Source: Chloroflexota bacterium (GTDB lineage Bacteria; Chloroflexota; Dehalococcoidia; E44-bin15). Taken from it: a stretch of 64,000 nucleotides of DNA. This document shows, piece after piece, positions 1 to 64,000 of the stretch. The stretch's first letter is position 1. Every line of letters begins with the position of its first letter. The translations under genes and the position numbers were made by a program. Below the pieces are notes generated by a model. That model had not been told where the DNA came from. It worked only from the letters and a program-made list of their open reading frames with translations, and searched no databases. The stretch is taken from assembly GCA_030604825.1 (NCBI GenBank), contig JAUVVB010000003.1, forward strand, positions 4,224 through 68,223, read 5' to 3'.

Positions 1-1962
1 GATATCTTTGAGCCCAGCGCCGAAGACCTCATGGATGCCATCTCCGATAGCCTCACCCTCGACGGCGATGTGCTGCGCGCCCTGGAGAGCCTGTTTCGGC
101 TGGGGATGCAGGGGCGCTTTGGGCAGAGGCTTCTCGGCCTTCAGGATTTGCTGGAGCAACTGCGCGCCGCCCGGAGGCAGACCCTGGAAAGATATGACCT
201 CAGTTCCATCCTCGATGAAATCCGTGACAGATTGGATCAGGTCATCAAGACTGAAAGGGAGGGCATAAACAGGCGCCTGGAGCAGGCTGAGGCCACTGGG
301 GACCAGGATCTGGTCAAGGTGGTTCAGGACCTGGCTGCCAGAAACTGCTCCTTTCTGGAAAATCTCCCCCGAGAGATCGCCGCTGCCATCAAGGAGCTGG
401 CAAGCTACGAGTTCATCGACGCTGAGGCCAGGCGACAGTTTGAAGAGCTTATGGATATGCTCAAATCGAGGGTCATGGATTCCTACTTCCGGGATATCCG
501 TCACGACCTCGAGGGCCTGACCCCGGAGGAGCTGGGGAAGCTGAGGGATATGGTGCAAAACCTCAACCGCATGCTGCGGGAGAGGATGGCAGGGCTGGAG
601 CCCGATTTTGAGGGTTTCATGCAGAGGTTTGGCCATTACTTCGGGGCAGAAAGGCCGCAAAGCCTTGATGAGCTGGTGCAGATGCTTCAGCGGAGAATGG
701 CACAGATGCAGTCCCTTCTGGATAGCCTCGCCCCGGAGCAGAGACAGGCCCTCGAGGACCTGGTGGAGTCCCTGCTTCAGGATGAGGGCCTGAGGCAGGA
801 GATAGAGGAGCTGGCAGCAAATCTGGAGCGTCTCTTCCCCATGGGGGAGCTGAGGGCTCACTACCCCTTCAGCGGCGAAGAGCCCCTATCCCTGGCGGAG
901 GCGCTGCGGCTTATGGAGGAGCTCCAGGGGATGGATGAGCTGGAAAGGCAGCTAAAGGGAAGCCGCTTTGCCCCCAAACCGGGGCAGATCGATGCCCAAA
1001 AGGTGCGCCACTTTTTGGGGGAGGAGGCATACCGCTCCCTGGAGCAACTGAGGCGAATCACCGACGTCTTGGAGGAGGCGGGTTATATTGGGAGGAAGAG
1101 CGGCAGATGGGAGCTCACCCCGAGAGGTATAAGGAAGATCGGGGAGAAGGCGCTGAGGGAGATCTTCTCCTATCTGAAGCGAGGCAGATTTGGCAGGCAT
1201 CCGGTGGCGGCCAGTGGTATGGGCGGCGACCAGGCCGATGAAACCAAGAAGTATGAATTCGGCGACCCATTTCACCTCCACATCGAGAGGACGCTGATGA
1301 GCTCCCTCCGTCGTGAGGGTCCGGGAAGCCCGCTCAAGGTAAAGCCAGAGGACTTTGAGGTTTACCAGGTGGAGTATCTCACCCAGTGCTCCACGGTGCT
1401 GATGCTCGACCTTAGCTGGTCGATGCCGGTGCGGGGTAACTTCTTTGCTGCCAAGAAGGTGGCCCTGGCCCTGGATAGCCTGATTCGAGCCCAGTTCCCC
1501 AGGGACAACCTCTATATCGTTGGCTTTTCCGATTATGCCCGGGAGATCAAAAAGGAGATGCTTCCCCATATCAACTGGAACGAGTTCGTCTATGGCACCA
1601 ACATGCATCATGGATTCATGCTTTCCCGTCAGCTTCTTTCCCGGCATAAGGGCGGGAGCAGGCAGATCATAATGGTGACCGATGGCGAGCCCACCGCCCA
1701 CCTGGAGCAGGGTCATGCCTATTTCGACTATCCGCCAAGCCCGCGCACCCTTCAGTTGACCCTCAGCGAGGCAAAGCGCTGCGCCAAGGAGGGGATCGTC
1801 ATTAACATCTTCATGCTTGATAGAGACCCCTACATCATGGAGTTCGTCGACCTGCTCACCAAGGTCAGTGGAGGTCGCGCCTTCTACACCTCCCGTGAAA
1901 ATCTGGGCCAGTATGTGGTGGTGGATTACCTGAGCCACAGGAAGAGGCGGATCACTTCATAG
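1..1962 (+). CDS. VWA (von Willebrand A) domain protein with long helical N-terminal region; 5'-partial
   Basis: Frame is open from base 1 (DIFEPSAEDLMD...). C-terminal VWA MIDAS-like motifs: LMLDLSWSM, IIMVTDGEPT. Confidence 0.85.
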   Translation, partial: DIFEPSAEDLMDAISDSLTLDGDVLRALESLFRLGMQGRFGQRLLGLQDLLEQLRAARRQTLERYDLSSILDEIRDRLDQVIKTEREGINRRLEQAEATGDQDLVKVVQDLAARNCSFLENLPREIAAAIKELASYEFIDAEARRQFEELMDMLKSRVMDSYFRDIRHDLEGLTPEELGKLRDMVQNLNRMLRERMAGLEPDFEGFMQRFGHYFGAERPQSLDELVQMLQRRMAQMQSLLDSLAPEQRQALEDLVESLLQDEGLRQEIEELAANLERLFPMGELRAHYPFSGEEPLSLAEALRLMEELQGMDELERQLKGSRFAPKPGQIDAQKVRHFLGEEAYRSLEQLRRITDVLEEAGYIGRKSGRWELTPRGIRKIGEKALREIFSYLKRGRFGRHPVAASGMGGDQADETKKYEFGDPFHLHIERTLMSSLRREGPGSPLKVKPEDFEVYQVEYLTQCSTVLMLDLSWSMPVRGNFFAAKKVALALDSLIRAQFPRDNLYIVGFSDYAREIKKEMLPHINWNEFVYGTNMHHGFMLSRQLLSRHKGGSRQIIMVTDGEPTAHLEQGHAYFDYPPSPRTLQLTLSEAKRCAKEGIVINIFMLDRDPYIMEFVDLLTKVSGGRAFYTSRENLGQYVVVDYLSHRKRRITS

Positions 1963-2009
1963 ACGGCGTTCTGGCCATCGGGTGGTGCTTGGGGGAAATA
2001 ATAAGAGGG

Positions 2010-2342
2010 CTAGGGGCTTTCGTAGGAGCCAAAGATAAAGTTCAAGTCCTTCTCCAGAGCTGAGATGCTTGCTGGCGGAAAGAGCTTTTCATCTATATCG
2101 ATCATCATTTTCGTTTCCCCCAAAGCGGACCCCACGATGTGTACCCTGAGGCATTCCTTCTCAGCCTTCTCTCCCCCTTTGAATATCAGGGTGCCCCGGG
2201 AGATGTGTGATGAGCCGCCAGTAAGGGAATATGTTTGCAACTTTGACTCCGACACTACAAAGCCGTACTTCTGGACAAAGTCTTTAACCTCATCGTAGAG
2301 CATCTCAGGGTTTATGTTGTTGTATGTCTTCCTAATCTGCAT
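2010..2342 (-). CDS. Small hypothetical protein (110 aa)
   Basis: ATG at 2342 is preceded by GGGGGAAAGG. It follows the oxidoreductase operon on the same strand. The track's longer N-terminus overlaps the upstream gene. Confidence 0.7.
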   Translation of the reverse strand: MQIRKTYNNINPEMLYDEVKDFVQKYGFVVSESKLQTYSLTGGSSHISRGTLIFKGGEKAEKECLRVHIVGSALGETKMMIDIDEKLFPPASISALEKDLNFIFGSYESP

Positions 2343-2398
2343 CCTTTCCCCCTGTTTGATTATGTTCCCCTGCCATTTTATTGTCAAGCGATGCCAGG

Positions 2399-5038
2399 CT
2401 ATCCTGCCTTCTCTATTCTTACCGCAGATAGCTTTAGTTCCCCACCGGTCACCAAGTTTGCTGCGCCTTTGGCGAAATGGGCGCTCATGGACACCACCCC
2501 CGGGGGCGAAGCCTCCGTTATCCTTGCCTTTGCCTTCACCTGGCCACGGCGTGAGATGACCCTCACCCATTGGTTATCGGCGATGCCCAGATTGGCGGCA
2601 TCTGCGGGGTTCAGCTCCACCAGCTCCTCGCCCCTCAGCCTCATCAGCCCCTCCACCTTCTGGGTCATGCTGCCCAGGTGATAGAGGCTGCGCTCCGTGG
2701 TCAGCATCAGCGGATACTGCTCATCGGGAAGCTCTGCCGGCGCTTCATACTTTAAGGGGGCGAATCTGCCTCTGCCTCGGCTGAAGCCTTCAGCGTGAAG
2801 GTTCGGGGTCCCGGGATGATCCCTGGTGGGGCAGGGCCATTGAATCCCGGCTTCTGTGAGGCGCTGGTGGGAGATGCCACCATACTGGGGGACGAGGCGG
2901 GCGATCTCTTCCATGATCTGGGATGGGGAATCGAATTCGAAGCCCTCAAATCCCATCCTGCTTGCTATCTGGCAGGCGATCTGCCCATCGGGCCTGGACT
3001 CATCTATGGGCTCTATTGCCTGGCGCACCAGCTGCACCCGGCGCTCGGTGTTGGTGAAGGTCCCATCCTTCTCGGCGAAGCTCGCCGCCGGCAGAACCAG
3101 ATGGGCCAGGCGAGCGGTCTCGGTGAGGAAGATGTCCTGAACCACCAGGAACTTCGTCCGCCTCAGCGCCTTTCTCACATATCGAATATCTGCCATGTTT
3201 AGCGCCGGGTTGGCCCCGACGATATAGACGGCCTTTATCTTACCCTCAGCGGCAGCCTCGAGCATCTCAGTCAGGCTTAGCCCGGGATTGGGGTTAAGCG
3301 GATAGCCCCAGGCCCTCTCGAATTTCTCCCTGCTCTGGGGGTCTGACAGCGGTTGATAGCCGGGGAGGAAATGGGGCAAGGCACCCATGTCTGAGATGCC
3401 CTGGGCGTTATTCTGCCCTTTTAGCGGGTTCAGGCCGCTGCCCTTGCCCATGTTTCCGCTGAGCATCGCCAGGTTGGCCAGGGCAAGCACGTTCTGGGTG
3501 GCCTGGCTGTGCTGGGTGAGCCCCGAGCCGTAGAGGATGACTGCCGGTTTATGGGTAGCCAAGGTGCGTGCCGCCTCCTTCAGCAGCTCCTGGGGAACGC
3601 CGCTGATTTCCTCGGCCAGGCCCAGGTCGAAATCCCTTAAACAGTCTTGAAATTGCTCAAAATTCTGGCATCGCTCCTCGATGAAGGAAAGGTCAGCCAG
3701 GTTCTCATCCAGCATCACCCGCATCATTCCCATGAGCAGGGCGAGATCGCTTCCGGGGCGATTCCTCAGCCACAGGGTTGACAGGCGGCAAAGGTCGATC
3801 TCCCTGGGGTTTGCCAGGATAAGCTTTGCCCCTTTCCTTGCTGCCCTCCTTATCCGCTGCCCCAGTATGGGGTGGGAGGAGGTGGGGTTGGTTCCGATGG
3901 CGAGGATGCACGCCGCCCTCTCGATGTCATCCATGGAATTGGACATGGCGCCATCGCCAAAGCTGTGGCCCAGGGCTTCCAGCGAGGGGGCATCGCAGAG
4001 GCGGGAGTCGCTGTCGATATCGTTACTTCCCATGGCCACGCGGGCAAATTTCTGCAGGATATAGCCATCCTCATTGGTTCCCTTGGCCGAGGCAATGAGG
4101 GCAAATTCCTCGCCCCTATATTTGGCGAATTCCGTTGCCATGAGATCGATGGCCTGCTCCCATGATATCTGCGAAAAGGTTCTCCCCCTCTTGACCAGGG
4201 GTGAGGTGAGCCGATCCCGGTGGTGAACGAAATCGGCGATGCCAAAGCGCCCCTTGGCACAAAGGGTACCCTTATTTGTGGCGTTCTCCTCATCGCCGCG
4301 CACCCCGACGATGGTGCCCTCATCCAGCCCCAGGTATATGCCGCAGCCAACGGCGCAGTAGGGGCAGATGGTCTTCACCTCCTCCTTGGGCCACCTCAGG
4401 TCCTTCTCCACCAGGGCAGCAACGGGGCAGATGGCGACGCACTCCCCGCAGGACTCGCACCTTTCATCTATCACCGGCTGGACATCGAAGGGGCGGAGCG
4501 TGGTTTCAAAGCCGCGGAAGGTGAAGTCGATGGCATTGGCGCCCACGATTTCGCTGCACACCGAGACGCATTTCCCGCAGACGACGCACTTATTGGGGTC
4601 GCGGATGAAGAAGGGGTTGCTGGCATCTACCGGAAGCGCCTTGGGGGTGGGCCTGAGGCGCTTTGGCTTCAGCTTAACCCCAACGAAGGCGGCGATCCGC
4701 TGCAGCTCACAGTGGCGATTCTTGGCGCATGCCCCGCAATCGGGGCACTCGGCGGCGATCAAAAGCTCGGCGGCAGTGCGGCGCAGCCTCCTGACCTGGG
4801 GGGTATCAGTATGAACCACCAACCCCTCGGCCACGGGCTCGGTGCATGAGGTCACCGGATCGGCCCTTCCTTCCACCTCCACGAAGCAAAGCCGGCAGCC
4901 GGCATGGGGCTCCTCCGCCCAGCGCAGGGCACAAAGGTTGGGGATGTAGATGCCATTATCCAGCGCCGCCCACAGGATTTTTTCGCCCTTGGGCGCTTTG
5001 ATGGTAATGCCATCTATGATCAGATCGACCGTATCCAT
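2399..5038 (-). CDS. Formate dehydrogenase alpha-like molybdopterin oxidoreductase with N-terminal NuoG/HydA-type Fe-S domains; atypical active site
   Basis: [2Fe-2S] motif (LC...GCRLC...SC), 2x[4Fe-4S] (CVVCGKCVSVC, CESCGECVAICP), CPYCAVGC...C, and Mo-bisPGD motifs (FAEKDGTFTNTERRVQ). Active-site loop RLCDAPS; KGQNN. Confidence 0.9.
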   Translation of the reverse strand: MDTVDLIIDGITIKAPKGEKILWAALDNGIYIPNLCALRWAEEPHAGCRLCFVEVEGRADPVTSCTEPVAEGLVVHTDTPQVRRLRRTAAELLIAAECPDCGACAKNRHCELQRIAAFVGVKLKPKRLRPTPKALPVDASNPFFIRDPNKCVVCGKCVSVCSEIVGANAIDFTFRGFETTLRPFDVQPVIDERCESCGECVAICPVAALVEKDLRWPKEEVKTICPYCAVGCGIYLGLDEGTIVGVRGDEENATNKGTLCAKGRFGIADFVHHRDRLTSPLVKRGRTFSQISWEQAIDLMATEFAKYRGEEFALIASAKGTNEDGYILQKFARVAMGSNDIDSDSRLCDAPSLEALGHSFGDGAMSNSMDDIERAACILAIGTNPTSSHPILGQRIRRAARKGAKLILANPREIDLCRLSTLWLRNRPGSDLALLMGMMRVMLDENLADLSFIEERCQNFEQFQDCLRDFDLGLAEEISGVPQELLKEAARTLATHKPAVILYGSGLTQHSQATQNVLALANLAMLSGNMGKGSGLNPLKGQNNAQGISDMGALPHFLPGYQPLSDPQSREKFERAWGYPLNPNPGLSLTEMLEAAAEGKIKAVYIVGANPALNMADIRYVRKALRRTKFLVVQDIFLTETARLAHLVLPAASFAEKDGTFTNTERRVQLVRQAIEPIDESRPDGQIACQIASRMGFEGFEFDSPSQIMEEIARLVPQYGGISHQRLTEAGIQWPCPTRDHPGTPNLHAEGFSRGRGRFAPLKYEAPAELPDEQYPLMLTTERSLYHLGSMTQKVEGLMRLRGEELVELNPADAANLGIADNQWVRVISRRGQVKAKARITEASPPGVVSMSAHFAKGAANLVTGGELKLSAVRIEKAG

Positions 5039-6954
5039 TATTTCTTCGAAGGGGGAACCAAACTCTTGGGCGATAGCCTTATTATGGCATCGTATTGAGG
5101 GGGGCAGGCTTCAAGGCAGGTTCCGCACTTGACGCACTTTTCCTGATCAATGATCTTTATCCCCCTCTTTCCGGTAGATATCGCCTCCACGGAACAGCTC
5201 CCCACACAGGCATCGCACGAGCGCTCGCATTTCTCGGGGATGATGTAGTAGGCGGTGAGCTCCTTACAGTAATGCGCTGGGCAGCGCCCCTCCTTTATAT
5301 GGACTTCATATTCATCGCGGAAATAACGGATGGTGGTGAGGATGGGGTTTGGCGCCGTCTTCCCCAGGCCGCAGAGGGCCCCTTTTTTCACATCTTGGCC
5401 CAGTTCTATCAGGAGGTCTATATCCTCTATCTTGCCCTTGCCCTTAGTGATATCCTCAAGGACATCTAGCATCTGCCTTGTCCCCAATCGGCACATGGTG
5501 CACTTGCCGCAGGATTCTCGCTGGGTGAACTCCAGGAAATAGCGGGCGGCGTCGACCATGCAGTTGTCCTCGTCCATGACTACCATTCCCCCCGAGCCCA
5601 TCATCGCCCCGACATCGGTGAGGGAATCGAAATCGATGGCGGTATCCAGCAGGCTTTCGGGGAGGCAGCCGCCGGAGGGCCCGCCGATCTGCACCGCCTT
5701 AAACCGCTTCCCTTTAGGGATCCCGCCGCCAACCTCGAAGATGAGCTGGCGCAGCGAGGTGCCCATGGGCACCTCAACGAGGCCGGTGTTCAGTACCTTC
5801 CCGGCCAGGGCGAATACCGCAGTTCCCCTGCTCTGCTCCGTGCCCAGGGAGGCAAACCATGGCGCACCCCGATGGATGATCTGGGGAACGCTGGCCAGGG
5901 TCTTAACGTTATTGATCAGGGTTGGCTTTCCCCACAGGCCGTGGGTGGCTGGATAGGGAGGGCGATGCCGAGGCATCCCCCTCCTTCCCTCCATGGACCG
6001 GATCATCGCCGTCTCCTCGCCGCAGACAAAGGCGCCGGAACCCCTCATTACCTCAGCGTGAAAGCTGAAGTCGCTGCCCAGAATATCATCGCCCAGTAAC
6101 CCCAAATCCTGGGCTTGCTTCAGGGCGGTTCGGGCGCGCTCCACCGCCAGGGGGTACTCCATTCGAACGTAGATATAGCCCTTTGCTGCCCCCACTGCAT
6201 AGCCAGCGATGATCATCCCCTCGATGACTGATTGAGGTTCGCTCTCCAGGATGGCTCGGTCCATGAAGGCGCCGGGGTCGCCCTCGTCGGCATTGCAGAT
6301 CACGTATTTTGGCTCTCCCGCCGCCTGGCGACATATCTGCCACTTCTCTCCCGTGGGGAAGCCAGCGCCACCACGCCCCCTGAGCCCTGACCTTTTGACC
6401 TCCTCAATAACCCCCTCCCTCCCCATCGCCAGTGCCTTGGCCAGCCCGCCATAGCCCCCGTTGGCGATATATTGGTAGATGTCCTCGGGGTCGATATAAC
6501 CGCAGTTTTTTAGCAGGACGCGGGTCTCATATTTGAACCTGGGCTGATCGAAGATACTGGGGATGAGCTCGTTTTCCTCCAGGGCACCCAGGGCAAATTC
6601 CAGGCAGGGGTCATCGCCCAGCAGGAAGTCCTGCACCAGCCGGGAGGCAATCCCGGGGGTCACATAGCCGTAGCAAATGGGGGGGTAGCCTGGCTTTTCT
6701 ATGATCACCAGCGGCTCGGCGTAGCAATAACCCATGCAGCCAACCTGGGTTAGCTTGGCCTCAACCTTATGCCTCTCCAGCTCATCGTGGAGGGTTTTCA
6801 CCACATCCAGAGCCCCGGCTGCCCTGCCGCAGGTGGCGGTGCCAACCAGGAGGTGAGGCCTTTTGCCGTCTTTAAGCGCTTCCCACCGTTTAAGGGCTTG
6901 GCCCCTGATCTCCTCGAAGGCCTGCCATATCCGCCCCTTAGCCTTATCGGTCAC
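5038..6954 (-). CDS. NuoF/HydB-like NADH/FMN-binding beta subunit
   Basis: GLRGRGGAGFP, NADEGDPGAFMDR, GAFVCGEET, GGPSGGC, ESCGKCTMCRLG, C-terminal ferredoxin-like domain, N-terminal thioredoxin-like [2Fe-2S] domain. Confidence 0.95.
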   Translation of the reverse strand: MTDKAKGRIWQAFEEIRGQALKRWEALKDGKRPHLLVGTATCGRAAGALDVVKTLHDELERHKVEAKLTQVGCMGYCYAEPLVIIEKPGYPPICYGYVTPGIASRLVQDFLLGDDPCLEFALGALEENELIPSIFDQPRFKYETRVLLKNCGYIDPEDIYQYIANGGYGGLAKALAMGREGVIEEVKRSGLRGRGGAGFPTGEKWQICRQAAGEPKYVICNADEGDPGAFMDRAILESEPQSVIEGMIIAGYAVGAAKGYIYVRMEYPLAVERARTALKQAQDLGLLGDDILGSDFSFHAEVMRGSGAFVCGEETAMIRSMEGRRGMPRHRPPYPATHGLWGKPTLINNVKTLASVPQIIHRGAPWFASLGTEQSRGTAVFALAGKVLNTGLVEVPMGTSLRQLIFEVGGGIPKGKRFKAVQIGGPSGGCLPESLLDTAIDFDSLTDVGAMMGSGGMVVMDEDNCMVDAARYFLEFTQRESCGKCTMCRLGTRQMLDVLEDITKGKGKIEDIDLLIELGQDVKKGALCGLGKTAPNPILTTIRYFRDEYEVHIKEGRCPAHYCKELTAYYIIPEKCERSCDACVGSCSVEAISTGKRGIKIIDQEKCVKCGTCLEACPPQYDAIIRLSPKSLVPPSKK

Positions 6955-7487
6955 TTGCTATTTTCCTCGCCCTTTTCTTTCTCCAGCTCGAAGGATAGCA
7001 GTATGCCGTCCACCCTGGTGGGCGAAACCCTGCCCTGAACCTCCTCGTCAACTACGCTCACCGGGGCCATGGCGCAGCAGCCCACACAGGCCACTCGTTC
7101 CAGACTGACCTGGCGATCTGGGGTGGTTTGCCCCGGTTTGATGCCCAGCCGCCTTTCCCAGGCCTCCAGGATGTTCACCCCGCCCTTCATATGGCAGGCA
7201 GTTCCCAGGCAAACCTTTACCGGGTGCTTTCCCGGCGGGTTAAGCCGAAATTGATTATAGAAGGTGGCCACACCCAGGACCTCGATCTCCGTGATCCGCA
7301 TAAATTTGGCGATCTCCTTGATCGCCTCCCTGGGTAGATAACCAAACCTGGCCTGAATCTCTTGCAGAATGGGGATCAGCTTTCCCCTTTCCCCACCATG
7401 CCCCCTCAGTATTTCCCGTGTCTGCCTTATTCGCTCCTCTTCATCCGTCACCGATATGCCTGACCTCGCCTGAATCAATCTGTCCAA
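6951..7487 (-). CDS. NuoE/HydC-like [2Fe-2S] subunit
   Basis: VCLGTACHMKG and VACVGCCAMAP motifs; its stop overlaps the start of the beta subunit. Confidence 0.93.
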   Translation of the reverse strand: MDRLIQARSGISVTDEEERIRQTREILRGHGGERGKLIPILQEIQARFGYLPREAIKEIAKFMRITEIEVLGVATFYNQFRLNPPGKHPVKVCLGTACHMKGGVNILEAWERRLGIKPGQTTPDRQVSLERVACVGCCAMAPVSVVDEEVQGRVSPTRVDGILLSFELEKEKGEENSK

Positions 7488-7587
7488 TTATAACATAATA
7501 AAGGTGACTAATAGAAATGAGAGGTGCTGGACAAAGGGGGGGCAGCGGTGTAATCTGGTTTGTCGAGGGATTAAGAGGAGGTCAACA

Positions 7588-8715
7588 ATGAACTTCGAGA
7601 TCACCGCCGAGCAGAGGGAGTTGAGGCGGGAGGTGGCGGAGCTTGCACGGAGATTTCAGCCCAGGATTGATGAGTGGGAGGCAAAGAGCATTGCCCCCAG
7701 GGAGCTATTTGAGGAGCTGGGCCGGAGGCGCTGGATGGGGCCCATCGTCCCCCCACAGTACGATGGGATGGGCAAAGGGGCTATGGAATACTGTATCATC
7801 AGCGAGGAGCTGGCCAGGTTTGGGCTCTTTGGCCCCCAGCCCACCATTCAGGCGGAGAAGCACCTCCTTGCCTCGGGAAGCGAGGAACAGAAACAAAGCT
7901 ATCTTCCCATGCTGGCCAGGGGGGAAGGGATAGCGGCCATTGCCATCTCCGAGCCCATGGTGGGCTCCAGCTTCGAGCTAATGGAGACCACGGCGCTCAA
8001 AAGGGAAGGGGGCTATGTGCTCAACGGGCGTAAGTCCCACATCAACTTTGCCGCCGATGCCGCCATAATCCTGCTCTATGCCAAAAGCGAAAGGGGCCTC
8101 TCCATCTTCATCGTTGAAAGGGGAACGCCGGGCATCAGGTTCGAGAAGGGAGACCCCATCGGGCAGAGGATGCAGCCCATCTACGATTTCACCCTGGAGG
8201 ATGTTCGGATTCCCCAGAACCAGCTATTGGGCGAAGAGGGCGATGGCATGAGCACCTTTTTCGCCAGCTTCAACCTGAGCCGCATCGGGAATGCCTCATG
8301 CCTCATCGGGCTGGCCAGAGGTGCGCTGGAGGAGGCCATCGATTATGCCAAGCAGAGAAGGGTGGGAGGAAACCTGGTAACCGATTTCCAGGGCATCCGC
8401 TGGATGGTAGCCGAGCTGGTGACCAGGATCGAGGCGGCAACCCTGCTCAGGGACAAGGCGGCATGGCTGGAGGATCGGGGGGTGGAGCACGCCCTGGAGA
8501 CGGCCATGGCCAGGTACTATGCTGCCGAGGTGGCGGAGGAGGCCTGTTCCCAGGTCTTCTCCCTGGTGGGAGGCTGGGGTTGCCGCCGGGAGAGGCCCTT
8601 TGAACGCTTCTGGCGGGACGCCAAGGTGGGCAAGCTGGCCGGCGGCTCCTCCGAGGTGCTCAAGAACCTCATCGCCAGGCGGGTGCTGGGCAAGGAGGGA
8701 GCTCCATTATCTTGA
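7588..8715 (+). CDS. Acyl-CoA dehydrogenase
   Basis: AISEPMVGS, LNGRKSHI, RVGGNLVTDFQGI, GGSSEV motifs; GAGGAG RBS before the ATG at 7588. Confidence 0.92.
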   Translation: MNFEITAEQRELRREVAELARRFQPRIDEWEAKSIAPRELFEELGRRRWMGPIVPPQYDGMGKGAMEYCIISEELARFGLFGPQPTIQAEKHLLASGSEEQKQSYLPMLARGEGIAAIAISEPMVGSSFELMETTALKREGGYVLNGRKSHINFAADAAIILLYAKSERGLSIFIVERGTPGIRFEKGDPIGQRMQPIYDFTLEDVRIPQNQLLGEEGDGMSTFFASFNLSRIGNASCLIGLARGALEEAIDYAKQRRVGGNLVTDFQGIRWMVAELVTRIEAATLLRDKAAWLEDRGVEHALETAMARYYAAEVAEEACSQVFSLVGGWGCRRERPFERFWRDAKVGKLAGGSSEVLKNLIARRVLGKEGAPLS

Positions 8716-8740
8716 CGTTGCCCCATCGCCTTGCTACAAT
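8712..8740 (+). promoter_or_regulatory. sigma70-type promoter for thiolase/DUF35
   Basis: TTGACG-17 nt-TACAAT. Confidence 0.6.
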
Positions 8741-8773
8741 CGCCATCGTCTCAATAGAATCTTTGGAGGGGAA

Positions 8774-10045
8774 ATGATCAAAAAAGCTCGTAAGTTAGGA
8801 AGGGGGGTTGCTATAGTAGGCGCTGGAATGAGCAAATTCGGCACCTTCAGGGGAATGTCCGGTCGGGACCTGGTGGTGGAGGCCTTCAAGGAGATGAGGG
8901 CCTCCGTTGATAAGGGCTTCGACCCCAATGACATTGAGGCCTTATATGTAGGTAACCTTTCCAGCGACCTCTTCGAGGGGCAAGCCCATACTGCCCCCAT
9001 CATTGCCGACTGGCTGGGGATGATCCCCAAGCCGGCGACCAGGATCGAGGATGCCTGCGCCTCCAGCGGCGTTGCGCTCAGGGAGGGTATCATCGCCATC
9101 GCCTCCGGGCTTTATGACATCGTTCTGGTGGCTGGGGTGGAGAAGATGACCGACCTGCCCACGGAGAGGGTTACCGATACCCTGGCAGCCGCCGCCGATG
9201 CCATCTATGAGCTGCCCGCAGGCTTCACCTTCCCCGGGCTCTACGCCGCCATCGCCACCGCCCACATGAAGAAGTACGGGACCAAGATAGAGCACTTCAT
9301 GAAGGTGGCGATAAAAAATCACGATAATGGGGCGCTAAACCCCAAGGCCCAGTTCAATAGCTCCATCAGGGACATCATGGCCAGCCGCATGAAGAAGGCC
9401 GAGGAGCGGGGGCAGCCCGTTCCCGCCTGGAGGGATGAGATGGACTTCCTCAACGACCCCCAGGCTAATCCCATCATCGCCTGGCCGATGAGGCTGTTCG
9501 ATTGCTCCCCCATCACCGATGGTGCTGCCTGCATTCTGCTGGCGGCGGAGGAGATAGCCAAAAACTTCACCGACAATCCCATCTACATCATCGGCGCTGG
9601 TCAGGCAAGCGATGTCGCCCTTCATCAGCGGGAGGACCTCACCTCGATAACGGCGGCGAAGGTAGCTGCCCAGCAGGCCTATGAAATGGCGGGCGTTAAG
9701 CCTCAGGACATCCAGATAGCCGAGGTTCACGATTGCTTTACCATCGCCGAGATAGTGGCCACCGAGGACCTGGGCTTCTTCAACCCTGGCGAGGCGCCCA
9801 AGGCTGTGGAGGATGGAATTATGGCCAGGGACGGAGCCAAGCCCATCAACACCTCCGGCGGGCTCAAATCCAAGGGGCACCCGGTGGGGGCATCGGGTGC
9901 TGGCCAGGTGGTGGAGATTTGGAGCCAGATGAGGGGGGAGGCGGGAGCGCGCCAGGTCCGGGGCAAGGACATCACCCTGGCCCTGACCCACAATGTAGGT
10001 GCCACCGGCGGCACCTGCGTAGTTCATATCTATGAAAGGCGGTGA
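8774..10045 (+). CDS. SCP2/archaeal-type thiolase (acetyl-CoA acetyltransferase family)
   Basis: EDACASSG, EVHDCF, SKGHPVGASG, THNVG; GGAGGG RBS. Confidence 0.92.
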   Translation: MIKKARKLGRGVAIVGAGMSKFGTFRGMSGRDLVVEAFKEMRASVDKGFDPNDIEALYVGNLSSDLFEGQAHTAPIIADWLGMIPKPATRIEDACASSGVALREGIIAIASGLYDIVLVAGVEKMTDLPTERVTDTLAAAADAIYELPAGFTFPGLYAAIATAHMKKYGTKIEHFMKVAIKNHDNGALNPKAQFNSSIRDIMASRMKKAEERGQPVPAWRDEMDFLNDPQANPIIAWPMRLFDCSPITDGAACILLAAEEIAKNFTDNPIYIIGAGQASDVALHQREDLTSITAAKVAAQQAYEMAGVKPQDIQIAEVHDCFTIAEIVATEDLGFFNPGEAPKAVEDGIMARDGAKPINTSGGLKSKGHPVGASGAGQVVEIWSQMRGEAGARQVRGKDITLALTHNVGATGGTCVVHIYERR

Positions 10046-10463
10046 ATCGGTGGAACAGAGAGAATTTAGCGGCGCTTCCTTTTACCAGTTTCTAGGTGAA
10101 GGGAAGCTCATGGCTTCGAGGTGCAAAAAATGCGGCACCCTGTATCTGCCTCCCAAGCCCCTTTGCACCAGGTGCTATAGCAATGAGATGGAGTGGGCGC
10201 AGATGAAGGGGAAGGGAAAGCTGGCTGCCTTTACCACCATCGCTGTGGCCCCCACGCTGATGATGGAGGAGGGCTATGGCCGGGATAATCCCTACTGCAC
10301 CGGCGTGGTGGAGCTGGAGGAGGGCCCCAAGATCAGCGCCCGCATCCTGGGGGTGGACGCCAAGAAGCCCGAGGAAATCGAGGTTGGCACCCCGCTCACC
10401 GTGGAGTTTGTGGAGCGGGGTGAAGGCGAGCAGAAGAAGACGTTTCTGGCGTTCAGGGCGTAA
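10032..10463 (+). CDS. DUF35-type Zn-ribbon/OB-fold protein, thiolase partner
   Basis: CKKC...CTRC Zn ribbon plus OB fold (VVELEEGPKISARI); overlaps the thiolase end. Confidence 0.9.
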   Translation: MKGGESVEQREFSGASFYQFLGEGKLMASRCKKCGTLYLPPKPLCTRCYSNEMEWAQMKGKGKLAAFTTIAVAPTLMMEEGYGRDNPYCTGVVELEEGPKISARILGVDAKKPEEIEVGTPLTVEFVERGEGEQKKTFLAFRA

Positions 10464-10497
10464 TAGATAGCTTTCTGGCGAAAAAAGGAGGTGAGAG

Positions 10498-10827
10498 ATG
10501 GAAGCTGATAGGCTTCGTGGAGTGGCAGTGTCCTGCTTCGGGCTGATTCTTCTAACGGGCGCCATTCTGGTCCTGGTCTTCGTTCCCTCGTGGGGGCGAT
10601 GGGTGGCAGCATACCCGGCGCAGATAGCCGAATTGCCGTTCCCCCCCGAGGCAACCCCGATTGTTATGGGCCTCACCGCAATAATTGGCCCGCTCCTGGA
10701 GCAAATAGGTGGCTATATCCAGGCGGTGGGCTATTTCATCGGCAGCCTGCTGACGATCGTAGCAATAGGGCTAACCTCTATTGGCTTTTCTTTGGCAAGA
10801 GGGCAAGCCTCTAAACATCTGGAATGA
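10498..10827 (+). CDS. Hypothetical membrane protein
   Basis: AAGGAGG RBS; 2-3 hydrophobic segments. Confidence 0.65.
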   Translation: MEADRLRGVAVSCFGLILLTGAILVLVFVPSWGRWVAAYPAQIAELPFPPEATPIVMGLTAIIGPLLEQIGGYIQAVGYFIGSLLTIVAIGLTSIGFSLARGQASKHLE

Positions 10828-10913
10828 CGGAACTTCAAGGTGAGGATTCTTTTCGACTTACGAAAATCATGTAGCCCCGCTAGTGATTCTTATGGTGAAA
10901 GGAGAAGACTACA

Positions 10914-11393
10914 GTGACGAAAAACATTGTGATCGCAGTATTGGCCGTGGTACTGGTAGCTGCCATTGGTGTATGTGTCTATCTTGGTATTGCACTTTCT
11001 GATGCACGGTCTGAAAACGCCTCGCTACAGTCTGAATATGCCTCGCTACAGTCTGAATATGCCTCGCTAGAGTCTGAATATGAGAGCCATCAAGTCACGG
11101 TGGCGGATGTAGCCGCAAAGGCTGATCTCTACCTTGCCGTCGCCCGACTCAGGTGGCAGGACTCGGCGGAGTCTCCTTATTGGATGACGGATTGGGAATA
11201 CAAAAGGCACAGAGACCAGGTCTTGCGAGCTACCAACGATGGGCGCCTAATAGATGCAGCAGATACATGGTGGCATAGCGGGCCGGAGTCGGAAGAGTGG
11301 GATAACTGGCAGTACACTAGGGCACTAATCGAGGGTTTGGCTGAGACCCTGGATGATATCGGCTGTGAAGATTGGACATGGGTAACTGAATAG
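10914..11393 (+). CDS. Hypothetical membrane-anchored coiled-coil protein
   Basis: AAGGAG RBS, GTG start, N-terminal TM helix, heptad repeats SE(N/Y)ASL(Q/E). Confidence 0.65.
   Translation: MTKNIVIAVLAVVLVAAIGVCVYLGIALSDARSENASLQSEYASLQSEYASLESEYESHQVTVADVAAKADLYLAVARLRWQDSAESPYWMTDWEYKRHRDQVLRATNDGRLIDAADTWWHSGPESEEWDNWQYTRALIEGLAETLDDIGCEDWTWVTE
11010..11082 (+). repeat. In-frame 21-bp tandem repeat (~3.5 copies)
   Basis: tctgaaaacgcctcgctacag / tctgaatatgcctcgctacag / tctgaatatgcctcgctagag / tctgaatatg. Confidence 0.9.
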
Positions 11394-11584
11394 CAGCTCC
11401 AGGCACGGCTTGACAGACCAGGGAAGTTTGCCTACCCTACCCCTGCAGGAGTTCGTATATGGCCCTCGTTCCCTTCAAATCGTTCCCTCATAGAGGGACC
11501 TCGCTAGTCGGGCACAGAGCCCGGCTCGATAAACTACCAAGAATGTCTGCTGGTTTCAGTGCTGTCGGCTCACGGAGGTGCTGA

Positions 11585-11956
11585 ATGAAAGCAACCTACA
11601 AATCGAGGAGGAATTGGTCGCTTATCTTCTGGGGGGCAGCAGCAGTAATAGGGTGGGTCTTTGGCATTGCGAGCGATGCCAGTTGGCAGGCGGGGAGCTA
11701 TGGTGCTAGCGATTTCATGCTCGCTCTCAATCTCATCTTCTTCATTGCTGCTACAGTAGCGGTCTTTATGGCCTGCTACTACTGGGCAAGATACAAGGGG
11801 CGAAGCGGATGGTTCACCCTGTGCGGGCTGGTTGCCCCCCTGGGGTTCCTCATCCTCACCTTCATGGAGGACCAGTGGAAGGAGGGGCCGCCGCCAACAG
11901 ACGAGCTGCCCCAACCTCCCCCCTATATCGTGGCTGGCGGCCCGCCAAAGATATAA
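11585..11956 (+). CDS. Hypothetical membrane protein with Pro-rich tail
   Basis: GGAGG RBS; three hydrophobic segments; KGRSGW loop. Confidence 0.65.
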   Translation: MKATYKSRRNWSLIFWGAAAVIGWVFGIASDASWQAGSYGASDFMLALNLIFFIAATVAVFMACYYWARYKGRSGWFTLCGLVAPLGFLILTFMEDQWKEGPPPTDELPQPPPYIVAGGPPKI

Positions 11957-12078
11957 ATTGAGTAGGGAGAACTGTGAAATGAAGGGCGGGTAATGTCACT
12001 AATAAACAGCATTGACCTGTAGCCAGTTCCGCACCTAGCGTATCACCTTGCCCGAATGCATGTGCGGAGGTGAAAAGA

Positions 12079-12465
12079 ATGGAGCGGGATGCCAATGAGA
12101 TTGAGCAGGCGGAACTATAGGAGGAGGACGCGATAAGGGAGGTATATACTTTTGCCGCCGAAAGGTTGTCTGAAGGAGCATCTGAACAGCAGGTGTTTGA
12201 AGAGCTGAAGGAAAAGGGTGTGCCAGATGATGCGGCTATGGTCATTACGCGTGATGCGTGCAGTATCAGGGCAGCGGCTCGAAGGCGAAGCGGGCTGAAG
12301 GGTATCGGCTGTGGATTCCTCATGCTGGCAGTGGGGGGCATCATCACAGGGGTTACGTATGCTGCTGCGGCGGGAGGTGGATACTACATAATAACCATTG
12401 GTCTTTTTATAGCAGGTGCAATAGCTATCCTTACTGGCTTATGGAGACTTATCACTGCAAGATAA
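12079..12465 (+). pseudogene. Membrane protein ORF interrupted by an in-frame TAG (12118-12120)
   Basis: GGAGGTG RBS and ATG at 12079 are in frame with the 12166-12465 ORF; there is a single TAG at codon 14. Confidence 0.55.
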
Positions 12466-12509
12466 AGCAGAAAAGGGTGCCTATGAACTGCGCTTAAGGT
12501 AGAAAGGGG

Positions 12510-12728
12510 GTGAGCTACATGAGAACGATGTTGCTGTTTGCGGGGGGGCTAGCGGCGGTGGCAGCAGTGTTCAGTATGATTTCCCTACTTATTTGGTGGG
12601 TAGACTGGGCACAGTATGGGCAGTTTGAGCTACCAGTGGTATACGGCACATTAGACGGCTTTTGCGTCATTCTGATATATGGAGCCATAGCCATTGCTGC
12701 AATCGCCCTAGCTAGACGGGAATCATAG
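12510..12728 (+). CDS. Small hypothetical membrane protein
   Basis: AAAGGGG RBS; two hydrophobic segments. Confidence 0.55.
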   Translation: MSYMRTMLLFAGGLAAVAAVFSMISLLIWWVDWAQYGQFELPVVYGTLDGFCVILIYGAIAIAAIALARRES

Positions 12729-12737
12729 GAAGATAAG

Positions 12738-12845
12738 ATGGATGAGAAGCAATTAAGGCAGTTAGTAGCGGCACTCGAAAAAATCGCTAGGGAGCTGGAT
12801 GCGATTCATCGTGCCCTGGTGAACATTAGTGGTCGGCTACGCTAG
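12738..12845 (+). CDS. Putative 35-aa amphipathic peptide
   Basis: MDEKQLRQLVAALEKIARELDAIHRALVNISGRLR*; AGGAAG upstream; directly follows the preceding ORF. Confidence 0.4.
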   Translation: MDEKQLRQLVAALEKIARELDAIHRALVNISGRLR

Positions 12846-12910
12846 GCAAATGTCTAGGAACCCCGCCAGGACTACGAGGGCACAAGGCCCACTTGCCTGC
12901 TGAGTGTTGG

Positions 12911-13019
12911 ACCCCACCGCCACCGCAAAGGGTCTGTAGCCCCCACCTCAGGTTGTGGCGCACCATCCAGTGAACCATCTCGGTGAGATAGAGAACGCCG
13001 CTACAGCCAATGGGATGCC
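12911..13019 (-). repeat. Diverged 109-bp copy of the thiolase 3' coding region (13086-13194)
   Basis: 8 mismatches in 109 bp; 7 are synonymous in the thiolase frame and 1 is F>L. Confidence 0.9.
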
Positions 13020-13051
13020 TTTTTTTGAAGCGGATTTAGAGATGCCTTTTT

Positions 13052-14293
13052 CTATGTCTCCCTCTCCACAATGGTGGCAATCCCCACCCCACCGCCGCCG
13101 CAAAGCGTCTGGAGCCCCCACCTCAGGTTGTGGCGCACCATCCAGTGGACCATCTCGGTGAAATAGAGGACGCCGCTGCAGCCGATGGGATGCCCAAGGG
13201 CTATCGCCCCTCCGCTGGGATTTATCCTGGGGTCGTCATAGGCGACCCCGAACTCCTGGCAGAAGGCAAGCACTGGCGAGGCGAAGGCCTCGTTGGGCTC
13301 CCAGACCTCGATGTCATTGAAGGTAACGCCGGCGCGCGCCAGCGCCTTCTTCATCGCCGGAATGGGGCCGAGGAGCATGATTATCGGGTCATCGCCGGCC
13401 ACCGCCATCGACCTTATGGTCACCATGGGCTCAAGTCCCAGCTCCTCCGCCTTCTCCCTTGACATCAGCATGGTGGCTGCCGCCCCATCGACGATGCCCG
13501 AGGAATTCGCCGCCGTTACCTTGCCCTCTTTCTTAAACCTGGGCTCCAGCTCCTTCATCTTCTCATAGGCAGCCTCGGGGTCGTCCAGGGCTATAGCGCG
13601 AGGAGGCTCATCCTTATCCACCACTATTGTGGGTTCACCCTCCCGCTCGATCCTGACGGGCACGATCCTCTTCTTATACCACTCGTCATCCCTGAGTGCC
13701 TTCACCGCCTTCTGCTGGCTCCACAGGCCGAACCTGTCCATGTCCTCCCGGGACTGATTGTATTTTTCGCCAACCATCTCGGCGGCAACACCCATCAGCA
13801 CCAGCCCCCTTTTTACTACGTTGGGGTGAAAGGAAATCGGATAGCCACTCTTTTGCGCCGCCTCAAAGTCGGACATCATAGGGTAATGGGACATATTCTC
13901 CACCCCGGCGGCGATCATGATGTCGCCACAGCCGCACATAATTGCCTGAGCCTGAGAGTTGATCGCCTGAAGCCCAGCATTGCAGTAGCGGTTGATGGAC
14001 CAGCCGGCAACCTCATCGGGAAGCCCAGCGGCTATGACACCCATCCTGCCGATATTCATCCCCTGCTCTCCAATCTGGCTCAGGCACCCCACGGCCGCAT
14101 CCTCGATCTCAGCGGGGTTGAAGCGGGGGCACTTTGCTTTCACCCGCTCTACCAACCCCTCCAGGGCTGCGGCGATGAGATGCTGAGCGGAAACGTCGCA
14201 GAAGGCCCCCTTCTTCTCCATCCCCTTCCATCCCGACCTCCCGGTAGGGGTGCGCACTGCCTCGACAACCACTGCCTCTCTCAGTTCCTTCAT
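13052..14293 (-). CDS. Thiolase (acetyl-CoA C-acyltransferase)
   Basis: NRYCNAG, NEAFA, GGAIALGHPIGCSG, TLCGGGG catalytic motifs. Confidence 0.93.
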   Translation of the reverse strand: MKELREAVVVEAVRTPTGRSGWKGMEKKGAFCDVSAQHLIAAALEGLVERVKAKCPRFNPAEIEDAAVGCLSQIGEQGMNIGRMGVIAAGLPDEVAGWSINRYCNAGLQAINSQAQAIMCGCGDIMIAAGVENMSHYPMMSDFEAAQKSGYPISFHPNVVKRGLVLMGVAAEMVGEKYNQSREDMDRFGLWSQQKAVKALRDDEWYKKRIVPVRIEREGEPTIVVDKDEPPRAIALDDPEAAYEKMKELEPRFKKEGKVTAANSSGIVDGAAATMLMSREKAEELGLEPMVTIRSMAVAGDDPIIMLLGPIPAMKKALARAGVTFNDIEVWEPNEAFASPVLAFCQEFGVAYDDPRINPSGGAIALGHPIGCSGVLYFTEMVHWMVRHNLRWGLQTLCGGGGVGIATIVERET

Positions 14294-14296
14294 ATT

Positions 14297-15328
14297 TCAC
14301 CTCACGATTTTCTGGGGAAGCCTCTGGATGATCTCCTCTGCCTCCCTGATTATTTGGTCGATGAGCTCCTTTACTGTGGGGATATCCTCGATCCTGCCCG
14401 CTACCTCCCCGCAGAGCACGGCGCCCCCCTCCACATCCCCCTCGTAGATCAGGGCATACTTCTCCAGGTCCTCCCTGAGCTTCTCCAGGTCGGCAAACAT
14501 CTCCTTCTCCTGGGTGACCCTGGCCTCCTTGTCCACCGGCTTGGGGGCGGAGAGGGAATATTTGTTCTTGAGCAGCCTTATCGGGCCAAAGGCCCCTTGA
14601 ACTATGGTGGTATCGGTATCAGTCGAGCGGACGATGAAGTCCTTATAGTTTTGGTGGAACTCGCAGTCCCTGGTGGCAATGAACCTGGTTCCCATCTGAA
14701 TGCCAATAGCCCCCATCGTCAGGGAGGCTGCCAGTCCCGTGCCATCGCAGATGCCGCCACTGGCAATCACCGGTATCTTCAGCGCCTTCACCACCTCGGG
14801 GACCAGGACCACGGTGTTCACCTGCTCATAGGATTGGTGCCCTCCTCCCTCGTATCCGGTGGCGATGACGCCATCGCATCCCGCCGCTTCCACCCTCCTG
14901 GCGTGGTAGAGGGAGGGGGCGACGTGGAAATGGAGAAGCCCGGGGGATTTTCTTATCTCCTCTGCCGGTCGGCGGGGATCACCGGCGGAGGTGATGACCA
15001 GCTTGAGCCGCCTTTTTACCTCTGTGTCCCTCTCCCTGGCCTCAACGACCTCCTTGAGCACTGCTGGGGCATCGATCTGAATCCGGGCCACGCGGATATT
15101 CACCCCAAAGTTCCCCTCAGTATGCTCCATCAGGTACTGGATGGATTCCTTCATCTTCTCCGCCGGGTTGATGGGGGGCTCGGTTCCCACCCCCCAGTGG
15201 CTGATGATGCCAAAGGCTCCGGCATTGGAGACCGCAGCCGCCAGTTGCGCCGTGTCAAAGGGCCCCATCCCTGCCTGGATTATGGGGTGTTCTATGCCCA
15301 GCATTTCACAGAGTTCCGTCTTTATCAT
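14297..15328 (-). CDS. Nitronate monooxygenase / FabK-like FMN enzyme
   Basis: LGIEHPIIQAGM, GYEGGGH, PVIASGGI, QMGTRF; AAGGAGG RBS before the ATG at 15328. Confidence 0.88.
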   Translation of the reverse strand: MIKTELCEMLGIEHPIIQAGMGPFDTAQLAAAVSNAGAFGIISHWGVGTEPPINPAEKMKESIQYLMEHTEGNFGVNIRVARIQIDAPAVLKEVVEARERDTEVKRRLKLVITSAGDPRRPAEEIRKSPGLLHFHVAPSLYHARRVEAAGCDGVIATGYEGGGHQSYEQVNTVVLVPEVVKALKIPVIASGGICDGTGLAASLTMGAIGIQMGTRFIATRDCEFHQNYKDFIVRSTDTDTTIVQGAFGPIRLLKNKYSLSAPKPVDKEARVTQEKEMFADLEKLREDLEKYALIYEGDVEGGAVLCGEVAGRIEDIPTVKELIDQIIREAEEIIQRLPQKIVR

Positions 15329-15501
15329 GTTTTCCTCCTTGAAGACCGATCTATTGCTTCGATGATGAGAACCAAAGCCCAGCGACATTTTAGCTCCAAA
15401 ACGCCCTGTTGAAAAGCCCCCTGGAATATAGGCCTCGGTTGCCGAAAAGGGGTCCATGGTTTATATTAGTGCTGATCTTTTGGCAACCTTAAAGGGATAG
15501 A

Positions 15502-16758
15502 TTGTCAGCGCTTTTCCCCAGGGCAAGGTTTTACGGTTGGATAGCACTAGCAGGGGCAATGCTAGTGTATTTTTGTGGCTGTGGAACCGTATTCTACGCC
15601 TACGGCGTTTTCGTGCCTTCAATAATTGGGGAGTATGGCTGGTCCAGCACGGTGGTCTCGGGGGCGTTCTCCCTGTTCTTCCTTCTCGGTGGTCTTGCCG
15701 GCCCCCTCATCGGAGCCTCCATCGTCAGGTTCGGGCCGAGGGTTAATATCATCATCGGGAATGCCCTCGCCGCTTTCGGCCTAGCAGGCCTGTATTTTGC
15801 CACCCAGCCCTGGCACCTTTACCTATTTTTCGGGGTGCTGGTGGGGCTGGGTATTGGTTTCGGGCTGTTCGCCGCCACCACCGCGGTAGCCAACAACTGG
15901 TTCATCAGAAGAAGGTCGCTGGCGATGGCGCTTACCGTTGCCTCCGGTGGCCTAGGCGGCCTCGCCTTTCCCCCGTTGATCGCTTTGCTCATCAGCGCCA
16001 CCGGGTGGCATGCCGCCTGGTTGGTTTTGGCTGCCATCCAACTGGTGCTGGCGGTGGTGGTCGGTGGGGTGCTCCTCATCAGGGATAGGCCGGAGGACCT
16101 GGGGCAGTTGCCCGATGGCATGGCTGCCGGGGTGGTTTTGGACAGAGCGGCGCCATCGCCGGTTTACCACACGCCGGTGGATTGGGACGCGAAACAGGCG
16201 ATGAGGAGGCGCACCACCTGGCTGCTGGTTATCCTGGGTGCGGCCAACATCTTCGCCCTCAACATGATGACGGTGCACCAGGTGAAATATCTGGTGGATA
16301 TCGAGATCGACCCCGTGGTAGCAGCCACCGCTTTCGGCCTTCTTCCCGGGATGAGCATCCTGGGACGGCTTGGCTTTGGCGCACTGGCAGGAAGGATTGA
16401 GCCCAGATATTTGGCCACCATCTGTCTCGCCATACAGGCGGTGGCGGTGATCATCCTCATGAATGCCACTTCCCTGCCCCTGGTCTACCTCTATTCCGTG
16501 CTCTTCGGGATATGCTATGGGGGATTAATACTGGCTCACCCGACCATGATCGGGGCCTATTATGGACGAGCCCACTATGCCCAGATATTGGGCTGGCTAC
16601 TTCCCATAGTCACCGTCATTGGTGCCATTGCTGCCCCCTTGGCTGGCGCCGTTCATGACGCTACCAATACCTACACCCTTGCCTTTGTGGTGGTAATTGC
16701 CTTCTGCGCCCTGGGAGCGGTTTGTGCCTTTTGGGCCCGACCCCCAAAGCCACAATGA
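15502..16758 (+). CDS. MFS transporter (OFA/monocarboxylate-like)
   Basis: About 12 hydrophobic segments; GASIVRFGPR and WFIRRRSLA MFS motifs. Confidence 0.9.
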   Translation: MSALFPRARFYGWIALAGAMLVYFCGCGTVFYAYGVFVPSIIGEYGWSSTVVSGAFSLFFLLGGLAGPLIGASIVRFGPRVNIIIGNALAAFGLAGLYFATQPWHLYLFFGVLVGLGIGFGLFAATTAVANNWFIRRRSLAMALTVASGGLGGLAFPPLIALLISATGWHAAWLVLAAIQLVLAVVVGGVLLIRDRPEDLGQLPDGMAAGVVLDRAAPSPVYHTPVDWDAKQAMRRRTTWLLVILGAANIFALNMMTVHQVKYLVDIEIDPVVAATAFGLLPGMSILGRLGFGALAGRIEPRYLATICLAIQAVAVIILMNATSLPLVYLYSVLFGICYGGLILAHPTMIGAYYGRAHYAQILGWLLPIVTVIGAIAAPLAGAVHDATNTYTLAFVVVIAFCALGAVCAFWARPPKPQ

Positions 16759-16789
16759 GCTAGCATGATATAATAGCCCAGCGGGCATT

Positions 16790-17584
16790 ATGCTGAAAGG
16801 AGGAGCTTTGGAGTACCAGGACATCATCTACAGCAAAGAGGGGCACGTTGCCACCATCACCCTTAACCGCCCTGAGCGTCTCAATGCCTTCAGCATGGCG
16901 ATGATAGATAGCATTCAGCGGGCGCTTCAGGATGCTGCTGGGGATGAGCAGATCAGGGCCATCGTTATCACCGGGGCGGGGCGAGGGTTCTGTTCTGGCT
17001 TGGATATGAAATCGCCCCCCGATTTCGCTGCCGTCTCAGGAACGACCACGGTCCAGCTCCCTCGACTGCCCCTAATCGCCCTCGACATCGACAAGCCCAT
17101 GATCGCCTCTATCAATGGTCCCGCCATCGGGTGGGGGCTCGAGCTGGCTCTTCTGTGCGACATCAGAATTGCCGCCGAGGAGGCCAGGATTGGAGACCTG
17201 CACGTGAGCCGTGGCGTGATTGCCGATAACGGTGGGCTCTTTCTTCTACCGCGACTGATTGGTTGGGCCAGGGCCTGTGAGCTATACTTCTCGGGGCAAC
17301 TGATCGACGGCAAAGAGGCGGAGCACATCGGCCTGGTGAACCGGGCAGTGCCTCTGGAGCAACTGGAGGCGGCAACGCGGGAGGTGGTGAATAACATCAT
17401 CAAGCAGCCTCCCCTGGCGGTTCAGATGGCCAAGAGGGCGATGCGGGATGGGCTGGCCTCGGACCTGAAGGCGGTCCAGGACAACGTACTGCTCATCCTT
17501 CGCTTGCTGGTCCAGACCGAGGATTTCAAGGAAGCGATGAGCTCCTTTATTCAGAGGCGAGAGCCTCAATTCAGGGGTAGGTAG
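16790..17584 (+). CDS. Enoyl-CoA hydratase/isomerase (crotonase family)
   Basis: ITLNRPERLNA, GRGFCSGLD, GPAIGWGLELALLCD; an alternative TTG start at 16808 follows AGGAGG. Confidence 0.9.
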   Translation: MLKGGALEYQDIIYSKEGHVATITLNRPERLNAFSMAMIDSIQRALQDAAGDEQIRAIVITGAGRGFCSGLDMKSPPDFAAVSGTTTVQLPRLPLIALDIDKPMIASINGPAIGWGLELALLCDIRIAAEEARIGDLHVSRGVIADNGGLFLLPRLIGWARACELYFSGQLIDGKEAEHIGLVNRAVPLEQLEAATREVVNNIIKQPPLAVQMAKRAMRDGLASDLKAVQDNVLLILRLLVQTEDFKEAMSSFIQRREPQFRGR

Positions 17585-17587
17585 CGC

Positions 17588-18553
17588 TCAGCGCAGACGG
17601 GATAGGCGCTCCGCGATCTCCCTTGCCCCGTTTATGATGCTGTCAACCAGCTGCTTCACCGTGGGCACATCGTGGATCAGCCCTACCACCTGGCCGCAGG
17701 CCATGATTCCGCCCTGAACATCTCCCTCAGCCATCGCCTGCCTCCCCCTCTCGCCGGCGATCAGGGGTATGAGGTCCTTCAGGGTAGCGCCTTTCTCCTC
17801 CATTTCCAGCACCTTCTGCGCAGTCTCATTCCTCATCACCCTGGCTGGATTGCCGATGGAGCGCTCCACCAGCATGGTGGCCGTCTCCGCCGCCTCGAGG
17901 AAAGCCTGTTTGAAGTTATCGTGGATGGGGCATTCCTTGGTGGCCATGAATCGGGTGCCCATGAGCACCCCCTCTGCCCCCAGCGCCAGGCAGGCGACAA
18001 ATCCGCGGGCATCGCCAAACCCTCCTCCACCCACCACCGGCACCTTCACTGCATCCACCACCCGGGGGAGGAGGATCAGGGTGGTAACCTCCTCGGCGCT
18101 GGGATGGCCACCGCACTCGAAGCCCACTATCTCCACGATGTCCGCCCCCGCCCGCTCGGCACTACTGGCATCCCTTACCCGGGCGCACTTGTGCATCAGC
18201 AGGGCACCGCCCTTCTTGATCCGCTCCACATAGGGTGTAGGGCTTCTCCCCGAGGTCTCGATCACCTTTATCCCCTCTTCCAATGTGGTGTCGATAGACT
18301 CCTCGATGCTCACCGGCCTTAGCATGGGGAAGAGGTTGATGTTCACCCCGAAAGGCTTATCGGTGAGGCTCCTGGTCTTCCTGATCTCCTGGCGCAGTTC
18401 ATCCTTGCTATCGAAGGTGGCTGAGGGGAGGATGCCGAAGGCACCGGCATTGGCCACTGCCGCCACCAGCTCCGCCCGGGAAAGCGCCTGCATGGTGCCC
18501 GCAATCAGGGGATGCTCGATGCCCAGCATTTCGGTGACCCTTGTTTTGAACAT
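17588..18553 (-). CDS. Nitronate monooxygenase / FabK-like FMN enzyme (paralog)
   Basis: LGIEHPLIAGTM, GFECGGHP, GGGGFGD, LMGTRF. Confidence 0.88.
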   Translation of the reverse strand: MFKTRVTEMLGIEHPLIAGTMQALSRAELVAAVANAGAFGILPSATFDSKDELRQEIRKTRSLTDKPFGVNINLFPMLRPVSIEESIDTTLEEGIKVIETSGRSPTPYVERIKKGGALLMHKCARVRDASSAERAGADIVEIVGFECGGHPSAEEVTTLILLPRVVDAVKVPVVGGGGFGDARGFVACLALGAEGVLMGTRFMATKECPIHDNFKQAFLEAAETATMLVERSIGNPARVMRNETAQKVLEMEEKGATLKDLIPLIAGERGRQAMAEGDVQGGIMACGQVVGLIHDVPTVKQLVDSIINGAREIAERLSRLR

Positions 18554-18630
18554 TTTTACCCTCCGCAAAGACCTTGATGGCAAAGCATACCAGCAATGAG
18601 GGGCGAGGTCAAGAATTAAAGAAATCTTCA

Positions 18631-18659
18631 TTGACATCTTCCCTACTTCCTCCTATAAT
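18631..18659 (+). promoter_or_regulatory. Perfect sigma70 consensus promoter
   Basis: TTGACA-17 nt-TATAAT upstream of the acyl-CoA dehydrogenase. Confidence 0.75.
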
Positions 18660-18705
18660 CGGCGCAGACGGGTTCCGGCGCGGGGCCAGCTAAGGGGGGA
18701 TTAAA

Positions 18706-19899
18706 ATGGATTTTCGCTTTACCCAGGAGCAGGAGGCACTGAGGAAGCAGTTTGAAACCTTTTTTGAAGAGGTGATGAAGGAGGCACCAGCGGATTGGGG
18801 GATAGGATTGGAGAGCATGGTGGGCTCCGATGAGGGGTGGGCCTTCCATTGCCATGTCGGTCGCAAGCTGGCGGAGAGGGGCTGGCTCACCCTGCCCTGG
18901 CCCAAGGAATATGGGGGGCAGGCCCTTTCCCACATAGAGCAGCTCATCTTCAACGAGGTGAGGGGATACCACAGGGCACCTGGCATCGATATCTGGGGTC
19001 TCGAGATGCTCGCTCCTACCTTGATGATCTATGGCACGGAGGAGCAGAAAAAGGAACACCTGCCCCCCATGGCGAGGGCGGAGAGCCACTGGTCTCAGGC
19101 ATGGAGCGAACCCAATGCCGGCTCCGACCTGGCATCCCTTACCATGAGGGCGGTGGAGGAGGGCGATGACTTTGTCCTCAACGGGCAGAAGATATGGGCT
19201 ACCGGTGCCCATCGCGCCGACTGGACGTTCACCCTGGCGAGGACCGACCCCGAGCAGCCCCGCCACCGCGGGCTCAGCTATTTCCTGGTGGACCTGAAGA
19301 CCCCGGGGGTATCCCAGCGCACCATCCCCGACATGGCTGGCCATGAAACCTTTACCGAGATTTTCTTTGACGATGTTCGTATCCCAAGGCGAAACCTGGT
19401 GGGGGAGAAGAATCAGGGCTGGTATCTAACCCTGGTCACCATGAACCTGGAGAGGTCTGGCATCGGGGGAATAGCGGAATCGCGGCGAACCATAGAGGAG
19501 CTCATCCAGTTTGCCAAGGAGACCAAGCGGGACGGGGAGACCCTCTGGGAAAACCCCTTCGTTCGCCACCGCATAGCTCAGCTTGCCATAGAGGCTGAAG
19601 TGGGGCGAGCCATGGCCTACCGGGTTGCCTGGGTCCAGAGCAAGGGGGGAATCCCTGCCCGAGAGGCATCGGCAGCGAAAGTCTATAGCAGTGAGTTGGG
19701 GCAGCGTATCGCCTACACCGGATGCCAGATCATGGGGCTTTACGGTCAGGTGAAGAGCTCCAAGTGGGCCCCCCTCAGGGGAAGGTTTGAGAGGGCCTAT
19801 CAGGCATGCGTGGGCATGAATATCGCTGCTGGCACCTCGGAGATCCAGCGCAATATCATCGCCACCAGGGGATTGGAGCTGCCCCGCGAGCCCAGATAA
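18706..19899 (+). CDS. Acyl-CoA dehydrogenase (FadE-type)
   Basis: WSEPNAGSDLA, LNGQKIW, GEKNQGW, AGTSEIQRNIIA. Confidence 0.93.
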   Translation: MDFRFTQEQEALRKQFETFFEEVMKEAPADWGIGLESMVGSDEGWAFHCHVGRKLAERGWLTLPWPKEYGGQALSHIEQLIFNEVRGYHRAPGIDIWGLEMLAPTLMIYGTEEQKKEHLPPMARAESHWSQAWSEPNAGSDLASLTMRAVEEGDDFVLNGQKIWATGAHRADWTFTLARTDPEQPRHRGLSYFLVDLKTPGVSQRTIPDMAGHETFTEIFFDDVRIPRRNLVGEKNQGWYLTLVTMNLERSGIGGIAESRRTIEELIQFAKETKRDGETLWENPFVRHRIAQLAIEAEVGRAMAYRVAWVQSKGGIPAREASAAKVYSSELGQRIAYTGCQIMGLYGQVKSSKWAPLRGRFERAYQACVGMNIAAGTSEIQRNIIATRGLELPREPR

Positions 19900-19914
19900 T
19901 GCGAGGCTGACTTC

Positions 19915-21234
19915 GTGGCTGATGTTCAACCCTTTCGCGGTCTGCGCTATAATCTGGAGCGAATTGGCGACCTTTCTGCGGTGATCAGCCCCCCTTATGA
20001 TGTTATCTCCCCCCAGGAGCAGCTTCTTTACCATGATAGAAGCCCCTATAACGTGATCCGGCTTGAGTTTGGAGAGGAGCGCCCCGGGGATTCCGACCAG
20101 GATAACAAGTACACCCGGGCCGCCACTACCATGAGGGGTTGGCTGGGGGAGGCAATCCTGGTGCGGGAGGAGCACCCCGCCTTCTACCTCGTGGAGCACC
20201 ATTTCCTTCATCAAGATAGGCTCAGAAGTCGCTTTTCCCTCATCGCTCGCGTTCGGCTGGAGGAGCTGGCCAGCGGTCAGATCCGCCCCCATGAGACGAC
20301 GATGAGAAGGCCAGCGATAGATCGCCTCCGCCTTCTCCGGTCATGCCACGCCAACTTCAGCCCGGTGATGGGGTTGTTTCGTGGCGATGGGGGGCTGGTC
20401 TCGCTCTTTGAGGAGGTGGCGAAGCAAAGCCCCCAGCTCGAGGCCAGGGACGATCAGGGGGTGAGCTATCGACTTTGGATGGTGGGCGGGGAGGAGAGGG
20501 TCGCCCAGCTTTCCCGATTCTTCGCCGACAAGGTCATCTACATCGCCGATGGGCACCACCGCTATGAGACCGCCCTGGCCTACCAGGGGGAACGCCGCTC
20601 TGCCCTTTCCTCCTATACGGGGAGGGAGGGCTTCAATTTCGTGATGATGACCCTTAGCGATGCCGATGACCCCAATCTGGTCATGTTTCCCACCCATCGC
20701 CTGGTGCGGGGCATAGAGCGGGAAAGGCTGGAAGGTTTGGAGGCGGCGCTTGGCATCTATTTTCAAAAAAGGTTGCTATCCCCCCAGGCGAACCAGAGCC
20801 AGACCCTCAAAAGCTGGCTTGATGCCCTAAGCAGGAAGAGCGTAACCTTTGGCCTTTATGGTCTCCATGGGCAGCAGCTCTGCCTTCTGACGGGGGAAAG
20901 GGAAGCCTTGGAGAAGGTGCTGCCCGACCACTGGCCAAGACCGCTCAGGGAGCTGGATGTAGGCCTGCTTCAGTGGGTGGTTCTGCGCCAGATGCTGGTC
21001 CTCGATAGCATTGAAAAGGAGGAGGACTGCCTTGAATATACCCGTGACGGGCTGGAGGCCCTATCTCGGGTGGATTCTGGAGCCTGGCAGCTAGCCTTTC
21101 TGCTCAACCCCGCCCCCATCTCCAGCGTCATCGCGGTGGCCGACTGCGGGATGAGGATGCCCCAGAAGTCCACCTATTTCCATCCCAAGACACCCACCGG
21201 GCTGGTGATTAACCCGCTCTGGGATGAGGGGTGA
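19915..21234 (+). CDS. DUF1015 family protein
   Basis: PPYDVIS, YIADGHHRYETA, MPQKSTYFHPK. Confidence 0.88.
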   Translation: MADVQPFRGLRYNLERIGDLSAVISPPYDVISPQEQLLYHDRSPYNVIRLEFGEERPGDSDQDNKYTRAATTMRGWLGEAILVREEHPAFYLVEHHFLHQDRLRSRFSLIARVRLEELASGQIRPHETTMRRPAIDRLRLLRSCHANFSPVMGLFRGDGGLVSLFEEVAKQSPQLEARDDQGVSYRLWMVGGEERVAQLSRFFADKVIYIADGHHRYETALAYQGERRSALSSYTGREGFNFVMMTLSDADDPNLVMFPTHRLVRGIERERLEGLEAALGIYFQKRLLSPQANQSQTLKSWLDALSRKSVTFGLYGLHGQQLCLLTGEREALEKVLPDHWPRPLRELDVGLLQWVVLRQMLVLDSIEKEEDCLEYTRDGLEALSRVDSGAWQLAFLLNPAPISSVIAVADCGMRMPQKSTYFHPKTPTGLVINPLWDEG

Positions 21235-21235
21235 G

Positions 21236-22069
21236 ATGTCTGGAAGATATGAAAGGATAGTCCGCGATCCCGACCTGGCATTGGCACTAACAAAGGAAGA
21301 AATAAAAGACCTCCTCCTGGAAGCGGGAAAGGTCTTTGAGCTTGAGCAAAACCTGATCCCTCTTGGGTCGGGGCGTGCCATCTTCGTTGGCGATACCCAC
21401 GGCGATTTCGATGCCACCAAGAGGGTCATCGCGAAGCATCCAATTCCGGAGAACAAGGTGGTTTTCCTGGGGGACTACGTAGATAGGGGCCCGCAGTCCA
21501 TGGCGAACATCAATTATCTATTATCCCTGAAGCTGGCCTATCCACAGAACCTCTTCCTGCTCATGGGCAACCATGAAGCCTATGGCATCATGCCCTTTTA
21601 TCCCGCAGATTTCTGGCAGCAGCTCGATGGGGAGCTATCCCAGCTATACGCTTCCCTGCTGCTCAAGCTCCCGCTGGCGGTATCCACCTCAAATGGAGTC
21701 ATCGCCCTTCATGGCGCGCTGCCTGACGTGGGCAGCGTGGAGGCGATAAACGAGATAGAGATCGGCAGCGAGGAGTGGAGACAGATAACCTGGGGCGATT
21801 GGCAGGAGGGAGAAGGTTCCTTCCTCGGCGATGACCCTTTCAGCGGGAGGCCCCAATTCGGCGAGGACTACTTCAACGACATAATGGCTAGATTGGGGAA
21901 GAGGGTTTTGATCCGATCCCACCAGCCAACGGCGCCGGCGGCCATGTTTGGGCGGAGGTGCCTCACCATATTCACCTCCTCCGCCTATATGCCCTTAAGG
22001 ACCATTGCCCTGCTTGACCTGAGCAGGGAGATGCACACGGTGGATGACCTGCCGGTGGAGAGGGTTTGA
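21236..22069 (+). CDS. PPP-family metallophosphoesterase (Ser/Thr phosphatase-like)
   Basis: GDTHG, GDYVDRG, GNHE, HG, RSHQ motifs. Confidence 0.9.
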   Translation: MSGRYERIVRDPDLALALTKEEIKDLLLEAGKVFELEQNLIPLGSGRAIFVGDTHGDFDATKRVIAKHPIPENKVVFLGDYVDRGPQSMANINYLLSLKLAYPQNLFLLMGNHEAYGIMPFYPADFWQQLDGELSQLYASLLLKLPLAVSTSNGVIALHGALPDVGSVEAINEIEIGSEEWRQITWGDWQEGEGSFLGDDPFSGRPQFGEDYFNDIMARLGKRVLIRSHQPTAPAAMFGRRCLTIFTSSAYMPLRTIALLDLSREMHTVDDLPVERV

Positions 22070-22836
22070 TGGACGAGAAATATGCTCTCATCGACTCTCA
22101 TGCCCATCTGGAGGAGGTGGAGGACCTGGAAGCTGCCATCGCCAGGGCAAGGGACTCGGGCGTAGTTGCCATCATCACCGTGGGCTCCGACTACGAGTCC
22201 AACCATCAGGCCCTGGATATAGCCCAGCGGCATAACTCCTTTGTCTACCCCGCCCTCGGCCTCCACCCCTGGAGCCTCTCCTTTTCCACCCTGGACCGTA
22301 ACCTCCAGTTCATCGAGGATAACGCCGAAAATATCGTGGGCATAGGCGAGATCGGGCTTGATTACCATAAAAGTGTGATGAAGGGGAGCAGCAAGGAGCT
22401 GCAAAAAGAGGCGCTGGCAAGCCTTCTGGGACTGGCAAAAAGGTTGGGGAAGCCGGCAATCATTCACTCCAGATATGCATGGAGGGATGCCTTTAGCTTG
22501 GCCAGGGACGCCGAGATTAAGCAGGCCGTCTTCCACTGGTACACCGGCCCCCTGAACGTTCTCCGGGATATATTGGGGTGTGGATACTTCGTTTCAGCCA
22601 CTATCGCTGCCGAGTATCATGAGGAGCATAGACGTGCCATAAAAGAGGCCCCCCTGGAGAGGCTGCTGCTGGAGACCGATTCCCCGGTGGTATATAGGCA
22701 GGGGCTAAGGGCAGAGCCCTCCCATGTGCTGAGGTCGCTGCAGGCGGTGGCCAATCTGAAGGGCCTGGAGCCGGGGATAATAGCTGCCAGAACCACCGAA
22801 AATGCGGTGGCCCTTTTTGGCTTGAAAGGTTGTTGA
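22069..22836 (+). CDS. tatD: TatD family deoxyribonuclease
   Basis: DSHAH, GEIGLDY, IIHSR, VFHWY, LLETDSP. Confidence 0.93.
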   Translation: MDEKYALIDSHAHLEEVEDLEAAIARARDSGVVAIITVGSDYESNHQALDIAQRHNSFVYPALGLHPWSLSFSTLDRNLQFIEDNAENIVGIGEIGLDYHKSVMKGSSKELQKEALASLLGLAKRLGKPAIIHSRYAWRDAFSLARDAEIKQAVFHWYTGPLNVLRDILGCGYFVSATIAAEYHEEHRRAIKEAPLERLLLETDSPVVYRQGLRAEPSHVLRSLQAVANLKGLEPGIIAARTTENAVALFGLKGC

Positions 22837-23110
22837 GGGGACGCTGCCGCTTAGCCGCGTCTCCACCTCCAGATGAGGAGGATGAAGGGCGGCACCGTGA
22901 GTGCCAGGATCAATGACAGCATCAACCCACCGCCCAGGCCATAGGGAATATAGAAGACGATCGCCGAGGCGATGGTATAATAGAGGGTGATCTTCAGCCC
23001 GCGAATCGTTGTCCAGCCCCCGATTTTGGTTGATTTTCCCCTTATTTTGCCCGATTGTCAATGCTGCCCCTTGCCGCCACAAAATCGGCCGTGTTATCCT
23101 TTGGGGGGAA

Positions 23111-23884
23111 ATGGGCGAAACGGCGGATAGGCTTACCTTTTTGGGCACCGCCGGGGCACGGGTGATGGTGGCGAACCAAATCCTCGCCTCAGGCGGCATC
23201 TGGCTTGAGCTGGGAGGCAGGGAATTGCTCCTCGATCCCGGCCCCGGCACCCTGGTCCAGGCTACCAAGAGGAAGCTCAGGGCTTCAAAGCTCGATGCCA
23301 TCATCCTCTCCCATCGCCATCTGGACCACGCCGCCGATGTCAATATCATGGTCGAGGCCATGACCGAGGGGGGGCTTCGCCGAAAGGGGGCTCTCTTTGC
23401 CCCGGGCGATGCCCTGGATGAAGACCCGGTGGTCCTCCATTACCTCAGGCCATACCTGGAGCGCATCGAAATCCTTGAGCAGGGGAAGAGCTACAGCGTC
23501 GGCGATGTCTCCTTCCGAACCCCCATCAGGCACCGCCATCCCGTGGAGACCTATGGGCTGATCTTTGAGACGCCAAAACATACCGTCTGCTTCATCATTG
23601 ATACCCGCTTCTTTGAGGATTTATCTGTCCACTATAAAGGCGATCTTCTCATCCTCAATGTGGTTCGGCTGGAGCCCGGTGGCCCCTTCGACCACCTTTC
23701 AGCGCCTGAGGCGGGGAAGATCATCAGGGAGCTCAAGCCGAGGGCAGCCATCATCACCCACTTCGGCATGACCATGTGGCGGGCAAAGCCGTGGGAGGTG
23801 GCAAAGAGGCTTTCCGAGGAGACCGGCGTCCGCGTAATCGCTGCCCGTGACGGGATGAGGTTTGAACTCGCCGAGCTGGACTAG
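23111..23884 (+). CDS. MBL-fold metallo-hydrolase (RNase Z/PhnP-like)
   Basis: FLGTAG, DPGPG, SHRHLDH, ITHFG. Confidence 0.88.
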   Translation: MGETADRLTFLGTAGARVMVANQILASGGIWLELGGRELLLDPGPGTLVQATKRKLRASKLDAIILSHRHLDHAADVNIMVEAMTEGGLRRKGALFAPGDALDEDPVVLHYLRPYLERIEILEQGKSYSVGDVSFRTPIRHRHPVETYGLIFETPKHTVCFIIDTRFFEDLSVHYKGDLLILNVVRLEPGGPFDHLSAPEAGKIIRELKPRAAIITHFGMTMWRAKPWEVAKRLSEETGVRVIAARDGMRFELAELD

Positions 23885-23895
23885 AAGGGGGAAAT

Positions 23896-24381
23896 ATGGG
23901 AGAAAGGGTTGAGCAGGAGATCGGCGCCCTGCTGAGGCAGCGAGGATTAACCTTGGCCACCGCTGAATCGGCTAGCGGTGGGCTTATATCCCATCTGATC
24001 ACCAATGTCCCCGGCAGCTCCGATTATCTCAAGGGCTCCGTAGTTGCCTATGCCAACGAGGTAAAGGAGAAGGTGCTGGGGGTAAGGGGGGAAACCCTGG
24101 AGATTCATGGTGCGGTTAGCCAGCAAACCGCGGAGGAGATGGCCCAGGGGGTGAGGAGGCTGATGAATGCCGACATCGGTCTCTCCGATACCGGGGTTGC
24201 CGGGCCCAGCGGCGGCACCCCGCAAAAGCCAGTGGGATTGTTCTATATTGGAATCTCCTCCCACCTTGGCACTAGGGCAGTGAGGCACGTCTTCGGGGGG
24301 GATAGGCTGGAGAATAAGGAGGCTGCTGCCCGGGCAGCCCTCGGCATGCTCAAGGAACACCTCCTGGGGCTGGGGCGATGA
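23896..24381 (+). CDS. pncC: CinA C-terminal / NMN deamidase
   Basis: LATAESASGG, GSVVAYAN, GAVS, TGVAGPSG. Confidence 0.88.
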   Translation: MGERVEQEIGALLRQRGLTLATAESASGGLISHLITNVPGSSDYLKGSVVAYANEVKEKVLGVRGETLEIHGAVSQQTAEEMAQGVRRLMNADIGLSDTGVAGPSGGTPQKPVGLFYIGISSHLGTRAVRHVFGGDRLENKEAAARAALGMLKEHLLGLGR

Positions 24382-24382
24382 G

Positions 24383-24787
24383 ATGGAAGAGAGACACGTC
24401 GTTACCTGCTTCCTGGAATATGAGGGCAAGATCCCCATCCTGAGAAGAAGCGAGAGGGTGGGAACCTATAGGGGGAAGTGGGCAGGCGTCAGTGGATACA
24501 TCGAGGAGGGGAACACCCCATACCAGCAGGCATTGAAGGAGATAGGCGAGGAAACGGGGCTTGGCACGGAGGATGTTGAGCTGGTGAAGCAGGGCCAGCC
24601 GCTGGAGGTCATCGACGAGGAGATAGGGAGGAGGTGGGTGGTTCACCCCTTCCGCTTCAGGGTGAAACGGGCGGATCAGATCAGCATCGATTGGGAACAT
24701 ACCGAGATGAAATGGATAGAGCCCAAGGACATCGCCAAGTATGAGACGGTTCCCAACCTGATGGAGACATGGGAAAGGGTGGCCTAG
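24383..24787 (+). CDS. NUDIX hydrolase
   Basis: Nudix box GYIEEGNTPYQQALKEIGEETGL. Confidence 0.9.
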   Translation: MEERHVVTCFLEYEGKIPILRRSERVGTYRGKWAGVSGYIEEGNTPYQQALKEIGEETGLGTEDVELVKQGQPLEVIDEEIGRRWVVHPFRFRVKRADQISIDWEHTEMKWIEPKDIAKYETVPNLMETWERVA

Positions 24788-24789
24788 CC

Positions 24790-25686
24790 GTGGATGCTGA
24801 GATTGAGGAGAAGATCGAGGAAATCGGGAGGGATCGAGAGCATGGCGCCGGCCAGCTTTCACGGCAGGCCATCGGCGTGATGAGGCTGGTGGCGGAGAGG
24901 AGCCAGGTGGAAGATGTGGCCCAATTCCTGGATGAGCTAACCAGAGCCGCCAGCAAATTGATCCAGATAAGGCCAGCCATGGCCTCGATAACAAATGGCG
25001 TTTCCAGATTCACATATGAGGTCTTGGGGAAAGCAGAGCAAGAGCGGGATTTGAGTTCGCTGCGGAGCTTCGCCCTCTCCAAAGCTGATGAACTCGTTAA
25101 GAACTTGGTTGAGGCTGCCCGCAAGGCCGCCGAAAACGGTGCAGAATTGATCGAGGCGGGGGATAGGCTTGCCACTTGTAGCTACAGCTCAACGGTATGC
25201 CAGGCCTTCGCCCTGGCAAAAGCTAGAGGAAAGCAGATCGAGGTCATAGCCCTGGAATCCGGCTCCTATGGCCAAGCCACCGCCCACGAGCTCAGATCGA
25301 AGGGAATCCCGGTCCAGGTTATTCCAGATACCGCCATAGAGGATGAAATATTTAGGGCGAATAAGGTTTTTGTGGGTGCCGATGCCATCCTTTTCGATGG
25401 CTCCCTGATAAATGGCAGCCCAAGCTATGAGCTGTCTGCGGCGGCGAAAAGGGCGAACGTCCCCTTTTATTCCCTGTGTGAAACCACTAAATTCGATGTT
25501 CGCCGCTATCGGGGAAAAAGCCTCAGGCCGGAAAGGGGCTTCGACCTCGTTCCCCACCATCTGGTGACGGCCATCGTAACCGAAGAGGGGATGATCGAGC
25601 CAAGGGGGGTTGCTCAGGTCGTGAGGGATTTGGCAAAATATGTGGAAATCCTCCCGGTCATAGGAAGGGGAAATAATTCGTCTTGA
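24790..25686 (+). CDS. eIF-2B / MtnA / ribose-1,5-bisphosphate isomerase family protein
   Basis: DREHGA, RPAMA, TCSYSST, VFVGADAI, NGSPS, FDLVPHHLVTAIVTEEG. Confidence 0.82.
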   Translation: MDAEIEEKIEEIGRDREHGAGQLSRQAIGVMRLVAERSQVEDVAQFLDELTRAASKLIQIRPAMASITNGVSRFTYEVLGKAEQERDLSSLRSFALSKADELVKNLVEAARKAAENGAELIEAGDRLATCSYSSTVCQAFALAKARGKQIEVIALESGSYGQATAHELRSKGIPVQVIPDTAIEDEIFRANKVFVGADAILFDGSLINGSPSYELSAAAKRANVPFYSLCETTKFDVRRYRGKSLRPERGFDLVPHHLVTAIVTEEGMIEPRGVAQVVRDLAKYVEILPVIGRGNNSS

Positions 25687-26389
25687 TGAAGGCGAAGTTT
25701 TGCTTCACCCTGTCTGCACCCCTTATGATGTGTCCCAGCTCGGTGCTATGGCCGGGAAGGAGATGCTCCACATCAAGCTGGGAGAGCCTTTCAATGCTCT
25801 CCTTGAGCAGCCTTCCATCCCCGCCGGGGAAATCGGTCCTGCCCACCGCGCCAAAGAATATCACATCCCCGGTTATCAGAACCTGGTTATCGGGACAGTA
25901 GAGGCTTATGGAGCCTGGGGAATGACCTGGGGTATGGAGGATTTCCAGGTTTACCTGGCCCAGGCTTAACTTCCCTTCCTGGAGATAGAAATCGGGCTCA
26001 AATTTGGCCTCCCTGCCCATCATCTTGGCCAGCCAGTTTCCCACCGCCCGTTGATATTCCGCCTCATCCTGGTGCAGGGCGATGAGGGCTCGCTTTGCCC
26101 TCCCCCCTTTTGCCCTGGTTATCTCCACCAGGGCCTGATTCGCCTCGCAGTGATCGGGGTGGGAGTGGGTGTTGATTATCAGCCCGATATCCTGTGCCTC
26201 GATTCCATCCTTCTTCATGATGCCAAGCAGGTGTTCGAAACAGCTTTCCCTGAGCTCATTGACCAGATGTCCCGAATCTATGAGAACATGGGGTCGCTCG
26301 CCATCGAGGACATGGGCCACAAGATAGCTGTGGCAGTTGTTGCCCCTCCCCGTCCAGATATAGCAGTAAAGGTTATCCAAAAGCCTCAT
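25658..26389 (-). CDS. MBL-fold metallo-hydrolase (glyoxalase II-like)
   Basis: THSHPDH, HTPGHSPG, TGD, PGH. Confidence 0.9.
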   Translation of the reverse strand: MRLLDNLYCYIWTGRGNNCHSYLVAHVLDGERPHVLIDSGHLVNELRESCFEHLLGIMKKDGIEAQDIGLIINTHSHPDHCEANQALVEITRAKGGRAKRALIALHQDEAEYQRAVGNWLAKMMGREAKFEPDFYLQEGKLSLGQVNLEILHTPGHSPGSISLYCPDNQVLITGDVIFFGAVGRTDFPGGDGRLLKESIERLSQLDVEHLLPGHSTELGHIIRGADRVKQNFAFIKTNYFPFL

Positions 26390-26423
26390 CTTCTCAAACC
26401 TCCGGGGGAAGTGAGGAATTGTC

Positions 26424-26684
26424 TTACGGATTTCTGAGCACTTTGTCTTGATCGCCGATATTTCGTAGGATCAAGGTATCATCTCTTAGTTCGAATGATA
26501 AACGGATCGACCTGGTAGCTCTGGCTTCCCATATGCCTCTTGTGCCTTCTATTTTCTTCACCTGAAGACTCGGATGTCGTAGATCTTTGGCTAAAAGAGA
26601 AAGGGCCTTATCGGCCCCTTTCTGCTCTTTGGCAGTCAATTTCCTGTATGCCTTTTTGAATCGATCAGTTCGGGCTAGCTTCAT
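26424..26684 (-). CDS. RelE/ParE-superfamily toxin
   Basis: 86 aa, basic; TDRFKKAY, HPSLQVKKIEG, WEARAT, RLSF pattern; lies downstream of an antitoxin. Confidence 0.82.
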   Translation of the reverse strand: MKLARTDRFKKAYRKLTAKEQKGADKALSLLAKDLRHPSLQVKKIEGTRGIWEARATRSIRLSFELRDDTLILRNIGDQDKVLRNP

Positions 26685-26692
26685 TCGACTTT

Positions 26693-26971
26693 CTACGACT
26701 TTAGCTCCGCGATCAGTTCATCTACCGAATCAAAAGTCTTCAAACGCCCAGTTCGTATATCCTCATCCGCCTCGCGCTCACCCTCTTGCCATTCCCTCGT
26801 CCAAAAGTAAGCCTGACTTTTCTCCACGAGCCTCTTCACACTCATGGTTATGGTGTCACTCTCAACGCACAATTGGATATAGTCTCCCTCCCCAATCTGT
26901 GCAGCCCTGCGCAAAGAGGCGGGCAATGTGATCTGACCACGGCGATTTACCTTGACAATTTCGGTCATCAT
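26693..26971 (-). CDS. AbrB/MazE/SpoVT-family antitoxin
   Basis: VKVNRRGQITLPASLR; C-terminal FWTREWQEGEREADEDIRTGR. Confidence 0.85.
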   Translation of the reverse strand: MMTEIVKVNRRGQITLPASLRRAAQIGEGDYIQLCVESDTITMSVKRLVEKSQAYFWTREWQEGEREADEDIRTGRLKTFDSVDELIAELKS

Positions 26972-26996
26972 TAGAGAACCTCCATAGTTTCTGGAT

Positions 26997-27011
26997 TACG
27001 GAAAATCCGTA
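26997..27011. promoter_or_regulatory. Palindromic operator upstream of the TA pair
   Basis: TACGGA-AAA-TCCGTA, between the promoter and the antitoxin start. Confidence 0.55.
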
Positions 27012-27032
27012 TTTCTGCTTTTCGTCACAAAC

Positions 27033-27061
27033 ATCCTATCATATGTTAGCACATTTGTCAA
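27033..27061 (-). promoter_or_regulatory. sigma70 promoter of the TA operon
   Basis: Minus strand TTGACA-17 nt-TAGGAT, with extended TGn. Confidence 0.6.
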
Positions 27062-27178
27062 CACTTTGACACCGCCTCTCACTAGACCCAACAAGAAATG
27101 CCTCGTAGCATGCGTGATCAAGAACGGGGGCTTTTTATTGGCCTGACTACCCTCTATAATAGTGAATCGAGGAAGGCG

Positions 27179-27763
27179 ATGGACGAATTAAAGAGCGCTT
27201 TTGAGCGGGCACTGGAAAAGGCGGAAAAGCTGGGCAAGCTATCCCCCGAGGAGATGATGGAGAGGAAGGAGGAGGAATATATTCCCATTGGCAGGGCATT
27301 GGCCCAGCGCTACCTGAATCATGGCTATAGCCAGGTCCTCAAGGAGGAGGCGGATAAATATAGTCACCAGGAAAAGGAAATAGTGATCCGGGCTGTCGTT
27401 TCCACCCTGGTGCAGGCCATAGAGCTGGGAAACGATGAGCTTGCGGAGAGGGCCATGGAGGGCATCCTGGCGCTCAAAGGGGAAGGGAGACTTGGCCATA
27501 TAAAGGGAGAGATAAAGAGCCTCTTTGAGGAATATAAGCAGGCGGGAGAAGCCAAATATGAGGAGGAAGGGGAGGTGATAGAGCAAAGGGAGCGGGAGCT
27601 TTTGCGCCAGCTGGGTATCTCTGGAAGTGCCATTGCGGAGATTAACCTGGAGGCTGCTGAAGGGTGGAAGGAGCTTGCCCAGGAGCTCCGCTCGCAATAT
27701 GACCGGAGGCTTGAGGAACTCAAGCTTAAGTTGCTGCAGGCTCTCGGCCTTCCCCGGAAATAG
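27179..27763 (+). CDS. Conserved helical hypothetical protein
   Basis: MDELKSAFERALEKAEKL start; GAGGAAGG RBS; TATAAT upstream. Confidence 0.7.
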   Translation: MDELKSAFERALEKAEKLGKLSPEEMMERKEEEYIPIGRALAQRYLNHGYSQVLKEEADKYSHQEKEIVIRAVVSTLVQAIELGNDELAERAMEGILALKGEGRLGHIKGEIKSLFEEYKQAGEAKYEEEGEVIEQRERELLRQLGISGSAIAEINLEAAEGWKELAQELRSQYDRRLEELKLKLLQALGLPRK

Positions 27764-27790
27764 GGACCGAGTTCAAAAAAGGAGGAAGCG

Positions 27791-29746
27791 ATGGTTGGTC
27801 AAGAACTGAGGCTGGAAAAGCTTTTTACCCCCATCAGGATCAAATCCATGGAGCTCAAGAATCGGCTGATCATGCCCCCCATGGGCACCATACTGGCCGA
27901 TGCTGAAGGGGCAGCCACCGACAGGCTTATCGATTACTATGAGGCGCGGGCCAAGGGGGGCGCTAGCCTTATCATTGTGGAGGTCACCAATGTCCATCCC
28001 TACACCCATATAGGCATTGGCGACCGGGGGAGCTGTGCCATCTACGATGACAAGCTCATTGTCGGATGGAAGCGGTTTACCCAAAGGATTCACGCCGCCG
28101 GGGCAAAGGCCTCCATGCAGCTTTATCATCCTGGCAGGCAGACGATAACCCTGGACCCGGCGAAGCCACCCGTTGCCCCCTCGGCAGTCCCCTGTCCCTG
28201 CCCTATCTGCCACGATGTGCCCAGGGTGCTCACCATCCCCGAGATCGAGGAGCTGGTTCAGGCCTTTGCGGAGGGGGCTCGGCGGGCCAAGGAGGCCGAC
28301 TTCGATGCCGTGGAGATCCACGGTGCCCATGGCTACCTCATCGCCCAGTTCATGTCCGCCTATTCCAACAAGCGAAACGACCGCTATGGGGGTGACCTGC
28401 GGCGGAGGCTTCGCTTCCCCTTGGAGATATTGCAGGCGGTTAGGGAGCGGGTGGGCCCAGATTTCCCCATTATCTTTCGCTATAGCGCTATTGAGGATGT
28501 GCCTGGGGGCCGTGACCTGGAGGAGTCGGTGGCCATTGCCCCCCTCTTGGTGCAGGGCGGCGCCGACTGCCTCAGCATCTCCACCGGAACCTATGCCAAC
28601 CTGATGAGCAGGCTCATCGCCCCCATGGGCATGCCCATGGGGCTGAACGTTGAGGCTGCGGCGGCGGTGAAGAGGGTGGTGGATGTGCCCGTCATCGCCG
28701 TGGGCAAGCTCAACGACCCCATAATGGCGGAGGGGGTCATCGCTGAGGGCAAGGCCGACCTGGTAGCCATTGGGCGGGGGCTTATCGCCGATGCCGAGCT
28801 TCCCAACAAGTTCGTCGCGGGGCAGTTAGATGATATAAGGTGGTGCATCGCCTGTAATGAGTGCATCTTTCGCCTGGCTACCGCTGCTCGCTTCTGCTGT
28901 CTGGTGAACCCCGAGCTGGGGAGGGAGCGGGAGATGGAGCTAAAGCCTGCCCCCAAGGCGAAGCGAGTACTTGTTGCTGGCGGTGGCCCAGCGGGCCTCG
29001 AGGCGGCTAGGGTAGCTGCCCTCAGGGGTCACCGGGTTGTCCTTTACGAGAAGGAGCAGCAGCTCGGTGGTCAGTTTCGCCTCGCCTCCATCCCGCCGTG
29101 GAAGCAGGAGATAATCCCCTACCTCAATTATCTCCATCGCCAGGTGGAAAAGGCGGGCGTGGAGGTGGTGCTGGGGCAGGCGGTGACCGCTTCGGTGGTG
29201 GAGGAGATGAAGCCGGATGCGGTGGTGGTAGCCACCGGGGGAAGGCCGCAGATTCCAGATATACCGGGGATCGATGCCCAGAACGTGGTTACTGCCCATG
29301 ATATCCTGGCGGGAAGGGCGGTGGTGGGGCAAAAGGTGCTCATTGCCGGAGGTGGCATGGTAGGATGTGAGGCCGCCGATTTCCTTGCCGAATATGGAAA
29401 GGATATCACCATCGTGGAGATGCTTTCTGAACTGGCCAGCGATGTCCCCATGGGAGCAAGGCAGCTATTGCTTCAGCGCCTTGAAGCGGAAAGGGTGCAG
29501 GCTATTACCTCGGCTACCATCAAGAGAATAACTGCCGATGGTGTGGTGGTGGAGCGTCAGGGGAGGGAGGAAGCCATTGGCGGCATGGACAGCATCGTCC
29601 TCGCCCTGGGCATTGCCTCAGCTGGCGAGCTGGCCGAGGAGATCGGGGACAAGGTCAGCGAGGTTCACCTTATCGGCGATGCCAAAACCCCGGGCCGGGC
29701 CCTTGAGGCCATCGCTGCGGGCGCTGAGGTGGGGAGGCAGATCTAG
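27791..29746 (+). CDS. Old-yellow-enzyme family NADH:flavin oxidoreductase (FadH/BaiH-like enoate reductase)
   Basis: EIHGAHGY, NKRNDRYGG, CIACNEC...C..NP Fe-S motif, GGGPAGLEAA. Confidence 0.92.
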   Translation: MVGQELRLEKLFTPIRIKSMELKNRLIMPPMGTILADAEGAATDRLIDYYEARAKGGASLIIVEVTNVHPYTHIGIGDRGSCAIYDDKLIVGWKRFTQRIHAAGAKASMQLYHPGRQTITLDPAKPPVAPSAVPCPCPICHDVPRVLTIPEIEELVQAFAEGARRAKEADFDAVEIHGAHGYLIAQFMSAYSNKRNDRYGGDLRRRLRFPLEILQAVRERVGPDFPIIFRYSAIEDVPGGRDLEESVAIAPLLVQGGADCLSISTGTYANLMSRLIAPMGMPMGLNVEAAAAVKRVVDVPVIAVGKLNDPIMAEGVIAEGKADLVAIGRGLIADAELPNKFVAGQLDDIRWCIACNECIFRLATAARFCCLVNPELGREREMELKPAPKAKRVLVAGGGPAGLEAARVAALRGHRVVLYEKEQQLGGQFRLASIPPWKQEIIPYLNYLHRQVEKAGVEVVLGQAVTASVVEEMKPDAVVVATGGRPQIPDIPGIDAQNVVTAHDILAGRAVVGQKVLIAGGGMVGCEAADFLAEYGKDITIVEMLSELASDVPMGARQLLLQRLEAERVQAITSATIKRITADGVVVERQGREEAIGGMDSIVLALGIASAGELAEEIGDKVSEVHLIGDAKTPGRALEAIAAGAEVGRQI

Positions 29747-29798
29747 CTGCTTGCGCCGTGCCCTGGCTTGAAGTACAATTAGACCACGGGGTACTGGG

Positions 29799-30581
29799 AT
29801 GAAGGCAGAAAAAGCGCTTCACATCTTCACCAGGCCACAGGTGAAAAGGCCTCGCCTTGTCTTGGCCTGGGGCTGCATTGGCGAGGTGGGAATTGAAGTC
29901 CTCACCTACTTGAAGGATAAGCTGGGCGCTGGGGAGTTTGGGGAGATCGAGCCCTACGATTTCTTCGATGTGTCGGTGGCGGTAAAGGATGGACTGGTGG
30001 AACTGGAGTTCCCTCGGAGCAGGCTCTATTCCTGGGAAAGCAGAGAAGGGGAGGATCTGATCCTGCTTATCGGGGATCGCGAACCGCCCATGGCCCGCTA
30101 TGAGTACGCCAACTTCCTGCTGGATGTGGCAGAGCAATTCGCGGTGGAAAGGATATACACCGTCTGTGCCTTCCCCTCCTCGGTCTCCCACACCGCAGAG
30201 CCCAGGGTGTTCGGGGTGGTGAACGATGCAAAACTGGTGAAATACCTGGAGCAACATGAGGTAAATGGGGTGGGGGAGAGAGACCTCACCAGCATGAACG
30301 CCCTCCTGCTTGGCCTTGCCCAGCAGCGGGGATTCCAGGGCATCTACCTGCTGGCGGAGGTGCCCCTTTATGCCGTCAAAAGGGAAAATCCCAAATCCTC
30401 AAGGGCGGTGCTCAAGGTGTTGACCACCATGCTGGGCATCGATATCGATATGGCCGAGCTGGATGAAAGGGTGGGCAGGGTGGAGGAGGAGATGGATAGG
30501 GTGATGAAGGAGGCATCGCAGGCCTTTCTGGAGGATTTCACCATCGATTATCGAGACCTGTGGCGGGAAGAGGAAGGCTGA
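29799..30581 (+). CDS. PAC2 family protein (proteasome assembly chaperone-like), paralog 1
   Basis: AWGCIGEVG, EIEPYDFF, SMNALLLG, ENPKSSRAVL. Confidence 0.82.
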   Translation: MKAEKALHIFTRPQVKRPRLVLAWGCIGEVGIEVLTYLKDKLGAGEFGEIEPYDFFDVSVAVKDGLVELEFPRSRLYSWESREGEDLILLIGDREPPMARYEYANFLLDVAEQFAVERIYTVCAFPSSVSHTAEPRVFGVVNDAKLVKYLEQHEVNGVGERDLTSMNALLLGLAQQRGFQGIYLLAEVPLYAVKRENPKSSRAVLKVLTTMLGIDIDMAELDERVGRVEEEMDRVMKEASQAFLEDFTIDYRDLWREEEG

Positions 30582-31447
30582 TGGAAGCGGTTAGACTCTA
30601 CGAAGAGCCCCAGCTCAAAAGGCCCTCCCTCATTGCAGCATGGCCGGGAATGGGAGGAGTGGCCATAATAGCAGCCGAATATCTGAGGGATAAGCTGGGC
30701 GCTGAGGAGTTTGGGGAAATCGAGCCCTACGATTTCTTCGACCTGAGCGCCGTCTCCATTCGCGATCACGTGGTGGAGGAGCCCCAGTTCCCCGGGAGCA
30801 AATTCTACTTTTGGCAAGGGGAGGGAAAGGAGCTGATAATCTTCATCGGTGAGGCTCAGCCCCTGACGAAGGGCTATCGGCTTGCCAACCTGATCCTCGA
30901 TGTGGCCCAGAGGCTGAACGCCAAAATGGTTTATACCTTTGCCGCCGCCCCCAGTCATGTGCACCATTCCAAGAGGCCCAGGATACTGGGGGCAACAACC
31001 CATGCCCGGCTCATGGCGACGCTGAGCCGGAACGATGTCACGCCCATGGACGTGGGCAGCATCAGCGGCATGAACGGCCTCCTTTTAGGGGTTGCCAAGG
31101 AAAGGAACATGAGGGGGGGTTGCCTGCTGGGGGAGATCCCGGTTTACACCACCCACATACCAAATCCCAAATCATCCCGGGCTGTTCTGGAGGTCCTGAC
31201 CAAAATCCTGGGCATCGAAATCGATTTCTCCGACCTTGATAGCTGGGCTAGGGAGACAGAGGAGGAGATTGCGAAGAACATCGCTTTCCTCCGTGAGGCC
31301 CACGGGGAGGAGGCGAAGCGGCTTCTCGACTATTTCGACCAGCTAAAAGAGCAGGCCGAGGTTCAAGAGCCTCTGGAGATGAGCACCGAGGAGCTCCTCA
31401 GGGAGGTGGAGAGATTCCTCAAGGGGGAGAGGAGGAAGGAGGGCTAG
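30581..31447 (+). CDS. PAC2 family protein, paralog 2
   Basis: AWPGMGGVA, ISGMNGLLLG, PNPKSSRAVL; start overlaps the stop of paralog 1. Confidence 0.85.
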   Translation: MEAVRLYEEPQLKRPSLIAAWPGMGGVAIIAAEYLRDKLGAEEFGEIEPYDFFDLSAVSIRDHVVEEPQFPGSKFYFWQGEGKELIIFIGEAQPLTKGYRLANLILDVAQRLNAKMVYTFAAAPSHVHHSKRPRILGATTHARLMATLSRNDVTPMDVGSISGMNGLLLGVAKERNMRGGCLLGEIPVYTTHIPNPKSSRAVLEVLTKILGIEIDFSDLDSWARETEEEIAKNIAFLREAHGEEAKRLLDYFDQLKEQAEVQEPLEMSTEELLREVERFLKGERRKEG

Positions 31448-32592
31448 CCTATCATCTCCAGGAAGGCCTGCACCCTGGTCCTCAGCGGAGCCAGAGCTAC
31501 CATGGTATATTCGTGCTCCAAGTACAAGTTTGGCAGCCCAATCCCATCGAGATAGTCCTTGAGCGCAGGCACCTCATAGCCATGGGTATCACAGTACTTC
31601 ATGGACTGGAGGATCACCCCGTTGACCTTCCACTCCTCGGCGTAGTCCCTGAGGTAGCTGAACCTGGCCTCCAGGTCCTTTTGATACGACTCCGTGGTCT
31701 CCCTGAAGGTTCGAGGGCACTTGATATCAGCCAGGTAGCGATGGACTATCCCATCTAGGGGGTCTGCGGTGAGCTCCACATCCGGCCAGTAGTGCCTTGA
31801 GCCCACGCAGGTATCGTCCATCACCACATTCGCTCCCATCCCCTCCATCATCTCTATAAAGGCCACATCATCTATGGGGCTACCCCAGATGAGCAGCCTC
31901 GCCCCCTTCTTTTGGGGACCATCCTTTCTCTCCTTGACCTCCTTTATCGCCTCTCTCAGCAGCTCATTCCCTTCCTCCACCGGGATGCTCATCAGCGCCA
32001 CCACCGTCTTTAGCGTCTCCGTCCCCGAGAGGAGGGGAGGGTCTGGCTTTCTAAGCTCATATAGCTCCCTCACCAGCGCCCGCTGCTGGTTATGGAGGGA
32101 TATCTCCTGCTTCAGCCGCTCCGGGGTCATCTCCTTGCCGGCATACCCCTCTAGGGTGGTCTTGAAGGAATTAAGCTCCTCCTTGAGGAAGTCGAAGGAA
32201 GCCCGGTGCACCACATGGGGGAAGTCTATGAAGTGGTAGTAGGAGGGCTCGAGGTAATAGTCCCAAAGGTGGCACAGTTTCTCCCCGCAATCGCAAACAT
32301 GAGCCCCGACAAAGCCATCCAGGAAATCATACCTTTCCTTGAGCCCGAGATCGAAGGCGCTGCGCAGGAAGGGGCACATTATGGTGGGCAGATAGGCATC
32401 GGCCTTGGTTATCGCCTCGTTCATGTCTCCCAGAACCCTGAAGGGGACGAAATCCAGGGCGGTCACCATCTCCAGGGGGGGATAGCAGCAAAGATAGCCC
32501 ATTATCCTCTTTCCCCCGGCCTTTAGCTCCCTGACCCTTTTGTCCCTCTTTTGGTAGCTCTCGTCTGCCCTTGCCAGCCCTTTTTCTGCCAT
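31444..32592 (-). CDS. 2-hydroxyacyl-CoA dehydratase / class I benzoyl-CoA reductase family subunit (BcrC/BzdN/HgdB-like)
   Basis: GYLCCYPP, MCPFLRS, HVCDCG, DDTCVGSR, KYCDTHG, TRVQAFLEM. Confidence 0.85.
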   Translation of the reverse strand: MAEKGLARADESYQKRDKRVRELKAGGKRIMGYLCCYPPLEMVTALDFVPFRVLGDMNEAITKADAYLPTIMCPFLRSAFDLGLKERYDFLDGFVGAHVCDCGEKLCHLWDYYLEPSYYHFIDFPHVVHRASFDFLKEELNSFKTTLEGYAGKEMTPERLKQEISLHNQQRALVRELYELRKPDPPLLSGTETLKTVVALMSIPVEEGNELLREAIKEVKERKDGPQKKGARLLIWGSPIDDVAFIEMMEGMGANVVMDDTCVGSRHYWPDVELTADPLDGIVHRYLADIKCPRTFRETTESYQKDLEARFSYLRDYAEEWKVNGVILQSMKYCDTHGYEVPALKDYLDGIGLPNLYLEHEYTMVALAPLRTRVQAFLEMIG

Positions 32593-32623
32593 AGCTGAGC
32601 CTCCTTTTCCGTCATCCCTATCT

Positions 32624-33949
32624 TTACCCCAGCCCCTCCCTCTTCCTTATCTGCCGATAGTGCTCCATGGTCTCCTCGAAGGCCTCGGCCTGGTTCAAGG
32701 CCTGGGCCTCATCGAAGACGGTGAGGTCCACGATATCGCCCTGCATAAACAGCGAGGGCACCCTGGCGCGTTCCATAACCACATTTGCGCCATGCGTCAG
32801 CCAAATGCTGGCAGTGCGGCAGGTGAGCAGGGGATGAAACAGGACTCCATCCACCTTGTACTCCCTGGCAAAGTTGACATAGGGCTGAGCCCCGAGTGCC
32901 GATCGCTCTCCCCTCGGTATGTTTATGTTCGTTGAAGTGTACCAACCATAGGCGAACCGGGCAATGCGCTCCAGGGGATCGGTAACCCCCTCCATATCGA
33001 TGGGAGGCGGGGGATGATAGCCCATGCTCTCGATGACGAAGTTCCACCCCCTTTCCGCCAGCCGATCGAAGAAGCCCAGGCTGTGCCAGGGGGGGAGTTC
33101 GGCGAACATCAGCCGGTATTTCTCCCCGGCAACTGCCCCTATCCCGGCGTCTACCCTGGCCTTCACCTCCTCATATACCGCCGTATATGCCTCCAGGGTT
33201 TCCCTCTCCCCCGCCAGGTAGTAACAGGGAACCATGCAGGTCCAGAAGTCCCTGGAGTGCATCGGGCAGGGGATGGCCTTGCGCAGCTCATTACTCTCCC
33301 ACCATACCCTGAAGACCTGCTCCTGGGTGTCCAGTGCCTCGTTCAGATGGTCCCAGTCTATCTTCTTCCCCAAAAGGCGCTCCACGAAATTCACGAACTC
33401 CCTCAACTCCGCCACCATATACCTGATGACATGTTCGAAGGTGCCCTCCATGGCTGCTTCTTTCACCCCGGGGTGGGGGAACTCCAGCACCCAAACCGGC
33501 ACGTCCCAATAGCGCCTCAGCGCCTGGAACCACTTATACCTGGCGTCGCAGAAGGCGCCGGAGCTCATCATAAAGGCGGGCTTTGCCATCCCCCCCATGG
33601 GGGCTTCTGCGGGGATTTCCCCCAGCTCTATCATGCTGGTGGTATAGCCGATGCAGTTCCGGGCATAGCCGCAGAGATGGGTGGGAAAGCCCTCGGCGTC
33701 GCTCTTGCCCAGGTAACCTTGGGCCGCCCCCATGGCGGCACATACCGTGCCATAGTTTTCGGGGTAAACGGGTACCACATCCATGGCCCTGAGGATTGGA
33801 TCCCCCTCCCACCAGTTGACCATGCACCAGGCCACCGGCTTCCCCGCCTTAGCTGCCTCCACGCTCTCGATATACATCTTATCCACCATGGGGCGCATCA
33901 GCTTCCTCGATTCCAACCTGTTTATCGCCCTCTTCTTTTCCTCAGCCAT
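32624..33949 (-). CDS. 2-hydroxyacyl-CoA dehydratase / class I benzoyl-CoA reductase family subunit (BcrB/BzdO/HgdA-like)
   Basis: YPENYG, HLCGYARN, FCDARYKWF, LTCR, EAFEE. Confidence 0.85.
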   Translation of the reverse strand: MAEEKKRAINRLESRKLMRPMVDKMYIESVEAAKAGKPVAWCMVNWWEGDPILRAMDVVPVYPENYGTVCAAMGAAQGYLGKSDAEGFPTHLCGYARNCIGYTTSMIELGEIPAEAPMGGMAKPAFMMSSGAFCDARYKWFQALRRYWDVPVWVLEFPHPGVKEAAMEGTFEHVIRYMVAELREFVNFVERLLGKKIDWDHLNEALDTQEQVFRVWWESNELRKAIPCPMHSRDFWTCMVPCYYLAGERETLEAYTAVYEEVKARVDAGIGAVAGEKYRLMFAELPPWHSLGFFDRLAERGWNFVIESMGYHPPPPIDMEGVTDPLERIARFAYGWYTSTNINIPRGERSALGAQPYVNFAREYKVDGVLFHPLLTCRTASIWLTHGANVVMERARVPSLFMQGDIVDLTVFDEAQALNQAEAFEETMEHYRQIRKREGLG

Positions 33950-34028
33950 AACCAAGACCTCCTTTCCTTAGCCCCTCTATATATTAGCTCAACGGCGAGC
34001 GGAGGTAAAGCCCTAGCGGATGACGCCA

Positions 34029-34057
34029 TTGACAAATTGCCCCAAGCTGGTTAGTAT
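34029..34057 (+). promoter_or_regulatory. sigma70 promoter for acyl-CoA ligase/fabF
   Basis: TTGACA-17 nt-TAGTAT. Confidence 0.55.
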
Positions 34058-34089
34058 AGGCAAACTCATAAAAGGGTATGGGGTGAGAA

Positions 34090-35607
34090 ATGACCCTGGT
34101 CCAGATGCTCAGGGAGAAGGCGGAGCGCTACGGGGAGAAGGATTTGCTGGTCTTGGGCGATGAGAAGCTATCCTACCGCCAGCTCGATGAAACCTCAAAC
34201 AGGGTGGCAAATGCCCTGATAAAACTGGGGATGGAGAAGGGGGATCGGGTGGCCATCTTCCTCTCCAACCGCCTCGAATTCGGAATCATCTATTTTGGCA
34301 TCATAAAGGCGGGGGGCGTAGCTGTCCCCCTGGATACCCGCTATAAAGGGGATGAGCTGGCCTCCCTTTTTGGCAATTTCCAGGGCCGCTTCCTGATAAC
34401 CGAGAGCGCCTTCACCGAGACCTTAGCCCCCATTTTGCCTCACCTCAAATCCGTGGAGCATGTCATAGACCTGGATGCCCCATCTGATGCACCCTTCCAT
34501 TCCTATCGGCAGATGTTGGCGGAAAATCCCCCTTACCCTCCCCAGGTGGAGGTTGACGCTGAGGACCTGGCCATGATCATCTATACCTCGGGGACCACTG
34601 GCAATCCCAAAGGGGTGGCCAACTCCCATCGTAACATCCTCACCGAGCTGGAGGTGATGGCCAACGCCTTGGAGGTGACCGATAGGGAGGTCGCCATGAT
34701 GTTCGCCCTGCCCCTTTTTCACATCTTCGCCCTTACCGTGGCCTTCCTCACCACGGCATCGAGAGGGGGCACTACGGTCATGGTTCCCGGACTTACCCTC
34801 AGGGAGCTTCTTCAGACCATGGAGAGGAAGAGGGCTACCTGGTTTATGGGGGTGCCCTCCATACTTCTGCTGATGGCCAATATGCCGGAGGCGGAGCGGA
34901 GGAAATATGACCTCAGCTCCCTCCGGCTCTGCTTCTGTGGCGGCGCCGCCCTGCCCGCCGAGCTGATGATCAAGTTCAAGGAGCGCTTCGGTTTGCCCAT
35001 CACCCAGGTCTGGGGGCTCACCGAGGCTTCGGGGACGGTCACCCTCCAGCCCATCGATGGCTCGGGGAAGTTCGGCTCCGCGGGCAAGGTGCACCCCGGC
35101 TGGGAGCTCAAGATAGTGGATGACGATGGCAGGGAGCTACCCCCCAACGAGCCCGGGGAGATCATCGTTAAGGGGGATGGGGTGATGAAGGGCTACTACA
35201 ATAACCCTGAGGGCACCGCTGAGGCGCTAAAAGATGGCTGGCTCTATAGCGGTGACATCGCCAGGGTGGATGAAGATGGCTATCTCTTCATCATGGGGAG
35301 GAAGAAGGAGATGATCATCGTGGCGGGGCAGAACATCTATCCCAGCGATATCGAGGATGTATTATACCAGCATCCCAAGGTGGCAGAGGCAGCGGTAGTG
35401 GGCATCCCCAATGAGCTCAGGGGGGAGGCGGTGAGGGCGGTCATCGTGCTCAAGGAGGGGGAGGTGGCCACGGAGGAGGAGATCAAGAGATTCTGCCGTC
35501 AGCGCATGGCGAGCTTTAAAGTGCCCAAGGAGGTCAGGTTTGCAGCTTCCATGCCCAAGACCCCCACCGGGAAGATCCGCAAGGAGGAGCTGAAGAAGTT
35601 GACATAA
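34090..35607 (+). CDS. Long-chain-fatty-acid--CoA ligase (AMP-binding)
   Basis: IYTSGTTGNPKG, WGLTE, YSGDIA, GRKKEMI, PKTPTGKI. Confidence 0.93.
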   Translation: MTLVQMLREKAERYGEKDLLVLGDEKLSYRQLDETSNRVANALIKLGMEKGDRVAIFLSNRLEFGIIYFGIIKAGGVAVPLDTRYKGDELASLFGNFQGRFLITESAFTETLAPILPHLKSVEHVIDLDAPSDAPFHSYRQMLAENPPYPPQVEVDAEDLAMIIYTSGTTGNPKGVANSHRNILTELEVMANALEVTDREVAMMFALPLFHIFALTVAFLTTASRGGTTVMVPGLTLRELLQTMERKRATWFMGVPSILLLMANMPEAERRKYDLSSLRLCFCGGAALPAELMIKFKERFGLPITQVWGLTEASGTVTLQPIDGSGKFGSAGKVHPGWELKIVDDDGRELPPNEPGEIIVKGDGVMKGYYNNPEGTAEALKDGWLYSGDIARVDEDGYLFIMGRKKEMIIVAGQNIYPSDIEDVLYQHPKVAEAAVVGIPNELRGEAVRAVIVLKEGEVATEEEIKRFCRQRMASFKVPKEVRFAASMPKTPTGKIRKEELKKLT

Positions 35608-35614
35608 GGAGAGT

Positions 35615-36859
35615 GTGGTGAAAAGAAGGGTGGTAATTAGCGGCATGGGATTGATAACGCCGCTAGGCATGGGGCTGGAAACCAATTGGCAGGCGCTGTG
35701 CCAGGGGAGATCGGGGATAGGGAAGGTCACCAGATTTGATGCCAGCTCCTTCCGCAGCCAGATTGCCGGTGAGGTGAAGGACTTTGATGCCGCCGATTTC
35801 ATGGATGTGAGGCTGGCGCGAAGGATCGACCCCTTTATCCAGTTTGCCCTGGCAGCAGCCTTGATGGCGGTGGAGGACTCCCAGCTTAAGATCAGCCCCT
35901 CCAACGCGGAGCGGGTTGGCGTCATCGTGGGAACGGGCCTGGGGGGGCTAGCAACCATGGAGAGAAACGCTCAGCTCCTTCTTGCTGGGGAGCAGCACCG
36001 GATTTCCCCCTTCTTCCTTCCTGGCTTCATCGCCAACATGGCTCCAGGGCAGATCGCCATCACTTTGGGCGCCAAGGGACCCAATAGCTGTCCGGTGACC
36101 GCCTGTGCTGCCGGGACCCATGGTGTAGGGGATGCCTTCAAGGTGATTCAGCATGGGGAGGCCGATGTCATGATCGCGGGGGGGACGGATGCCCCTGTCA
36201 CCCCATTGGTCTTCGCCGGGCTGGATGCCATGAGGGCCACCTCCACCAGAAGCGACCAGCCGGAGCGGGCTAGTCGTCCCTTCGATAAGGACCGCGATGG
36301 CTTTGTCGTCTCCGAGGGCGCAGGCATCCTCATCCTCGAGGAGTTGAATCATGCCTTGGCCCGAGGGGCAAAGACCTATGCTGAAGTGGTGGGCTACGGC
36401 TTCAACAACGACGCCTATCACATGACCGCTCCATCACCCGATGGGGAGGGGGCCGCTCGCTGCATGAGGATAGCCCTCAACGATGCCCAGCTCTCCCCCC
36501 AAGAGGTGGATTACATCAATGCCCATGGCACCTCAACCCCCCTAAACGACCTCTCGGAAACCCTTGCCGTAAAGGAAGTCTTCGGGGAGCATAGCAAGAA
36601 GCTTTGCCTCAGCTCCAATAAATCCATGGTGGGACATCTCTGTGGCGCTGCGGGGGCGGTGGAGGCCATCTTATCTGCTCTCACCATCAACAGGGGGATC
36701 ATCCCGCCTACCATCAACTATGAGACCCCCGACCCCCAGTGTGACCTCGATTATGTGGCCAACCAGGCTCGGCAGGCCAAGGTGAGGATTGCCCTCTCCA
36801 ACTCCTTCGGCTTTGCCGGCCACAACGGTACCGTAGTCCTCAGGGAGTTCGAGGAGTAG
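35615..36859 (+). CDS. fabF: 3-oxoacyl-ACP synthase II
   Basis: VTACAAG, PFDKDRDGFV, INAHGT, KSMVGH, SNSFGFAG. Confidence 0.93.
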   Translation: MVKRRVVISGMGLITPLGMGLETNWQALCQGRSGIGKVTRFDASSFRSQIAGEVKDFDAADFMDVRLARRIDPFIQFALAAALMAVEDSQLKISPSNAERVGVIVGTGLGGLATMERNAQLLLAGEQHRISPFFLPGFIANMAPGQIAITLGAKGPNSCPVTACAAGTHGVGDAFKVIQHGEADVMIAGGTDAPVTPLVFAGLDAMRATSTRSDQPERASRPFDKDRDGFVVSEGAGILILEELNHALARGAKTYAEVVGYGFNNDAYHMTAPSPDGEGAARCMRIALNDAQLSPQEVDYINAHGTSTPLNDLSETLAVKEVFGEHSKKLCLSSNKSMVGHLCGAAGAVEAILSALTINRGIIPPTINYETPDPQCDLDYVANQARQAKVRIALSNSFGFAGHNGTVVLREFEE

Positions 36860-36919
36860 ACCGCGGCACATAGCAAAATAAGGGGTGGATTGGGCTAGGC
36901 CGGCGTGAAGTATTGTGCA

Positions 36920-36965
36920 TGGTGGGCCGCAAGGGAATCGAACCCCTGACACGCGGATTAAAAGT
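36920..36965 (-). repeat. attR-like displaced 3' half of tRNA-Lys, including CCA
   Basis: Reads ACTTTTAATCCGCGTGTCAGGGGTTCGATTCCCTTGCGGCCCACCA; 38/43 identical to 39400-39442. Confidence 0.92.
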
Positions 36966-37083
36966 GCGTCCGCGCTCATCCCGCCCTATGCCGCCAGATA
37001 CGATTTGGTGCTGTCCCGTCCACCGCCACCGCCCATTTCGTATCTGCTGGTGATGCCCTGTGCTGCCCCGTGCTAACCAGTAT

Positions 37084-37102
37084 GTTTGCAAAATGTTTGC
37101 AA
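37084..37102. repeat. 19-bp arm-type repeat, copy 1
   Basis: GTTTGCAAAATGTTTGCAA, identical to 39362-39380. Confidence 0.9.
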
Positions 37103-37261
37103 CTTTTGGGGGTGAATGACGGGGATGGAAGGCTGGTTAATCACAGGGTGGGGGACTTAGGGAGGATAACCCTGAATTGCTTGTTGAGTGTTTGGGTTAT
37201 GCAAGCGCAAGAGGCAAGGTGATTGTTGATCGAAGGTCAAGTGAAGGAATGTTCCTCTACA

Positions 37262-37927
37262 TCACGACGCCAAACGATCTTCAAGCAACAATAAGTCCGT
37301 GCTATCCAATACTTTATATTCACTGGGATCTAGTCCAGCATTTGTTAGGCGCAGATAGAATGCGTCTCGGTGTATATATGTAATGAAAAAGCCTTCAGCT
37401 TTTCCTCCCGATAGTGTTTCAATTTGACTCAAGTCATCCTTCTGTCTTCTTATGGAATCCCAGTCATCTAATGAACACTTGCTTTGTAGACAATGCCCTC
37501 TCTCTTGACTACAACCAGCAGCATCAATTGAGCCCGATGTCCATACACCAATTCTTACCTGAACTTCTATGTCGGCTCTGGGATATATCTTGCGGCAAAT
37601 GAAATATGAGAAAACTTCTCCGACCGCGCCCCGCAAATGATCAATTTCACTGGAGTCTCCTGCGTAGATTGCATCCAGCTCATTCAAGATCTCAAGTGCC
37701 CTAACATGTGCACTGTGCTGGTTCAAGAACAATTTGGCTTGAGGATGTTGGCGAAACTTTGTGAAACCCTTCCGGCAAAAGAGAGTCCCCGGTATGGTCA
37801 GTAGCTGAAAATCCGGGACACGATAACTACTACCCTCTTCGTCTTTCAGCAGATTGCATAATCTTTCTACCCGCCTCTGATAAGCCTCTCGAGGATTGGG
37901 GCGAATCGGAACTAGGTCGAAAACCAT
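37262..37927 (-). CDS. Putative PD-(D/E)xK-superfamily nuclease (QxK variant)
   Basis: Motif spacing E104 (RGAVGEVF), D135 (SIDAAG), Q148-S-K150, Q162; GGGGAGG RBS. Confidence 0.6.
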   Translation of the reverse strand: MVFDLVPIRPNPREAYQRRVERLCNLLKDEEGSSYRVPDFQLLTIPGTLFCRKGFTKFRQHPQAKLFLNQHSAHVRALEILNELDAIYAGDSSEIDHLRGAVGEVFSYFICRKIYPRADIEVQVRIGVWTSGSIDAAGCSQERGHCLQSKCSLDDWDSIRRQKDDLSQIETLSGGKAEGFFITYIHRDAFYLRLTNAGLDPSEYKVLDSTDLLLLEDRLAS

Positions 37928-37947
37928 CCGTCTTAGCCCTCCCCGTC

Positions 37948-38367
37948 TTACCTTTCCTCTTCGCCCGCGACTTCTAGCCTACCGGGAGTTATGAGAGGGG
38001 CTGCAAAACTCTTGCCCGTCAAAGTACTAAATAGCTCACTACTAAAAGGGAGGATGGTATTTATAACATGAGTTTGGAAGGCATCGTTCTTAAAAATGTC
38101 CCTCGGCATAGGATCTTGAAACGCGAACCGCACCGCATGTGTTACTCGAAACGAGATTCCCTCGGACTTTATTTCCTGCCTAACTTTCAACTTGAAGCTG
38201 GTCTTCCTCTTTGCGCTGAAGGAAAAGGTTATGGAGCCTTCCAAGGGGATTCTCGATTCACTATCCCTTGCAAGCTCAGGTGCTGTAGCCCGATAGTACA
38301 AACTCAACAGCCGGATTCCGGCAATCCTTATGTGAGGGATTTCGCTCGGTGTTTCACGGCTGCTCAT
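37948..38367 (-). CDS. SecB-like chaperone
   Basis: 139 aa; alternating beta-strand pattern followed by NTILPFSSELFSTLTGKSFAAPLITP, matching the SecB C-terminal N..L.P(Y/F)..E....LT......PL..P motif. Confidence 0.7.
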   Translation of the reverse strand: MSSRETPSEIPHIRIAGIRLLSLYYRATAPELARDSESRIPLEGSITFSFSAKRKTSFKLKVRQEIKSEGISFRVTHAVRFAFQDPMPRDIFKNDAFQTHVINTILPFSSELFSTLTGKSFAAPLITPGRLEVAGEEER

Positions 38368-38945
38368 CGTGTTACATTTACTTTGTAGGATATTGATACG
38401 CTTCGTTCCGACACGTGAAAACTTGTTCTTTCCGAGCGACCTCTCTCCTCACGTTGAAACGAACGCGTGTAGAACCAAGGAACATCAGACGACCGCTTGA
38501 CCAAGTCGTTGAGTTGGTATGGCATGTCGAGAATATGATCTACCGCATGCGCTATGGTTTCTTCGTCAACCATGTTTAGGGAGGAATTTAGAGCCATCAC
38601 TATGTCTGAAAGCACTGACAGAGTCCTTGGATTATCAAAAACATCTGATTCACAAAATGCATTGATGGCTTCCACTACGTCGCTATGAATCCATCGGCAG
38701 ATATCATCACGACTTTCTGCTATACTGGCTAGCAAATTGTTCTCTACAAGCAAATTGAGCTTAGAGAGATAGTTGAGACCGAGATTGGACATTAGGAAAT
38801 CACGGAATAGTCTGCACACGTCGCTCGTCGGGGTTGAACCCAAAGACATTAACCCCCGGAAGTACATGTTCAAGACTCTTGTGACCCCGTGTTCCTCTGT
38901 AGCACTTACCAGATCACGAGTCTGTTCTAGTTGTTTAGTTGCCAT
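38364..38945 (-). CDS. Helical hypothetical protein with ChAD-like C-terminal tail (putative antitoxin)
   Basis: GAGGTG RBS; ATGA overlap with the SecB-like gene; Ser/Thr/aromatic-rich tail PWFYTRSF...TSFHVSERSVSISYKVNVTR. Confidence 0.55.
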   Translation of the reverse strand: MATKQLEQTRDLVSATEEHGVTRVLNMYFRGLMSLGSTPTSDVCRLFRDFLMSNLGLNYLSKLNLLVENNLLASIAESRDDICRWIHSDVVEAINAFCESDVFDNPRTLSVLSDIVMALNSSLNMVDEETIAHAVDHILDMPYQLNDLVKRSSDVPWFYTRSFQREERGRSERTSFHVSERSVSISYKVNVTR

Positions 38946-39361
38946 GACTCACCTCGTATCTATCGTGCTTGTTTTGTAACAACTAAGGAAATGTCGCGAC
39001 TGCCTGCTATGCAATCGCAAACAATCATAAGTGCGAGTACGCATTAGTTGAACATTCTTGCAGCTAATATTAAACATAGAATCCGATAAATGTCAATCCG
39101 TCTTTGGTCCTAAGAACTGTGAGACATACAAGAGAGGGTTTCGCACATCCCTAATTATTATTGCCCAGATCGGCAACCCCGTATATAATGGCGGAAGGGG
39201 AGGCATACTAATGAAGGGTGCTGGGCGGCACCCCTCATCTCCTGTCTTAGACTCCCTTCACGATCTCCTCCGCCTCCCGCAGCGCCTCCGTCTCGTCTGG
39301 GAAGAGGCTGCCCTGAATCGGCGGGCGGCTGCCGCTGCCCCGGTCAGTGGCGGATGAATTG

Positions 39362-39380
39362 GTTTGCAAAATGTTTGCAA
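39362..39380. repeat. 19-bp arm-type repeat, copy 2
   Basis: GTTTGCAAAATGTTTGCAA, about 20 bp downstream of the tRNA 3' end. Confidence 0.9.
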
Positions 39381-39399
39381 ACCGAGGGCAAACAGATAG

Positions 39400-39471
39400 T
39401 GGGCCGCATAGGAATCGAACCTACGACACGCGGATTAAAAGTCCGCTGCTCTACCACTGAGCTACCGGCCC
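39400..39471 (-). tRNA. tRNA-Lys (UUU), CCA not encoded
   Basis: GGGCCGG TA GCTC AGTGGTA GAGC A GCGGA CTTTTAA TCCGC GTGTC GTAGG TTCGATT CCTAT GCGGCCC A cloverleaf. Confidence 0.93.
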
Positions 39472-39526
39472 ACCTGGGGAAATATAGCCCACCATGCTCT
39501 GGCTGTCAATATGGGCCGTTTTCGCC

Positions 39527-40093
39527 CTAGCTTCGCCCGCTGCCGGGCTTGGTCAAGGCGACCCCTCGGGCACATAGGGGGCACTCCTCGGGGGTATAGC
39601 TGGGAACGGATACCTCATGGCAGCTGAAAAAGGGCACGTCGAATTTGACCCCGCCGGAACGGTCCACCAGCACCCCCACCCCTACCGGCTCACCGCCATA
39701 GTTCCTCACCGCCTTCATCACCTGGAGGACGGAGGTCCCCGTGGTCAATACGTCGTCGACGATAAGCACCCTTTCCCCAGGGGTGAGGATGAACCCCCTC
39801 CTGAAGGCCCTGCCCTCGCCTTCCCTTTCCGCCATGATGCTGTTGGCCCCCAGTTGCCTGGCCACCTCGAAGGCAACGATGATGCCACCCAACGAAGGCC
39901 CGGCCACGACCTGGACCCCCTCACCCTGGAAACGCTGGGCAATCATCTGGCAAAGCCGCTGGGTAAGGTGGGGGTGTTGAAGCACCCTGAACTTCTCCCA
40001 ATAGGTGGCGGAGTGCAAGCCCGAGGCCAGTTCAAAATGGCCTTCCAGGATTGCTCCCGCCTCCCTGAAGATCTTCTCCACCTCTGCTGACAA
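39527..40093 (-). CDS. pyrE: Orotate phosphoribosyltransferase
   Basis: GHFELASGLHS; PRPP motif VLIVDDVLTTG. Confidence 0.95.
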   Translation of the reverse strand: MSAEVEKIFREAGAILEGHFELASGLHSATYWEKFRVLQHPHLTQRLCQMIAQRFQGEGVQVVAGPSLGGIIVAFEVARQLGANSIMAEREGEGRAFRRGFILTPGERVLIVDDVLTTGTSVLQVMKAVRNYGGEPVGVGVLVDRSGGVKFDVPFFSCHEVSVPSYTPEECPLCARGVALTKPGSGRS

Positions 40094-40108
40094 GGGGCCT
40101 CTTTCTAG

Positions 40109-40648
40109 CTAGCGCTGGGCAAAGGAATAATTGGGCACCAGCTGCCACTCGCTTACCGGCCAGTAGCATAGCCATGCTTTACCCACTATGTCTTCGCGGG
40201 GTAGCCATATCCCCTGCCGAGCCCAAACATGGGAATCGCTGCTATGATTTCGGTTGTCCCCCAGGACAAAGTAGCAATCCGCTGGCACCTGCTGTGGAGG
40301 GAGAGTATAGCGAGGTTCCTCCAAGATATAGTCGTCCTCACTCAGCAGCCCGCCATTGATATATACCTTGCCGTCCCTTATCTCCACCGTTTCCTCCGGG
40401 ATGGCGGTCACCCTTTTTATCAGGTATTCGCTCGAATTTTGCGGGGAGCGAAATACGATTATGTCCCCCCTCTCTGGGGGGTGGAGGTGGTAAACCACCT
40501 TATTGACCAGTAGATATTGCCCCTGGTGAATGTTGGGCTCCATGCTGGCGCCTATCACCATGTAGCTGTCCAGTGTAGCTTGTGCCGCCAAAAATATGAT
40601 GAGGGCCAGCAGCAGGGTGGCCAGCATCTCGCGCAGCCTAAACTTCAT
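40109..40648 (-). CDS. lepB: Signal peptidase I
   Basis: GASMEP, LIKRV, LGDNRNHSSDS. Confidence 0.93.
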   Translation of the reverse strand: MKFRLREMLATLLLALIIFLAAQATLDSYMVIGASMEPNIHQGQYLLVNKVVYHLHPPERGDIIVFRSPQNSSEYLIKRVTAIPEETVEIRDGKVYINGGLLSEDDYILEEPRYTLPPQQVPADCYFVLGDNRNHSSDSHVWARQGIWLPREDIVGKAWLCYWPVSEWQLVPNYSFAQR

Positions 40649-40785
40649 CCTCTCCCTTCAAGGTTAGCTTTGCTCCCTCAATTATAACCCATCGAGAAAG
40701 CCCCTTCCAGTCCATTTCCAAATTTGCTTTGACTGGAGTTGAAGGTCTGATAAAATGGGCTAATGACATCTCTGGGCAGATAGCG

Positions 40786-41334
40786 ATGGAAGAAGGCGAC
40801 CTCATCCTTGCCAGCAAAAAGGGCGACCTGGATTCCTTTAACCAGCTGGTGGAAAGGTATCAAAGGGAGGTCTATAACCTCGCCCTGAGGATGCTGGGAA
40901 ATTCCCAGGCTGCTGAGGATGCCACTCAGGAGGCCTTTATCTCTGCCTTCAGGGGGATCGCCAGGTTTAGAGGGGGGAACTTCAGGGCATGGCTGTTGCG
41001 CATCGTGGCCAATGCCTGCCGCGACCAGCTTCGCTTATTGAGACGCCGCCCCACCATCCCCCTGGATGCCTTGGTTCTGGAAGCTGACCGCGATACGCCA
41101 TCCCCTGAGGACTACGCCCTGAGGCGAGAGCTGGGGGAGCAGATCGCCAAGGCCCTGGCCGACCTTCTCCCGGACCAGCGCCTTGCTGTCATCCTCTGCG
41201 ACATCGAGGGTCTCAGCTATGAGGAGATCGCCCAGGCTATGAATTGCTCCCTGGGGACGGTGAGGTCAAGGATTAGCCGGGGGCGGGGTCGACTGCGCCG
41301 CCATCTGGCAGAACATGGGGAACTTTCCCCCTAG
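40786..41334 (+). CDS. ECF sigma-70 factor
   Basis: AEDATQEAF, FRAWLLRIVAN, LSYEEIA...GTVRSRISRGR; candidate promoter TTGACT-16-TAAAAT at 40729-40756. Confidence 0.92.
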   Translation: MEEGDLILASKKGDLDSFNQLVERYQREVYNLALRMLGNSQAAEDATQEAFISAFRGIARFRGGNFRAWLLRIVANACRDQLRLLRRRPTIPLDALVLEADRDTPSPEDYALRRELGEQIAKALADLLPDQRLAVILCDIEGLSYEEIAQAMNCSLGTVRSRISRGRGRLRRHLAEHGELSP

Positions 41335-41363
41335 ATATTTCGTCTTTATAGAGGAAGGGAAAA

Positions 41364-41900
41364 ATGTTCAGGCGAAAAGGCGAATGCCAGAGAGTAAGGG
41401 AGATGCTTTCTCCATATATCGACGGGCAACTCAGCCCTGGGGAGAGGGGACTGGTGGAGGGTCATATCGAGGGGTGCGAGGCATGTTGTCAGGAGCTGGA
41501 GTTCTTGAAGGCCACGGTGAATCTGCTTCACCGCGTGCCTATAGTTTCGCCGCCGCGCTCTTTTGCCATCGCTGAAGTGGTGCCCCAGCGGCGTGCTGCT
41601 CCCTTGACTGCGTTGAGCGCTGCCACCGCTGGCGCCGTATTGCTTCTGGCGTTTTTCTTCATCAGCGATGCGCTAAACCTCTTCAGTTCAGAAGTGCTTG
41701 TCGAAGAGCAATTCAGGGAAGGCGCCCTGATGGCTGAGGGAGCCCCAGATATGGCAGAGGCGGGCTACGAGATTGTTGAGAATTGGCCCTTTTGGCAGCT
41801 CGAGGTTGCCTTTTCCGCGCTGGTGGTGATACTGGGGGCGATGACTATAATTTGGTGGCTTAAAAGAAGGAAAGGGGGTGAAAAGGCCCCAAGAAGCTGA
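41364..41900 (+). CDS. Membrane-bound zf-HC2 anti-sigma factor
   Basis: C...LSPYIDG...HIEGCEAC (HxxxCxxC) plus two TM segments. Confidence 0.88.
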   Translation: MFRRKGECQRVREMLSPYIDGQLSPGERGLVEGHIEGCEACCQELEFLKATVNLLHRVPIVSPPRSFAIAEVVPQRRAAPLTALSAATAGAVLLLAFFFISDALNLFSSEVLVEEQFREGALMAEGAPDMAEAGYEIVENWPFWQLEVAFSALVVILGAMTIIWWLKRRKGGEKAPRS

Positions 41901-41924
41901 CCTAAACTGGAAAGGGGGTGGCAG

Positions 41925-42644
41925 ATGAGAAAAAGCCCATATTTAGCCGTCAGTTTAGTTCTGGTGCTCATTTTGTTGGGGACAGTAAGTTGTGCCTTGA
42001 GCCAGGCGAACCAAAACAGCGGGTTTACCCCGGTGACTGAGGAGGAGAGCAGGAGGATAGCTGAAGACTACCTGAGGAACAGCCCCACCTTCACCTTTGA
42101 TGGCATGGAGGATACCCTCAGCCTGGTGGAGACCCACACAATGCTTTGCCCCTACTGCTGGGAGTTTGAGTTTGAGTTCCAGTGCCTTCATGCCGGCTAT
42201 GGTGATAGGTCGGGGCAGGCAGTTGCTGAGGTGATAACCCCCCACACAGCGAGGATCCTGGTTCAGGAGGGGCAGGTGCTTGGAGCGACCATCGATGGGG
42301 TGTGGGATATGATGAAGCAGGAGATGCTCCCCGGTGACTGGGGTCAAACAACCGCTGAGGCAATCCTGGTGGAGGTCGGCGATAGCTTCATTTTGTCCCG
42401 GGACTCCAACCCCACCACCGGCTATGCCTGGCAGGCTCAGTTCGATGACGAACTCCTTGAGCTGGTAGAAACCAAATTCGAGCCCTCCTCGGAGGCCATT
42501 GGCGCTGGAGGTGTTGAGAGTTTTGAGTTTCGGGCGCTAAAGCAGGGCGATACTGAAATCACCATGGTCTATAAGAGGAGCTGGGAGGAGGGCTACATCG
42601 AAAAGGTGGTTTTCGGCGTTCACATAACTGAAGTCGAGGCTTAG
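41925..42644 (+). CDS. Secreted/lipoprotein with C-terminal chagasin-like protease inhibitor (I42) domain
   Basis: Signal peptide with Cys (GTVSC); SNPTTGYAW and IGAGG..F.F motifs. Confidence 0.8.
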   Translation: MRKSPYLAVSLVLVLILLGTVSCALSQANQNSGFTPVTEEESRRIAEDYLRNSPTFTFDGMEDTLSLVETHTMLCPYCWEFEFEFQCLHAGYGDRSGQAVAEVITPHTARILVQEGQVLGATIDGVWDMMKQEMLPGDWGQTTAEAILVEVGDSFILSRDSNPTTGYAWQAQFDDELLELVETKFEPSSEAIGAGGVESFEFRALKQGDTEITMVYKRSWEEGYIEKVVFGVHITEVEA

Positions 42645-42659
42645 AGAAAGGAGGTCAAA

Positions 42660-42758
42660 ATGAGAAACAGGTTAGTGGTCATCGGCTTAGCATCGTTAGT
42701 CGCCATCACCGGGGCTGGTTACATCTGGCGTAAGCACCGGAAAGGGGGTTCAAGATGA
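42660..42758 (+). CDS. 32-aa single-pass membrane peptide
   Basis: AAGGAGGT RBS; MRNRLVVIGLASLVAITGAGYIWRKHRKGGSR*; ATGA overlap with the next gene. Confidence 0.6.
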   Translation: MRNRLVVIGLASLVAITGAGYIWRKHRKGGSR

Positions 42759-43519
42759 GAAAGAGGTTGTTGGTAGGTTTGCTTATTGGGGTTGCCCTAT
42801 TGGCGGCGGGCTGTGCTTCCTCGGCAAATGCAAGCTCTGTAACGCCTCCAGGGACAACCCCGCAAAGTATATCAAACTTGGAGGGGAACTACAATCAGAC
42901 GACGGGGCTGTGGGTAACTGGTCAGGGCGAGGTAACGGTAGTTCCCGATTTGGCCGTGCTCAGCATGGGCATTGAGGCCCAGGCACCGACGGTGGAGCAG
43001 GCGATGGATGAGGCCACCACGTCTATGAATCGGGTTATGAATGCCCTTCGCGCCAACGGGGTTGCTGATAGGGATATCAAGACCCAGTGGTTCAACATCT
43101 ATCCGGTGAGAAGGTGGACGGATGAGGGCCAGGAGGTGCTTATTGGCTACCGGGTGACCAACATGGTGAATGCCAAGATCAGGGATGTGGAGGCCACCGG
43201 TCGCATCATCGACCAGGTGGCCCAGGCAGGGGGAGACCTCACCCGAATCCAGGGGGTGAGCTTCACCGTGGATGACCCCTCGCAGTACTATGGCGAGGCA
43301 CGGCAGAAGGCTGTCGCCGACGCTCAAGCCAAGGCGCAGCAACTGGCTGCCCTTGCCGGCGTCAGCCTGGGTCGCCCCTTCTATATCTCCGAGAGCGGCG
43401 GTTTCGTCCCCATCCCCCGGGACTATCGTATGATGGAGGGCGGTGCTCCCCCTACCCCCATCAGCCCCGGGGAGACCGAGATCACCCTCACCGTCCAGAT
43501 GGCTTTTGCCATTGAGTAG
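42755..43519 (+). CDS. SIMPL (DUF541) domain lipoprotein
   Basis: Lipobox LAAGC; VTGQGEVTVVPDLA, DIKTQ, AVADAQAKAQQLA. Confidence 0.88.
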   Translation: MRKRLLVGLLIGVALLAAGCASSANASSVTPPGTTPQSISNLEGNYNQTTGLWVTGQGEVTVVPDLAVLSMGIEAQAPTVEQAMDEATTSMNRVMNALRANGVADRDIKTQWFNIYPVRRWTDEGQEVLIGYRVTNMVNAKIRDVEATGRIIDQVAQAGGDLTRIQGVSFTVDDPSQYYGEARQKAVADAQAKAQQLAALAGVSLGRPFYISESGGFVPIPRDYRMMEGGAPPTPISPGETEITLTVQMAFAIE

Positions 43520-43534
43520 GGGCTCAGATCAGAT

Positions 43535-43570
43535 AAGAGGGGGCAGGTGAACCTGCCCCCTCTTTCTTTG
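43535..43570 (+). terminator. Rho-independent terminator
   Basis: AAGAGGGGGCAGG-TGAA-CCTGCCCCCTCTT perfect stem followed by a T-rich tail. Confidence 0.85.
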
Positions 43571-43599
43571 TTGCACTTTGCCAGGCTGGATGGTAGAAT
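43571..43599 (+). promoter_or_regulatory. sigma70 promoter for the dcd-rib operon
   Basis: TTGCAC-17 nt-TAGAAT. Confidence 0.55.
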
Positions 43600-43626
43600 T
43601 GCCATACCCAGCAGCCGGGGCTCAAA

Positions 43627-44199
43627 ATGGTGCTCAGCGATCGAACCATCAAGGAAGAGCTTGCCAAGGGGAGGATTATCATCGCCCCTCTGGACCCCAG
43701 CTGCATCCAGCCGGCGAGCGTTGATATCCGCCTGGACCGAAAGCTCCTCGTCTTCAGGACCTGGCGTTATCCCTACTATATCGACGTTAGGGAAAACCTG
43801 GAGGACCTCACCGAAATGGTGGAGCTCGACGAGGACAAGCCCTTCTTCTTGCAGCCCGGGGAGTTCGTTCTGGCCAGCACCCTTGAATCCATCAGCCTCC
43901 CCGATGACATTGTGGGCAGGCTGGAGGGGAAGAGTTCCCTGGGCAGGATTGGGCTTTTGATCCATTCCACCGCTGGATATGTTGATCCCGGCTGGCAGGG
44001 GCATCTCACCATGGAGCTCTCCAATGCGGCCAAGCTTCCCATAACCCTTTACTGTGGAATGAGGATCGGGCAGATCTCCTTCCTTCGCCTCTCTTCCCCT
44101 GCTGAGAGGGTCTATGGGACGGAGGGCCTGGGGAGCAAGTATCAGGGGCAGACGGAGCCCACCGCCAGCAGGTACTATCAGGACTTCCAGGAGAAGTAG
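43627..44199 (+). CDS. dcd: dCTP deaminase
   Basis: IQPASVD, GKSSLGR, AGYVDPGW, RIGQI. Confidence 0.95.
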   Translation: MVLSDRTIKEELAKGRIIIAPLDPSCIQPASVDIRLDRKLLVFRTWRYPYYIDVRENLEDLTEMVELDEDKPFFLQPGEFVLASTLESISLPDDIVGRLEGKSSLGRIGLLIHSTAGYVDPGWQGHLTMELSNAAKLPITLYCGMRIGQISFLRLSSPAERVYGTEGLGSKYQGQTEPTASRYYQDFQEK

Positions 44200-44209
44200 A
44201 GGCATTGCG

Positions 44210-45295
44210 GTGGACTTTATGGAGCGTGCTCTCTCTTTAGCCAGGCTCGCCCTGGGGCATTCCAGCCCCAACCCTGCAGTGGGGGCGGTGATCGTTGAGG
44301 ATGACACCATCATCGGCGAGGGCTATACCCAGCCCCCGGGCTCAGACCATGCTGAGGTGGTGGCGCTGAGGCAGGCGGGGGATAGGGCTCGGGGGGCAGC
44401 GATGCATATCACCCTTGAGCCCTGCTGCCATTTTGGGCGAACCCCTCCCTGCACCCGGGCCATCATCGCTGCCGGCATCGCCGAGGTTCATATCGCCGCC
44501 CTGGACCCGAATCCCTCGGTTTCAGGGCGGGGCAAAGAAGAACTGGAGACGGCGGGGATAAAGACCCATCTCGGTGAGCATGAGGAGGAGGCCCGCCAGC
44601 TCAACGAAGCCTATATCAAGTTCATCACCACCGGCCTTCCCTTCATCACCGCCAAGTTCGCCGTAAGCCTTGATGGCAGGATGGCCACCAGAACTGGCGA
44701 TTCCCGGTGGATCAGCGGGGAGCAGTCCCGACAGCGCGTTCATCAACTGCGCCAGGCGGTGGATGCCATCATGGTTGGGGTGAACACCATTGTCTTCGAC
44801 GACCCCCAGCTTACGGCAAGGGAGCAGGCAAAGCCCCTGGGGAGGCAACCCCTGAGGGTCATCGTCGATAGCGAAGGGCGCACCCCACCCCAGGCCAGGG
44901 TATTTGGGGAACCGGGAGGGACGATGGTAGCAGTAACCGAGGCTGCCCCGCCCGACAGGGTGGGCAGGCTTGAGCAGCTCGGGGCTCAGGTGCTGAAGTT
45001 TCCCGAAAGGGACGGACTGGTTGACCTGGAGGAGCTGCTCCGGGAACTGGGCAGAAGGGAGATCACCTGCCTTCTGGTGGAGGGCGGTGCCACCCTCCTC
45101 GGCTCCCTTTTCGACCAGGGGCTTGTGGATAAGGTCATTGCCTTTATCGCCCCTATCCTCATTGGGGGCAGGGAAGCCAGAGGGGTCGTTGGTGGAAAGG
45201 GGGCAGAAAAAATCGGCCATGCCCTCAGGTTGAGGCGGGTAATGGTGGAACGCCTTGGCGATGATGTGATGGTCGTTGGATATTTGGGAGGATAG
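44210..45295 (+). CDS. ribD: Riboflavin biosynthesis deaminase/reductase
   Basis: PNPAVG, HAE, LEPCCH, SLDG, VEGGA. Confidence 0.95.
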   Translation: MDFMERALSLARLALGHSSPNPAVGAVIVEDDTIIGEGYTQPPGSDHAEVVALRQAGDRARGAAMHITLEPCCHFGRTPPCTRAIIAAGIAEVHIAALDPNPSVSGRGKEELETAGIKTHLGEHEEEARQLNEAYIKFITTGLPFITAKFAVSLDGRMATRTGDSRWISGEQSRQRVHQLRQAVDAIMVGVNTIVFDDPQLTAREQAKPLGRQPLRVIVDSEGRTPPQARVFGEPGGTMVAVTEAAPPDRVGRLEQLGAQVLKFPERDGLVDLEELLRELGRREITCLLVEGGATLLGSLFDQGLVDKVIAFIAPILIGGREARGVVGGKGAEKIGHALRLRRVMVERLGDDVMVVGYLGG

Positions 45296-45297
45296 GG

Positions 45298-46005
45298 ATG
45301 TCACTGGTGGTGACGGTCTATGTGCCCAGCGGGATCGTGATGGCTGCTGATAGCCGGGTAACCGCCACCCGCAGGGAGGAGAGGAAGGAAGGGGAACAAA
45401 CCAGGGTGAGGGAGCAGCAGGTGGTGCTCTCCGATCAAGGCTTCAAGCTCATCGCCCTGGATACCCTCCCCATGGGCATCTCCTGTTTTGATACCGCTAT
45501 AATTGGCAATGAGCCTATCGACAGTCATATAAGAAGGTTTACCGAGCAGGCGCTGAGCGACCGGGATAAGGTGGCCGATGTGGCGGGGAAACTTGTCTCC
45601 TACTTCAGGGATCGCTTTGCCAATGTTCCGGTGGGCTTCCATGTCTGCGGCTATCAGGTGGAAAAGAACATGAGCGTCCCCTACGTTTATACCTGCCACA
45701 CCGTGAAGGAGATTTCACCGGCGCGAAGAAACGTCAACGAGCAGGGGAACGTGGTTTATGGCGTGACCTATAGCGGGGAAACATCGGTGCTTCTGCGGCT
45801 GATCACCAAGGAACATGCTCCCCTCTTCCCCGCCATGCCCCTTCAGGACGCCATCGACTACGCCATATACCTGATCAGGACAACCATCGAGACCTTGAGG
45901 TTTGAGCCCCGATTCCCTGGCGTCGGGGGGGCAATCGATGTACTGGTGATCGCCCCTCCGGGCAAGCTGAATTTCATCCAGAGGAAGGAGCTTCACGGAG
46001 GCTAG
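45298..46005 (+). CDS. Ntn-hydrolase / proteasome-beta-fold protein with N-terminal Ser
   Basis: M-S1-LVVTV...GIVMAADSR, K in FKL, SG, GVGGAIDV; inserted between ribD and ribE. Confidence 0.65.
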   Translation: MSLVVTVYVPSGIVMAADSRVTATRREERKEGEQTRVREQQVVLSDQGFKLIALDTLPMGISCFDTAIIGNEPIDSHIRRFTEQALSDRDKVADVAGKLVSYFRDRFANVPVGFHVCGYQVEKNMSVPYVYTCHTVKEISPARRNVNEQGNVVYGVTYSGETSVLLRLITKEHAPLFPAMPLQDAIDYAIYLIRTTIETLRFEPRFPGVGGAIDVLVIAPPGKLNFIQRKELHGG

Positions 46006-46635
46006 ATGTTCACCGGAATCGTGGAAGAGGTAGGCACCGTCATGGTGGCCCTTCCTGGCAAGCTTACAATTTCTGCCACCAGGGTCATTGAAGATACGAA
46101 AAAGGGCGATAGCATCGCCGTGAATGGGGCCTGCCTCACCGTCACTGCTCTTTGGGGCGAATCCTTTTCGGTGGATGTCATGCCTGAGACACTCAGGCGC
46201 ACCAATCTGGGCCGGCTTCGCCCTGGGGATAAGGTGAACCTGGAGCGCCCCTTGGCCCTGGGAGGTCGCCTGGGGGGGCATTTCGTCCAGGGACATGTCG
46301 ATGGTACGGGAAGGGTGCTCTCAACAACCAGAGAGAATGAGGCCCTCCTGTTGAACTTTGAAGCTCCCCAAGAGATAATGAGGTATATTGTTCGAAAAGG
46401 GTTTATCGCCGTGGATGGGGTGAGCCTCACCGTTATCCAATGCGATGACACCTTCTTCCAGGTATCCCTGGTCTCCTATACAGTGGAGAATACCAATCTT
46501 GGTGGCAGGAAAGCGGAGGATGTGGTAAATTTAGAGGTGGATATCATCGCCAAATATGTGGAGCGGCTGAGAGCTGAGCAAGGCTCGGCCATAACCGAGG
46601 AATTCCTGGCCGAGCATGGCTTCCTTTCCCGCTAG
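46006..46635 (+). CDS. ribE: Riboflavin synthase
   Basis: [34 protein letters not shown]. Confidence 0.96.
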
Positions 46636-46648
46636 CTTGGAGGTCAGT

Positions 46649-47869
46649 ATGGCGTTTGCCACAATTCCCGAGGCTATCGAAGATATTAAGGCGGGAAGGT
46701 TCCTCATCCTCGTTGACGATGAGGACCGGGAGAACGAAGGTGACCTGGTCATGGCGGCAGAGAAGGTCACCCCTGAGGCCATCAACTTCATGGCAAAGCA
46801 CGCCCGCGGGCTTATCTGCCTTCCCATTGAGGGGCAGAGGCTGGATGAGCTGGGAATCCCGATGATGGTGGGGTACAACACCTCAAAGCATGAAACAGCG
46901 TTCACCGTTTCCATAGAGGCAAAACACCGGGTGACTACCGGGATCTCGGCTCATGATAGGGCGGCCACCATCACGGCGGTACTCGACTCATCTACCAAGC
47001 CTGAAGACCTGGCTCGCCCCGGTCACACCTTCCCGCTGAGGGCCAGGGAGGGGGGAGTGCTGGTGAGGGTTGGTCATACTGAGGCCGTCGTGGACCTGGC
47101 AAGGCTCGCCGGTCTTTACCCCGCAGGGGTGATCTGTGAGATCATGAGCGAGGATGGCACCATGGCCCGCCTGCCAGAGCTTGAGGCCATGGCGCAGCGG
47201 TTCGGGATCAAGATGGTAACCATCACCGACCTCATTGCCTACAGGAGACGCCATGAGCGGCTGGTACGGCGCGTGGCTCAGGCAAGCTTGCCCACGAAGT
47301 ATGGAGAATTTACCGCCATTGCCTATAAGAGCACCATCGACCCCGATGAGCATGTGGCTCTGGTGAGGGGAGATATCTCAGGGGAGAAGCCAGTGCTGGT
47401 GCGAGTACATAGCGAGTGCCTCACCGGGGACATCTTCGGCAGCCTGCGCTGCGATTGCGGGGAGCAGATCGCCCTCGCCATGCAGGCCATCGCCAACGAG
47501 GGGGGGGGAGTCTTCCTCTATATGAGGCAGGAGGGAAGGGGGATCGGGCTGCATCACAAGATCCGTGCCTATGCCCTCCAGGATCAGGGGATGGACACCG
47601 TGGAGGCCAATGAATTGCTGGGCTTCCCCGCCGACCTTCGCGATTACGGCATTGGCGCCCAGATACTGGTTGATCTGGGCCTGAGGGAGATCCGCCTGCT
47701 CACCAACAATCCCAAGAAGGTGGTGGGCCTTGAGGGTTACGGGCTCAGGGTGGTGGAGACGGTGCCCCTCATCGCCACCCCAAACCCCATCAATATCCAC
47801 TACCTGAAGACGAAGCGGGATAAGATGGGGCACCATTTGGACATGAGACCGCTCGCTGATGAGGGGTAA
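46649..47869 (+). CDS. ribBA: DHBP synthase / GTP cyclohydrolase II
   Basis: [10 protein letters not shown]-type motif ([10 protein letters not shown]), [26 protein letters not shown]. Confidence 0.96.
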
Positions 47870-47899
47870 TAGATTTTCAAGATTCGAAAGGAGGTGAGC

Positions 47900-48364
47900 G
47901 TGAGCAAAAGCTATCAGGGTACGCTTCTGGGCGAGGGGCTGAGGTTTGGGGTGGTGATCTCCCGGTTCAACGAGTTCATCACCAAAAAGCTTCTGGAAGG
48001 GGCGGTGGACGCCTTGGTGCGCCACGGGGTTAAGGAAGGCGACATCGAGGTCGCCTGGACCCCGGGCTCCTTCGAGATCCCTCTCACCGCCAAGAAGATG
48101 GTGGAGACGGGAAGATATGCTGCAGTTATCTGTCTTGGGGCGGTGATCCGGGGAGGAACCCCCCACTTCGAATATATCGCCAGCGAGGTGACCAAGGGGA
48201 TTGCCAGGGTTGGCCTGGAGACGGGGATGCCCGTTATCTATGGTGTGATCACCGCCGATACCCTGGAGCAGGCCATCGAGAGGGCGGGCACCAAGATGGG
48301 CAATGCTGGCTTTGAGGCGGCGATGAGCGCTATCGAGATGGCGAACCTGCTGCGGACTCTATAG
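47900..48364 (+). CDS. ribH: 6,7-dimethyl-8-ribityllumazine synthase
   Basis: [22 protein letters not shown]. Confidence 0.96.
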
Positions 48365-48390
48365 CCTCAACCCCTGGCCAAAAGGGCGGC

Positions 48391-48645
48391 CTATTCGGTG
48401 ACCTTATATACCTGGTCGCCTCGCCTCACCCGATCCGGGACCTTGATCCCCACCGAATCCCCTGCCTTTGCCTCCTTGACATCCACGTTGTTGATCTGCA
48501 TCGAGTCAACGATGATCTCAAGGTCGGTGGTGTATCCCTTGATGTGGATCTTGTCCCCCAGCTTGAGGGGAGCGGTGAGCTCGATCCCGGCCACCACCGG
48601 CCTGGCAAAGAAGTCGCTTACCCTGCCGACTTCCTCCTCCGCCAT
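48391..48645 (-). CDS. Small beta-barrel protein (translation elongation factor domain-II-like / U32 C-terminal-like)
   Basis: VGRVSDFF..PVVAGIEL, LKLGDKIHIKG, SMQI, GDSVGIKV. Confidence 0.75.
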   Translation of the reverse strand: MAEEEVGRVSDFFARPVVAGIELTAPLKLGDKIHIKGYTTDLEIIVDSMQINNVDVKEAKAGDSVGIKVPDRVRRGDQVYKVTE

Positions 48646-48723
48646 CTGGGCCCTCCCTTTTTGAATTTTGGGCTAGTATACCTGTTTCCCATTGCTAAAT
48701 CAATACCCTCTCCAGAAAGCCCC

Positions 48724-48752
48724 TTGACACTGGCATTTCACCATCTTATAAT
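48724..48752 (+). promoter_or_regulatory. Perfect sigma70 promoter of dinB
   Basis: TTGACA-17 nt-TATAAT. Confidence 0.8.
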
Positions 48753-48757
48753 GGAAT

Positions 48758-48771
48758 AGAACATATGTGCG
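48758..48771. promoter_or_regulatory. Putative LexA (SOS) box
   Basis: aGAAC-ATAT-GTGCg, one mismatch to GAAC-N4-GTTC; overlaps the predicted +1 and the ATG. Confidence 0.6.
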
Positions 48772-50165
48772 ATAACGGGCAAAACATCCTTCACGTTGAC
48801 CTAGATGCCTTTTTCGTCTCCGTGGAGCAGGCGCTAGACCCCCAGCTTATGGGCAAGCCGGTGGTGGTTGGTGGCAGGCCTGGGCTTCGGGGTGTAGTTG
48901 CCTCTGCCTCCTACGAGGCGAGGGCCTATGGAATTCATGCCGGAATGCCCCTCGCCCGGGCCCATCGCTTCTGCCCCCATGCCATCTTCCTCAAGGGTAG
49001 CTTCCCTCGCTATCAGCACGCCTCGGAGAGGTTCATCATAATCCTGGGCGATTTCACCCCTGAGCTTGAGCCCGCGGGGATCGATGAGGCGTACCTTGAC
49101 CTTACCGGCTTCGAATCCCTGTATGGCCCTGCCTGGGAGACGGCGCTACGCATAAAACAGAGGATAAAGGAAGAAATAGGGATCACCGCCTCCATTGGCA
49201 TTGGCAGCTCGAAGCTGATGGCCAAGGTTGCCTCCCAGCTGGCAAAGCCCGATGGAGTGCTGGAGGTAGCTCCCGGAGAGGAGCGGCCTTTCCTCGCCCC
49301 GCTGCCCGTTGGCATGCTGCCCTGCGTGGGGCCGAAGACGGAAAGGGTGCTCAAGGGGATGGGAGTTACCACCATCGGGGGGCTAGCCGATCTGCCAGCT
49401 TCCCTTTTAAAAGGCAGGTTTGGCCTCTTGGGAGAGATGATCCATCGCTATGCTAGGGGCATCGATGAAAGGGAGGTGGAGCCCCCTCCCGCTGCCAAGT
49501 CCATTGGCCGGGAGACCACCTTTATCCAGGATACCCTGGATCGCCCCTTCCTGGGGGCGATGTTGCATTACCTCAGCGAAAGGGTAGGTGCTGAGCTGCG
49601 CCGTGATGGGAGGAGGGCGAGACACATCACCCTGAAGCTGAGGTATGCCGATTTCGATACCATCACCCGCAGCCGCACCCTGAGGCAGGCAACGGATGCT
49701 GACAGGGTGATCTTCGATGCCGCGCTTGAGCTCATGGAGAGGTGCCTCTGTCACAAGCGGCAGAAGGTGCGCCTTGTTGGCATCGGGGTATCGGGCTTGG
49801 TGGATGAGGGCAGTCAGCTCAGTTTTTTGGATTCCCCTGCGGAGCGCTGGCGACGCCTGGATACGGTCATTGACCGCATCCGCAGCAGGTATGGCTTCAC
49901 CGCCATCCACAGGGGGAGGACCCTGCTCCTCCAGATTCTCCCGGGAACGCCTCTAAGCCTTGCGCCTGCCGGTGAGCTCGGCGGTCCTCTCCCGGTGGCT
50001 CTTGCCCGCCAGGCGGGCGATGCCCCACTCGGTTATCACCATGTCGGCGAAGTGTCTTGGTATGGTCACCAGGGAACCCTCATCGAGCTGGGGAACGATG
50101 GTAAAACGACCATAAATGGTGGAGCGGAGCAGGGTTACGGCGCGACCCCGCAAGTAGGTATCTGA
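48765..50165 (+). CDS. dinB: DNA polymerase IV with aberrant C-terminal extension
   Basis: HVDLDAFFVSVE, ASYEAR, IDEAYLD, QLSFL clamp motif (49815-49829); the last ~75 aa read through an antisense relic. Confidence 0.9.
   Translation: MCDNGQNILHVDLDAFFVSVEQALDPQLMGKPVVVGGRPGLRGVVASASYEARAYGIHAGMPLARAHRFCPHAIFLKGSFPRYQHASERFIIILGDFTPELEPAGIDEAYLDLTGFESLYGPAWETALRIKQRIKEEIGITASIGIGSSKLMAKVASQLAKPDGVLEVAPGEERPFLAPLPVGMLPCVGPKTERVLKGMGVTTIGGLADLPASLLKGRFGLLGEMIHRYARGIDEREVEPPPAAKSIGRETTFIQDTLDRPFLGAMLHYLSERVGAELRRDGRRARHITLKLRYADFDTITRSRTLRQATDADRVIFDAALELMERCLCHKRQKVRLVGIGVSGLVDEGSQLSFLDSPAERWRRLDTVIDRIRSRYGFTAIHRGRTLLLQILPGTPLSLAPAGELGGPLPVALARQAGDAPLGYHHVGEVSWYGHQGTLIELGNDGKTTINGGAEQGYGATPQVGI
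49953..50150 (-). pseudogene. Relic of acetyl-CoA hydrolase / 4-hydroxybutyrate CoA-transferase C-terminal domain
   Basis: GRAVTLLRST...IVPQLDEGSLVTIPRHFADMVITEWGIARLAGKSHRER; lacks the N-terminus and the AHPDF end. Confidence 0.75.
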
Positions 50166-50338
50166 GGATTTAACCCATACCAATTCTGTAATCCATTGGT
50201 CGCATTGGTTTGCCCAGTTTCCCTGGGATAAGCCTAAGACCAAATTCCTAACTTTTTGAGTACTAATAGAGTATTGTCAATATTCTTATCGAGGGTTATC
50301 ATATTTTTAGAAGAATTCTTAAGTGGATAGGGAGTCAA

Positions 50339-50815
50339 ATGGCTGCATTAAGCGACAAAACGGGGACGACAACGATTGACAAGATCTCGCCAGCGCTGAT
50401 GATCAAAAGGGAGGACCTGGATGATCTCTACACTGAGTGGCTCCGCGTGCCTGAGTGGATTAGAGCCCATGCCTCCATCACACGGCCTGTCCATCGCTAT
50501 GAAGGGGTGCTGACCCTCGAGGATCATTGCCTGGTTTTCCAGGGTCGGGATATAAAAGAGCGAAACGGCTTCAAGGAGGTGATACCCCTCGACAGTATCA
50601 CCAAGATTTCCTTGGGCTTCAATTCCTCCTCTCGCCTTGTAAAGCTGCAGCCCATCATCATCCATTACCAGACCGACGATGGTGTTCAGATAGCCTACCT
50701 GTATAGTGACTTCAATCGTGAAACTGGCATAGCCTACGGTAACCAAGATTGGTATGAGATATTAAAAGGGTATGTAGACAGCCGTGGAGCCGTCCATGCC
50801 CCGTCAATGAGATAG
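50339..50815 (+). CDS. Hypothetical protein (possible PH-like fold)
   Basis: GGGAG RBS; beta-strand pattern G.LTL....LVF, IPLDSI, terminal helix. Confidence 0.6.
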   Translation: MAALSDKTGTTTIDKISPALMIKREDLDDLYTEWLRVPEWIRAHASITRPVHRYEGVLTLEDHCLVFQGRDIKERNGFKEVIPLDSITKISLGFNSSSRLVKLQPIIIHYQTDDGVQIAYLYSDFNRETGIAYGNQDWYEILKGYVDSRGAVHAPSMR

Positions 50816-50973
50816 GACGTTTACTGCATAGAGGTTCCCCCGTCAACGCTCCCCAGACAGGTAGCTCTTCCCTTGCTGCCAAATAAGCATCGGTGTACAA
50901 TAAGGTCGGCTGATGAGATTCGAATGATGAGGCGAGTGATGGATTTCCCAGCAGGTCGAGGCGGTAGGGGACG

Positions 50974-51660
50974 ATGTTAAAGGGATTCTTGATCGCTATA
51001 GGTGTGATTGTCGTTTTGGTGTTCATCGTTGGTGGAGTGGGTTACTATTTGGTTACCCGACCTCCAGAGATAGCAAAAGAGATGCGGCCGGTGGAGGTGA
51101 GCACCGAGGACGCCCAAAGTTTTGACCAGAAACTTGAAGCCTTTAGGGCAGAGGTGGAGGCGGCTGCGGCCGGGGAAGAGGTAAAGTTGATAATCACGGA
51201 GGAAGAGCTTACCTCCAAGGTTAGCGCTAGTATAGAGAAGCTGGTGGAGGATGCTGATCTCCCTTTGGGGGTGAGCGACATTCAGATCAACTTCAGCATG
51301 GGGAGTGCGTATCTGCTGATTACCGCCACGGTTGATTATGAAGGCGCTGCGCCACCGGTTCAGGCGGGGGCGGAAGTGGAGATAGACATCATAGAGGCTG
51401 ATGGTGGTGACAGATTGCTTCAATACACGGTCAACACGCTTAGTCTCGGTGCCCTGCCCGACTGGGCGCAGCGGGCGATCAGGGATATTTTGCTTCCAGA
51501 AGGGATGTCAGGGGCTGTAGCCTTCAGCGAGCTTCCGCAGGAGCTCTGGGGGCTAGATCTGGAAGATTTACCCATCGTCCTGAACGAGGTTTACACCCTG
51601 GAGACGGAAGAGAGAAATCAGCTAGTGTTCTCAGGGATAGCGGTTTCAGAGACGAATTGA
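50974..51660 (+). CDS. Membrane-anchored acidic hypothetical protein
   Basis: N-terminal TM helix; acidic ectodomain. Confidence 0.65.
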   Translation: MLKGFLIAIGVIVVLVFIVGGVGYYLVTRPPEIAKEMRPVEVSTEDAQSFDQKLEAFRAEVEAAAAGEEVKLIITEEELTSKVSASIEKLVEDADLPLGVSDIQINFSMGSAYLLITATVDYEGAAPPVQAGAEVEIDIIEADGGDRLLQYTVNTLSLGALPDWAQRAIRDILLPEGMSGAVAFSELPQELWGLDLEDLPIVLNEVYTLETEERNQLVFSGIAVSETN

Positions 51661-51886
51661 TGGATTTTTGCCCTCTAGAACAGCGCAGCCGCTCTGCTCA
51701 CCCCAAGGGTAACAGTCATGCCACCTGCCCTTTCACCGTTTCTTCCCTACAGAACTTCAGGCTCGCTGCCTGACGCCCGGCAAGGGTTCTGCCATATGCG
51801 CTCCTCCAGGTTTTCCTTGACAGTGAAAAGGGGCGGTGATATAGTTTATCCCAGGAAAATGACCCTGGTTTCCACATGGAGGGAGG

Positions 51887-53629
51887 ATGTTCGAGAAGGA
51901 AAGGATAGAGGAGATTGAGAGGAGAAGGAAGGAGTGGGAGGAGGGGGTGCTTAAGCGCACCCTGGAGAAGTTTGGGATGAAGGTGAGTCCCAACCGGGTC
52001 TACACCCCCGCCGATGTAAAGGATTTCGATTTCCTGGAGAAGGTGGGATTCCCCGGCGAATACCCCTTCACCACCTCGGAATATCCTTCCAATTTGCCTG
52101 CCCTCAGGATCAGGGGTGGGGTGAGTGCCGTGCTGGTGCGGGCGGCGAGGTATTCCGGCTATGGTGCCCCGGAGGATACCAGGGACTACTATAACCACAT
52201 GCGGGAAGCCCTTGGCCGGCGGGGTGGTCCCAATATCGCCTTCGACCTTCCCACCCAGTGTGGCTACGATTCCGATGACCTGGTGGCCCGGGGCGAGGTG
52301 GGGAAGGTGGGGGTGACGGTGGACACGCTGAGGGATTTTGAGGTGATATATGAGGCCTTCGTCGGGGATAACGACCTGGACAAGATAGCCTCCAACTGGA
52401 CGATAAATGCCCCCTGCAACATCATATTGGCGATGTATCTCGCGCTGGCGGAGAAGAGGGGGATACCGATAGATAGGCTGAGGGGGACGCCTCAGAACGA
52501 CATCCTAAAGGAATTTGTGGCCCGGGGGACATATATCTTTCCTGCCCGGCCATCGATGAGGATGATCAGGGATACCATCACCTACTGCACCGAGCACATG
52601 CCGCTGATGAACAGCATAAGCATCTGTGGCTATCATATGAGGGAGGCAGGGGCTATCCCCATCCAGATGGTGGCCTTCACCCTCTGTAATGCCATGGCCT
52701 ATGTTCAGCTGGGGGTGGATGCTGGGCTTGACGTTGACACCTTCATGCGCCGCTTCACCTTCCTCGTCTGGAGCACGGGCATGGATTTCTTCAAGGAGAT
52801 CGCCCGGGCGCGGGCGGCGAGGAGGATATGGGCCAAGATCATGAGGGAGAGGTTTGGCGCTGAGGATCCCAGGAGCTGGATGCTGCGGGGTGCTGGTGGG
52901 GTGGGTGTTCCCACTCACACCTTAACCCTGCAGCGACCGCTCAATAACGTGACGCGAAATGTCATCATTGGCATCGGCAACGCCCTTTCTGGGGGTGTCC
53001 CCACCGGTGGCGTTCCCTACGATGAGCCCCTGGGGCTGGGGCACAGCCTGGAGGCAGAACAGCTTTCCATCGATGCGGGGAGGATATTGCAGTTTGAGGC
53101 CAAGCTGGGGGATGTAATTGACCCCCTGGCCGGCTCCTACTATGTGGAGCACTTGACCGATCGGGCTGAGGAGGAGATCTGGGACATCATCCAAAGGATC
53201 GATGCCATGGGTGGCGCTGTAGCCGCCATCGAGAGCGGCTACATGCAGCGGGAGATCGCCAGGGGTGCCTACGAATATCAGCGGCAGGTGGAGATGGGGG
53301 AGAGGGTGATCGTTGGCGTAAACCGTTTCACCGGTGAGCAGGAGCTGGAGGTGCTCACCCACCGACTGGTGGAACACCCCTATGATCCCAAGAAGAGGGC
53401 GGAGGCAGAGGAGAGGCAGCTTAAGAATCTGGCCCAGGTGAAGGGGGCGCGGGATAATGGGCAGGTTCAGGCGACCCTGAAGCGGCTAAAGGAAGAGGCC
53501 GGGGACGAAAAGGCAAATCTCATCCCCCCCATTCTAGAGGCGGTGAAGGCCTATGCCTCCGTCGGCGAGATGTGTAATGTGTTGAGGGAGGTCTTTGGGG
53601 AATACCAGGCCTATAACGTGACCGCTTAG
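51887..53629 (+). CDS. AdoB12-dependent acyl-CoA mutase, large (catalytic) subunit, divergent
   Basis: FPGEYPF, AFDLPTQ.GYDSD, QNDILKEF, GYHMREAG, DPLAGSYYVE, VGVNRF. Confidence 0.92.
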   Translation: MFEKERIEEIERRRKEWEEGVLKRTLEKFGMKVSPNRVYTPADVKDFDFLEKVGFPGEYPFTTSEYPSNLPALRIRGGVSAVLVRAARYSGYGAPEDTRDYYNHMREALGRRGGPNIAFDLPTQCGYDSDDLVARGEVGKVGVTVDTLRDFEVIYEAFVGDNDLDKIASNWTINAPCNIILAMYLALAEKRGIPIDRLRGTPQNDILKEFVARGTYIFPARPSMRMIRDTITYCTEHMPLMNSISICGYHMREAGAIPIQMVAFTLCNAMAYVQLGVDAGLDVDTFMRRFTFLVWSTGMDFFKEIARARAARRIWAKIMRERFGAEDPRSWMLRGAGGVGVPTHTLTLQRPLNNVTRNVIIGIGNALSGGVPTGGVPYDEPLGLGHSLEAEQLSIDAGRILQFEAKLGDVIDPLAGSYYVEHLTDRAEEEIWDIIQRIDAMGGAVAAIESGYMQREIARGAYEYQRQVEMGERVIVGVNRFTGEQELEVLTHRLVEHPYDPKKRAEAEERQLKNLAQVKGARDNGQVQATLKRLKEEAGDEKANLIPPILEAVKAYASVGEMCNVLREVFGEYQAYNVTA

Positions 53630-53716
53630 GTCGCTGGGGACAGGGGGCTACCTCGATTGTGGGGAGATCTGGGCATCTGCCCCTCTTTGTTTGCCCAATA
53701 AAAAGGAGGAGCTCTG

Positions 53717-54124
53717 ATGACCGAGGAGAAAAGGATCAGGATGTTGATGGCAAAGCCGGGCCTTGATGGCCACGACCGCGGGGCTAGGGTGTTGACCCTG
53801 GGGTTGAGGGATGAGGGGATGGAGGTGATCTACACCGGGCTGAGGCAAAGCCCGGACAAGATAGCCCAGGCGGCGATCCAGGAAGATGTGGATGTGGTGG
53901 GTATGAGCTGCCTTTCTGGGGCCCATAACTACCTCTTCCCCGCGGTGTTGGAGAAGTTGAGGGAATCGGGGGCGGAGGACGTGCTGGTAATTGGCGGAGG
54001 AATTATCCCTAAGGAGGACATCCCCTTCCTCCAGGAGAAGGGGGTCAGCGCCGTCTTCGGCCCGGGGACGCCGATCAAGGAGATCGCGGACTACATTAGG
54101 GAAAACGTGAAGCGGAAGGCGTAG
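53717..54124 (+). CDS. Acyl-CoA mutase cobalamin-binding small subunit
   Basis: [21 protein letters not shown]. Confidence 0.95.
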
Positions 54125-54148
54125 GCGGATTTGGAGGTTTCACCGATA

Positions 54149-55123
54149 ATGGAACTGGTTGAGAAGATGCTTTCCGGCAGCGACCTGTCCCTGGCTCGCC
54201 TGATTACCCTGGTGGAGAGGGAGGCTGCCGAGGTTCCTCGGATAATGAGCCTGATCTATCCTCACCTCGGTAACGCCTATTTGGTGGGCGTTACCGGCCC
54301 CCCCGGAGGGGGAAAGAGCACCCTGGTGGACAGATTGACCGCGGTGATGAGGGCTAAGGGCTTCTCGGTGGGCATCATCGCCGCTGACCCCACCAGTCCC
54401 TTCTCCGGAGGCGCTGTGCTGGGCGACCGGATCAGGATGCAGCAGCACTATCTGGATAAAGGGGTGTTTATCCGCAGCATGGCCACCAGGGGCAGCGCCG
54501 GAGGGCTCCCCCGGGCAGCTAGGGGGGTGATCAAGCTCCTGGACGCTTATGGAAAGGATTTCGTCGTGGTGGAAACGGTGGGCGTGGGGCAGACGGAGCT
54601 GGACATCATGGAGGCTACCGACACCACGGTGGTTGTCCTTGTTCCCGAGGCTGGGGATACCATCCAGACGATGAAGGCGGGGCTGCTGGAGATCGCCGAT
54701 ATATTTGTGGTGAACAAGGCCGACCGGGAGGGGGCGGATTACCTGGCTGTTGAATTGGAGCAGATGTTGCGCATGAGCCCCAAGGACTCGGGATGGCAGC
54801 CCCCCATCCTCACCACCCAGGCAATCCATGACATCGGCATCCAGGAGCTTTATCAGGAGATCGAGAGGCATCGCGACGTGCTTCAGGAAACGGGGCAGCT
54901 CTCCCTCAAGCGACAGGAGCAAAGAAAACGGGAATTCATCCAAAACATCGAACAGGGGATCAGGGCAACCATCCTCAAACTGGCGGAGAAGGATGGCCAG
55001 CTCGTGTCCTTCCTGGAAAGGGTGGAGAAGGGGGAGCTTGACCCCTATTCCGCTTCCATGGAAATCCTCAGCAACAGAACCCTGCTTCAGACCTGGCTTT
55101 CCGAACTGGAGAAGGAAGGCTAG
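54149..55123 (+). CDS. meaB: MeaB-type G-protein metallochaperone
   Basis: GPPGGGKST, GGAVLGDRIRM, ETVGVGQ, NKAD. Confidence 0.93.
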   Translation: MELVEKMLSGSDLSLARLITLVEREAAEVPRIMSLIYPHLGNAYLVGVTGPPGGGKSTLVDRLTAVMRAKGFSVGIIAADPTSPFSGGAVLGDRIRMQQHYLDKGVFIRSMATRGSAGGLPRAARGVIKLLDAYGKDFVVVETVGVGQTELDIMEATDTTVVVLVPEAGDTIQTMKAGLLEIADIFVVNKADREGADYLAVELEQMLRMSPKDSGWQPPILTTQAIHDIGIQELYQEIERHRDVLQETGQLSLKRQEQRKREFIQNIEQGIRATILKLAEKDGQLVSFLERVEKGELDPYSASMEILSNRTLLQTWLSELEKEG

Positions 55124-55147
55124 CCTTAAACTTCGATAGGAGGAGAA

Positions 55148-56521
55148 ATGGACACCACCCGGAGAATCGCTGATTTTGTCGTTGGCACCGGCTATGAGGC
55201 AATTCCCCCGGAAGCGCTCAGATTTGCCAAGGGGGCAATCCTGGATTGCTTGGGTGTTGCCCTAGCTGGTTCCCTGGAGCCTTCGGCAAGGATGGTCACC
55301 GAATATGTCGGCGAAATGGGGGGGAGGGCTGAGGCTGGGGTCATCGCCTCGGGGTTCAACACCCCTGCTCCCCAGGCTGCCCTAGCCAATGGCACCATGG
55401 CCCATGCCCTGGACTATGACGATGTTGCCATGAGTTGGATTGGTCACCCCAGCGTGGTGCTCCTGCCCACGGCACTGGCCCTGGCGGAGAGGGGGAGGCT
55501 CTCGGGAAGGGATGTGCTGGAGGGCTATATCTTGGGCTTTGAGGTGGGGGCGAAGCTGGGGGCGGCGGTGGGTTTCCCCCATTATGATTGGGGCTGGCAT
55601 GCCACCGCTACCCTGGGCACCATGGCCGCTGCGGCCACCGCTGCCAAGATGCTGAGGCTCAATTCCCATCAGGCGGCGATGGCATTGGGAATCGCCGCTT
55701 CCCTGGCGGGGGGGACGAGGCAGAACTTTGGCACCATGACCAAGCCCTTTCATGCGGGAAGCGCGGCAAGGAATGGGACGGTGGCCGCCCTCCTGGCGGA
55801 GAAGGGTTTTACCGCCGATGAGGCCATCCTGGAGAGCCCCATGGGCTTCCTAAGGCTGTTCAGCGGCAGTGGCGAGCCGGAGCAAGCCAAGGCCAGCCAA
55901 GACCTGGGCGACCCCTTTGACATCCTCTCTCTGGGGGTAAGCATGAAGCCCTATCCCTGTTGCCGGCTGACCCACCGCTGCATCGACGCCATGCTGCACC
56001 TGATCAGGGAATACCGCCTCACCGCCGATGATGTGGAGGGGGTGAAATGTAGAACCGCCGAGACCGCCCCCCAAGTACTGATCCACCCCCGGCCCAGGAC
56101 GGCCCTGGAGGGGAAGTTCAGCATGCAGTACTGCATGGCCATCGCCCTTCTGGATGGGAAGGTTGGCCTGAGGCAGTTCACCGATGAGAGGGTGCTTGAC
56201 CCCAAAGCCCAAGAGCTGCTGAGGAGGGTGGAGTTTGTCCATCCCCAGGGGGAGAGCGGTGAGGCACTGAGAATTCCCGAGGCCGTCATCGTCAAGCTCA
56301 GGGATGGCAGGGAGCTTTCCCATGAGGTGGCGGTTCCCAAGGGGGACCCCCAGAATCCGATGACCGAGGAGGAGCTGGCGGCCAAATACAGGGACTGCGC
56401 CAGCCTGGTTCTCTCCGCAGAGGATACCGAGAGGTCGCTGGATATGGTGTCCCACCTTGAGGGGCTGGAGGATATCGCCCCGCTGGTGCATCTAGTGTGT
56501 TTGACGGGCAAATCTGCCTAA
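55148..56521 (+). CDS. MmgE/PrpD family protein
   Basis: NGTMAHALDYDD, GHPS, KPFHAG, KPYPCCRLTH, KFSMQY. Confidence 0.92.
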   Translation: MDTTRRIADFVVGTGYEAIPPEALRFAKGAILDCLGVALAGSLEPSARMVTEYVGEMGGRAEAGVIASGFNTPAPQAALANGTMAHALDYDDVAMSWIGHPSVVLLPTALALAERGRLSGRDVLEGYILGFEVGAKLGAAVGFPHYDWGWHATATLGTMAAAATAAKMLRLNSHQAAMALGIAASLAGGTRQNFGTMTKPFHAGSAARNGTVAALLAEKGFTADEAILESPMGFLRLFSGSGEPEQAKASQDLGDPFDILSLGVSMKPYPCCRLTHRCIDAMLHLIREYRLTADDVEGVKCRTAETAPQVLIHPRPRTALEGKFSMQYCMAIALLDGKVGLRQFTDERVLDPKAQELLRRVEFVHPQGESGEALRIPEAVIVKLRDGRELSHEVAVPKGDPQNPMTEEELAAKYRDCASLVLSAEDTERSLDMVSHLEGLEDIAPLVHLVCLTGKSA

Positions 56522-56541
56522 GATACCAACAGGAGGATGAT

Positions 56542-57759
56542 ATGAAGGGGCCACTGTCGGGGATCAGGGTTCTGGATGTGTCACGGGCCATCGCTGGCCC
56601 CTATGGCTCCATGATCCTTGCCGACCTGGGGGCTGAGGTGATCAAGATCGAGCCTCCAAGATGGGGGGAAAGGGCGCGCCATATCCCCGGGCCTAACCAC
56701 AAGGGAGAGAGCTACTACTTCCTTGCCTTCAATCGAAATAAGAAGAGCGTAACCCTCAACCTGGCCACCGAGCTGGGGAGGGAGGCCTTCTATGACCTGG
56801 TGAGGATATCGGACGTGGTGTGGGACAACTTCCGCCCCAGGGTTATGGAGCGATTGGGTGCCGACTACGACACCCTGAAGGAGATCAATCCCGGCATCAT
56901 CTGCTGCTCGGTAACGGGCTTCGGCTCCTCCGGCCCCTATCGGGATCGCCCCTCCTTCGACCTGGTGGCGCAGGCGATAAGTGGGGTGATGAGCATCACC
57001 GGAGAGCCCGGGGGCCCACCCCTTCGCTCCGGCCCCCCCGTCGCTGACCTGGTGGGAGGCATGTTCGGCGTTCATGGCGTCCTCGCCGCCCTCTACCAGC
57101 GAACCTTCACTGGCAAGGGGCAAAGGGTGGAGACATCCCTGCTGGATGGTCAGGTCTCCAACCTCACCTACCAGATGTCCTACTATTTGTGCGGTGGGGA
57201 GGTCCCCGGCCCCATGGGTTCAGGCCATCTTTCCCTGGTCCCCTACGGGGCCTATAAGGCCAAGGAAGGCTATCTGGTTATGGGTGTGGGCTGGCCTCGG
57301 GTGGCCAGGGTGCTGGGCATCGAGGAGATCATCGACGACCACAGGTTCGAGAGCGGCGAGTCCAGGCTGGAACATAAGGAGGAGCTAGATTCCCTCGTTC
57401 AGCAGGCCTTCCTCAAGGAGAAGGCAGAGGATTGGCTCGCCGTGCTGGAGGTGGAGGATATCCCCTGCGGCCCGGTAAACGCCATCGACAAGGCCATTTC
57501 CGATCCCCAGATAATTCACAACAACATGATCGTGAGCGTAAAGCACCCCTTGGGGGGTGAGGTGAGGATGGTGGGAAATCCGATAAAGATGCCCCAGAGC
57601 ATCGAGGAGGAGTTCACCGCCCCGCCCACCCTGGGGCAGCATGACCACGAAATCCTGGTTGAGCTTCTTGGCTACTCCGAGGAGAGGATCGAGAGGTTGA
57701 GGGAGGAGGAGGAGAGGCGTGCCGAGAAACTGCTTGCCAGCCTGCAGAAGCGGGCCTGA
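56542..57759 (+). CDS. Class III CoA-transferase (CaiB/BaiF), paralog 1
   Basis: LSGIRVLD, AGPYG, NRNKKS, DNFRP, catalytic D in PVADLVGG. Confidence 0.93.
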   Translation: MKGPLSGIRVLDVSRAIAGPYGSMILADLGAEVIKIEPPRWGERARHIPGPNHKGESYYFLAFNRNKKSVTLNLATELGREAFYDLVRISDVVWDNFRPRVMERLGADYDTLKEINPGIICCSVTGFGSSGPYRDRPSFDLVAQAISGVMSITGEPGGPPLRSGPPVADLVGGMFGVHGVLAALYQRTFTGKGQRVETSLLDGQVSNLTYQMSYYLCGGEVPGPMGSGHLSLVPYGAYKAKEGYLVMGVGWPRVARVLGIEEIIDDHRFESGESRLEHKEELDSLVQQAFLKEKAEDWLAVLEVEDIPCGPVNAIDKAISDPQIIHNNMIVSVKHPLGGEVRMVGNPIKMPQSIEEEFTAPPTLGQHDHEILVELLGYSEERIERLREEEERRAEKLLASLQKRA

Positions 57760-57774
57760 AAGGAGGATGACATA

Positions 57775-58986
57775 ATGAGGCCACTGGAAGGGGTAAGGGT
57801 TCTGGCTCTGGAGCGGGCCATCGCTGGCCCCTATGGCTCCATGGTGCTTGCCGATCTGGGAGCGGAGGTGATCAAGGTCGAGCCTCCTCAGACCGGCGAC
57901 CTGAGCAGATTATTCGTCGGTCCAAATCATAAGGGGGAGAGCTTTTACTACATGGCATTCAATAGGGGCAAGAAAAGCCTGGCGCTGGACATCAACACAA
58001 AGATGGGCAAGGAACTCTTCTACGACCTGGTAAAGATATCGGATGTGGTCTGGGATAATTTCTCCGCCGGGACCATGGAGAGGATAGGGGCTGATTTCGA
58101 TACCCTGAGCCGGATCAACCTGGGGATCATCTGCTGCTCCATCAGCGGCTACGGGCAGACTGGTCCCTATCGGGATCGAATCTCCTTTGATGTGGTTGCT
58201 GAGGCCATAAGCGGGGCGATGAGCATCACCGGTGAGCCGGGAAGGCCACCGGTTAGGTATGGCGCCCCCATCGCCGATGAGATGGGAGGGCTGTTTGGCG
58301 CCATTGGCGTGCTGGCCGCCTTGGCGCAGCGGGAACGCATCGGGAAGGGAACCAGGATAGACATCTCCCTCCTCGATGGTCAGATATCCTCCCTGGCCTA
58401 TCACCTTTTGTACTATTTCTGCTCCGGGATCGCCTGCGGGCCTCAACGTTCAGGCCATCTCTCCCTCATCCCCTATGGGGCCTATGAGACCAAGAAAGGC
58501 TATCTTGCTATTGGCCCTTGCTGGCCCAGGATATGTCGTGTCTTGGGCGTTGAGGAGATCATCGATGCCCCCCGGTTCGAGAGCGGCGAGTCCAGGATCG
58601 AGCATCGGGAGGAGCTGGATTCCATCCTCCAGCAGGCCTTCATGAAGGAGAAGGCGGAGGACTGGCTTGAGGTCCTCTATGCGGAGCGCATTGGAGCCGG
58701 CCCGGTGAATACCCTGGATAAGGCGGCTGCCGACCCCCAGGTGCTGGCGAGGAACATGGTGGTGGAGATGGAGCATCCCCTGGGGGGGAAGATAAGGCAT
58801 GTGGGAAACCCGGTGAAGATGCCAGAAATCGGGGAGGAATTCTCCCCTCCGCCTACCCTGGGGCAGGACAGCGAGGAGATCCTGGTGGGGCTTATGGGCT
58901 GCTCCGCGGAGAAGATAAAGCAGTTGAGGCAGGAGGAGGAGCAGCGCGCCGAGGAATTGCTTGCCAGCCTGCGCCGGGCGCAGTGA
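57775..58986 (+). CDS. Class III CoA-transferase (CaiB/BaiF), paralog 2
   Basis: LEGVRVL, AGPYG, NRGKKS, catalytic D in PIADEMGG. Confidence 0.93.
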   Translation: MRPLEGVRVLALERAIAGPYGSMVLADLGAEVIKVEPPQTGDLSRLFVGPNHKGESFYYMAFNRGKKSLALDINTKMGKELFYDLVKISDVVWDNFSAGTMERIGADFDTLSRINLGIICCSISGYGQTGPYRDRISFDVVAEAISGAMSITGEPGRPPVRYGAPIADEMGGLFGAIGVLAALAQRERIGKGTRIDISLLDGQISSLAYHLLYYFCSGIACGPQRSGHLSLIPYGAYETKKGYLAIGPCWPRICRVLGVEEIIDAPRFESGESRIEHREELDSILQQAFMKEKAEDWLEVLYAERIGAGPVNTLDKAAADPQVLARNMVVEMEHPLGGKIRHVGNPVKMPEIGEEFSPPPTLGQDSEEILVGLMGCSAEKIKQLRQEEEQRAEELLASLRRAQ

Positions 58987-58995
58987 AGTGGGGGA

Positions 58996-60444
58996 ATGGG
59001 GGTACCGGTGGCACAGAAGGTATTGCTGGTCAATACCAACCAGATAAAGCCCCCAGTGGTGCCGCTGGCCCTGGATTATCTCGCCTCTGCCCTTCGCCAG
59101 AAGGAATTTGAGGTCGACCTTCTCGACCTCTGTTTCTGCCAGGACTTCGCCCCCGAGATCCGTCGCTACTTGGCCCAGAACAGCGTCTCCGCCATCGCCA
59201 TCACCCTGCGAAACACCGACGATACTCACTTTGCCGGCCAGGATTTCTTCATCCCCCAGCTCAAGGAGATAACCGACTGCCTCAGGGCAAACACCTCCGC
59301 CCCCCTCATCCTGGGCGGGGCTGGTTTCTCCATCATGCCCCAGGCCATCTTGGAGTACTGCGGGCTGGGTCTGGGGATCTGGGGGGAGGGGGAAGCCTCG
59401 CTCCCTTTGCTGCTGAGGAAGCTCAATGCCGGTGAGGACTACCGCGATGTCCCCGGACTGGTCTATCGCGGCGAAAAGGGCTTCCATCGAAATCCCCCCG
59501 AGTACCTCAACCTGAAGAATATGCCCGCTCCAGAGCGGGTCACCGTGGACAACCGGCGCTACTTTGGGGAGGGGGGCATGGGCAGCATAGAGACGAAGCG
59601 AGGTTGCTCCAAGGGTTGCATCTACTGTGCCGACCCCCTGGGAAAGGGGAGAAAAGTTCGCTGCCGCTCCCCCGAGAGCGTGGCGGATGAGATAGAGGCC
59701 CTGCTGGGGATGGGGATTGACCATCTCCACTTCGGCGATAGCGAGTTCAACCTTCCCCCAAGCCATGCTGAGCAGGTTTGCCTTGAGCTCATCAAAAGAG
59801 GGCTGGGCTCAAGGCTGAGGTGGTATGCCTACTTAAGCCCGGTTCCCTTCAGCCGGGAGCTTGCCCTTCTATTCCAAAGGGCGGGATGTGCCGGCATAAA
59901 CTTTGGTGCAGATAGCGGCAATGACGTTATGCTGCGCACCCTGGGGCGGGATTTCACCGTAGAGGACCTGGAGCACACTGCTGGCATCTGCCACCGGGAG
60001 GGCATCATCTTTATGTATGACCTCCTTCTGGGAGGGCCGGGTGAAACCAGGGAATCGCTCAAGCAGACCATCGAGACCATGAAAAGGCTCTCCCCATCGC
60101 GGGTAGGGGCTAGCATTGGGGTGAGGGTCTTCCCCGGAACCAAGATGGCGAAGTTGGTGAAGGGGGAAGGCCCCATAGCAGAAAGCCCCAACCTCCACGG
60201 CGTTAGGGACGAAAAATTCTTTGCCCCGGTCTTCTACCTGTCCTCGGCCCTGGGGGAGGATGCCCCGGGGTATCTTGCCAGCCTCATTTCAGGCGATGAG
60301 CGCTTTTTCAGTGCTTTTGCCGATGGCGGGGATCAGAACTACAACTATAACCAAAACCTCATCCTGGTGGAGGCTATCAGGGACGGCTATCGGGGCGCCT
60401 TCTGGGACATCCTGAGAAGGCTATCGGAGTCCAAAGCCCTTTGA
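58996..60444 (+). CDS. B12-binding radical SAM enzyme, TsrM-like methyltransferase clade
   Basis: NQIKPPVVPLALD, RNTD, GGAGFSIMP, TKRGCSKGCIYC, DSEFNL, GYRGAFW. Confidence 0.85.
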   Translation: MGVPVAQKVLLVNTNQIKPPVVPLALDYLASALRQKEFEVDLLDLCFCQDFAPEIRRYLAQNSVSAIAITLRNTDDTHFAGQDFFIPQLKEITDCLRANTSAPLILGGAGFSIMPQAILEYCGLGLGIWGEGEASLPLLLRKLNAGEDYRDVPGLVYRGEKGFHRNPPEYLNLKNMPAPERVTVDNRRYFGEGGMGSIETKRGCSKGCIYCADPLGKGRKVRCRSPESVADEIEALLGMGIDHLHFGDSEFNLPPSHAEQVCLELIKRGLGSRLRWYAYLSPVPFSRELALLFQRAGCAGINFGADSGNDVMLRTLGRDFTVEDLEHTAGICHREGIIFMYDLLLGGPGETRESLKQTIETMKRLSPSRVGASIGVRVFPGTKMAKLVKGEGPIAESPNLHGVRDEKFFAPVFYLSSALGEDAPGYLASLISGDERFFSAFADGGDQNYNYNQNLILVEAIRDGYRGAFWDILRRLSESKAL

Positions 60445-60469
60445 CAAAGCGGGGCACCCGATATAGAAT
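60441..60469 (+). promoter_or_regulatory. sigma70 promoter
   Basis: TTGACA-17 nt-TAGAAT. Confidence 0.7.
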
Positions 60470-60484
60470 TGTGAGGGGGAGAGG

Positions 60485-61888
60485 TTGAAAAGCAAATACG
60501 ACATCATCATCGTGGGCGGCGGACCTGCAGGCATCTTCGCCGCCTTAGAAATGTCTCAGGCCTCGAATTTGAGCATCCTCCTTCTGGAGAAGGGGAAGGA
60601 TATCGATTCCCGAAGCTGTCCCTCCATCGGGCAGGGGATAAGCTGCCCCCCGTGCTCCCCCTGCGACCTGGTGAGCGGGGTTGGCGGCGCTGGCGCCTTC
60701 AGCGATGGCAAGCTCACCCTCTCCAGTGAGGTAGGGGGCAGGCTTAAGGATTACCAGGGGCTGGAGAGGACCGAGGAGCTGATCCGCTATGTCGATAGCG
60801 TCTTCCTCAAGTTTGGGGGGACGGACAGCGTCTATGGCACTGGAGAAAAAGTGGAGGAGTTGGTGCGCAGGGCCACCCTGGCTGATCTGCGCCTCATCCC
60901 CATGGCGATTCGCCATCTGGGAACGGAGCGCTCCCGCCTGGTGTTCAAGGGGATAGGGGACTTCCTCTCAACCAGGGTTGACCTAAAGGTGAGCACTGAA
61001 GCCCGCACCATCCTCGCCGAGAACGGGGTGGCTAAGGGGATTGAGACCACCGATGGGCAAAGGTTTGACTGCCGCTATCTGATCGTCGCCCCGGGAAGGG
61101 ACGGGGTGGACTGGCTCACCCGCGAGGCCCATCGCCTCAAGCTCACCCTTCAGATTAACCCCATCGATGTCGGCGTCAGGGTGGAGGTACCTGAAGCCGT
61201 CCTTGAGGAGTTGACCAGCGCCTTATATGAGTGCAAGCTGGAATATTACTCCAAGGCCTTTGACGACCGGATCAGGACCTTCTGCATGTGCCCCGCGGGG
61301 GAGGTGACCATGGAGTCCACCGGGGGCAGCGACCCGGTGACCACCGTCAATGGCCAGAGCTATGCCGAGCGCAAGACCGGCAACACGAATTTTGCCCTGC
61401 TGGTGAGCACCATCTTCACCGAGCCCTTCCGCGACCCCCTGGCCTACGGGCGATACCTCGCTCGCCTGGCCAACATCCTCAGCGGTGGGGTCATCATACA
61501 GCGCCTCGGCGACCTATTGGAGGGCAGGCGCTCCACCGAGGAGCGCATCCGGAGGGGGATTGTCCAGCCCACCCTCAAGAGCGCCACCCCGGGCGATCTC
61601 AGCTTCGTGCTCCCCTATCGCTACCTGGTGGGCATCATCGAGATGCTTGAAGCCATGGACAAGCTTGCCCCCGGCGTTGCCTCCCGCCATAGCCTGCTCT
61701 ATGGTGTGGAGGTCAAGTTCTATTCCTCGCGCCTCGCCCTCAGCCAAAACCTGGAGAGCGAGATAGAGAACATGTTTGCCGTTGGTGACGGCGCCGGGGT
61801 TACTCGGGGACTCATCCAGGCATCGGCCTCGGGCGTGGTGGCAGCCGGGGAAATCCTGAGGAGAGCGGGGGTATCCGCTGCTGGGTGA
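60485..61888 (+). CDS. NAD(P)/FAD-dependent oxidoreductase (COG2509-like)
   Basis: VGGGPAG, GGAGAFSDGKL, RTFCMCP, YGVEVKFYS, GDGAGVTRG. Confidence 0.88.
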   Translation: MKSKYDIIIVGGGPAGIFAALEMSQASNLSILLLEKGKDIDSRSCPSIGQGISCPPCSPCDLVSGVGGAGAFSDGKLTLSSEVGGRLKDYQGLERTEELIRYVDSVFLKFGGTDSVYGTGEKVEELVRRATLADLRLIPMAIRHLGTERSRLVFKGIGDFLSTRVDLKVSTEARTILAENGVAKGIETTDGQRFDCRYLIVAPGRDGVDWLTREAHRLKLTLQINPIDVGVRVEVPEAVLEELTSALYECKLEYYSKAFDDRIRTFCMCPAGEVTMESTGGSDPVTTVNGQSYAERKTGNTNFALLVSTIFTEPFRDPLAYGRYLARLANILSGGVIIQRLGDLLEGRRSTEERIRRGIVQPTLKSATPGDLSFVLPYRYLVGIIEMLEAMDKLAPGVASRHSLLYGVEVKFYSSRLALSQNLESEIENMFAVGDGAGVTRGLIQASASGVVAAGEILRRAGVSAAG

Positions 61889-62544
61889 TGTTCATTGGCA
61901 TCGACCTCAGTTCATCCCCCAAAAAGCCCACCGCCTGCGTTGGACTGGATGAAGGGCTGCGTCTTTTTTGGTTTGACCTTCTATTGAGCGATGCCGACAT
62001 CCTGGATGCCATTGTAAGCCACCGCCCTGGCATTGTGGCCATCGATTCCCCCATAGGCTTGCCTCAGGGGCTCTGCTGCCTCGAGGAGGGCTGCTCCTGC
62101 CAGCCGCTCACTCCGGCGAAGGGAAGGGCATGTGAAAGGGAGCTCTCCCACCGCGGCATCCCCAGCTATTACACCACCAAGAGGTCGATCATAAAAAATA
62201 TGGTCTATCGAGCCATCGTCTTAAAGCGTGAAATCGATGCCCTGGGGTGCCAGGTTATCGAGGTCTATCCCTATGCTACAAAGGTGAACCTTTTCGGCAA
62301 ACCCATCCCCTCCAAGTTGGAGCCCGCAGGCATTGCTTTCCTCCGGGAGCGCCTTTGTGGCCTCATGCCCCACAATGCTCCCCAGATATCGGGGTTCAAC
62401 CATGACCTTTGCGATGCCCTTCTCGCCGCCTTTACCGCTTTCCTCTACAGAAGAGGCGAGGTAGAAATTCTGGGTCACCCCGAGGAGGGTGCCATCTGCA
62501 TCCCCAAAACGCCTCTGCTTGACACATCGCCTCCAAGTGGCTAG
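61888..62544 (+). CDS. DUF429 family protein (RNase H-like predicted nuclease)
   Basis: FIGIDLS, VAIDSPIG, IEVYP, DLCDALLAA. Confidence 0.85.
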   Translation: MFIGIDLSSSPKKPTACVGLDEGLRLFWFDLLLSDADILDAIVSHRPGIVAIDSPIGLPQGLCCLEEGCSCQPLTPAKGRACERELSHRGIPSYYTTKRSIIKNMVYRAIVLKREIDALGCQVIEVYPYATKVNLFGKPIPSKLEPAGIAFLRERLCGLMPHNAPQISGFNHDLCDALLAAFTAFLYRRGEVEILGHPEEGAICIPKTPLLDTSPPSG

Positions 62545-62547
62545 AAT
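62519..62547 (+). promoter_or_regulatory. sigma70 promoter of rpsU-yqeY
   Basis: TTGACA-17 nt-TAGAAT. Confidence 0.7.
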
Positions 62548-62589
62548 ATTCGAGAATGTGGGCCATTTTGGCAGGAAGGGGGGGATTAT

Positions 62590-62781
62590 GTGGCTGATGT
62601 AATCCTTGAAGAGAGGGAGAGTTTCGAGAGCCTCCTCCGAAGGTTCAGTAGAAAGGTGCAGCAGGATGGCATCCTTTCTGAGTTCCGCCGCAGGGAGCAC
62701 TATGAAAAGCCCAGCCTGAAACGCAAGAAGAAACAGGCGGCAAAGCGGCGAAAGTCTTCCCGAAGTGTCTTCCCGAAGTAG
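62590..62781 (+). CDS. rpsU: 30S ribosomal protein S21
   Basis: ESFESLLRRF, REHYEKPS.KRKKK. Confidence 0.95.
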   Translation: MADVILEERESFESLLRRFSRKVQQDGILSEFRRREHYEKPSLKRKKKQAAKRRKSSRSVFPK

Positions 62782-62825
62782 CTGAAGGGGAGACTTTTTA
62801 GGGTCAGCTCAAGGATGAGGTAGCG

Positions 62826-63275
62826 ATGACATTACAGGAAAGGCTTATGGCCGATCTGAAGCAGGCGATGAAGGCGGGCGATAAGACGCGCAAGTCGCTG
62901 ATTCGTCTGGTGATTGCGGGCGTCAAGAACGCGCAGATCGATAAAGGCTCCCCCTTGAATGATGCTGAAGTCATTGATGTGTTGAGCAAGGAAGTCAAGC
63001 GGCACCGGGAGAGCATTGCCGAATTCGCCAAGGGAAATCGCCAGGACCTGGTGGCAACGGAAGAGGCGGAGCTTGCCATCCTCTTCGAGTATCTGCCCGA
63101 GCAGCTGAGCCGGGAGGGGATTAGAGAGGCAGCCCGCAAGGTAATCGAACAGGTTGGAGCCAGGGGACCGGGGGATAAGGGGAAGGTGATGTCCCAGCTA
63201 ATGCCCCAGCTAAAGGGAAAGGCAGAGGGGCGGGAGATAAGCGAGGTGGTCTCGGAGTTGCTCGCCGGCTCCTAG
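62826..63275 (+). CDS. yqeY: GatB/YqeY domain protein
   Basis: DLKQAMKAGD, KEVKRHRESI, EAELAIL..YLP, GKVM. Confidence 0.93.
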   Translation: MTLQERLMADLKQAMKAGDKTRKSLIRLVIAGVKNAQIDKGSPLNDAEVIDVLSKEVKRHRESIAEFAKGNRQDLVATEEAELAILFEYLPEQLSREGIREAARKVIEQVGARGPGDKGKVMSQLMPQLKGKAEGREISEVVSELLAGS

Positions 63276-63314
63276 CCGGAATCCTCTTTTAATGGTGTCT
63301 TATTGTATTTACAT

Positions 63315-63349
63315 ACCGCGCTTGATCCTTTAGGGTGCGGTTTTTTTCG
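63315..63349 (+). terminator. Probable Rho-independent terminator
   Basis: ACCGCGC...GTGCGGT stem followed by a T-run. Confidence 0.6.
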
Positions 63350-63495
63350 TTTTTGGTTCTAGGGCAATATCATTGGTTGACCTTCCCCTAAGTCGGATGG
63401 AAAGGGCGTGGCGAAGGGGGCTCGAGGAGGTATTGGGCTGAAAATCCCTTTCTCTTTTCCCCCCGCTGCGGTATAATACTGCAATAGGTGTCAGG

Positions 63496-63951
63496 GTGAA
63501 GGTGGTCTTGCTTCAGGATGTGCCCGGGCTGGGCAGTGAGGGGGAGGTGAAGGAGATAGCCAGTGGCTATGGCAGGAATTTCCTCATCCCCAAGGGGCTT
63601 GCCGAGCCTGCTACCTCAGCGGTGCTGCAGAGGGTGGAGGCTAGGCGTCGAGCCGAAGAGCGGCGCCAGGCCCTGCTGGACGCTGAGATGGAGAGCCTGT
63701 CCCAGACCTTGGAGGGGGTTCAGATCACCCTGAAGGCGAAGGTGGGCACCAAGGAGCGCCTTTATGGTGCCATCACCAGCGCTGACATCGCCCAGGAACT
63801 GGGGCGGGTCACCGGACAGGATATAGATAAGAAAAGGATAGAGCTGGAGGAGCCCATTCGCCAGCTGGGAGAATACGAGGTTGCGGTCAGGCTGTCGAAC
63901 AAGTTGGTTCCCAAGATAAAGGTCGTTATCGAGGAGGAGGAGAAGGGTTAG
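63496..63951 (+). CDS. rplI: 50S ribosomal protein L9
   Basis: MKVVLLQDV..LG..G....ASGYGRNFLIPKGLA, LYGAIT, PIRQLG. Confidence 0.96.
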   Translation: MKVVLLQDVPGLGSEGEVKEIASGYGRNFLIPKGLAEPATSAVLQRVEARRRAEERRQALLDAEMESLSQTLEGVQITLKAKVGTKERLYGAITSADIAQELGRVTGQDIDKKRIELEEPIRQLGEYEVAVRLSNKLVPKIKVVIEEEEKG

Positions 63952-63953
63952 CC

Positions 63954-64000
63954 ATGTTTGAGGAAAGGCTGCCACCCCATGATATAGAGGCTGAGGAAAA
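63954..64000 (+). CDS. dnaB: Replicative DNA helicase, 3'-partial
   Basis: MFEERLPPHDIEAEE matches the DnaB N-terminal PPH..EAE motif; rplI-dnaB synteny. Confidence 0.8.
   Translation, partial: MFEERLPPHDIEAEE

Follow-up and report, generated by a model that had tools for sequence, protein, structure and literature searches.

Can a protein that is classified as a formate dehydrogenase (FDH) still act on formate when the residues defining its formate site have been exchanged, and if not, what could it do instead? This question is raised by the fdhA-like gene that takes the last place in a three-gene operon at positions 2399-7487 (minus strand) of the window, i.e., the whole stretch of 64,000 nt analysed here. 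The genes of this operon overlap by 4 nt and then by 1 nt (Table 1). BfuC, the product of the first gene, matched PF01257 with an E value of 8.6e-49 and the NuoE model NF005722 with 148 bits (cut-off 141) in profile searches. BfuB carries the Pfam domains PF01512, PF10589, SLBB and Fer4, arranged as an N-terminal thioredoxin-like domain, an FMN/NADH site and a C-terminal 2x[4Fe-4S] ferredoxin domain; at its N-terminal site, three of four cysteines are present. The best PDB matches of BfuB are B subunits of bifurcating enzymes (7t2r_B, 9n5u_B NfnB, 9bov_B, 7q4v_B HydB and 8oh5_B), and its residues 32-618 can be aligned over their full length with 7t2r_B (E 9e-222). Matches to non-bifurcating proteins were weaker (FdsB 6tg9_B, 1.5e-107; NuoF, about 1e-107) and covered the core alone. 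The NuoE-like BfuC is encoded together with BfuA, which has a 2Fe-2S plus 4Fe-4S chain, a further feature of the Bfu family. On balance, these similarities suggest that the operon is a translationally coupled unit for a Bfu-type (HydABC-like) flavin/iron-sulfur complex, BfuABC. For this assignment, the altered MopB site of BfuA is the only candidate for the third-substrate site, and no additional catalytic gene was common to the clade loci among those read. The small downstream ORF at 2010-2570 had no Pfam or NCBIfam match and no homologue in any fetched locus, and probably lies outside the system.

Table 1. Position of the bfu genes, the neighbouring acyl-CoA dehydrogenase gene and selected features of BfuA within the window.
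Feature	Position	Strand	Remarks
bfuC, nuoE-like subunit	6951..7487	(-)	178 aa; thioredoxin-like [2Fe-2S]; 4-nt overlap with bfuB
bfuB, hydB-type NuoF-like flavoprotein	5038..6954	(-)	638 aa; stop codon overlaps start of fdhA-like gene by 1 nt
bfuA, fdhA-like subunit	2399..5038	(-)	intact 879-aa ORF
NuoG-type FeS domain of BfuA	4394-5038	(-)	residues 1-215
MopB (pterin-type) domain of BfuA		(-)	residues 216-879
Acyl-CoA dehydrogenase (ACAD)	7504..8715	(+)	divergent to operon; Pfam ACAD domains; likely true start near 7585
Cys348-Asp349	3992..3997	(-)	Cys348 at 3995-3997, Asp349 at 3992-3994; FDHs have the C/U-H metal-ligand dipeptide here
Lys540	3419..3421	(-)	AAA codon; replaces FDH substrate-binding Arg (FdhF Arg333 / RcFdsA Arg587)
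Lys262	4253..4255	(-)	equivalent of FdhF Lys44, between FS0 cluster and pterin; kept in BfuA
Glu97	4748..4750	(-)	replaces His ligand of N5-type [4Fe-4S] cluster; HxxxCxxCxxxxxC becomes ExxxC...
Junction of 9-residue in-frame deletion, cap loop	2438..2443	(-)	between Gly866 and Glu867; ...LDPxSKxP lost
Junction of 2-residue deletion	2672..2677	(-)	canonical LYxFHTGTMT becomes LYHL--GSMT

The two motifs of the active site read SRL-C-D-APS and PL-K-GQNN in BfuA, where FDHs have C/U-H and R. When BfuA is aligned with FdsA of Rhodobacter capsulatus (PDB 6tg9_A, E 1.6e-204), R-l-C-D-a-P-s pairs with R-v-C-H-s-P-t and NPL-K-GQNN with NPL-R-GQNN, in agreement with the preliminary description, which had reported both exchanges at exactly these residues and coordinates. 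The Cys/Sec position of the Mo/W ligand is filled by Cys348; Asp349 stands in for the FDH-defining His that follows the ligand (FdhF His141, RcFdsA His387), and Lys540 for the Arg of RGQNN. This His and Arg have been described as conserved across all FDH active sites (PMC13397495). The FS0 [4Fe-4S] cysteines C225, C228, C232 and C260 are all kept together with K262, as are the pterin-domain motifs GTNPTSSHP, VVQDIFLTETA and FTNTERRVQ. With 738.6 bits BfuA passes the curated cut-off (666.25) of TIGR01591 (Fdh-alpha), and JGI names members of its clade "formate dehydrogenase alpha subunit", so that the expected naming as FDH by automated pipelines does occur.

The C-H/R combination is present in 102 of the 120 closest homologues. 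The 15 homologues without the Arg (K, Q or L instead) form one clade apart from 103 canonical C-H/R sequences (SH-aLRT 100), and in a second tree, built from representatives of 50% clusters, this clade has 17 members, all non-canonical, among them the fully degenerate P0126 (VA/M) and P0130 (CG/G). The clade is monophyletic and mostly from Chloroflexota; its Arg position is K, Q, L, M or G, with P0009 and P0010 as exceptions. In the subclade closest to BfuA, C, R or Y stands at the metal-ligand position, invariably followed by D. A check for co-variation of C-D and K, proposed in the preliminary description, thus gave a constant D (14/14), each time with a K or R partner, mostly K. Asp (with Lys) was found again in 12 database clusters and in the genomes of two species (L006, L018), so that neither chance nor an error of this assembly accounts for the substitutions. 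The equivalent of Lys262 reads K, K, R, R, H, K, K, K, N, N, N and K in 12 clade sequences. The position of Glu97 is occupied by His in 100 of 102 canonical sequences, by E in the D clade (by D in L018) and by Y in other non-canonical members. Of the 19 FeS cysteines, none is lost in the clade apart from one exception in one sequence.

The clade shows an apparently stepwise loss of the active site, first of the Arg, then of the His, then of the Cys ligand and the wiring Lys, with the FeS wire intact throughout. Loss of the active site with the FeS wire kept is the assumed route to NuoG and to the StnC/NfnA scaffold. Judged by its residues, the window BfuA appears to be a mildly degenerate clade member, which keeps Cys, Lys262 and GQNN and has a private cap-loop deletion. 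This 9-residue gap, between NLVTGG and ELK, was found in the window's BfuA alone when homologues were aligned, the window sequence being known from the assembly alone; the 2-residue gap (TTERSLYHL--GSMT) is common to the whole non-canonical clade. The "trimmed" C-terminal domain mentioned in the preliminary description is thus partly borne out, only the longer gap being peculiar to this protein. The pterin domain of the clade diverges faster than the FeS domain, while canonical FDHs show the reverse: at matched N-terminal identity the MopB domain has diverged further in the clade than among canonical FDHs (0.59 versus 0.74, 0.68 versus 0.78, 0.74 versus 0.83). Only this domain-relative comparison was retained as a measure of decay; synonymous sites are saturated at clade divergences. 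Changes at invariant columns were dropped as evidence for decay, since in MopB the window protein (P0001) changed 18% of the canonical-invariant columns versus 26-30% in the distant true FDHs L002-L005; its retention (82% versus 70-74%) is no lower than theirs, and this measure shows no decay.

Considering these data, we are somewhat more inclined than not to regard BfuA as a subunit of FDH descent that has ceased to turn over formate and acts as FeS wire and scaffold. BfuA would have given up formate/CO2 catalysis, and its FeS chain would link BfuBC, the core that reacts with NADH and ferredoxin, to a further redox partner, in a role like that of NuoG in complex I and of the dead FdhF-like domain in StnC/NfnA. 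The preliminary description had named another substrate or a cofactor-less electron-transfer module; the loss of the formate site is supported, and between the two we lean to a cofactor-independent module. The leaning towards lost formate catalysis is based on the disappearance of the Arg from nearly the whole clade, the exchange of His for Asp, R or Y at the sister Cys-ligand position, and R, H or N at the equivalent of Lys44.

One candidate for the redox partner would be the 11-subunit Nuo complex of this genome. The window operon holds the only NuoE and NuoF homologues of the genome, and the nuo operon on contig C14 lacks nuoE, nuoF and nuoG. In marine Chloroflexi, separate nuoEFG and an 11-subunit Nuo have been described (PMC5736913), and a Nuo-Bfu complex has been predicted (PMC9304861). 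The other candidate would be a flavoenzyme from the surrounding acyl-CoA gene neighbourhood (ACAD, NMO). In L014 and L049, orthologues of the ACAD (76-82% identity) likewise lie divergently next to the operon, and the gene is conserved in this orientation in three of the four loci with a visible upstream region. The genome encodes about 20 acyl-CoA dehydrogenases. Dependence of the ACAD on the Bfu complex for want of an ETF was ruled out, since EtfAB is present on contig C6.

Among known systems, FdsABG (R. capsulatus 6tg9; R. aestuarii 9ktl) resembles the window operon in that the alpha subunit is partnered by NuoE-like and NuoF-like subunits, and FdsA shares with BfuA the domain order 2Fe-2S, NuoG-type FeS, FS0 and MopB. 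BfuA differs by the replacement of His387 by Asp and of Arg587 by Lys and by the two cap-domain deletions, and the window flavoprotein is of the long HydB/Bfu type, whereas FdsABG has the short FdsB type. The same three-subunit architecture as in the window is found in type 1 Fdh-Bfu, a BfuABC complex with the pterin site in BfuA, whose occurrence in Carboxydothermus hydrogenoformans was predicted by Schut et al. (2022, PMC9304861). The nearest canonical relatives of BfuA (55-60% identity) are of this kind. In the window BfuA, however, the formate-site residues are replaced, so that the third substrate may be another one or absent altogether.

In the Stn (Nfn-Bfu) transhydrogenase (8oh5, 9bov, 9n5u), StnC/NfnA has an inactive FDH-like domain, which carries FeS clusters and forms a scaffold on the bifurcating core of the HydBC type; the FdhF-like domain of StnC has been called "catalytically inactive" (PMC10482914). 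The real catalytic site of StnC/NfnA is a GltD-type NADPH/FAD module and its FDH-like part is truncated, whereas BfuA lacks this module and has a full-length MopB domain. As the domain search found no GltD/NfnB-like NADPH-FAD domain in P0001, membership in this group was rejected. NuoG/Nqo3, the 75-kDa subunit of complex I, is FDH-related, has no formate activity and wires NuoEF to the remaining complex; conservation has been lost in its C-terminal part (PMC3144371). In the genome studied here, the sole NuoE and NuoF homologues next to bfuA and a nuo operon without nuoEFG recall this setting. BfuA is nevertheless not a NuoG: its scores stay under the cut-offs of the NuoG models TIGR01973 (298 versus 470) and PRK07860 (324 versus 802), the nuo genes are on another contig, its flavoprotein is of the Bfu type, and its AlphaFold2 model is far nearer to true FDHs (TMq 0.90-0.92 with FdsA-type FDHs versus 0.74 with NuoG). 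This model, calculated without cofactor from 37 aligned sequences (mean pLDDT 77), was used for the overall fold alone; it is of low confidence at the active-site loops 345-348 and 541-560 and at the deletion (855-868). The "formate dehydrogenase-like" CISM / OmeA protein of Dehalococcoides (DET0187), an FDH homologue from the same bacterial class, is reported to be inactive as an FDH, and a role as electron-transfer link has been proposed for it (PMC5736913); unlike BfuA it is not of the NuoEF-linked FdsA type.

Several observations count against a mere wire. The window BfuA still has most motifs of the pterin domain, together with the Cys ligand, Lys262 and GQNN; it passes the curated FDH cut-off, and its operon is not adjacent to nuo. 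The invariant Asp, always paired with a basic residue, resembles constraint rather than free drift and could mean a remodelled working site; changes that are common to the clade and then kept (E609 to A/D/T, M505 to S, the 2-aa deletion) also fit a functional shift. It is thus conceivable, although we consider it doubtful, that at least the C-D/K members are neofunctionalised molybdo- or tungsto-enzymes, which would bind W/Mo-bisPGD via Cys348, or via Asp349 as in NarG-type enzymes, and take a non-formate third substrate in the Asp/Lys pocket. As Bfu enzymes they would then be of a functionally new type, which might be connected with the neighbouring genes of acyl-CoA metabolism. This would agree with the retention of Cys348, Lys262 and GQNN together in P0001, P0005, P0011 and L018, with the fully FDH-like fold of the model, and with the conserved ACAD and the NMO-family genes that lie adjacent to the operon or close by in the window, L012 and L013. 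A precedent is RcFDH, which gained nitrate-reductase activity when these His and Arg residues were exchanged and an Arg was added (PMC10385643). On the other hand, the operon recurs in all clade loci whose upstream region is visible, and both operon and length are unchanged in close relatives that carry Arg or Tyr as ligand residue and N or H in place of Lys44; the common function of the clade cannot depend on that site. The relatively faster divergence of the pterin domain and the additional cap-loop deletion of the window BfuA point in the same direction, as does the finding that no fdhD- or mobA-type maturation gene lies beside the operon in the loci read. Two more specific proposals are improbable even when taken together: the C-D/K proteins could be a living intermediate from FDH to NuoG, the operon being a detachable Bfu-type NADH plus ferredoxin input module that docks on the 11-subunit Nuo; or they could hold W/Mo-bisPGD in an Asp/Lys pocket for a new Bfu third substrate linked to acyl-CoA oxidation.

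That BfuA is still an FDH or CO2 reductase with altered kinetics, in which Lys would bind formate in place of Arg and Asp would replace His as proton relay or partner of the Cys, appears unlikely. The TIGR01591 score, FDHs as closest solved structures, the positive charge conserved by Lys, and an MFS transporter directly downstream of the operon in Q-type sister loci, which could be an organic-anion carrier, would agree with it. Against it stand the presence of His and Arg in 102/102 canonical neighbours, the tolerance of the clade for a missing Cys ligand, and an intact FDH (RLCHAPS/PLRGQNN) that the genome encodes on contig C29 and that carries a GltD/NfnB-like NADPH-FAD domain. A decaying pseudogene or assembly artefact, to which the private deletion, known from the assembly alone, might point, is very improbable given an intact ORF translationally coupled to hydB, conserved FeS cysteines, a full FdsA fold in the model and the same substitutions in full-length homologues (59-74% identity) from independent assemblies.

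Decay of the kind proposed for BfuA as FeS wire and scaffold is already known in related enzymes, and its novelty is modest. Cys-His and Arg are kept in at most 61 of the best 150 representatives of 50%-identity clusters (57 confirmed at both sites, 4 truncated), which makes degenerate FDH-like proteins common and limits the surprise. The curated FDH model accepts the genes of this clade and they receive the name "formate dehydrogenase", so that NADH/ferredoxin-linked formate or CO2 metabolism may be over-counted in metabolic reconstructions of marine-sediment Dehalococcoidia. BfuBC is the sole Bfu/NuoEF core in the genome, and knowing its partner would help to explain the NADH/ferredoxin balance of these organisms.

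The fdhA-like protein of the window (BfuA) contains, in Pfam order, 2Fe-2S, NuoG-type FeS region, 2x[4Fe-4S] ferredoxin, Molybdop_Fe4S4, Molybdopterin (MopB) and Molydop_binding domains. The preliminary description expected automated pipelines to call it a formate dehydrogenase (FDH), and TIGR01591 (Fdh-alpha, NCBIfam) indeed matched with 738.6 bits, over its cut-off of 666; in the NCBIfam profile search, NuoG models scored far under their cut-offs. A phmmer alignment against FdsA of R. capsulatus (6tg9_A, E 1.6e-204) set the residue equivalence; the coordinates hold, and the proposed replacement of the FDH His by Asp and of the Arg by Lys is borne out. An AF2 model (pLDDT 77; TMq 0.90-0.92) can support only the overall FdsA fold. 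Overlaps between the NuoE-like, HydB-like and fdhA-like genes suggest translational coupling. Downstream of the operon lies a 643-aa ORF (31-1962, plus strand) with a VWA_2 match below threshold only.

Features of the fdhA-like operon, its active-site residues and related loci outside the window (C, contigs of the same genome)
Feature	Position	Strand	Remarks
fdhA-like ORF, 879 aa	2399-5038	minus	Pfam domains, NCBIfam TIGR01591
NuoF/HydB-like flavoprotein, 638 aa	5038-6954	minus	directly upstream of fdhA-like gene
NuoE-like protein, 178 aa	6951-7487	minus	upstream of HydB-like gene
Cys348	3995-3997	minus	opposite Cys386 of R. capsulatus FdsA
Asp349	3992-3994	minus	opposite His387 of R. capsulatus FdsA
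Lys540 (AAA)	3419-3421	minus	opposite Arg587 of R. capsulatus FdsA
Glu97	4748-4750	minus	replaces His ligand, N5-type [4Fe-4S] cluster
Intact second FDH, single chain, 1365 aa	C29:20442-24539		outside window; RLCHAPS, PLRGQNN
11-subunit nuo operon	C14:~51200-61360		outside window; A, B, C, D, H/I, J, K, L, M, N

In a search of 5.8 billion proteins, 102 of the 120 best homologues showed the canonical C-H/R state (metal ligand, next residue/residue at the FDH Arg position). The closest group comprises P0005-P0013, P0015 and P0035 (67-74% identity) plus the species genomes L006 ('Chloroflexota') and L018, the latter from the same family as the window's genome. Asp is present in every one of these sequences and Lys in all except two, while at the ligand position four have Cys (window protein, P0005, P0011, L018), six have Arg and four have Tyr. 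In a maximum-likelihood tree, a branch with SH-aLRT 100 separated 15/15 Arg-less sequences (K, Q and L types) from 103 canonical sequences, among them the genome's own second FDH. Once representatives of 50%-identity clusters (1.84 billion proteins) are added, the clade has 17 members, all non-canonical, with P0126 (VA/M) and P0130 (CG/G) fully degenerate. Among 301 Dehalococcoidia species genomes, C-D/K occurs in one further genome only (G276). The recurrence of Asp in the closest homologues, L006 and L018 speaks against errors unique to this assembly, and judging by these comparisons the substitutions are a lineage trait. A canonical homologue from the window's family (L020, genome G289; ~60% identity) has an in-frame TAG, which may reflect a pseudogene or a sequencing error.

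Both C-terminal trims reported earlier are real but unequal: the 2-residue gap (LYHL--GSMT) is common to the entire non-canonical clade, whereas the 9-residue gap, with loss of ...LDPxSKxP, is found in the window's protein alone. FeS-cluster cysteines are all retained clade-wide, barring one exception in one sequence. The pterin part is variable: at the position of FdhF Lys44 the clade has K,K,R,R,H,K,K,K,N,N,N,K, the GQNN loop can become RESN, GDNN or GENN, and the GENP-motif residue E609 is replaced by A, D or T in all members. With N-terminal identity matched, divergence of MopB is clearly greater in the clade than among canonical FDHs (0.59 vs 0.74, 0.68 vs 0.78, 0.74 vs 0.83); in canonical FDHs MopB evolves more slowly than the rest of the protein, and in the clade the order is reversed. 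The share of canonical-invariant columns kept (82%) was dropped as a sign of decay, since distant true FDHs keep less (70-74%). The His ligand of the N5-type motif HxxxCxxCxxxxxC, which 100/102 canonical relatives have, gives way to Glu in the closest clade and to Asp in L018, and the other non-canonical members carry Tyr there. Alteration thus reaches the FeS wire too, and the replacement may shift the potential of this cluster.

Residues 32-618 of the HydB-like flavoprotein align with B subunits of electron-bifurcating enzymes of known structure (NiFe-HydB of A. mobile, 7t2r_B, 9e-222; NfnB 9n5u_B; 9bov_B; HydB 7q4v_B; StnB 8oh5_B), and much more weakly with non-bifurcating FdsB and NuoF (~1e-107). 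Because of these best matches the operon is, as far as homology tells, what Schut et al. 2022 (PMC9304861) class as a Type 1 'Fdh-Bfu', except that its formate site is altered. The N-terminal thioredoxin-like site (window 6700-6860, residues ~32-85) has three cysteines (GTATCGRAAG...GCMGYC) versus four in A. mobile HydB (CRGTGC...GCHGMC); in this it is similar to the Nfn-Bfu enzymes, which have a Zn at that position.

Wherever the upstream region of a clade locus is visible, NuoE-like and HydB-like genes stand ahead of the fdhA-like gene, fused into a single gene in the Q-type loci L001 and L019, and across these loci there is no additional catalytic gene in common. The window, L014 and L049 each have an orthologous ACAD (76-82% identity) transcribed divergently from the operon. 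NMO-family genes follow directly downstream in L012 and L013; in the window they are 9-13 kb away from the fdhA-like gene. Window 7504-19899 is dense in acyl-CoA metabolism genes: ACAD, SCP-x type thiolase, DUF35/ChsH2-like OB protein, second thiolase, two NMO/FabK-like FMN enzymes, MFS transporter, enoyl-CoA hydratase and another ACAD. The C-H/Q sister loci L001, L019 and L048 share a different frame (DUF5343, NuoE-NuoF, FdhA-like, MFS transporter); in L001, NuoE-NuoF is fused and HdrD-like (CCG) and HdrA-like genes lie beyond the transporter.

The window corresponds to C28:4224-68223 of a 1.37-Mb MAG (91% complete), whose nearest relatives carry the label Chloroflexota or Dehalococcoidia. 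The second FDH, on C29, has an NADPH module of the GltD/NfnB-like kind inserted behind its 2Fe-2S domain and is preceded by NfnA-like and GltD-like genes; it is likely the organism's real formate dehydrogenase. EtfAB and ~20 acyl-CoA dehydrogenase paralogues are also present.

According to FDH reviews, all FDH active sites conserve the His and Arg, which take part in substrate binding and proton transfer (PMC13397495); their exchange in RcFDH alters the chemistry (PMC10385643). Members of the clade lack the formate-site Arg, may have Arg or Tyr at the metal-ligand position and share the same operon, so their common function cannot depend on that site. Most economically, BfuA would serve as FeS wire and scaffold, for which NuoG (PMC3144371), the FdhF-like domain of StnC, described as 'catalytically inactive' (PMC10482914), and the Dehalococcoides CISM protein (PMC5736913) are precedents. 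The invariant Asp349, always accompanied by a basic residue, is compatible with a structural salt bridge that occupies the old substrate pocket and, equally well, with a remodelled working site. The window's protein ranks among the least degenerate of the clade, so pterin chemistry, whether residual or new, is possible for it; we consider action on a new substrate rather unlikely, and residual FDH activity improbable.

For a wire and scaffold, a candidate partner is the Nuo complex. The nuo operon on C14 contains no nuoE, F or G, and the only NuoE and NuoF homologues in the MAG are those of the window; NuoH and NuoI apparently form one long open frame. Docking of BfuABC onto this EFG-less complex would be attractive, given the predicted Nuo-Bfu complex (PMC9304861) and the separate nuoEFG operon beside an 11-subunit Nuo in marine Chloroflexi (PMC5736913).

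Of the 150 best representatives at 50% identity, no more than 61 have C-H/R intact: 57 with both sites confirmed and 4 that are truncated. The tree calls for a minimum of seven independent state changes. Degenerate FDH-like proteins are therefore a known and common phenomenon, of which the window's protein is a new, mild case. Its main value is as a warning for annotation and as a snapshot of an active site lost stepwise.

Follow-up and report, generated by a model that had tools for sequence, protein, structure and literature searches.

Toxin-antitoxin-chaperone (TAC) modules embody a recently understood form of phage sensing, in which viral structural proteins titrate the SecB-like chaperone that keeps hold of a labile antitoxin. 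To our knowledge, the chaperones of the TAC modules described so far are recognisable SecB homologues, and their toxins (HigB, MqsR, HicA, CmdT) act on translation. In the published gene order the TA pair comes first and the chaperone third. The dependence of TAC antitoxins on SecB-TA is conferred by ChAD elements, which as published are C-terminal, aggregation-prone and aromatic. The ChAD of Mtb-HigA1 contains two motifs, 108-WHRLSSYR-115 and 137-WARHISVR-144, situated 29 residues apart, and its Y114 is essential; in E. coli HigA, aromatic motifs recur about every 30 residues, and the prediction is that they extend the SecB sheet by further beta-strands. In HigBAC and CmdTAC, the ChAD faces competition for the chaperone from a tail or capsid protein of the phage. 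In CmdTAC, the antitoxin CmdA consists of two helices and a long unstructured C-terminus held by the SecB-like chaperone, which doubles as the phage sensor.

The architecture of such a chaperone is illustrated by Mtb-SecB-TA, in which four strands, each 13-16 residues long, precede a helix of some 30 residues, and an extended segment runs back along this helix (PMC6377645). In the case of the export SecB, the sheet carries an acidic cluster (D20, E24, E77) that docks the C-terminal zinc finger of SecA (PMC6377645).

The locus presented here lies in a window of 64,000 nucleotides, by which we mean the whole stretch of DNA that was analysed, and consists of three genes, A, B and C, read from one strand (Table 1). 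The model we favour, to which we assign a probability of about 0.55, is that B is the dedicated chaperone of a mobile TAC-like module that combines an antitoxin (A), a chaperone (B) and a nuclease toxin (C).

Table 1. Features of the A-B-C locus and of its two ends, in window coordinates
Feature	Position	Strand	Basis or remark
Displaced partial tRNA-Lys 3' half, anticodon loop to CCA, at the far islet end	36919..36975	minus	direct repeat
Exact 19-bp direct repeat GTTTGCAAAATGTTTGCAA, copy 1, just inside the islet end	37084..37102		100% identity
Gene C (221 aa, predicted PD-(D/E)xK fold; proposed toxin/effector)	37262..37927	minus	ORF call
Gene B (139 aa, predicted SecB-fold protein)	37948..38367	minus	ORF call
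Gene A (193 aa, no recognisable family; proposed antitoxin and chaperone client)	38364..38945	minus	ORF call
Imperfect inverted repeat after the candidate promoter	38994..39020
Candidate promoter TTGACA-18-TAATAT (10/12), about 120 nt upstream of A	39067..39096	minus	no excess of such sites over shuffles
Exact 19-bp direct repeat, copy 2, 19 nt downstream of the tRNA-Lys 3' end	39362..39380		100% identity
tRNA-Lys(UUU), intact, integration target at one islet end	39399..39471	minus	ARAGORN; Rfam tRNA 66.5 bits

An earlier note on this DNA had proposed that the central gene codes for a SecB-like chaperone carried by an island. The reading frame it indicated is exact and belongs to a conserved family. 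The start codon of B overlaps the stop codon of A as ATGA. When 1.84 billion cluster representatives are searched exhaustively with HMMER, the family comes to 19 clusters, of which 16 reach E<=1e-10, with proteins that are nearly all 131-148 residues long; the homologues are 28-57% identical and keep both their length and their position in a three-gene cassette. A word-index search of 5.8 billion proteins with B returned B itself alone. The Pfam profile of SecB (PF02556), by which the note had suggested that B be checked, yields no match at E<=10 for B or for any of the 23 family members, and the profile of the B family recovers no SecB chain among the PDB sequences. More generally, A, B and C give noise matches only when compared with Pfam, NCBIfam, PADLOC and PHROGs, and phmmer and profile searches of the PDB sequences with the same three proteins return nothing meaningful. 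The 19 clusters found, together with the missing PF02556 match, indicate that B is a real and conserved gene of a small family, distinct from the very large SecB family.

The composition of B also sets it apart from the export chaperone. Its isoelectric point is 9.69 and that of most of its relatives lies between 9 and 10, whereas that of E. coli SecB is 4.26; its four strands contain two acidic residues against ten basic ones, forming a basic sheet, unlike the acidic sheet of SecB. In the family alignment P107, E111 and P124 are invariant, and P128 is conserved with P124 in the C-terminal tail.

The AlphaFold2 model of B, computed from an alignment of 23 sequences (mean pLDDT 82.5, pTM 0.74; pLDDT 75-82 over all five models), predicts four strands at residues 14-27, 43-51, 57-68 and 71-82, a helix at residues 95-120 and then an extended tail. 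The four segments named as strands in the earlier note (IRLLSLYY, ITFSFS, FKLKV and FRVTHAVRF) all fall inside these predicted strands. The last residues, 121-139, are coil in the model, and no alpha2 helix is predicted in the 19 residues that follow alpha1; alpha2 is untraceable in Mtb-SecB-TA as well (PMC6377645).

When this model is compared with the PDB by Foldseek, the top 19 matches are all SecB or SecB-like. The best of them is 5mtw, the M. tuberculosis Rv1957 protein with a ChAD peptide (E 6.4e-6, TM 0.60), and the next are the SecB of E. coli (1qyn, 5jtl) and of H. influenzae (1fx3, 1ozb), with TM scores of 0.51-0.66; normalised on the query, the scores are 0.51-0.64 and at least 0.56 except for 1fx3_B, and normalised on the target they reach 0.66. 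Two streptococcal SecB-fold proteins without known function come after the SecB matches. Among the predicted viral structures of BFVD, the best two matches are siphovirus proteins named 'Preprotein translocase subunit SecB' (E 1.5e-6, TM 0.63), followed by uncharacterised Gordonia and Corynebacterium phage proteins. The structural comparison is thus the point on which the SecB proposal of the earlier note holds best, SecB being at the head of both libraries and no other fold matching better. The hotdog-thioesterase fold was considered for B and ruled out, since it appears in the PDB search first at E>0.02 with a TM score of about 0.3. The SecB-like fold of B is well supported by these predicted structures.

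The earlier note had matched residues 103-128 of B to the helix-loop of SecB. The register of this match is correct, and its support at the sequence level is weak. The E. coli SecB sequence used in the comparison is 100% identical to 5jtl_A. The sole local match found by hhalign pairs residues 96-128 of B with residues 97-130 of SecB, at P=0.053 against E. coli SecB alone and at P=0.0033 against a profile of the E. coli and H. influenzae proteins, a single comparison that is too weak to stand alone; the global alignment of the B profile with SecB is meaningless, the match being confined to alpha1. In this weak alignment P107 and E111 of B are paired with P108 and E112 of SecB, in the alpha1 motif NxLFPYARE, and SecB E112 is the equivalent of E143 of Mtb-SecB-TA (PMC6377645). 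B is a highly diverged SecB fold, and at the sequence level it lies outside any known SecB or SecB-TA clade.

Upstream of B, the ATG of gene A is preceded at 5 nt by the Shine-Dalgarno-like sequence GAGGTGA. The protein is composed of two dissimilar parts, and the scan of its family members against Pfam gives noise only. The body, which covers about the first 150 residues and appears helical to judge from its sequence, is acidic, with an isoelectric point of 4.4-4.7 in all ten sequences; it contains a strongly conserved internal motif, Y-x-S-K-L-N-L-L. The tail, made of about the last 44 residues, is neutral to basic and unlike the body in composition, contains four to eight aromatic residues and shows alternating polar and hydrophobic runs such as S-V-S-I-S-Y-K-V-N-V. 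Two motifs are found in it, SPxIPxFYxHS[FW]xxEE and SxS[LIV]SY. Its F158 is kept in ten of the ten sequences and its Y187 in nine, with a spacing of 29 residues; both are absent from the most distant A, that of locus L097. The resemblance of this tail to a ChAD, its spacing being close to the 29-30 residues of the Mtb and E. coli HigA motifs, is carried by short motifs and is suggestive.

Gene C begins 20 nt downstream of B and its ATG follows the Shine-Dalgarno-like sequence GGGGAGGG. Its 28 homologues are 43-68% identical, and E104, E121, Q148 and K150 are invariant among them, with D135 present in 27. The AlphaFold2 model of C (pLDDT 93.2, pTM 0.90) predicts a helical N-terminal region (residues 1-95, one short strand and five helices), with no Rossmann-like CARF domain, and a core formed by a helix at 92-114, strands at 117-126, 129-139 and 144-150, a helix at 156-172 and a strand at 177-183. 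In this core the second strand would have D135 at its end and the third would carry Q148-x-K150, so that the conserved residues occupy the canonical helix and strands. Enzymes of the Mrr type are known to have the QxK variant. The top Foldseek matches to the model are VC1899 (E 4e-7), Card1, Can2 and Cdn1 (E 4e-7 to 7e-4), and the further ones are NucS/EndoMS, restriction enzymes, the R2 endonuclease domain, Mus81 and Cas4, all of which are PD-(D/E)xK proteins. The comparison of every C family member with Pfam, the Card1 endonuclease family included, gives no match. The model and the conservation together identify C as a predicted PD-(D/E)xK nuclease fold that retains the catalytic residues. 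Because the model is ordered throughout, without any low-confidence segment, C is an unlikely client for a chaperone.

The island setting proposed in the earlier note is borne out and can be delimited. The three genes occupy a segment whose GC content is 44-48%, against about 59% in the flanks, and which is bounded on one side by an intact tRNA-Lys and on the other by a displaced copy of the 3' half of this tRNA; over 50 nt (36919-36968) the copy matches the tRNA with 86% identity. Just inside each end lies one copy of an exact 19-bp direct repeat, and no integrase is encoded between the ends. The locus is a 2.5-kb, integrase-less, low-GC islet inserted at tRNA-Lys, whose sole cargo is A-B-C. 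Its neighbours are FabF on one side and PyrE with a signal peptidase on the other. The best matches of this FabF are about 60% identical and spread over several phyla, and the flanks share no synteny with those loci. Contigs of a marine-sediment metagenome, probably the sample of origin, tile the islet at even depth; in the reads of that metagenome neither an empty-site junction nor RNA coverage was seen over the islet.

The three genes, which overlap as ATGA (A/B) or are separated by 20 nt (B/C), form a cassette of 1.7 kb that is found again elsewhere. In every informative metagenomic locus examined, A, B and C are colinear, in the same orientation, and overlapping or nearly abutting, and the sizes of the components vary little (A 191-202 aa, B 134-146 aa, C 220-243 aa). 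Even in the most distant locus, where B, A and C are respectively 28%, 35% and 46% identical to the copies of the window, the order is kept. The neighbourhoods of the cassettes are mutually unrelated and most consist of housekeeping genes: one cassette sits between a radical-SAM gene and mfd, and others adjoin an F420 ligase gene or a gene of the metallo-beta-lactamase fold. Two have defence genes as neighbours: one adjoins PIN_4, SNF2+PLD and MmeI-type methyltransferase genes, and another FRG and GmrSD_N genes. The GC content of the cassette is lower than that of its flanks in all seven loci tested, over host GC contents of 36-62%. No tRNA lies beside the cassette at the 13 other loci, so that the integration at tRNA-Lys is peculiar to the present copy. 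The search with the C profile of 185,579 species-representative genomes and of the IMG/VR viral contigs found no relatives, and the cassette is known so far from metagenome contigs alone. These observations define a rare, self-contained and horizontally moving unit.

The components of this unit do not diverge at the same pace. The mean pairwise divergence is 0.49 for C, 0.59 for the body of A, 0.65 for B and 0.69 for the tail of A, an order that fits a constrained enzyme associated with a diversifying pair formed by the chaperone and the tail. In a mirror-tree test for joint evolution of the tail and B, the partial correlation of A-tail divergence with B divergence was 0.22 against 0.23.

In the model we propose, the effector is C, a PD-(D/E)xK nuclease whose domain would be Card1/Can2-like and deprived of its CARF sensor. 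The acidic helical body of A would neutralise C, and the aromatic, beta-prone tail of A would make the antitoxin dependent on B, as the ChAD does for the TAC antitoxins with SecB-TA. The loss of A would follow from the arrest of protein synthesis or from the titration of B, for example by a structural protein that an infecting phage has just made, on the pattern of HigBAC and CmdTAC. The freed C would then cut nucleic acid and provoke the arrest or the death of the cell. Furthermore, the addiction created by A, B and C would also stabilise an islet that has no integrase of its own. Three features depart from the TAC modules as published: the chaperone-like gene is in the middle at all loci, A and C are outside the recognised TA families (HigBA, MqsRA, HicAB, CmdTA), and B shows no homology to SecB in its sequence. 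Being basic, B could also have nucleic acid or A's acidic body as its ligand rather than a tail.

The main rival of this model is that the three proteins assemble into a constitutive nuclease, restriction-like or involved in DNA processing, without any TA logic, a complex in which B would be a structural or nucleic-acid-binding subunit, or a chaperone for the assembly of C. The strong basicity of B and of its sheet would fit the binding of nucleic acid, and the strict linkage of the genes, the position of C as the most conserved component, the housekeeping character of most neighbourhoods and a gene order different from that of TAC modules would all be natural for such a complex. We nevertheless judge it rather unlikely: the predicted structure of C is compact and confident throughout and suggests no need of a holdase, the composition of A is that of an inhibitor, with its acidic body and dissimilar tail, and the cassette acts as a selfish mobile unit, including as an integrase-less islet. 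Moreover, those structural neighbours of B whose function has been characterised are all chaperones (SecB, SecB-TA and, by annotation, the top two of BFVD), with the limit that for the weaker SecB-fold matches (2o2a, 2hng and several phage proteins) no function is known. It might also be that B is SecB-like and has a client other than A, either the helical N-terminal domain of C or a foreign protein that it would sense without any addiction, A being in that case a regulator or a second effector. In favour of this are the binding of phage proteins by the chaperones of HigBAC and CmdTAC, the strongly conserved internal motif of A, and the most distant A, which is devoid of the tail motifs. This seems an unlikely arrangement to us, given that A and B are translationally coupled by their ATGA overlap, that A alone of the three proteins has a compositionally distinct tail and that no low-confidence segment is predicted in C.

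The two remaining alternatives concern B itself. The SecB match could be an artefact of an AlphaFold model built on a shallow alignment, the true fold being unrelated: 23 sequences only were aligned, the RMSD is about 4 Å for a TM score of about 0.6, and no significant sequence-profile link accompanies it. The agreement of all five models in their pLDDT, the SecB-specific matches of the two independent libraries, well separated from those of any other fold, and a motif alignment derived from the sequence that falls in the same register make such an artefact highly improbable. That B is a genuine export SecB in the service of the host Sec pathway is barely credible. The shared fold is what it has in its favour, along with the fact that the published TAC chaperones partly substitute for E. 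coli SecB (PMC6377645). Against it stand the lack of a PF02556 match, an isoelectric point of 9.7 and a basic sheet in place of the acidic surface that binds SecA, the alpha2 helix that is not predicted, a low-GC mobile cassette shared with a nuclease and the tiny size of the family, 19 clusters among 1.84 billion proteins. Since it is the properties of B itself that speak against export, the non-export reading needs no assignment of the host. The basic sheet, the alpha2 helix that is not predicted and the operon shared with a putative PD-(D/E)xK nuclease and a protein with a ChAD-like tail favour a TA/defence type over an export SecB. The earlier note had gone further and pointed to the TA/defence-associated SecB clade; the type agrees with our analysis, and membership of the SecB-TA clade at the sequence level does not.

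Returning to the TAC-like model, could the cassette represent a class of abortive-infection system that has so far escaped recognition? We put forward this broader reading tentatively, as a possibility rather than as our expectation. It would be an unrecognised class of TAC modules made of three sequence-dark parts, in which a basic SecB-fold chaperone, predicted to lack alpha2, guards an acidic and possibly DNA-mimicking antitoxin through a ChAD-like tail, until the competition of a phage structural protein frees a CARF-less nuclease of the Card1/Can2 type. Its nuclease-fold effector and its order antitoxin-chaperone-toxin would both be firsts among TAC modules, and it would operate in sediment bacteria that are probably Chloroflexi and hence monoderm. 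If so, the TAC principle would gain an effector akin to the ancillary nucleases of CRISPR systems, a new antitoxin, a different gene order and a SecB-fold family invisible to profiles, and TAC-like modules would be under-counted by genome surveys. It would also mean that a nuclease domain of the Card1/Can2 type can be placed under the control of a protein and not of a cyclic nucleotide. The cassette points in any event to a hidden SecB-fold family.

Among the known systems close to the present locus, that of M. tuberculosis provides the best structural match to B. As in Mtb-SecB-TA (Rv1957/HigC, 5mtw), a long alpha1 helix is predicted in B after four long antiparallel strands, and the C-terminal segment is extended; as HigBA1-SecB, A-B-C is a three-gene operon that includes a candidate toxic enzyme; and A, as HigA1, ends in an aromatic extension whose motifs lie about 29 residues from each other. 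There are also differences. B and Rv1957 are 17-18% identical in the structural alignment, and no relationship between them can be detected by sequence profiles; B, with its 139 aa, is the shorter of the two, basic and devoid of alphaN and of the beta3-beta4 insertion, its partners are not HigB and HigA, and the chaperone gene is in the middle and not last. In relation to the export SecB (1qyn, 1fx3), B shares the predicted fold (TM 0.51-0.66) and the weakly aligned alpha1 motif N-x-L-(F)P-[YF]-x-x-E in the same register, and departs from it by the lack of a PF02556 match, by its basic character, by the alpha2 that is not predicted and by its mobile-cassette context.

CmdTAC (E. coli ECOR22 PD-T4-9; Vassallo 2022, Nature 2024) resembles the model proposed for A-B-C in that its toxin and antitoxin lie outside the classical type II TA families, and with this precedent a TA unit need not belong to a classical family. 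CmdT is an mRNA ADP-ribosyltransferase, whereas C would be a PD-(D/E)xK nuclease; CmdC is a recognisable SecB homologue, whereas B is not recognisable by its sequence; and the order T-A-C is replaced here by A, B (chaperone) and C (toxin). As for the nuclease, C shares with Card1, Can2, VC1899 and Cdn1 the predicted PD-(D/E)xK core, whose first helix bears an acidic residue, whose second strand has D at its end and whose third bears (E/Q)xK. These CARF-nucleases are proteins of 340-440 residues, whereas C, with its 221 residues and its QxK variant, has no CARF domain and would presumably be controlled by A and B instead of by cyclic oligoadenylate.

The islet, the low-GC segment that carries the three-gene cassette, is located at tRNA-Lys(UUU) (window 36919-39471), covers 2.5 kb and is devoid of an integrase. 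The displaced tRNA 3' half shares with the intact tRNA-Lys an 18-nt core from the anticodon loop. Both sides of the T-stem differ, being GTAGG/CCTAT in the intact gene and AGGGG/CCCTT in the displaced fragment, and the 3' terminus is CTA in the former and CCA in the latter. The exact direct repeat found near the islet ends is itself internally tandem, being built of TTGCAAA(C) units, and the spacing of its two copies from the tRNA sequences is unequal (19 nt versus about 110 nt). Three contigs of the source metagenome agree with the window from 37070 rightwards and depart from it to the left, so the repeat motif may be present in other contexts too.

The GC content rises to about 65% in a tract of about 120 nt (window 39247-39369) that separates the low-GC cassette from the tRNA. 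The sole ORF of this tract is 40 aa long, and the tract may be the leftover of an earlier, larger element at tRNA-Lys. The inverted repeat upstream of gene A, which encodes the proposed antitoxin, could act as an operator or as a 5'-UTR hairpin.

Features of the islet and members of the cluster at locus L005
Feature	Window position	Strand	Remarks
Displaced tRNA 3' half	36919-36975		one end of the islet
19-bp direct repeat, exact	37084-37102 and 39362-39380		GTTTGCAAAATGTTTGCAA; just within both islet ends
Imperfect inverted repeat	38994-39020	minus	10 bp, 7-nt loop; between promoter-like site and gene A start
L005, PIN_4 protein			444 aa
L005, unknown protein			266 aa
L005, SNF2+PLD helicase-nuclease			1176 aa
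L005, MmeI/Eco57I-type methyltransferase			more than 1100 aa

In one metagenomic copy, L005 (3139-10493), the cassette is followed by a defence-type cluster. In another, L099 (243-2939), the genes that come before it are one with an FRG domain, one of the GmrSD_N (DUF262) type and two paired genes of 117 aa each, of which one is a DUF5658 member. The window's nuclease-fold protein C (37262-37927), the proposed toxin, has a pI of 5.9, versus 8.2-9.6 in the 11 other homologues computed, and its catalytic residues are intact.

The Foldseek matches of the model of B, the SecB-fold protein, in the BFVD library of predicted viral structures include unannotated SecB-fold proteins of Gordonia phage JuJu and Corynebacterium phage Juicebox, whose hosts are monoderm actinobacteria. 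The cassette is therefore not the sole case of a SecB-like fold outside diderm hosts.

Follow-up and report, generated by a model that had tools for sequence, protein, structure and literature searches.

The mutases encoded in the ass islands have already been proposed to rearrange the carbon skeleton of alkylsuccinyl-CoA after fumarate addition (PMC13685792, PMC7180275, PMC8163825), and the "MCM/HcmAB-like" mutase of the ass/mas islands is the candidate (1-methylalkyl)succinyl-CoA mutase (PMC13685792, PMC7180275). Named examples come from Desulfatibacillum alkenivorans AK-01, Desulfoglaeba alkanexedens ALDC, and Smithella, and no assay of any member of their clade is reported in PMC8163825 or PMC13685792. 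Papers on the alkane pathway also postulate an epimerase at the same point of the pathway, without identifying the enzyme.

Several other described enzymes are relevant to this chemistry. ECM acts on the pair formed by 2-substituted succinyl-CoA and substituted malonyl-CoA (PMC5719088). Two further systems are proposed mutases: ActD/MatB, a split enzyme placed in the "HCM subclass," from hexylmalonyl-CoA to 2-pentylsuccinyl-CoA, and IaaGH, between phenylsuccinyl-CoA and benzylmalonyl-CoA (PMC5719088, PMC8360864). In addition, experiments have identified one MmgE/PrpD protein as a methylsuccinate isomerase, which acts together with a CoA-transferase (PMC12290011).

Here we describe an operon from a Chloroflexota bacterium of the class Dehalococcoidia, found in a stretch of 64,000 nucleotides (hereafter the window), that encodes P0001, a relative of the ass-linked mutases. 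The original prediction for P0001 held that the radical machinery of the B12-dependent mutases is retained in a substrate barrel that has been rebuilt and opened by glycines, and that a new specificity, for a larger or differently shaped substrate, is likely.

Gene content of the operon

The reading frame of P0001 is intact and open, and it encodes an acyl-CoA mutase large subunit that scored 470 bits against PF01642 (cut-off, 22) and 499 bits against TIGR00641 (cut-off, 304) in profile searches. A cobalamin-binding partner and a MeaB chaperone are both encoded immediately downstream (Table 1), the former with its DxHxxG motif as D17-G-H19-D-R-G22 (nt 53765-53782). From sequence, we predict a split adenosylcobalamin (AdoCbl)-dependent acyl-CoA mutase in which P0001 serves as the catalytic subunit and carries out an AdoCbl-dependent 1,2-rearrangement.

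The MmgE/PrpD protein that follows has H86, D89, H100, Y146, H151, K199, and K267 aligned with the catalytic set of iminodisuccinate (IDS) epimerase, as listed in PMC12290011, and all seven residues, second-base Tyr included, are found in 36 of 38 mutase-linked PrpD proteins. The operon's own copy would thus be an epimerase of 2-substituted succinates. We separately considered a role as cis-aconitate decarboxylase (CAD) and rejected it because the epimerase's second-base Tyr is present where CAD has Ile. Both family III CoA-transferases are, among solved structures, most similar to human SUGCT, a dicarboxylate enzyme. The likelier start of transferase A, judged by a paralog on contig C21, is the ATG at 56542, and transferase B is missing at one ortholog locus (L013). 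The operon has no decarboxylase gene of its own.

A promoter-like site precedes the start codon of the mutase gene by about 42 nt. The next equally good match comes only at 60441-60469, so the probable transcription unit begins with the mutase gene and extends through the B12/radical-SAM gene. An Rfam search near the operon found no riboswitch or other family.

Table 1. Positions of the operon's features within the window
Feature	Coordinates	Strand	Basis or remark
Promoter-like site: TTGACA, 17-nt spacer, TATAGT, TG before -10	51817..51845	+	11/12 consensus matches only
Mutase large (substrate-binding) subunit P0001	51887..53629	+	580 aa; profile matches, alignments, tree
Variable segment 1, residues 63-88: insertion before Tyr89, orthogroup-specific LRIRGGVS	52073..52150	+	Alignments
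Tyr89 equivalent, Y89 in ARYSGYG	52151..52153	+	Aligned to MCM Tyr89; invariant in clade
QNDILKEFVAR, Q203 and R213 (Gln197 and Arg207 equivalents)	52493..52525	+	Alignments
Y249-H250 in G248-Y249-H250 (Tyr243/His244 equivalents)	52631..52636	+	Alignments
Variable segment 2, residues 293-297, LVWST, including the one-residue insertion shared by the clade	52763..52777	+	Alignments
Variable segment 3, residues 334-346, RGAGGVGVPTHTL, in place of RxHxQTSGWSL	52886..52924	+	Alignments
Variable segment 4, residues 370-377, GVPTGGVP, in place of TQSLHTNS	52994..53017	+	Alignments; followed by Y378-D379-E380
Small cobalamin-binding subunit P0002, 135 aa	53717..54124	+	TIGR00640, 174 bits (cut-off, 57)
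MeaB G-protein chaperone P0003, P-loop GPPGGGKST	54131..55123	+	TIGR00750, 345 bits (cut-off, 241)
MmgE/PrpD-family protein, iminodisuccinate-epimerase type	55148..56521	+	Best solved relative IDS epimerase 2hp3, 1e-70
Family III CoA-transferase A	56497..57759	+	Best solved relative SUGCT 9br7, 1e-86
Family III CoA-transferase B	57775..58986	+	65% identical to transferase A

Retained and replaced residues

We assigned residue equivalences in HMMER alignments to HcmA (4r3u), human MUT (2xij), and Propionibacterium shermanii MutB (1req and 5req). A second alignment, made with MAFFT, gave the same residue picture and included an ECM reference from the plasmid collection; this protein, of Methylobacterium aquaticum, was identified by its position beside a TIGR01751-confirmed ccr gene, without an assay.

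The radical machinery is retained, as predicted: equivalents of the catalytic residues Tyr89, Gln197, and Tyr243/His244 are all present, and so is that of Arg207. In the Y89F entry, 5req, F stands at the position aligned with Y89 of P0001. R213 is nearly invariant in the clade, with His in its place in paralog m6, and Y378-D379-E380 (53018-53026), which corresponds to the DEA motif, is invariant. Tyr89 and Arg207 hold the free carboxylate in MCM and ECM. Retention of this pair fits plain MCM equally well, and we counted it against the explanation that we favor below.

In ICM and IcmF, Phe and Gln replace Tyr89 and Arg207, and we see this signature in the ICM-like paralog of the same genome, m3. 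P0001 has Tyr and Arg, and it scored 193 against NF045497, for which the cut-off is 1500. The retained Tyr and Arg would also argue against a substrate without a carboxylate, of the pivalyl-CoA mutase (PCM) type.

The barrel segments flagged by the original prediction are indeed altered. The insertion before Tyr89 comes to roughly nine residues in the alignments, and the GLSVAFD of MCM has become GGPNIAFD. Where others have R-x-H-x-Q-T-S-G-W-S-L-T, P0001 has RGAGGVGVPTHTLT, with a net gain of two residues; R334 falls at nt 52886, exactly where it had been placed, and Ala and Gly stand for His328 and Gln330. Where others have TQSLHTNSxDEA, P0001 has GVPTGGVPYDEP, with Val for Asn366. We take His328, Gln330, and Asn366 to be pocket-lining positions in MCM. 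Both motifs, R.H..QT and SLHTN, are kept in MCM, the ICM-like paralog, and HcmA in the MAFFT alignment. The residue signatures thus set P0001 apart from MCM, ICM/IcmF, HCM, and the ccr-linked ECM, the enzymes compared.

Orthologs at 77-85% identity keep the altered pattern almost intact, so it is not noise. The four variable segments are 69-86% identical within orthogroups and 29% identical between them, while the rest of the protein is 68% identical between orthogroups. Such a pattern is what would be expected of specificity-determining segments, and, judged from sequence patterns and from MCM structures, the four may together form the substituent pocket. The AlphaFold2 model of P0001 has a pLDDT of 84, with HcmA and MCM as its best fold matches, and its confidence is lowest exactly in the variable segments, where pLDDT drops to 50-76. 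Two of the four segments coincide with two motifs that are altered in ECM. Since ECM is the one characterized 2-substituted succinyl-CoA mutase, we counted its alteration at the same sites in favor of a similar substrate class for P0001. The glycine-opened barrel and the larger substrate of the original prediction are a putative reading of these replacements.

Could P0001 act on a substrate without a free carboxylate, as HCM does, or be an inactive, decaying paralog? HcmA is its best solved-structure match both by sequence (1e-112) and by fold, and paralog m5 carries a premature TAG. However, where HcmA has the Ile, Asp, and Gln that mark 2-hydroxyisobutyryl-CoA mutase, P0001 has Y89, A118, and R213, which are the MCM residues (4r3u alignment). 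The reading frame is intact, the orthologs at 77-85% identity keep the operon along with the pocket segments, and near-identical DNA occurs in metagenomes of several independent studies (DNA runs). We therefore regard this possibility as highly improbable. Decay in homologs, a warning sign named in the original prediction, came up at L013 and was rejected: the apparent truncation that splits the PrpD gene there is a run of 100 N.

Clade, neighborhoods, and paralogs

P0001 falls inside a discrete clade of 69 rows (SH-aLRT 100 in two trees; stem, 0.54-0.57) that leaves out MCM, the ICM-like paralog, HcmA, and the ccr-linked ECM, the references placed in the trees. It shares the clade's indels, namely, the insertion before Tyr89, GGPN, and additional residues in both the RxH and the FLxxG segment. 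When a library of representatives at 50% identity was searched, no more than three full-length sequences exceeded 580 bits, and the next reached 442. Clade members were seen in dozens of genomes, and the plasmid collection contained none (best match, 43% identity). Cultured carriers include D. alkenivorans AK-01 and Conexibacter sp. DBS9H8, the latter with a 52%-identical member.

Across 79 clade loci, MmgE/PrpD is the commonest neighbor (35 loci), followed by mutS (34), MeaB (24), crotonase (18), and family III CoA-transferase (16). In the best-known members, mutS-mutL-MeaB-MmgE/PrpD lies immediately upstream of alkylsuccinate synthase genes, and at 10 loci, mostly of Thermodesulfobacteriota, mutS-mutL-MeaB-PrpD directly precedes the gene for a glycyl-radical activase, a glycyl-radical enzyme, or both. 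The clade is thus associated with PrpD and alkylsuccinate synthase genes, not with propionate genes.

This association bears on whether P0001 is simply an ordinary methylmalonyl-CoA mutase that has diverged in sequence, an explanation that we consider quite unlikely. Tyr89, Arg207, and His244 are kept, MeaB and B12 subunit genes adjoin, and every relative is publicly annotated as "methylmalonyl-CoA mutase," with cluster names giving only that or "Sbm." Yet a canonical MCM-like gene, m1, is already present elsewhere in the genome, and about 3.5 kb downstream of it the same contig carries a gene for a B12 subunit. P0001 also scored 419 against the MCM equivalog NF006944 (cut-off, 876), although that model derives from the fused form and so yields a lower score here. 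The replacement of motifs common to MCM, the ICM-like paralog, and HCM, the separate clade, the diversification of pocket segments between orthogroups, and the gene linkage just described all count against it as well.

Within the clade, the majority of the ass-linked mutases group in a derived subclade whose loops are nearly uniform (NPFDFWRAYA..., ITAHIGCSSTT, and GAFPPFDEP). P0001 lacks these loops and branches near the clade base, outside this subclade. Searches for a glycyl-radical enzyme (PF02901) found none in its own genome, which is 91% complete, and none in G194, the sampled genome with the closest homolog. Because its genome has no PF02901 match and its loops differ, P0001 by sequence belongs to the clade and falls outside the ass-linked orthogroup. 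The same evidence bears on whether P0001 is nonetheless the (1-methylalkyl)succinyl-CoA mutase of an alkane pathway, with the alkylsuccinate synthase genes hidden in the 9% of the genome that is missing from the assembly. The clade placement and the mutase-MeaB-PrpD module do match the ass islands, and in G128, which belongs to the same family, a glycyl-radical enzyme is encoded about 5 kb from a clade mutase, but given the missing PF02901 matches and loops we judge this to be very unlikely. The substituent handled by the P0001 orthogroup is probably other than the 1-methylalkyl group of the ass-linked enzymes.

The genome, of 1.37 Mb, encodes four clade paralogs, P0001 among them. The gene for m5 is in a second cluster, mutS-crotonase-mutL-PrpD-transferase, m7 lies ahead of ETF genes, and m6 lies ahead of genes for an MmdA-like carboxyltransferase, a biotin carrier, and an Na+-pump beta subunit (TIGR01109, 487 bits; cut-off, 191). 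Neighboring crotonases scored 190-196 against PRK11423, the YgfG-type decarboxylase model, for which the cut-off is 257.

The claim of a new specificity therefore stands in part. The separate clade, the segments conserved within orthogroups, and the canonical MCM-like paralog elsewhere in the genome speak for it; on the other side, the subfamily is present in dozens of genomes, and its ass-island members have already been proposed as alkylsuccinyl-CoA mutases (PMC13685792, PMC7180275, PMC8163825). A new specificity is plausible, although not a new kind of mutase.

Discussion

The explanation that we favor, with moderate confidence, is that the P0001 operon serves to break down free substituted succinates and that its mutase interconverts 2-substituted succinyl-CoA and substituted malonyl-CoA. 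We infer a carboxylate-bearing 2-substituted succinyl-CoA substrate because Tyr89 and Arg207 are kept and because the clade accompanies alkylsuccinate synthase; for the reaction direction, most likely toward the substituted malonyl-CoA, and for what the PrpD protein and the transferases do, we likewise offer proposals. The two family III CoA-transferases would transfer CoA to the free substituted succinate, with succinyl-CoA as the probable donor, while the IDS-epimerase-like MmgE/PrpD protein would interconvert the C2 epimers of the free acid, making both usable. The mutase would then rearrange the CoA ester by 1,2-migration of the thioester group, and the product could be decarboxylated by enzymes encoded beside the paralogs, that is, the MmdA-like Na+-pumping decarboxylase at m6 and crotonase-family proteins, with the resulting acyl-CoA passing to beta-oxidation. 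This logic of transferase, mutase, and decarboxylase presumably parallels that of the Escherichia coli succinate-to-propionate operon sbm-argK-ygfG-ygfH. Counting against this explanation are the absence of a decarboxylase gene from the operon, the lack of transferase B at L013, and the absence of a glycyl-radical enzyme from the genome, which leaves the source of the substituted succinate unaccounted for.

With the smallest substituent, a special case of this explanation, P0001 would be a methylsuccinyl-CoA/ethylmalonyl-CoA mutase doing ECM's job in an anaerobic methylsuccinate pathway, in which the PrpD protein would isomerize methylsuccinate and the transferases would attach CoA to it. A PrpD isomerase with a stereoselective CoA-transferase has been shown, and methylsuccinate is argued to form in anoxic habitats (PMC12290011); moreover, the epimerase residues of the PrpD protein are kept, as are Tyr89 and Arg207, just as in ECM. 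We still think this version unlikely. The pocket motifs are unlike those of ECM, and P0001 and ECM stand apart in the tree; among solved structures, the PrpD protein comes closest to IDS epimerase; and the genome's four paralogs, no two with the same pocket, point to several substrates.

A wider reading can be offered tentatively, as a possibility. On it, the clade would have radiated into at least 10 alkyl- or aryl-succinyl-CoA mutases, each specific for its substrate and equipped with pocket loops of its own, and the constant MmgE/PrpD companion would be the postulated alkylsuccinate epimerase downstream of methylalkylsuccinate synthase. Small-genome sediment Dehalococcoidia without fumarate-adding enzymes might use several of these mutases on succinates that come from primary hydrocarbon degraders or by other routes, gaining energy through a Na+-pumping decarboxylase that acts on substituted malonyl-CoA. 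The locus also hints at a diet of substituted succinates among abundant marine-sediment Dehalococcoidia.

The candidate mutase clade extends beyond the alkane degraders, with pocket segments that diversify by orthogroup and an epimerase-type MmgE/PrpD companion. The locus accordingly yields hypotheses for both missing enzymes, the rearrangement mutase and the epimerase, and the clade offers a panel of natural pocket variants for the B12-dependent rearrangement of bulky dicarboxylic thioesters.

Compared with known systems, P0001 shares with MCM (MutB, 1req; MMUT, 2xij) the radical machinery, the carboxylate-binding residues, and the MeaB partner, whereas it is only 32-33% identical over the structural alignment, has conserved motifs replaced, and belongs to a separate clade. 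HcmAB (4r3u) has the same large/small split, but HcmA keeps RFHCQT and SLHTN, which P0001 does not. ActD/MatB and IaaGH, which we likened by description, resemble the role proposed for P0001 in their bulky 2-substituted succinyl-CoA; ActD/MatB is biosynthetic, however, and the iaa cluster has a single CoA-transferase (IaaL) where the P0001 operon has two. The operon's PrpD protein is like methylsuccinate isomerase and IDS epimerase in its seven catalytic residues, with the His/Tyr base pair, and like the former in its pairing with a dicarboxylate CoA-transferase (PMC12290011), but it is linked to a B12 mutase rather than an itaconate-degradation cluster.

ECM (Ecm/MeaA) likewise retains Tyr89, Arg207, and Tyr-His, and it too is altered at the His328 and SLHTN motifs. 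Unlike P0001, ECM has RYG..VQV and AVQLPAWNEA at the altered motifs, has no insertion before Tyr89, keeps GLSVAFD, lies outside the clade, and is a fused protein of about 670 aa rather than a split large subunit; on one ccr-adjacent reference, then, P0001 has neither the motifs nor the clade of ECM. The ass/mas mutases share the most with P0001, namely, the clade (SH-aLRT 100), its indels, the split architecture, and the module of mutase subunits, MeaB, and MmgE/PrpD. P0001 is nonetheless only 50-53% identical to them and differs in all four pocket segments, and it is linked to CoA-transferases, whereas the ass/mas mutase is linked to a glycyl-radical enzyme or an AMP-forming ligase.

Radical residues are retained and conserved motifs altered

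P0001, the mutase large subunit (mutL) encoded in the window, matched PF01642 at 470 bits in a profile search and exceeded the cut-off of TIGR00641, the acyl-CoA mutase N-terminal domain (499 versus 304 bits). Its scores fell far below the equivalog cut-offs for both methylmalonyl-CoA mutase (MCM; 419 versus 876) and IcmF (193 versus 1500). HMMER alignments to solved structures placed MCM residues Tyr89, Gln197, Arg207, and Tyr243-His244 at Y89, Q203, R213, and Y249-H250 of P0001, with the Y89F entry 5req carrying F at the Y89 position. These alignments also recovered every altered segment listed in the original prediction: a 9-residue insertion before the Tyr89 equivalent, GGPNIAFD for GLSVAFD, RGAGGVGVPTHTLT for RxHxQTSGWSLT, and GVPTGGVPYDEP for TQSLHTNSxDEA. 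In a joint alignment, R.H..QT and SLHTN were retained by the human and P. shermanii MCMs and m1, the copy in this genome, by the isobutyryl-CoA mutase (ICM)-like paralog m3, and by the 2-hydroxyisobutyryl-CoA mutase HcmA. We take His328, Gln330, and Asn366 to have a structural role. An AlphaFold2 model of P0001 (pLDDT 84, pTM 0.88) folded as expected, and its top matches in Foldseek were HcmA and MCM.

Coordinates of features of the mutase locus and of paralogs in the same genome
Feature	Position	Strand	Description
Promoter-like site	42 nt upstream of mutL		near-consensus
mutL (P0001)	51887-53629	+	open frame, 580 residues
Tyr89 equivalent	nt 52151		ARYSGYG
Altered RxHxQT segment	starts nt 52886		two residues longer
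Variable segments	residues 63-88, 293-297, 335-346, 370-377		in P0001
Radical-SAM and FAD genes	58996-61888		3' of the CoA-transferases
Promoter-like site of FAD gene	60441-60469		
m5 (locus L095)	C21:3148-4878	-	TAG at codon 525/579
m4	C27:13386-14984		aberrant mutase gene
m2	C5:15417-17069		tandem variant of m1

Ethylmalonyl-CoA mutase (ECM), the sole characterized mutase acting on a 2-substituted succinyl-CoA, offered an informative comparison. Our reference was the fused 672-aa mutase of Methylobacterium aquaticum, divergent from an adjoining crotonyl-CoA carboxylase/reductase gene whose product passes the TIGR01751 equivalog (619 versus 379 bits). Like P0001, ECM retains Tyr89, Arg207, and the Tyr-His pair, and it is altered at the same two motifs, although differently (RYG..VQV and AVQLPAWNEA); unlike P0001, it lacks the insertion before Tyr89. 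Since ECM differs at exactly these motifs, the RxH and SLHTN regions may well shape the substituent pocket, and the ECM difference is the best indirect evidence for this. The claim that the pattern fits none of MCM, ICM, HCM, ECM, or PCM thus holds, by motif alignment, for the first four.

P0001 belongs to a distinct clade

A word-indexed homolog search with P0001 returned at least 8000 candidates, mutase-family proteins; the best 120 of these were 62-85% identical to it, and the named proteins among those 120 were from Chloroflexota/Dehalococcoidia and annotated as methylmalonyl-CoA mutase. In a 50%-identity library, just three full-length representatives scored 580-680 bits, and the next scored 442. 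One of these three, P0130 (WP_249010648.1; 52% identical), comes from a named strain, Conexibacter sp. DBS9H8, a possible experimental handle.

A scan of species-representative genomes yielded 79 loci. In maximum-likelihood trees, 69 sequences, including P0001 and its three paralogs, formed one clade (SH-aLRT 100, stem 0.54-0.57), with MCM, m1/m2, m3, HcmA, and ECM outside it. All members share the pre-Tyr89 insertion, GGPN, xPYDEPLGL, and lengthened RxH and FLxxG segments. P0001 lies near the base with L015 and the paralogs m5-m7. A derived subclade, its loops nearly uniform, holds most of the mutases from alkylsuccinate synthase (ass) gene islands. The sister of the clade is a small Methylomirabilota group without the insertion (loci L086, L087, and L089, from two Methylomirabilota MAGs and, for L087, an unclassified bacterium). 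There RxHxQT is already replaced (RSG..AGSGAS) and SLHTN partly so (SLHTAAYDEA); the group may represent an intermediate form or another specificity.

Variation across the clade is concentrated in four segments that differ by orthogroup on a strongly conserved scaffold, and these are also where the P0001 model has its lowest confidence. Between P0001 and its five closest orthologs the segments were 71-76% identical (rest of the protein, 78-85%), and within four other orthogroups 69-86% (rest, 77-84%); between orthogroup representatives the values were 29% and 68%. At least 10 distinct segment signatures occurred among the top 120 matches. Specificity-determining segments held by purifying selection inside each orthogroup would be expected to vary in this way, which also disfavors decay. 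Nor is the gene an assembly artifact, since several independent studies of marine sediment have yielded metagenomes containing nearly identical DNA.

The operon encodes epimerase-like and CoA-transferase partners

In the window, mutL is followed by mutS (the small cobalamin-binding subunit, with DxHxxG), MeaB, an MmgE/PrpD protein, two CoA-transferases (65% mutual identity), and a B12/radical-SAM gene, an order kept with 77-80%-identical orthologs at L009/L010 and L013. One ortholog locus has a single transferase; its PrpD gene looks truncated because of an N-gap, not decay. The B12-binding radical-SAM gene and a gene for an FAD-dependent protein also lie 3' of the transferases in L009 and L013.

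Among solved structures, the PrpD protein most resembles iminodisuccinate (IDS) epimerase (1e-70), with cis-aconitate decarboxylases ranking below and 2-methylcitrate dehydratase far lower. It retains H86, D89, H100, Y146, H151, K199, and K267, the residues listed for IDS epimerase, second-base Tyr included (PMC12290011), where cis-aconitate decarboxylase carries Ile; the full set occurs in 36 of 38 PrpD proteins linked to a mutase, ass-linked examples among them. An MmgE/PrpD protein acting alongside a stereoselective CoA-transferase has been shown experimentally to isomerize free (S)- and (R)-methylsuccinate (PMC12290011), and alkane-degradation papers postulate, without identifying it, an epimerase downstream of methylalkylsuccinate synthase (PMC4561516, PMC13450708). 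Among solved structures, the transferases come closest to SUGCT, a dicarboxylate enzyme (1e-86); their match to a benzylsuccinate CoA-transferase subunit (9fn0_B) was weaker.

Neighborhoods link the clade to ass islands

Within 8 kb of the mutase, clustering of neighbors across the 79 loci found MmgE/PrpD proteins at 35, the small B12 subunit at 34, MeaB at 24, crotonase-family proteins at 18, family III CoA-transferases at 16, a glycyl-radical activase at 12, a glycyl-radical enzyme of ~836 aa at 11, a MoxR-type ATPase at 10, and an AMP-forming ligase at 9. At 10 loci, mostly from Thermodesulfobacteriota (Smithella, Desulfococcaceae, Desulfobacteraceae, and others), mutS-mutL-MeaB-PrpD lies immediately 5' of the gene for the activase, the enzyme, or both; at several of them genes for a small Cys-rich subunit and a MoxR-type ATPase come next, and some start with a sigma-54 activator. 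The same gene set has been described from D. alkenivorans AK-01, Desulfoglaeba alkanexedens, and Smithella as part of their ass islands, in papers that call the genes of the post-activation steps unclear (PMC13685792, PMC7180275, PMC8163825). The predicted new specificity is thus supported in part: P0001 probably differs from MCM in specificity, but it is a member of an already known candidate subfamily and not a new kind of mutase.

The clade is present in ~18 of 201 genomes of the class, at 1-6 copies each, and glycyl-radical enzymes were found in 9 of 16 clade-carrying genomes tested. We found no PFL-like glycyl-radical enzyme in P0001's own genome (91% complete) and none in G194, the sampled genome with the closest homolog, so fumarate addition is probably not this organism's substrate source. 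Three other Dehalococcoidia with the clade (G033, G128, and G051) have 13-24 PFL-like matches, some being contig-end fragments; in G128, which shares its family with P0001's genome, one lies ~5 kb from a clade mutase. At L011/L012, the gene for P0041, a mutase with pocket segments resembling those of P0001, lies directly 3' of a DctP/DctM TRAP transporter and close to two acyl-CoA dehydrogenase genes, an arrangement consistent with import of a free dicarboxylate.

Eight mutase genes in one small genome

The 1.37-Mb assembly holds eight PF01642 genes and ~30 family III CoA-transferases, many as adjacent pairs, a strikingly large commitment to rearranging and transferring CoA esters. Besides the canonical MCM-like m1, its tandem variant m2, the ICM-like m3, and m4, there are four clade members (m5-m8; 69-71% mutual identity), each with different pocket segments. 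The m5 gene sits in a second cluster (mutS, crotonase, mutL, PrpD, CoA-transferase). Genes for an MmdA-like carboxyltransferase, a biotin carrier, a Na+-translocating decarboxylase beta subunit (TIGR01109, 487 versus 191 bits), and a crotonase lie 3' of m6, and ETF beta, then alpha, 3' of m7. A public protein 98% identical to m5 (P0027) has Gln at the TAG position, and the rest of the m5 frame is conserved; the TAG arose by a recent nonsense change or else represents a sequencing variant. In m4, TSYNDVMGVGGYLWRPD stands in place of QNDILKE...R and DSYNYR in place of GYH, and in m2 SLHTNS has become SLATCS; each of the two could be a non-catalytic partner or have a further specificity.

A proposed pathway

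From these associations we infer a substrate class, a reaction direction, and accessory-enzyme roles. The PrpD-type enzyme would epimerize a free 2-substituted succinate at C2, the family III transferases would thioesterify it, with CoA probably from succinyl-CoA, and the mutase would convert the ester to a substituted malonyl-CoA. A Na+-pumping or crotonase-type decarboxylase encoded elsewhere in the genome, together with beta-oxidation, would finish the pathway. The logic parallels that of E. coli sbm-argK-ygfG-ygfH and of succinate fermentation in Propionigenium.
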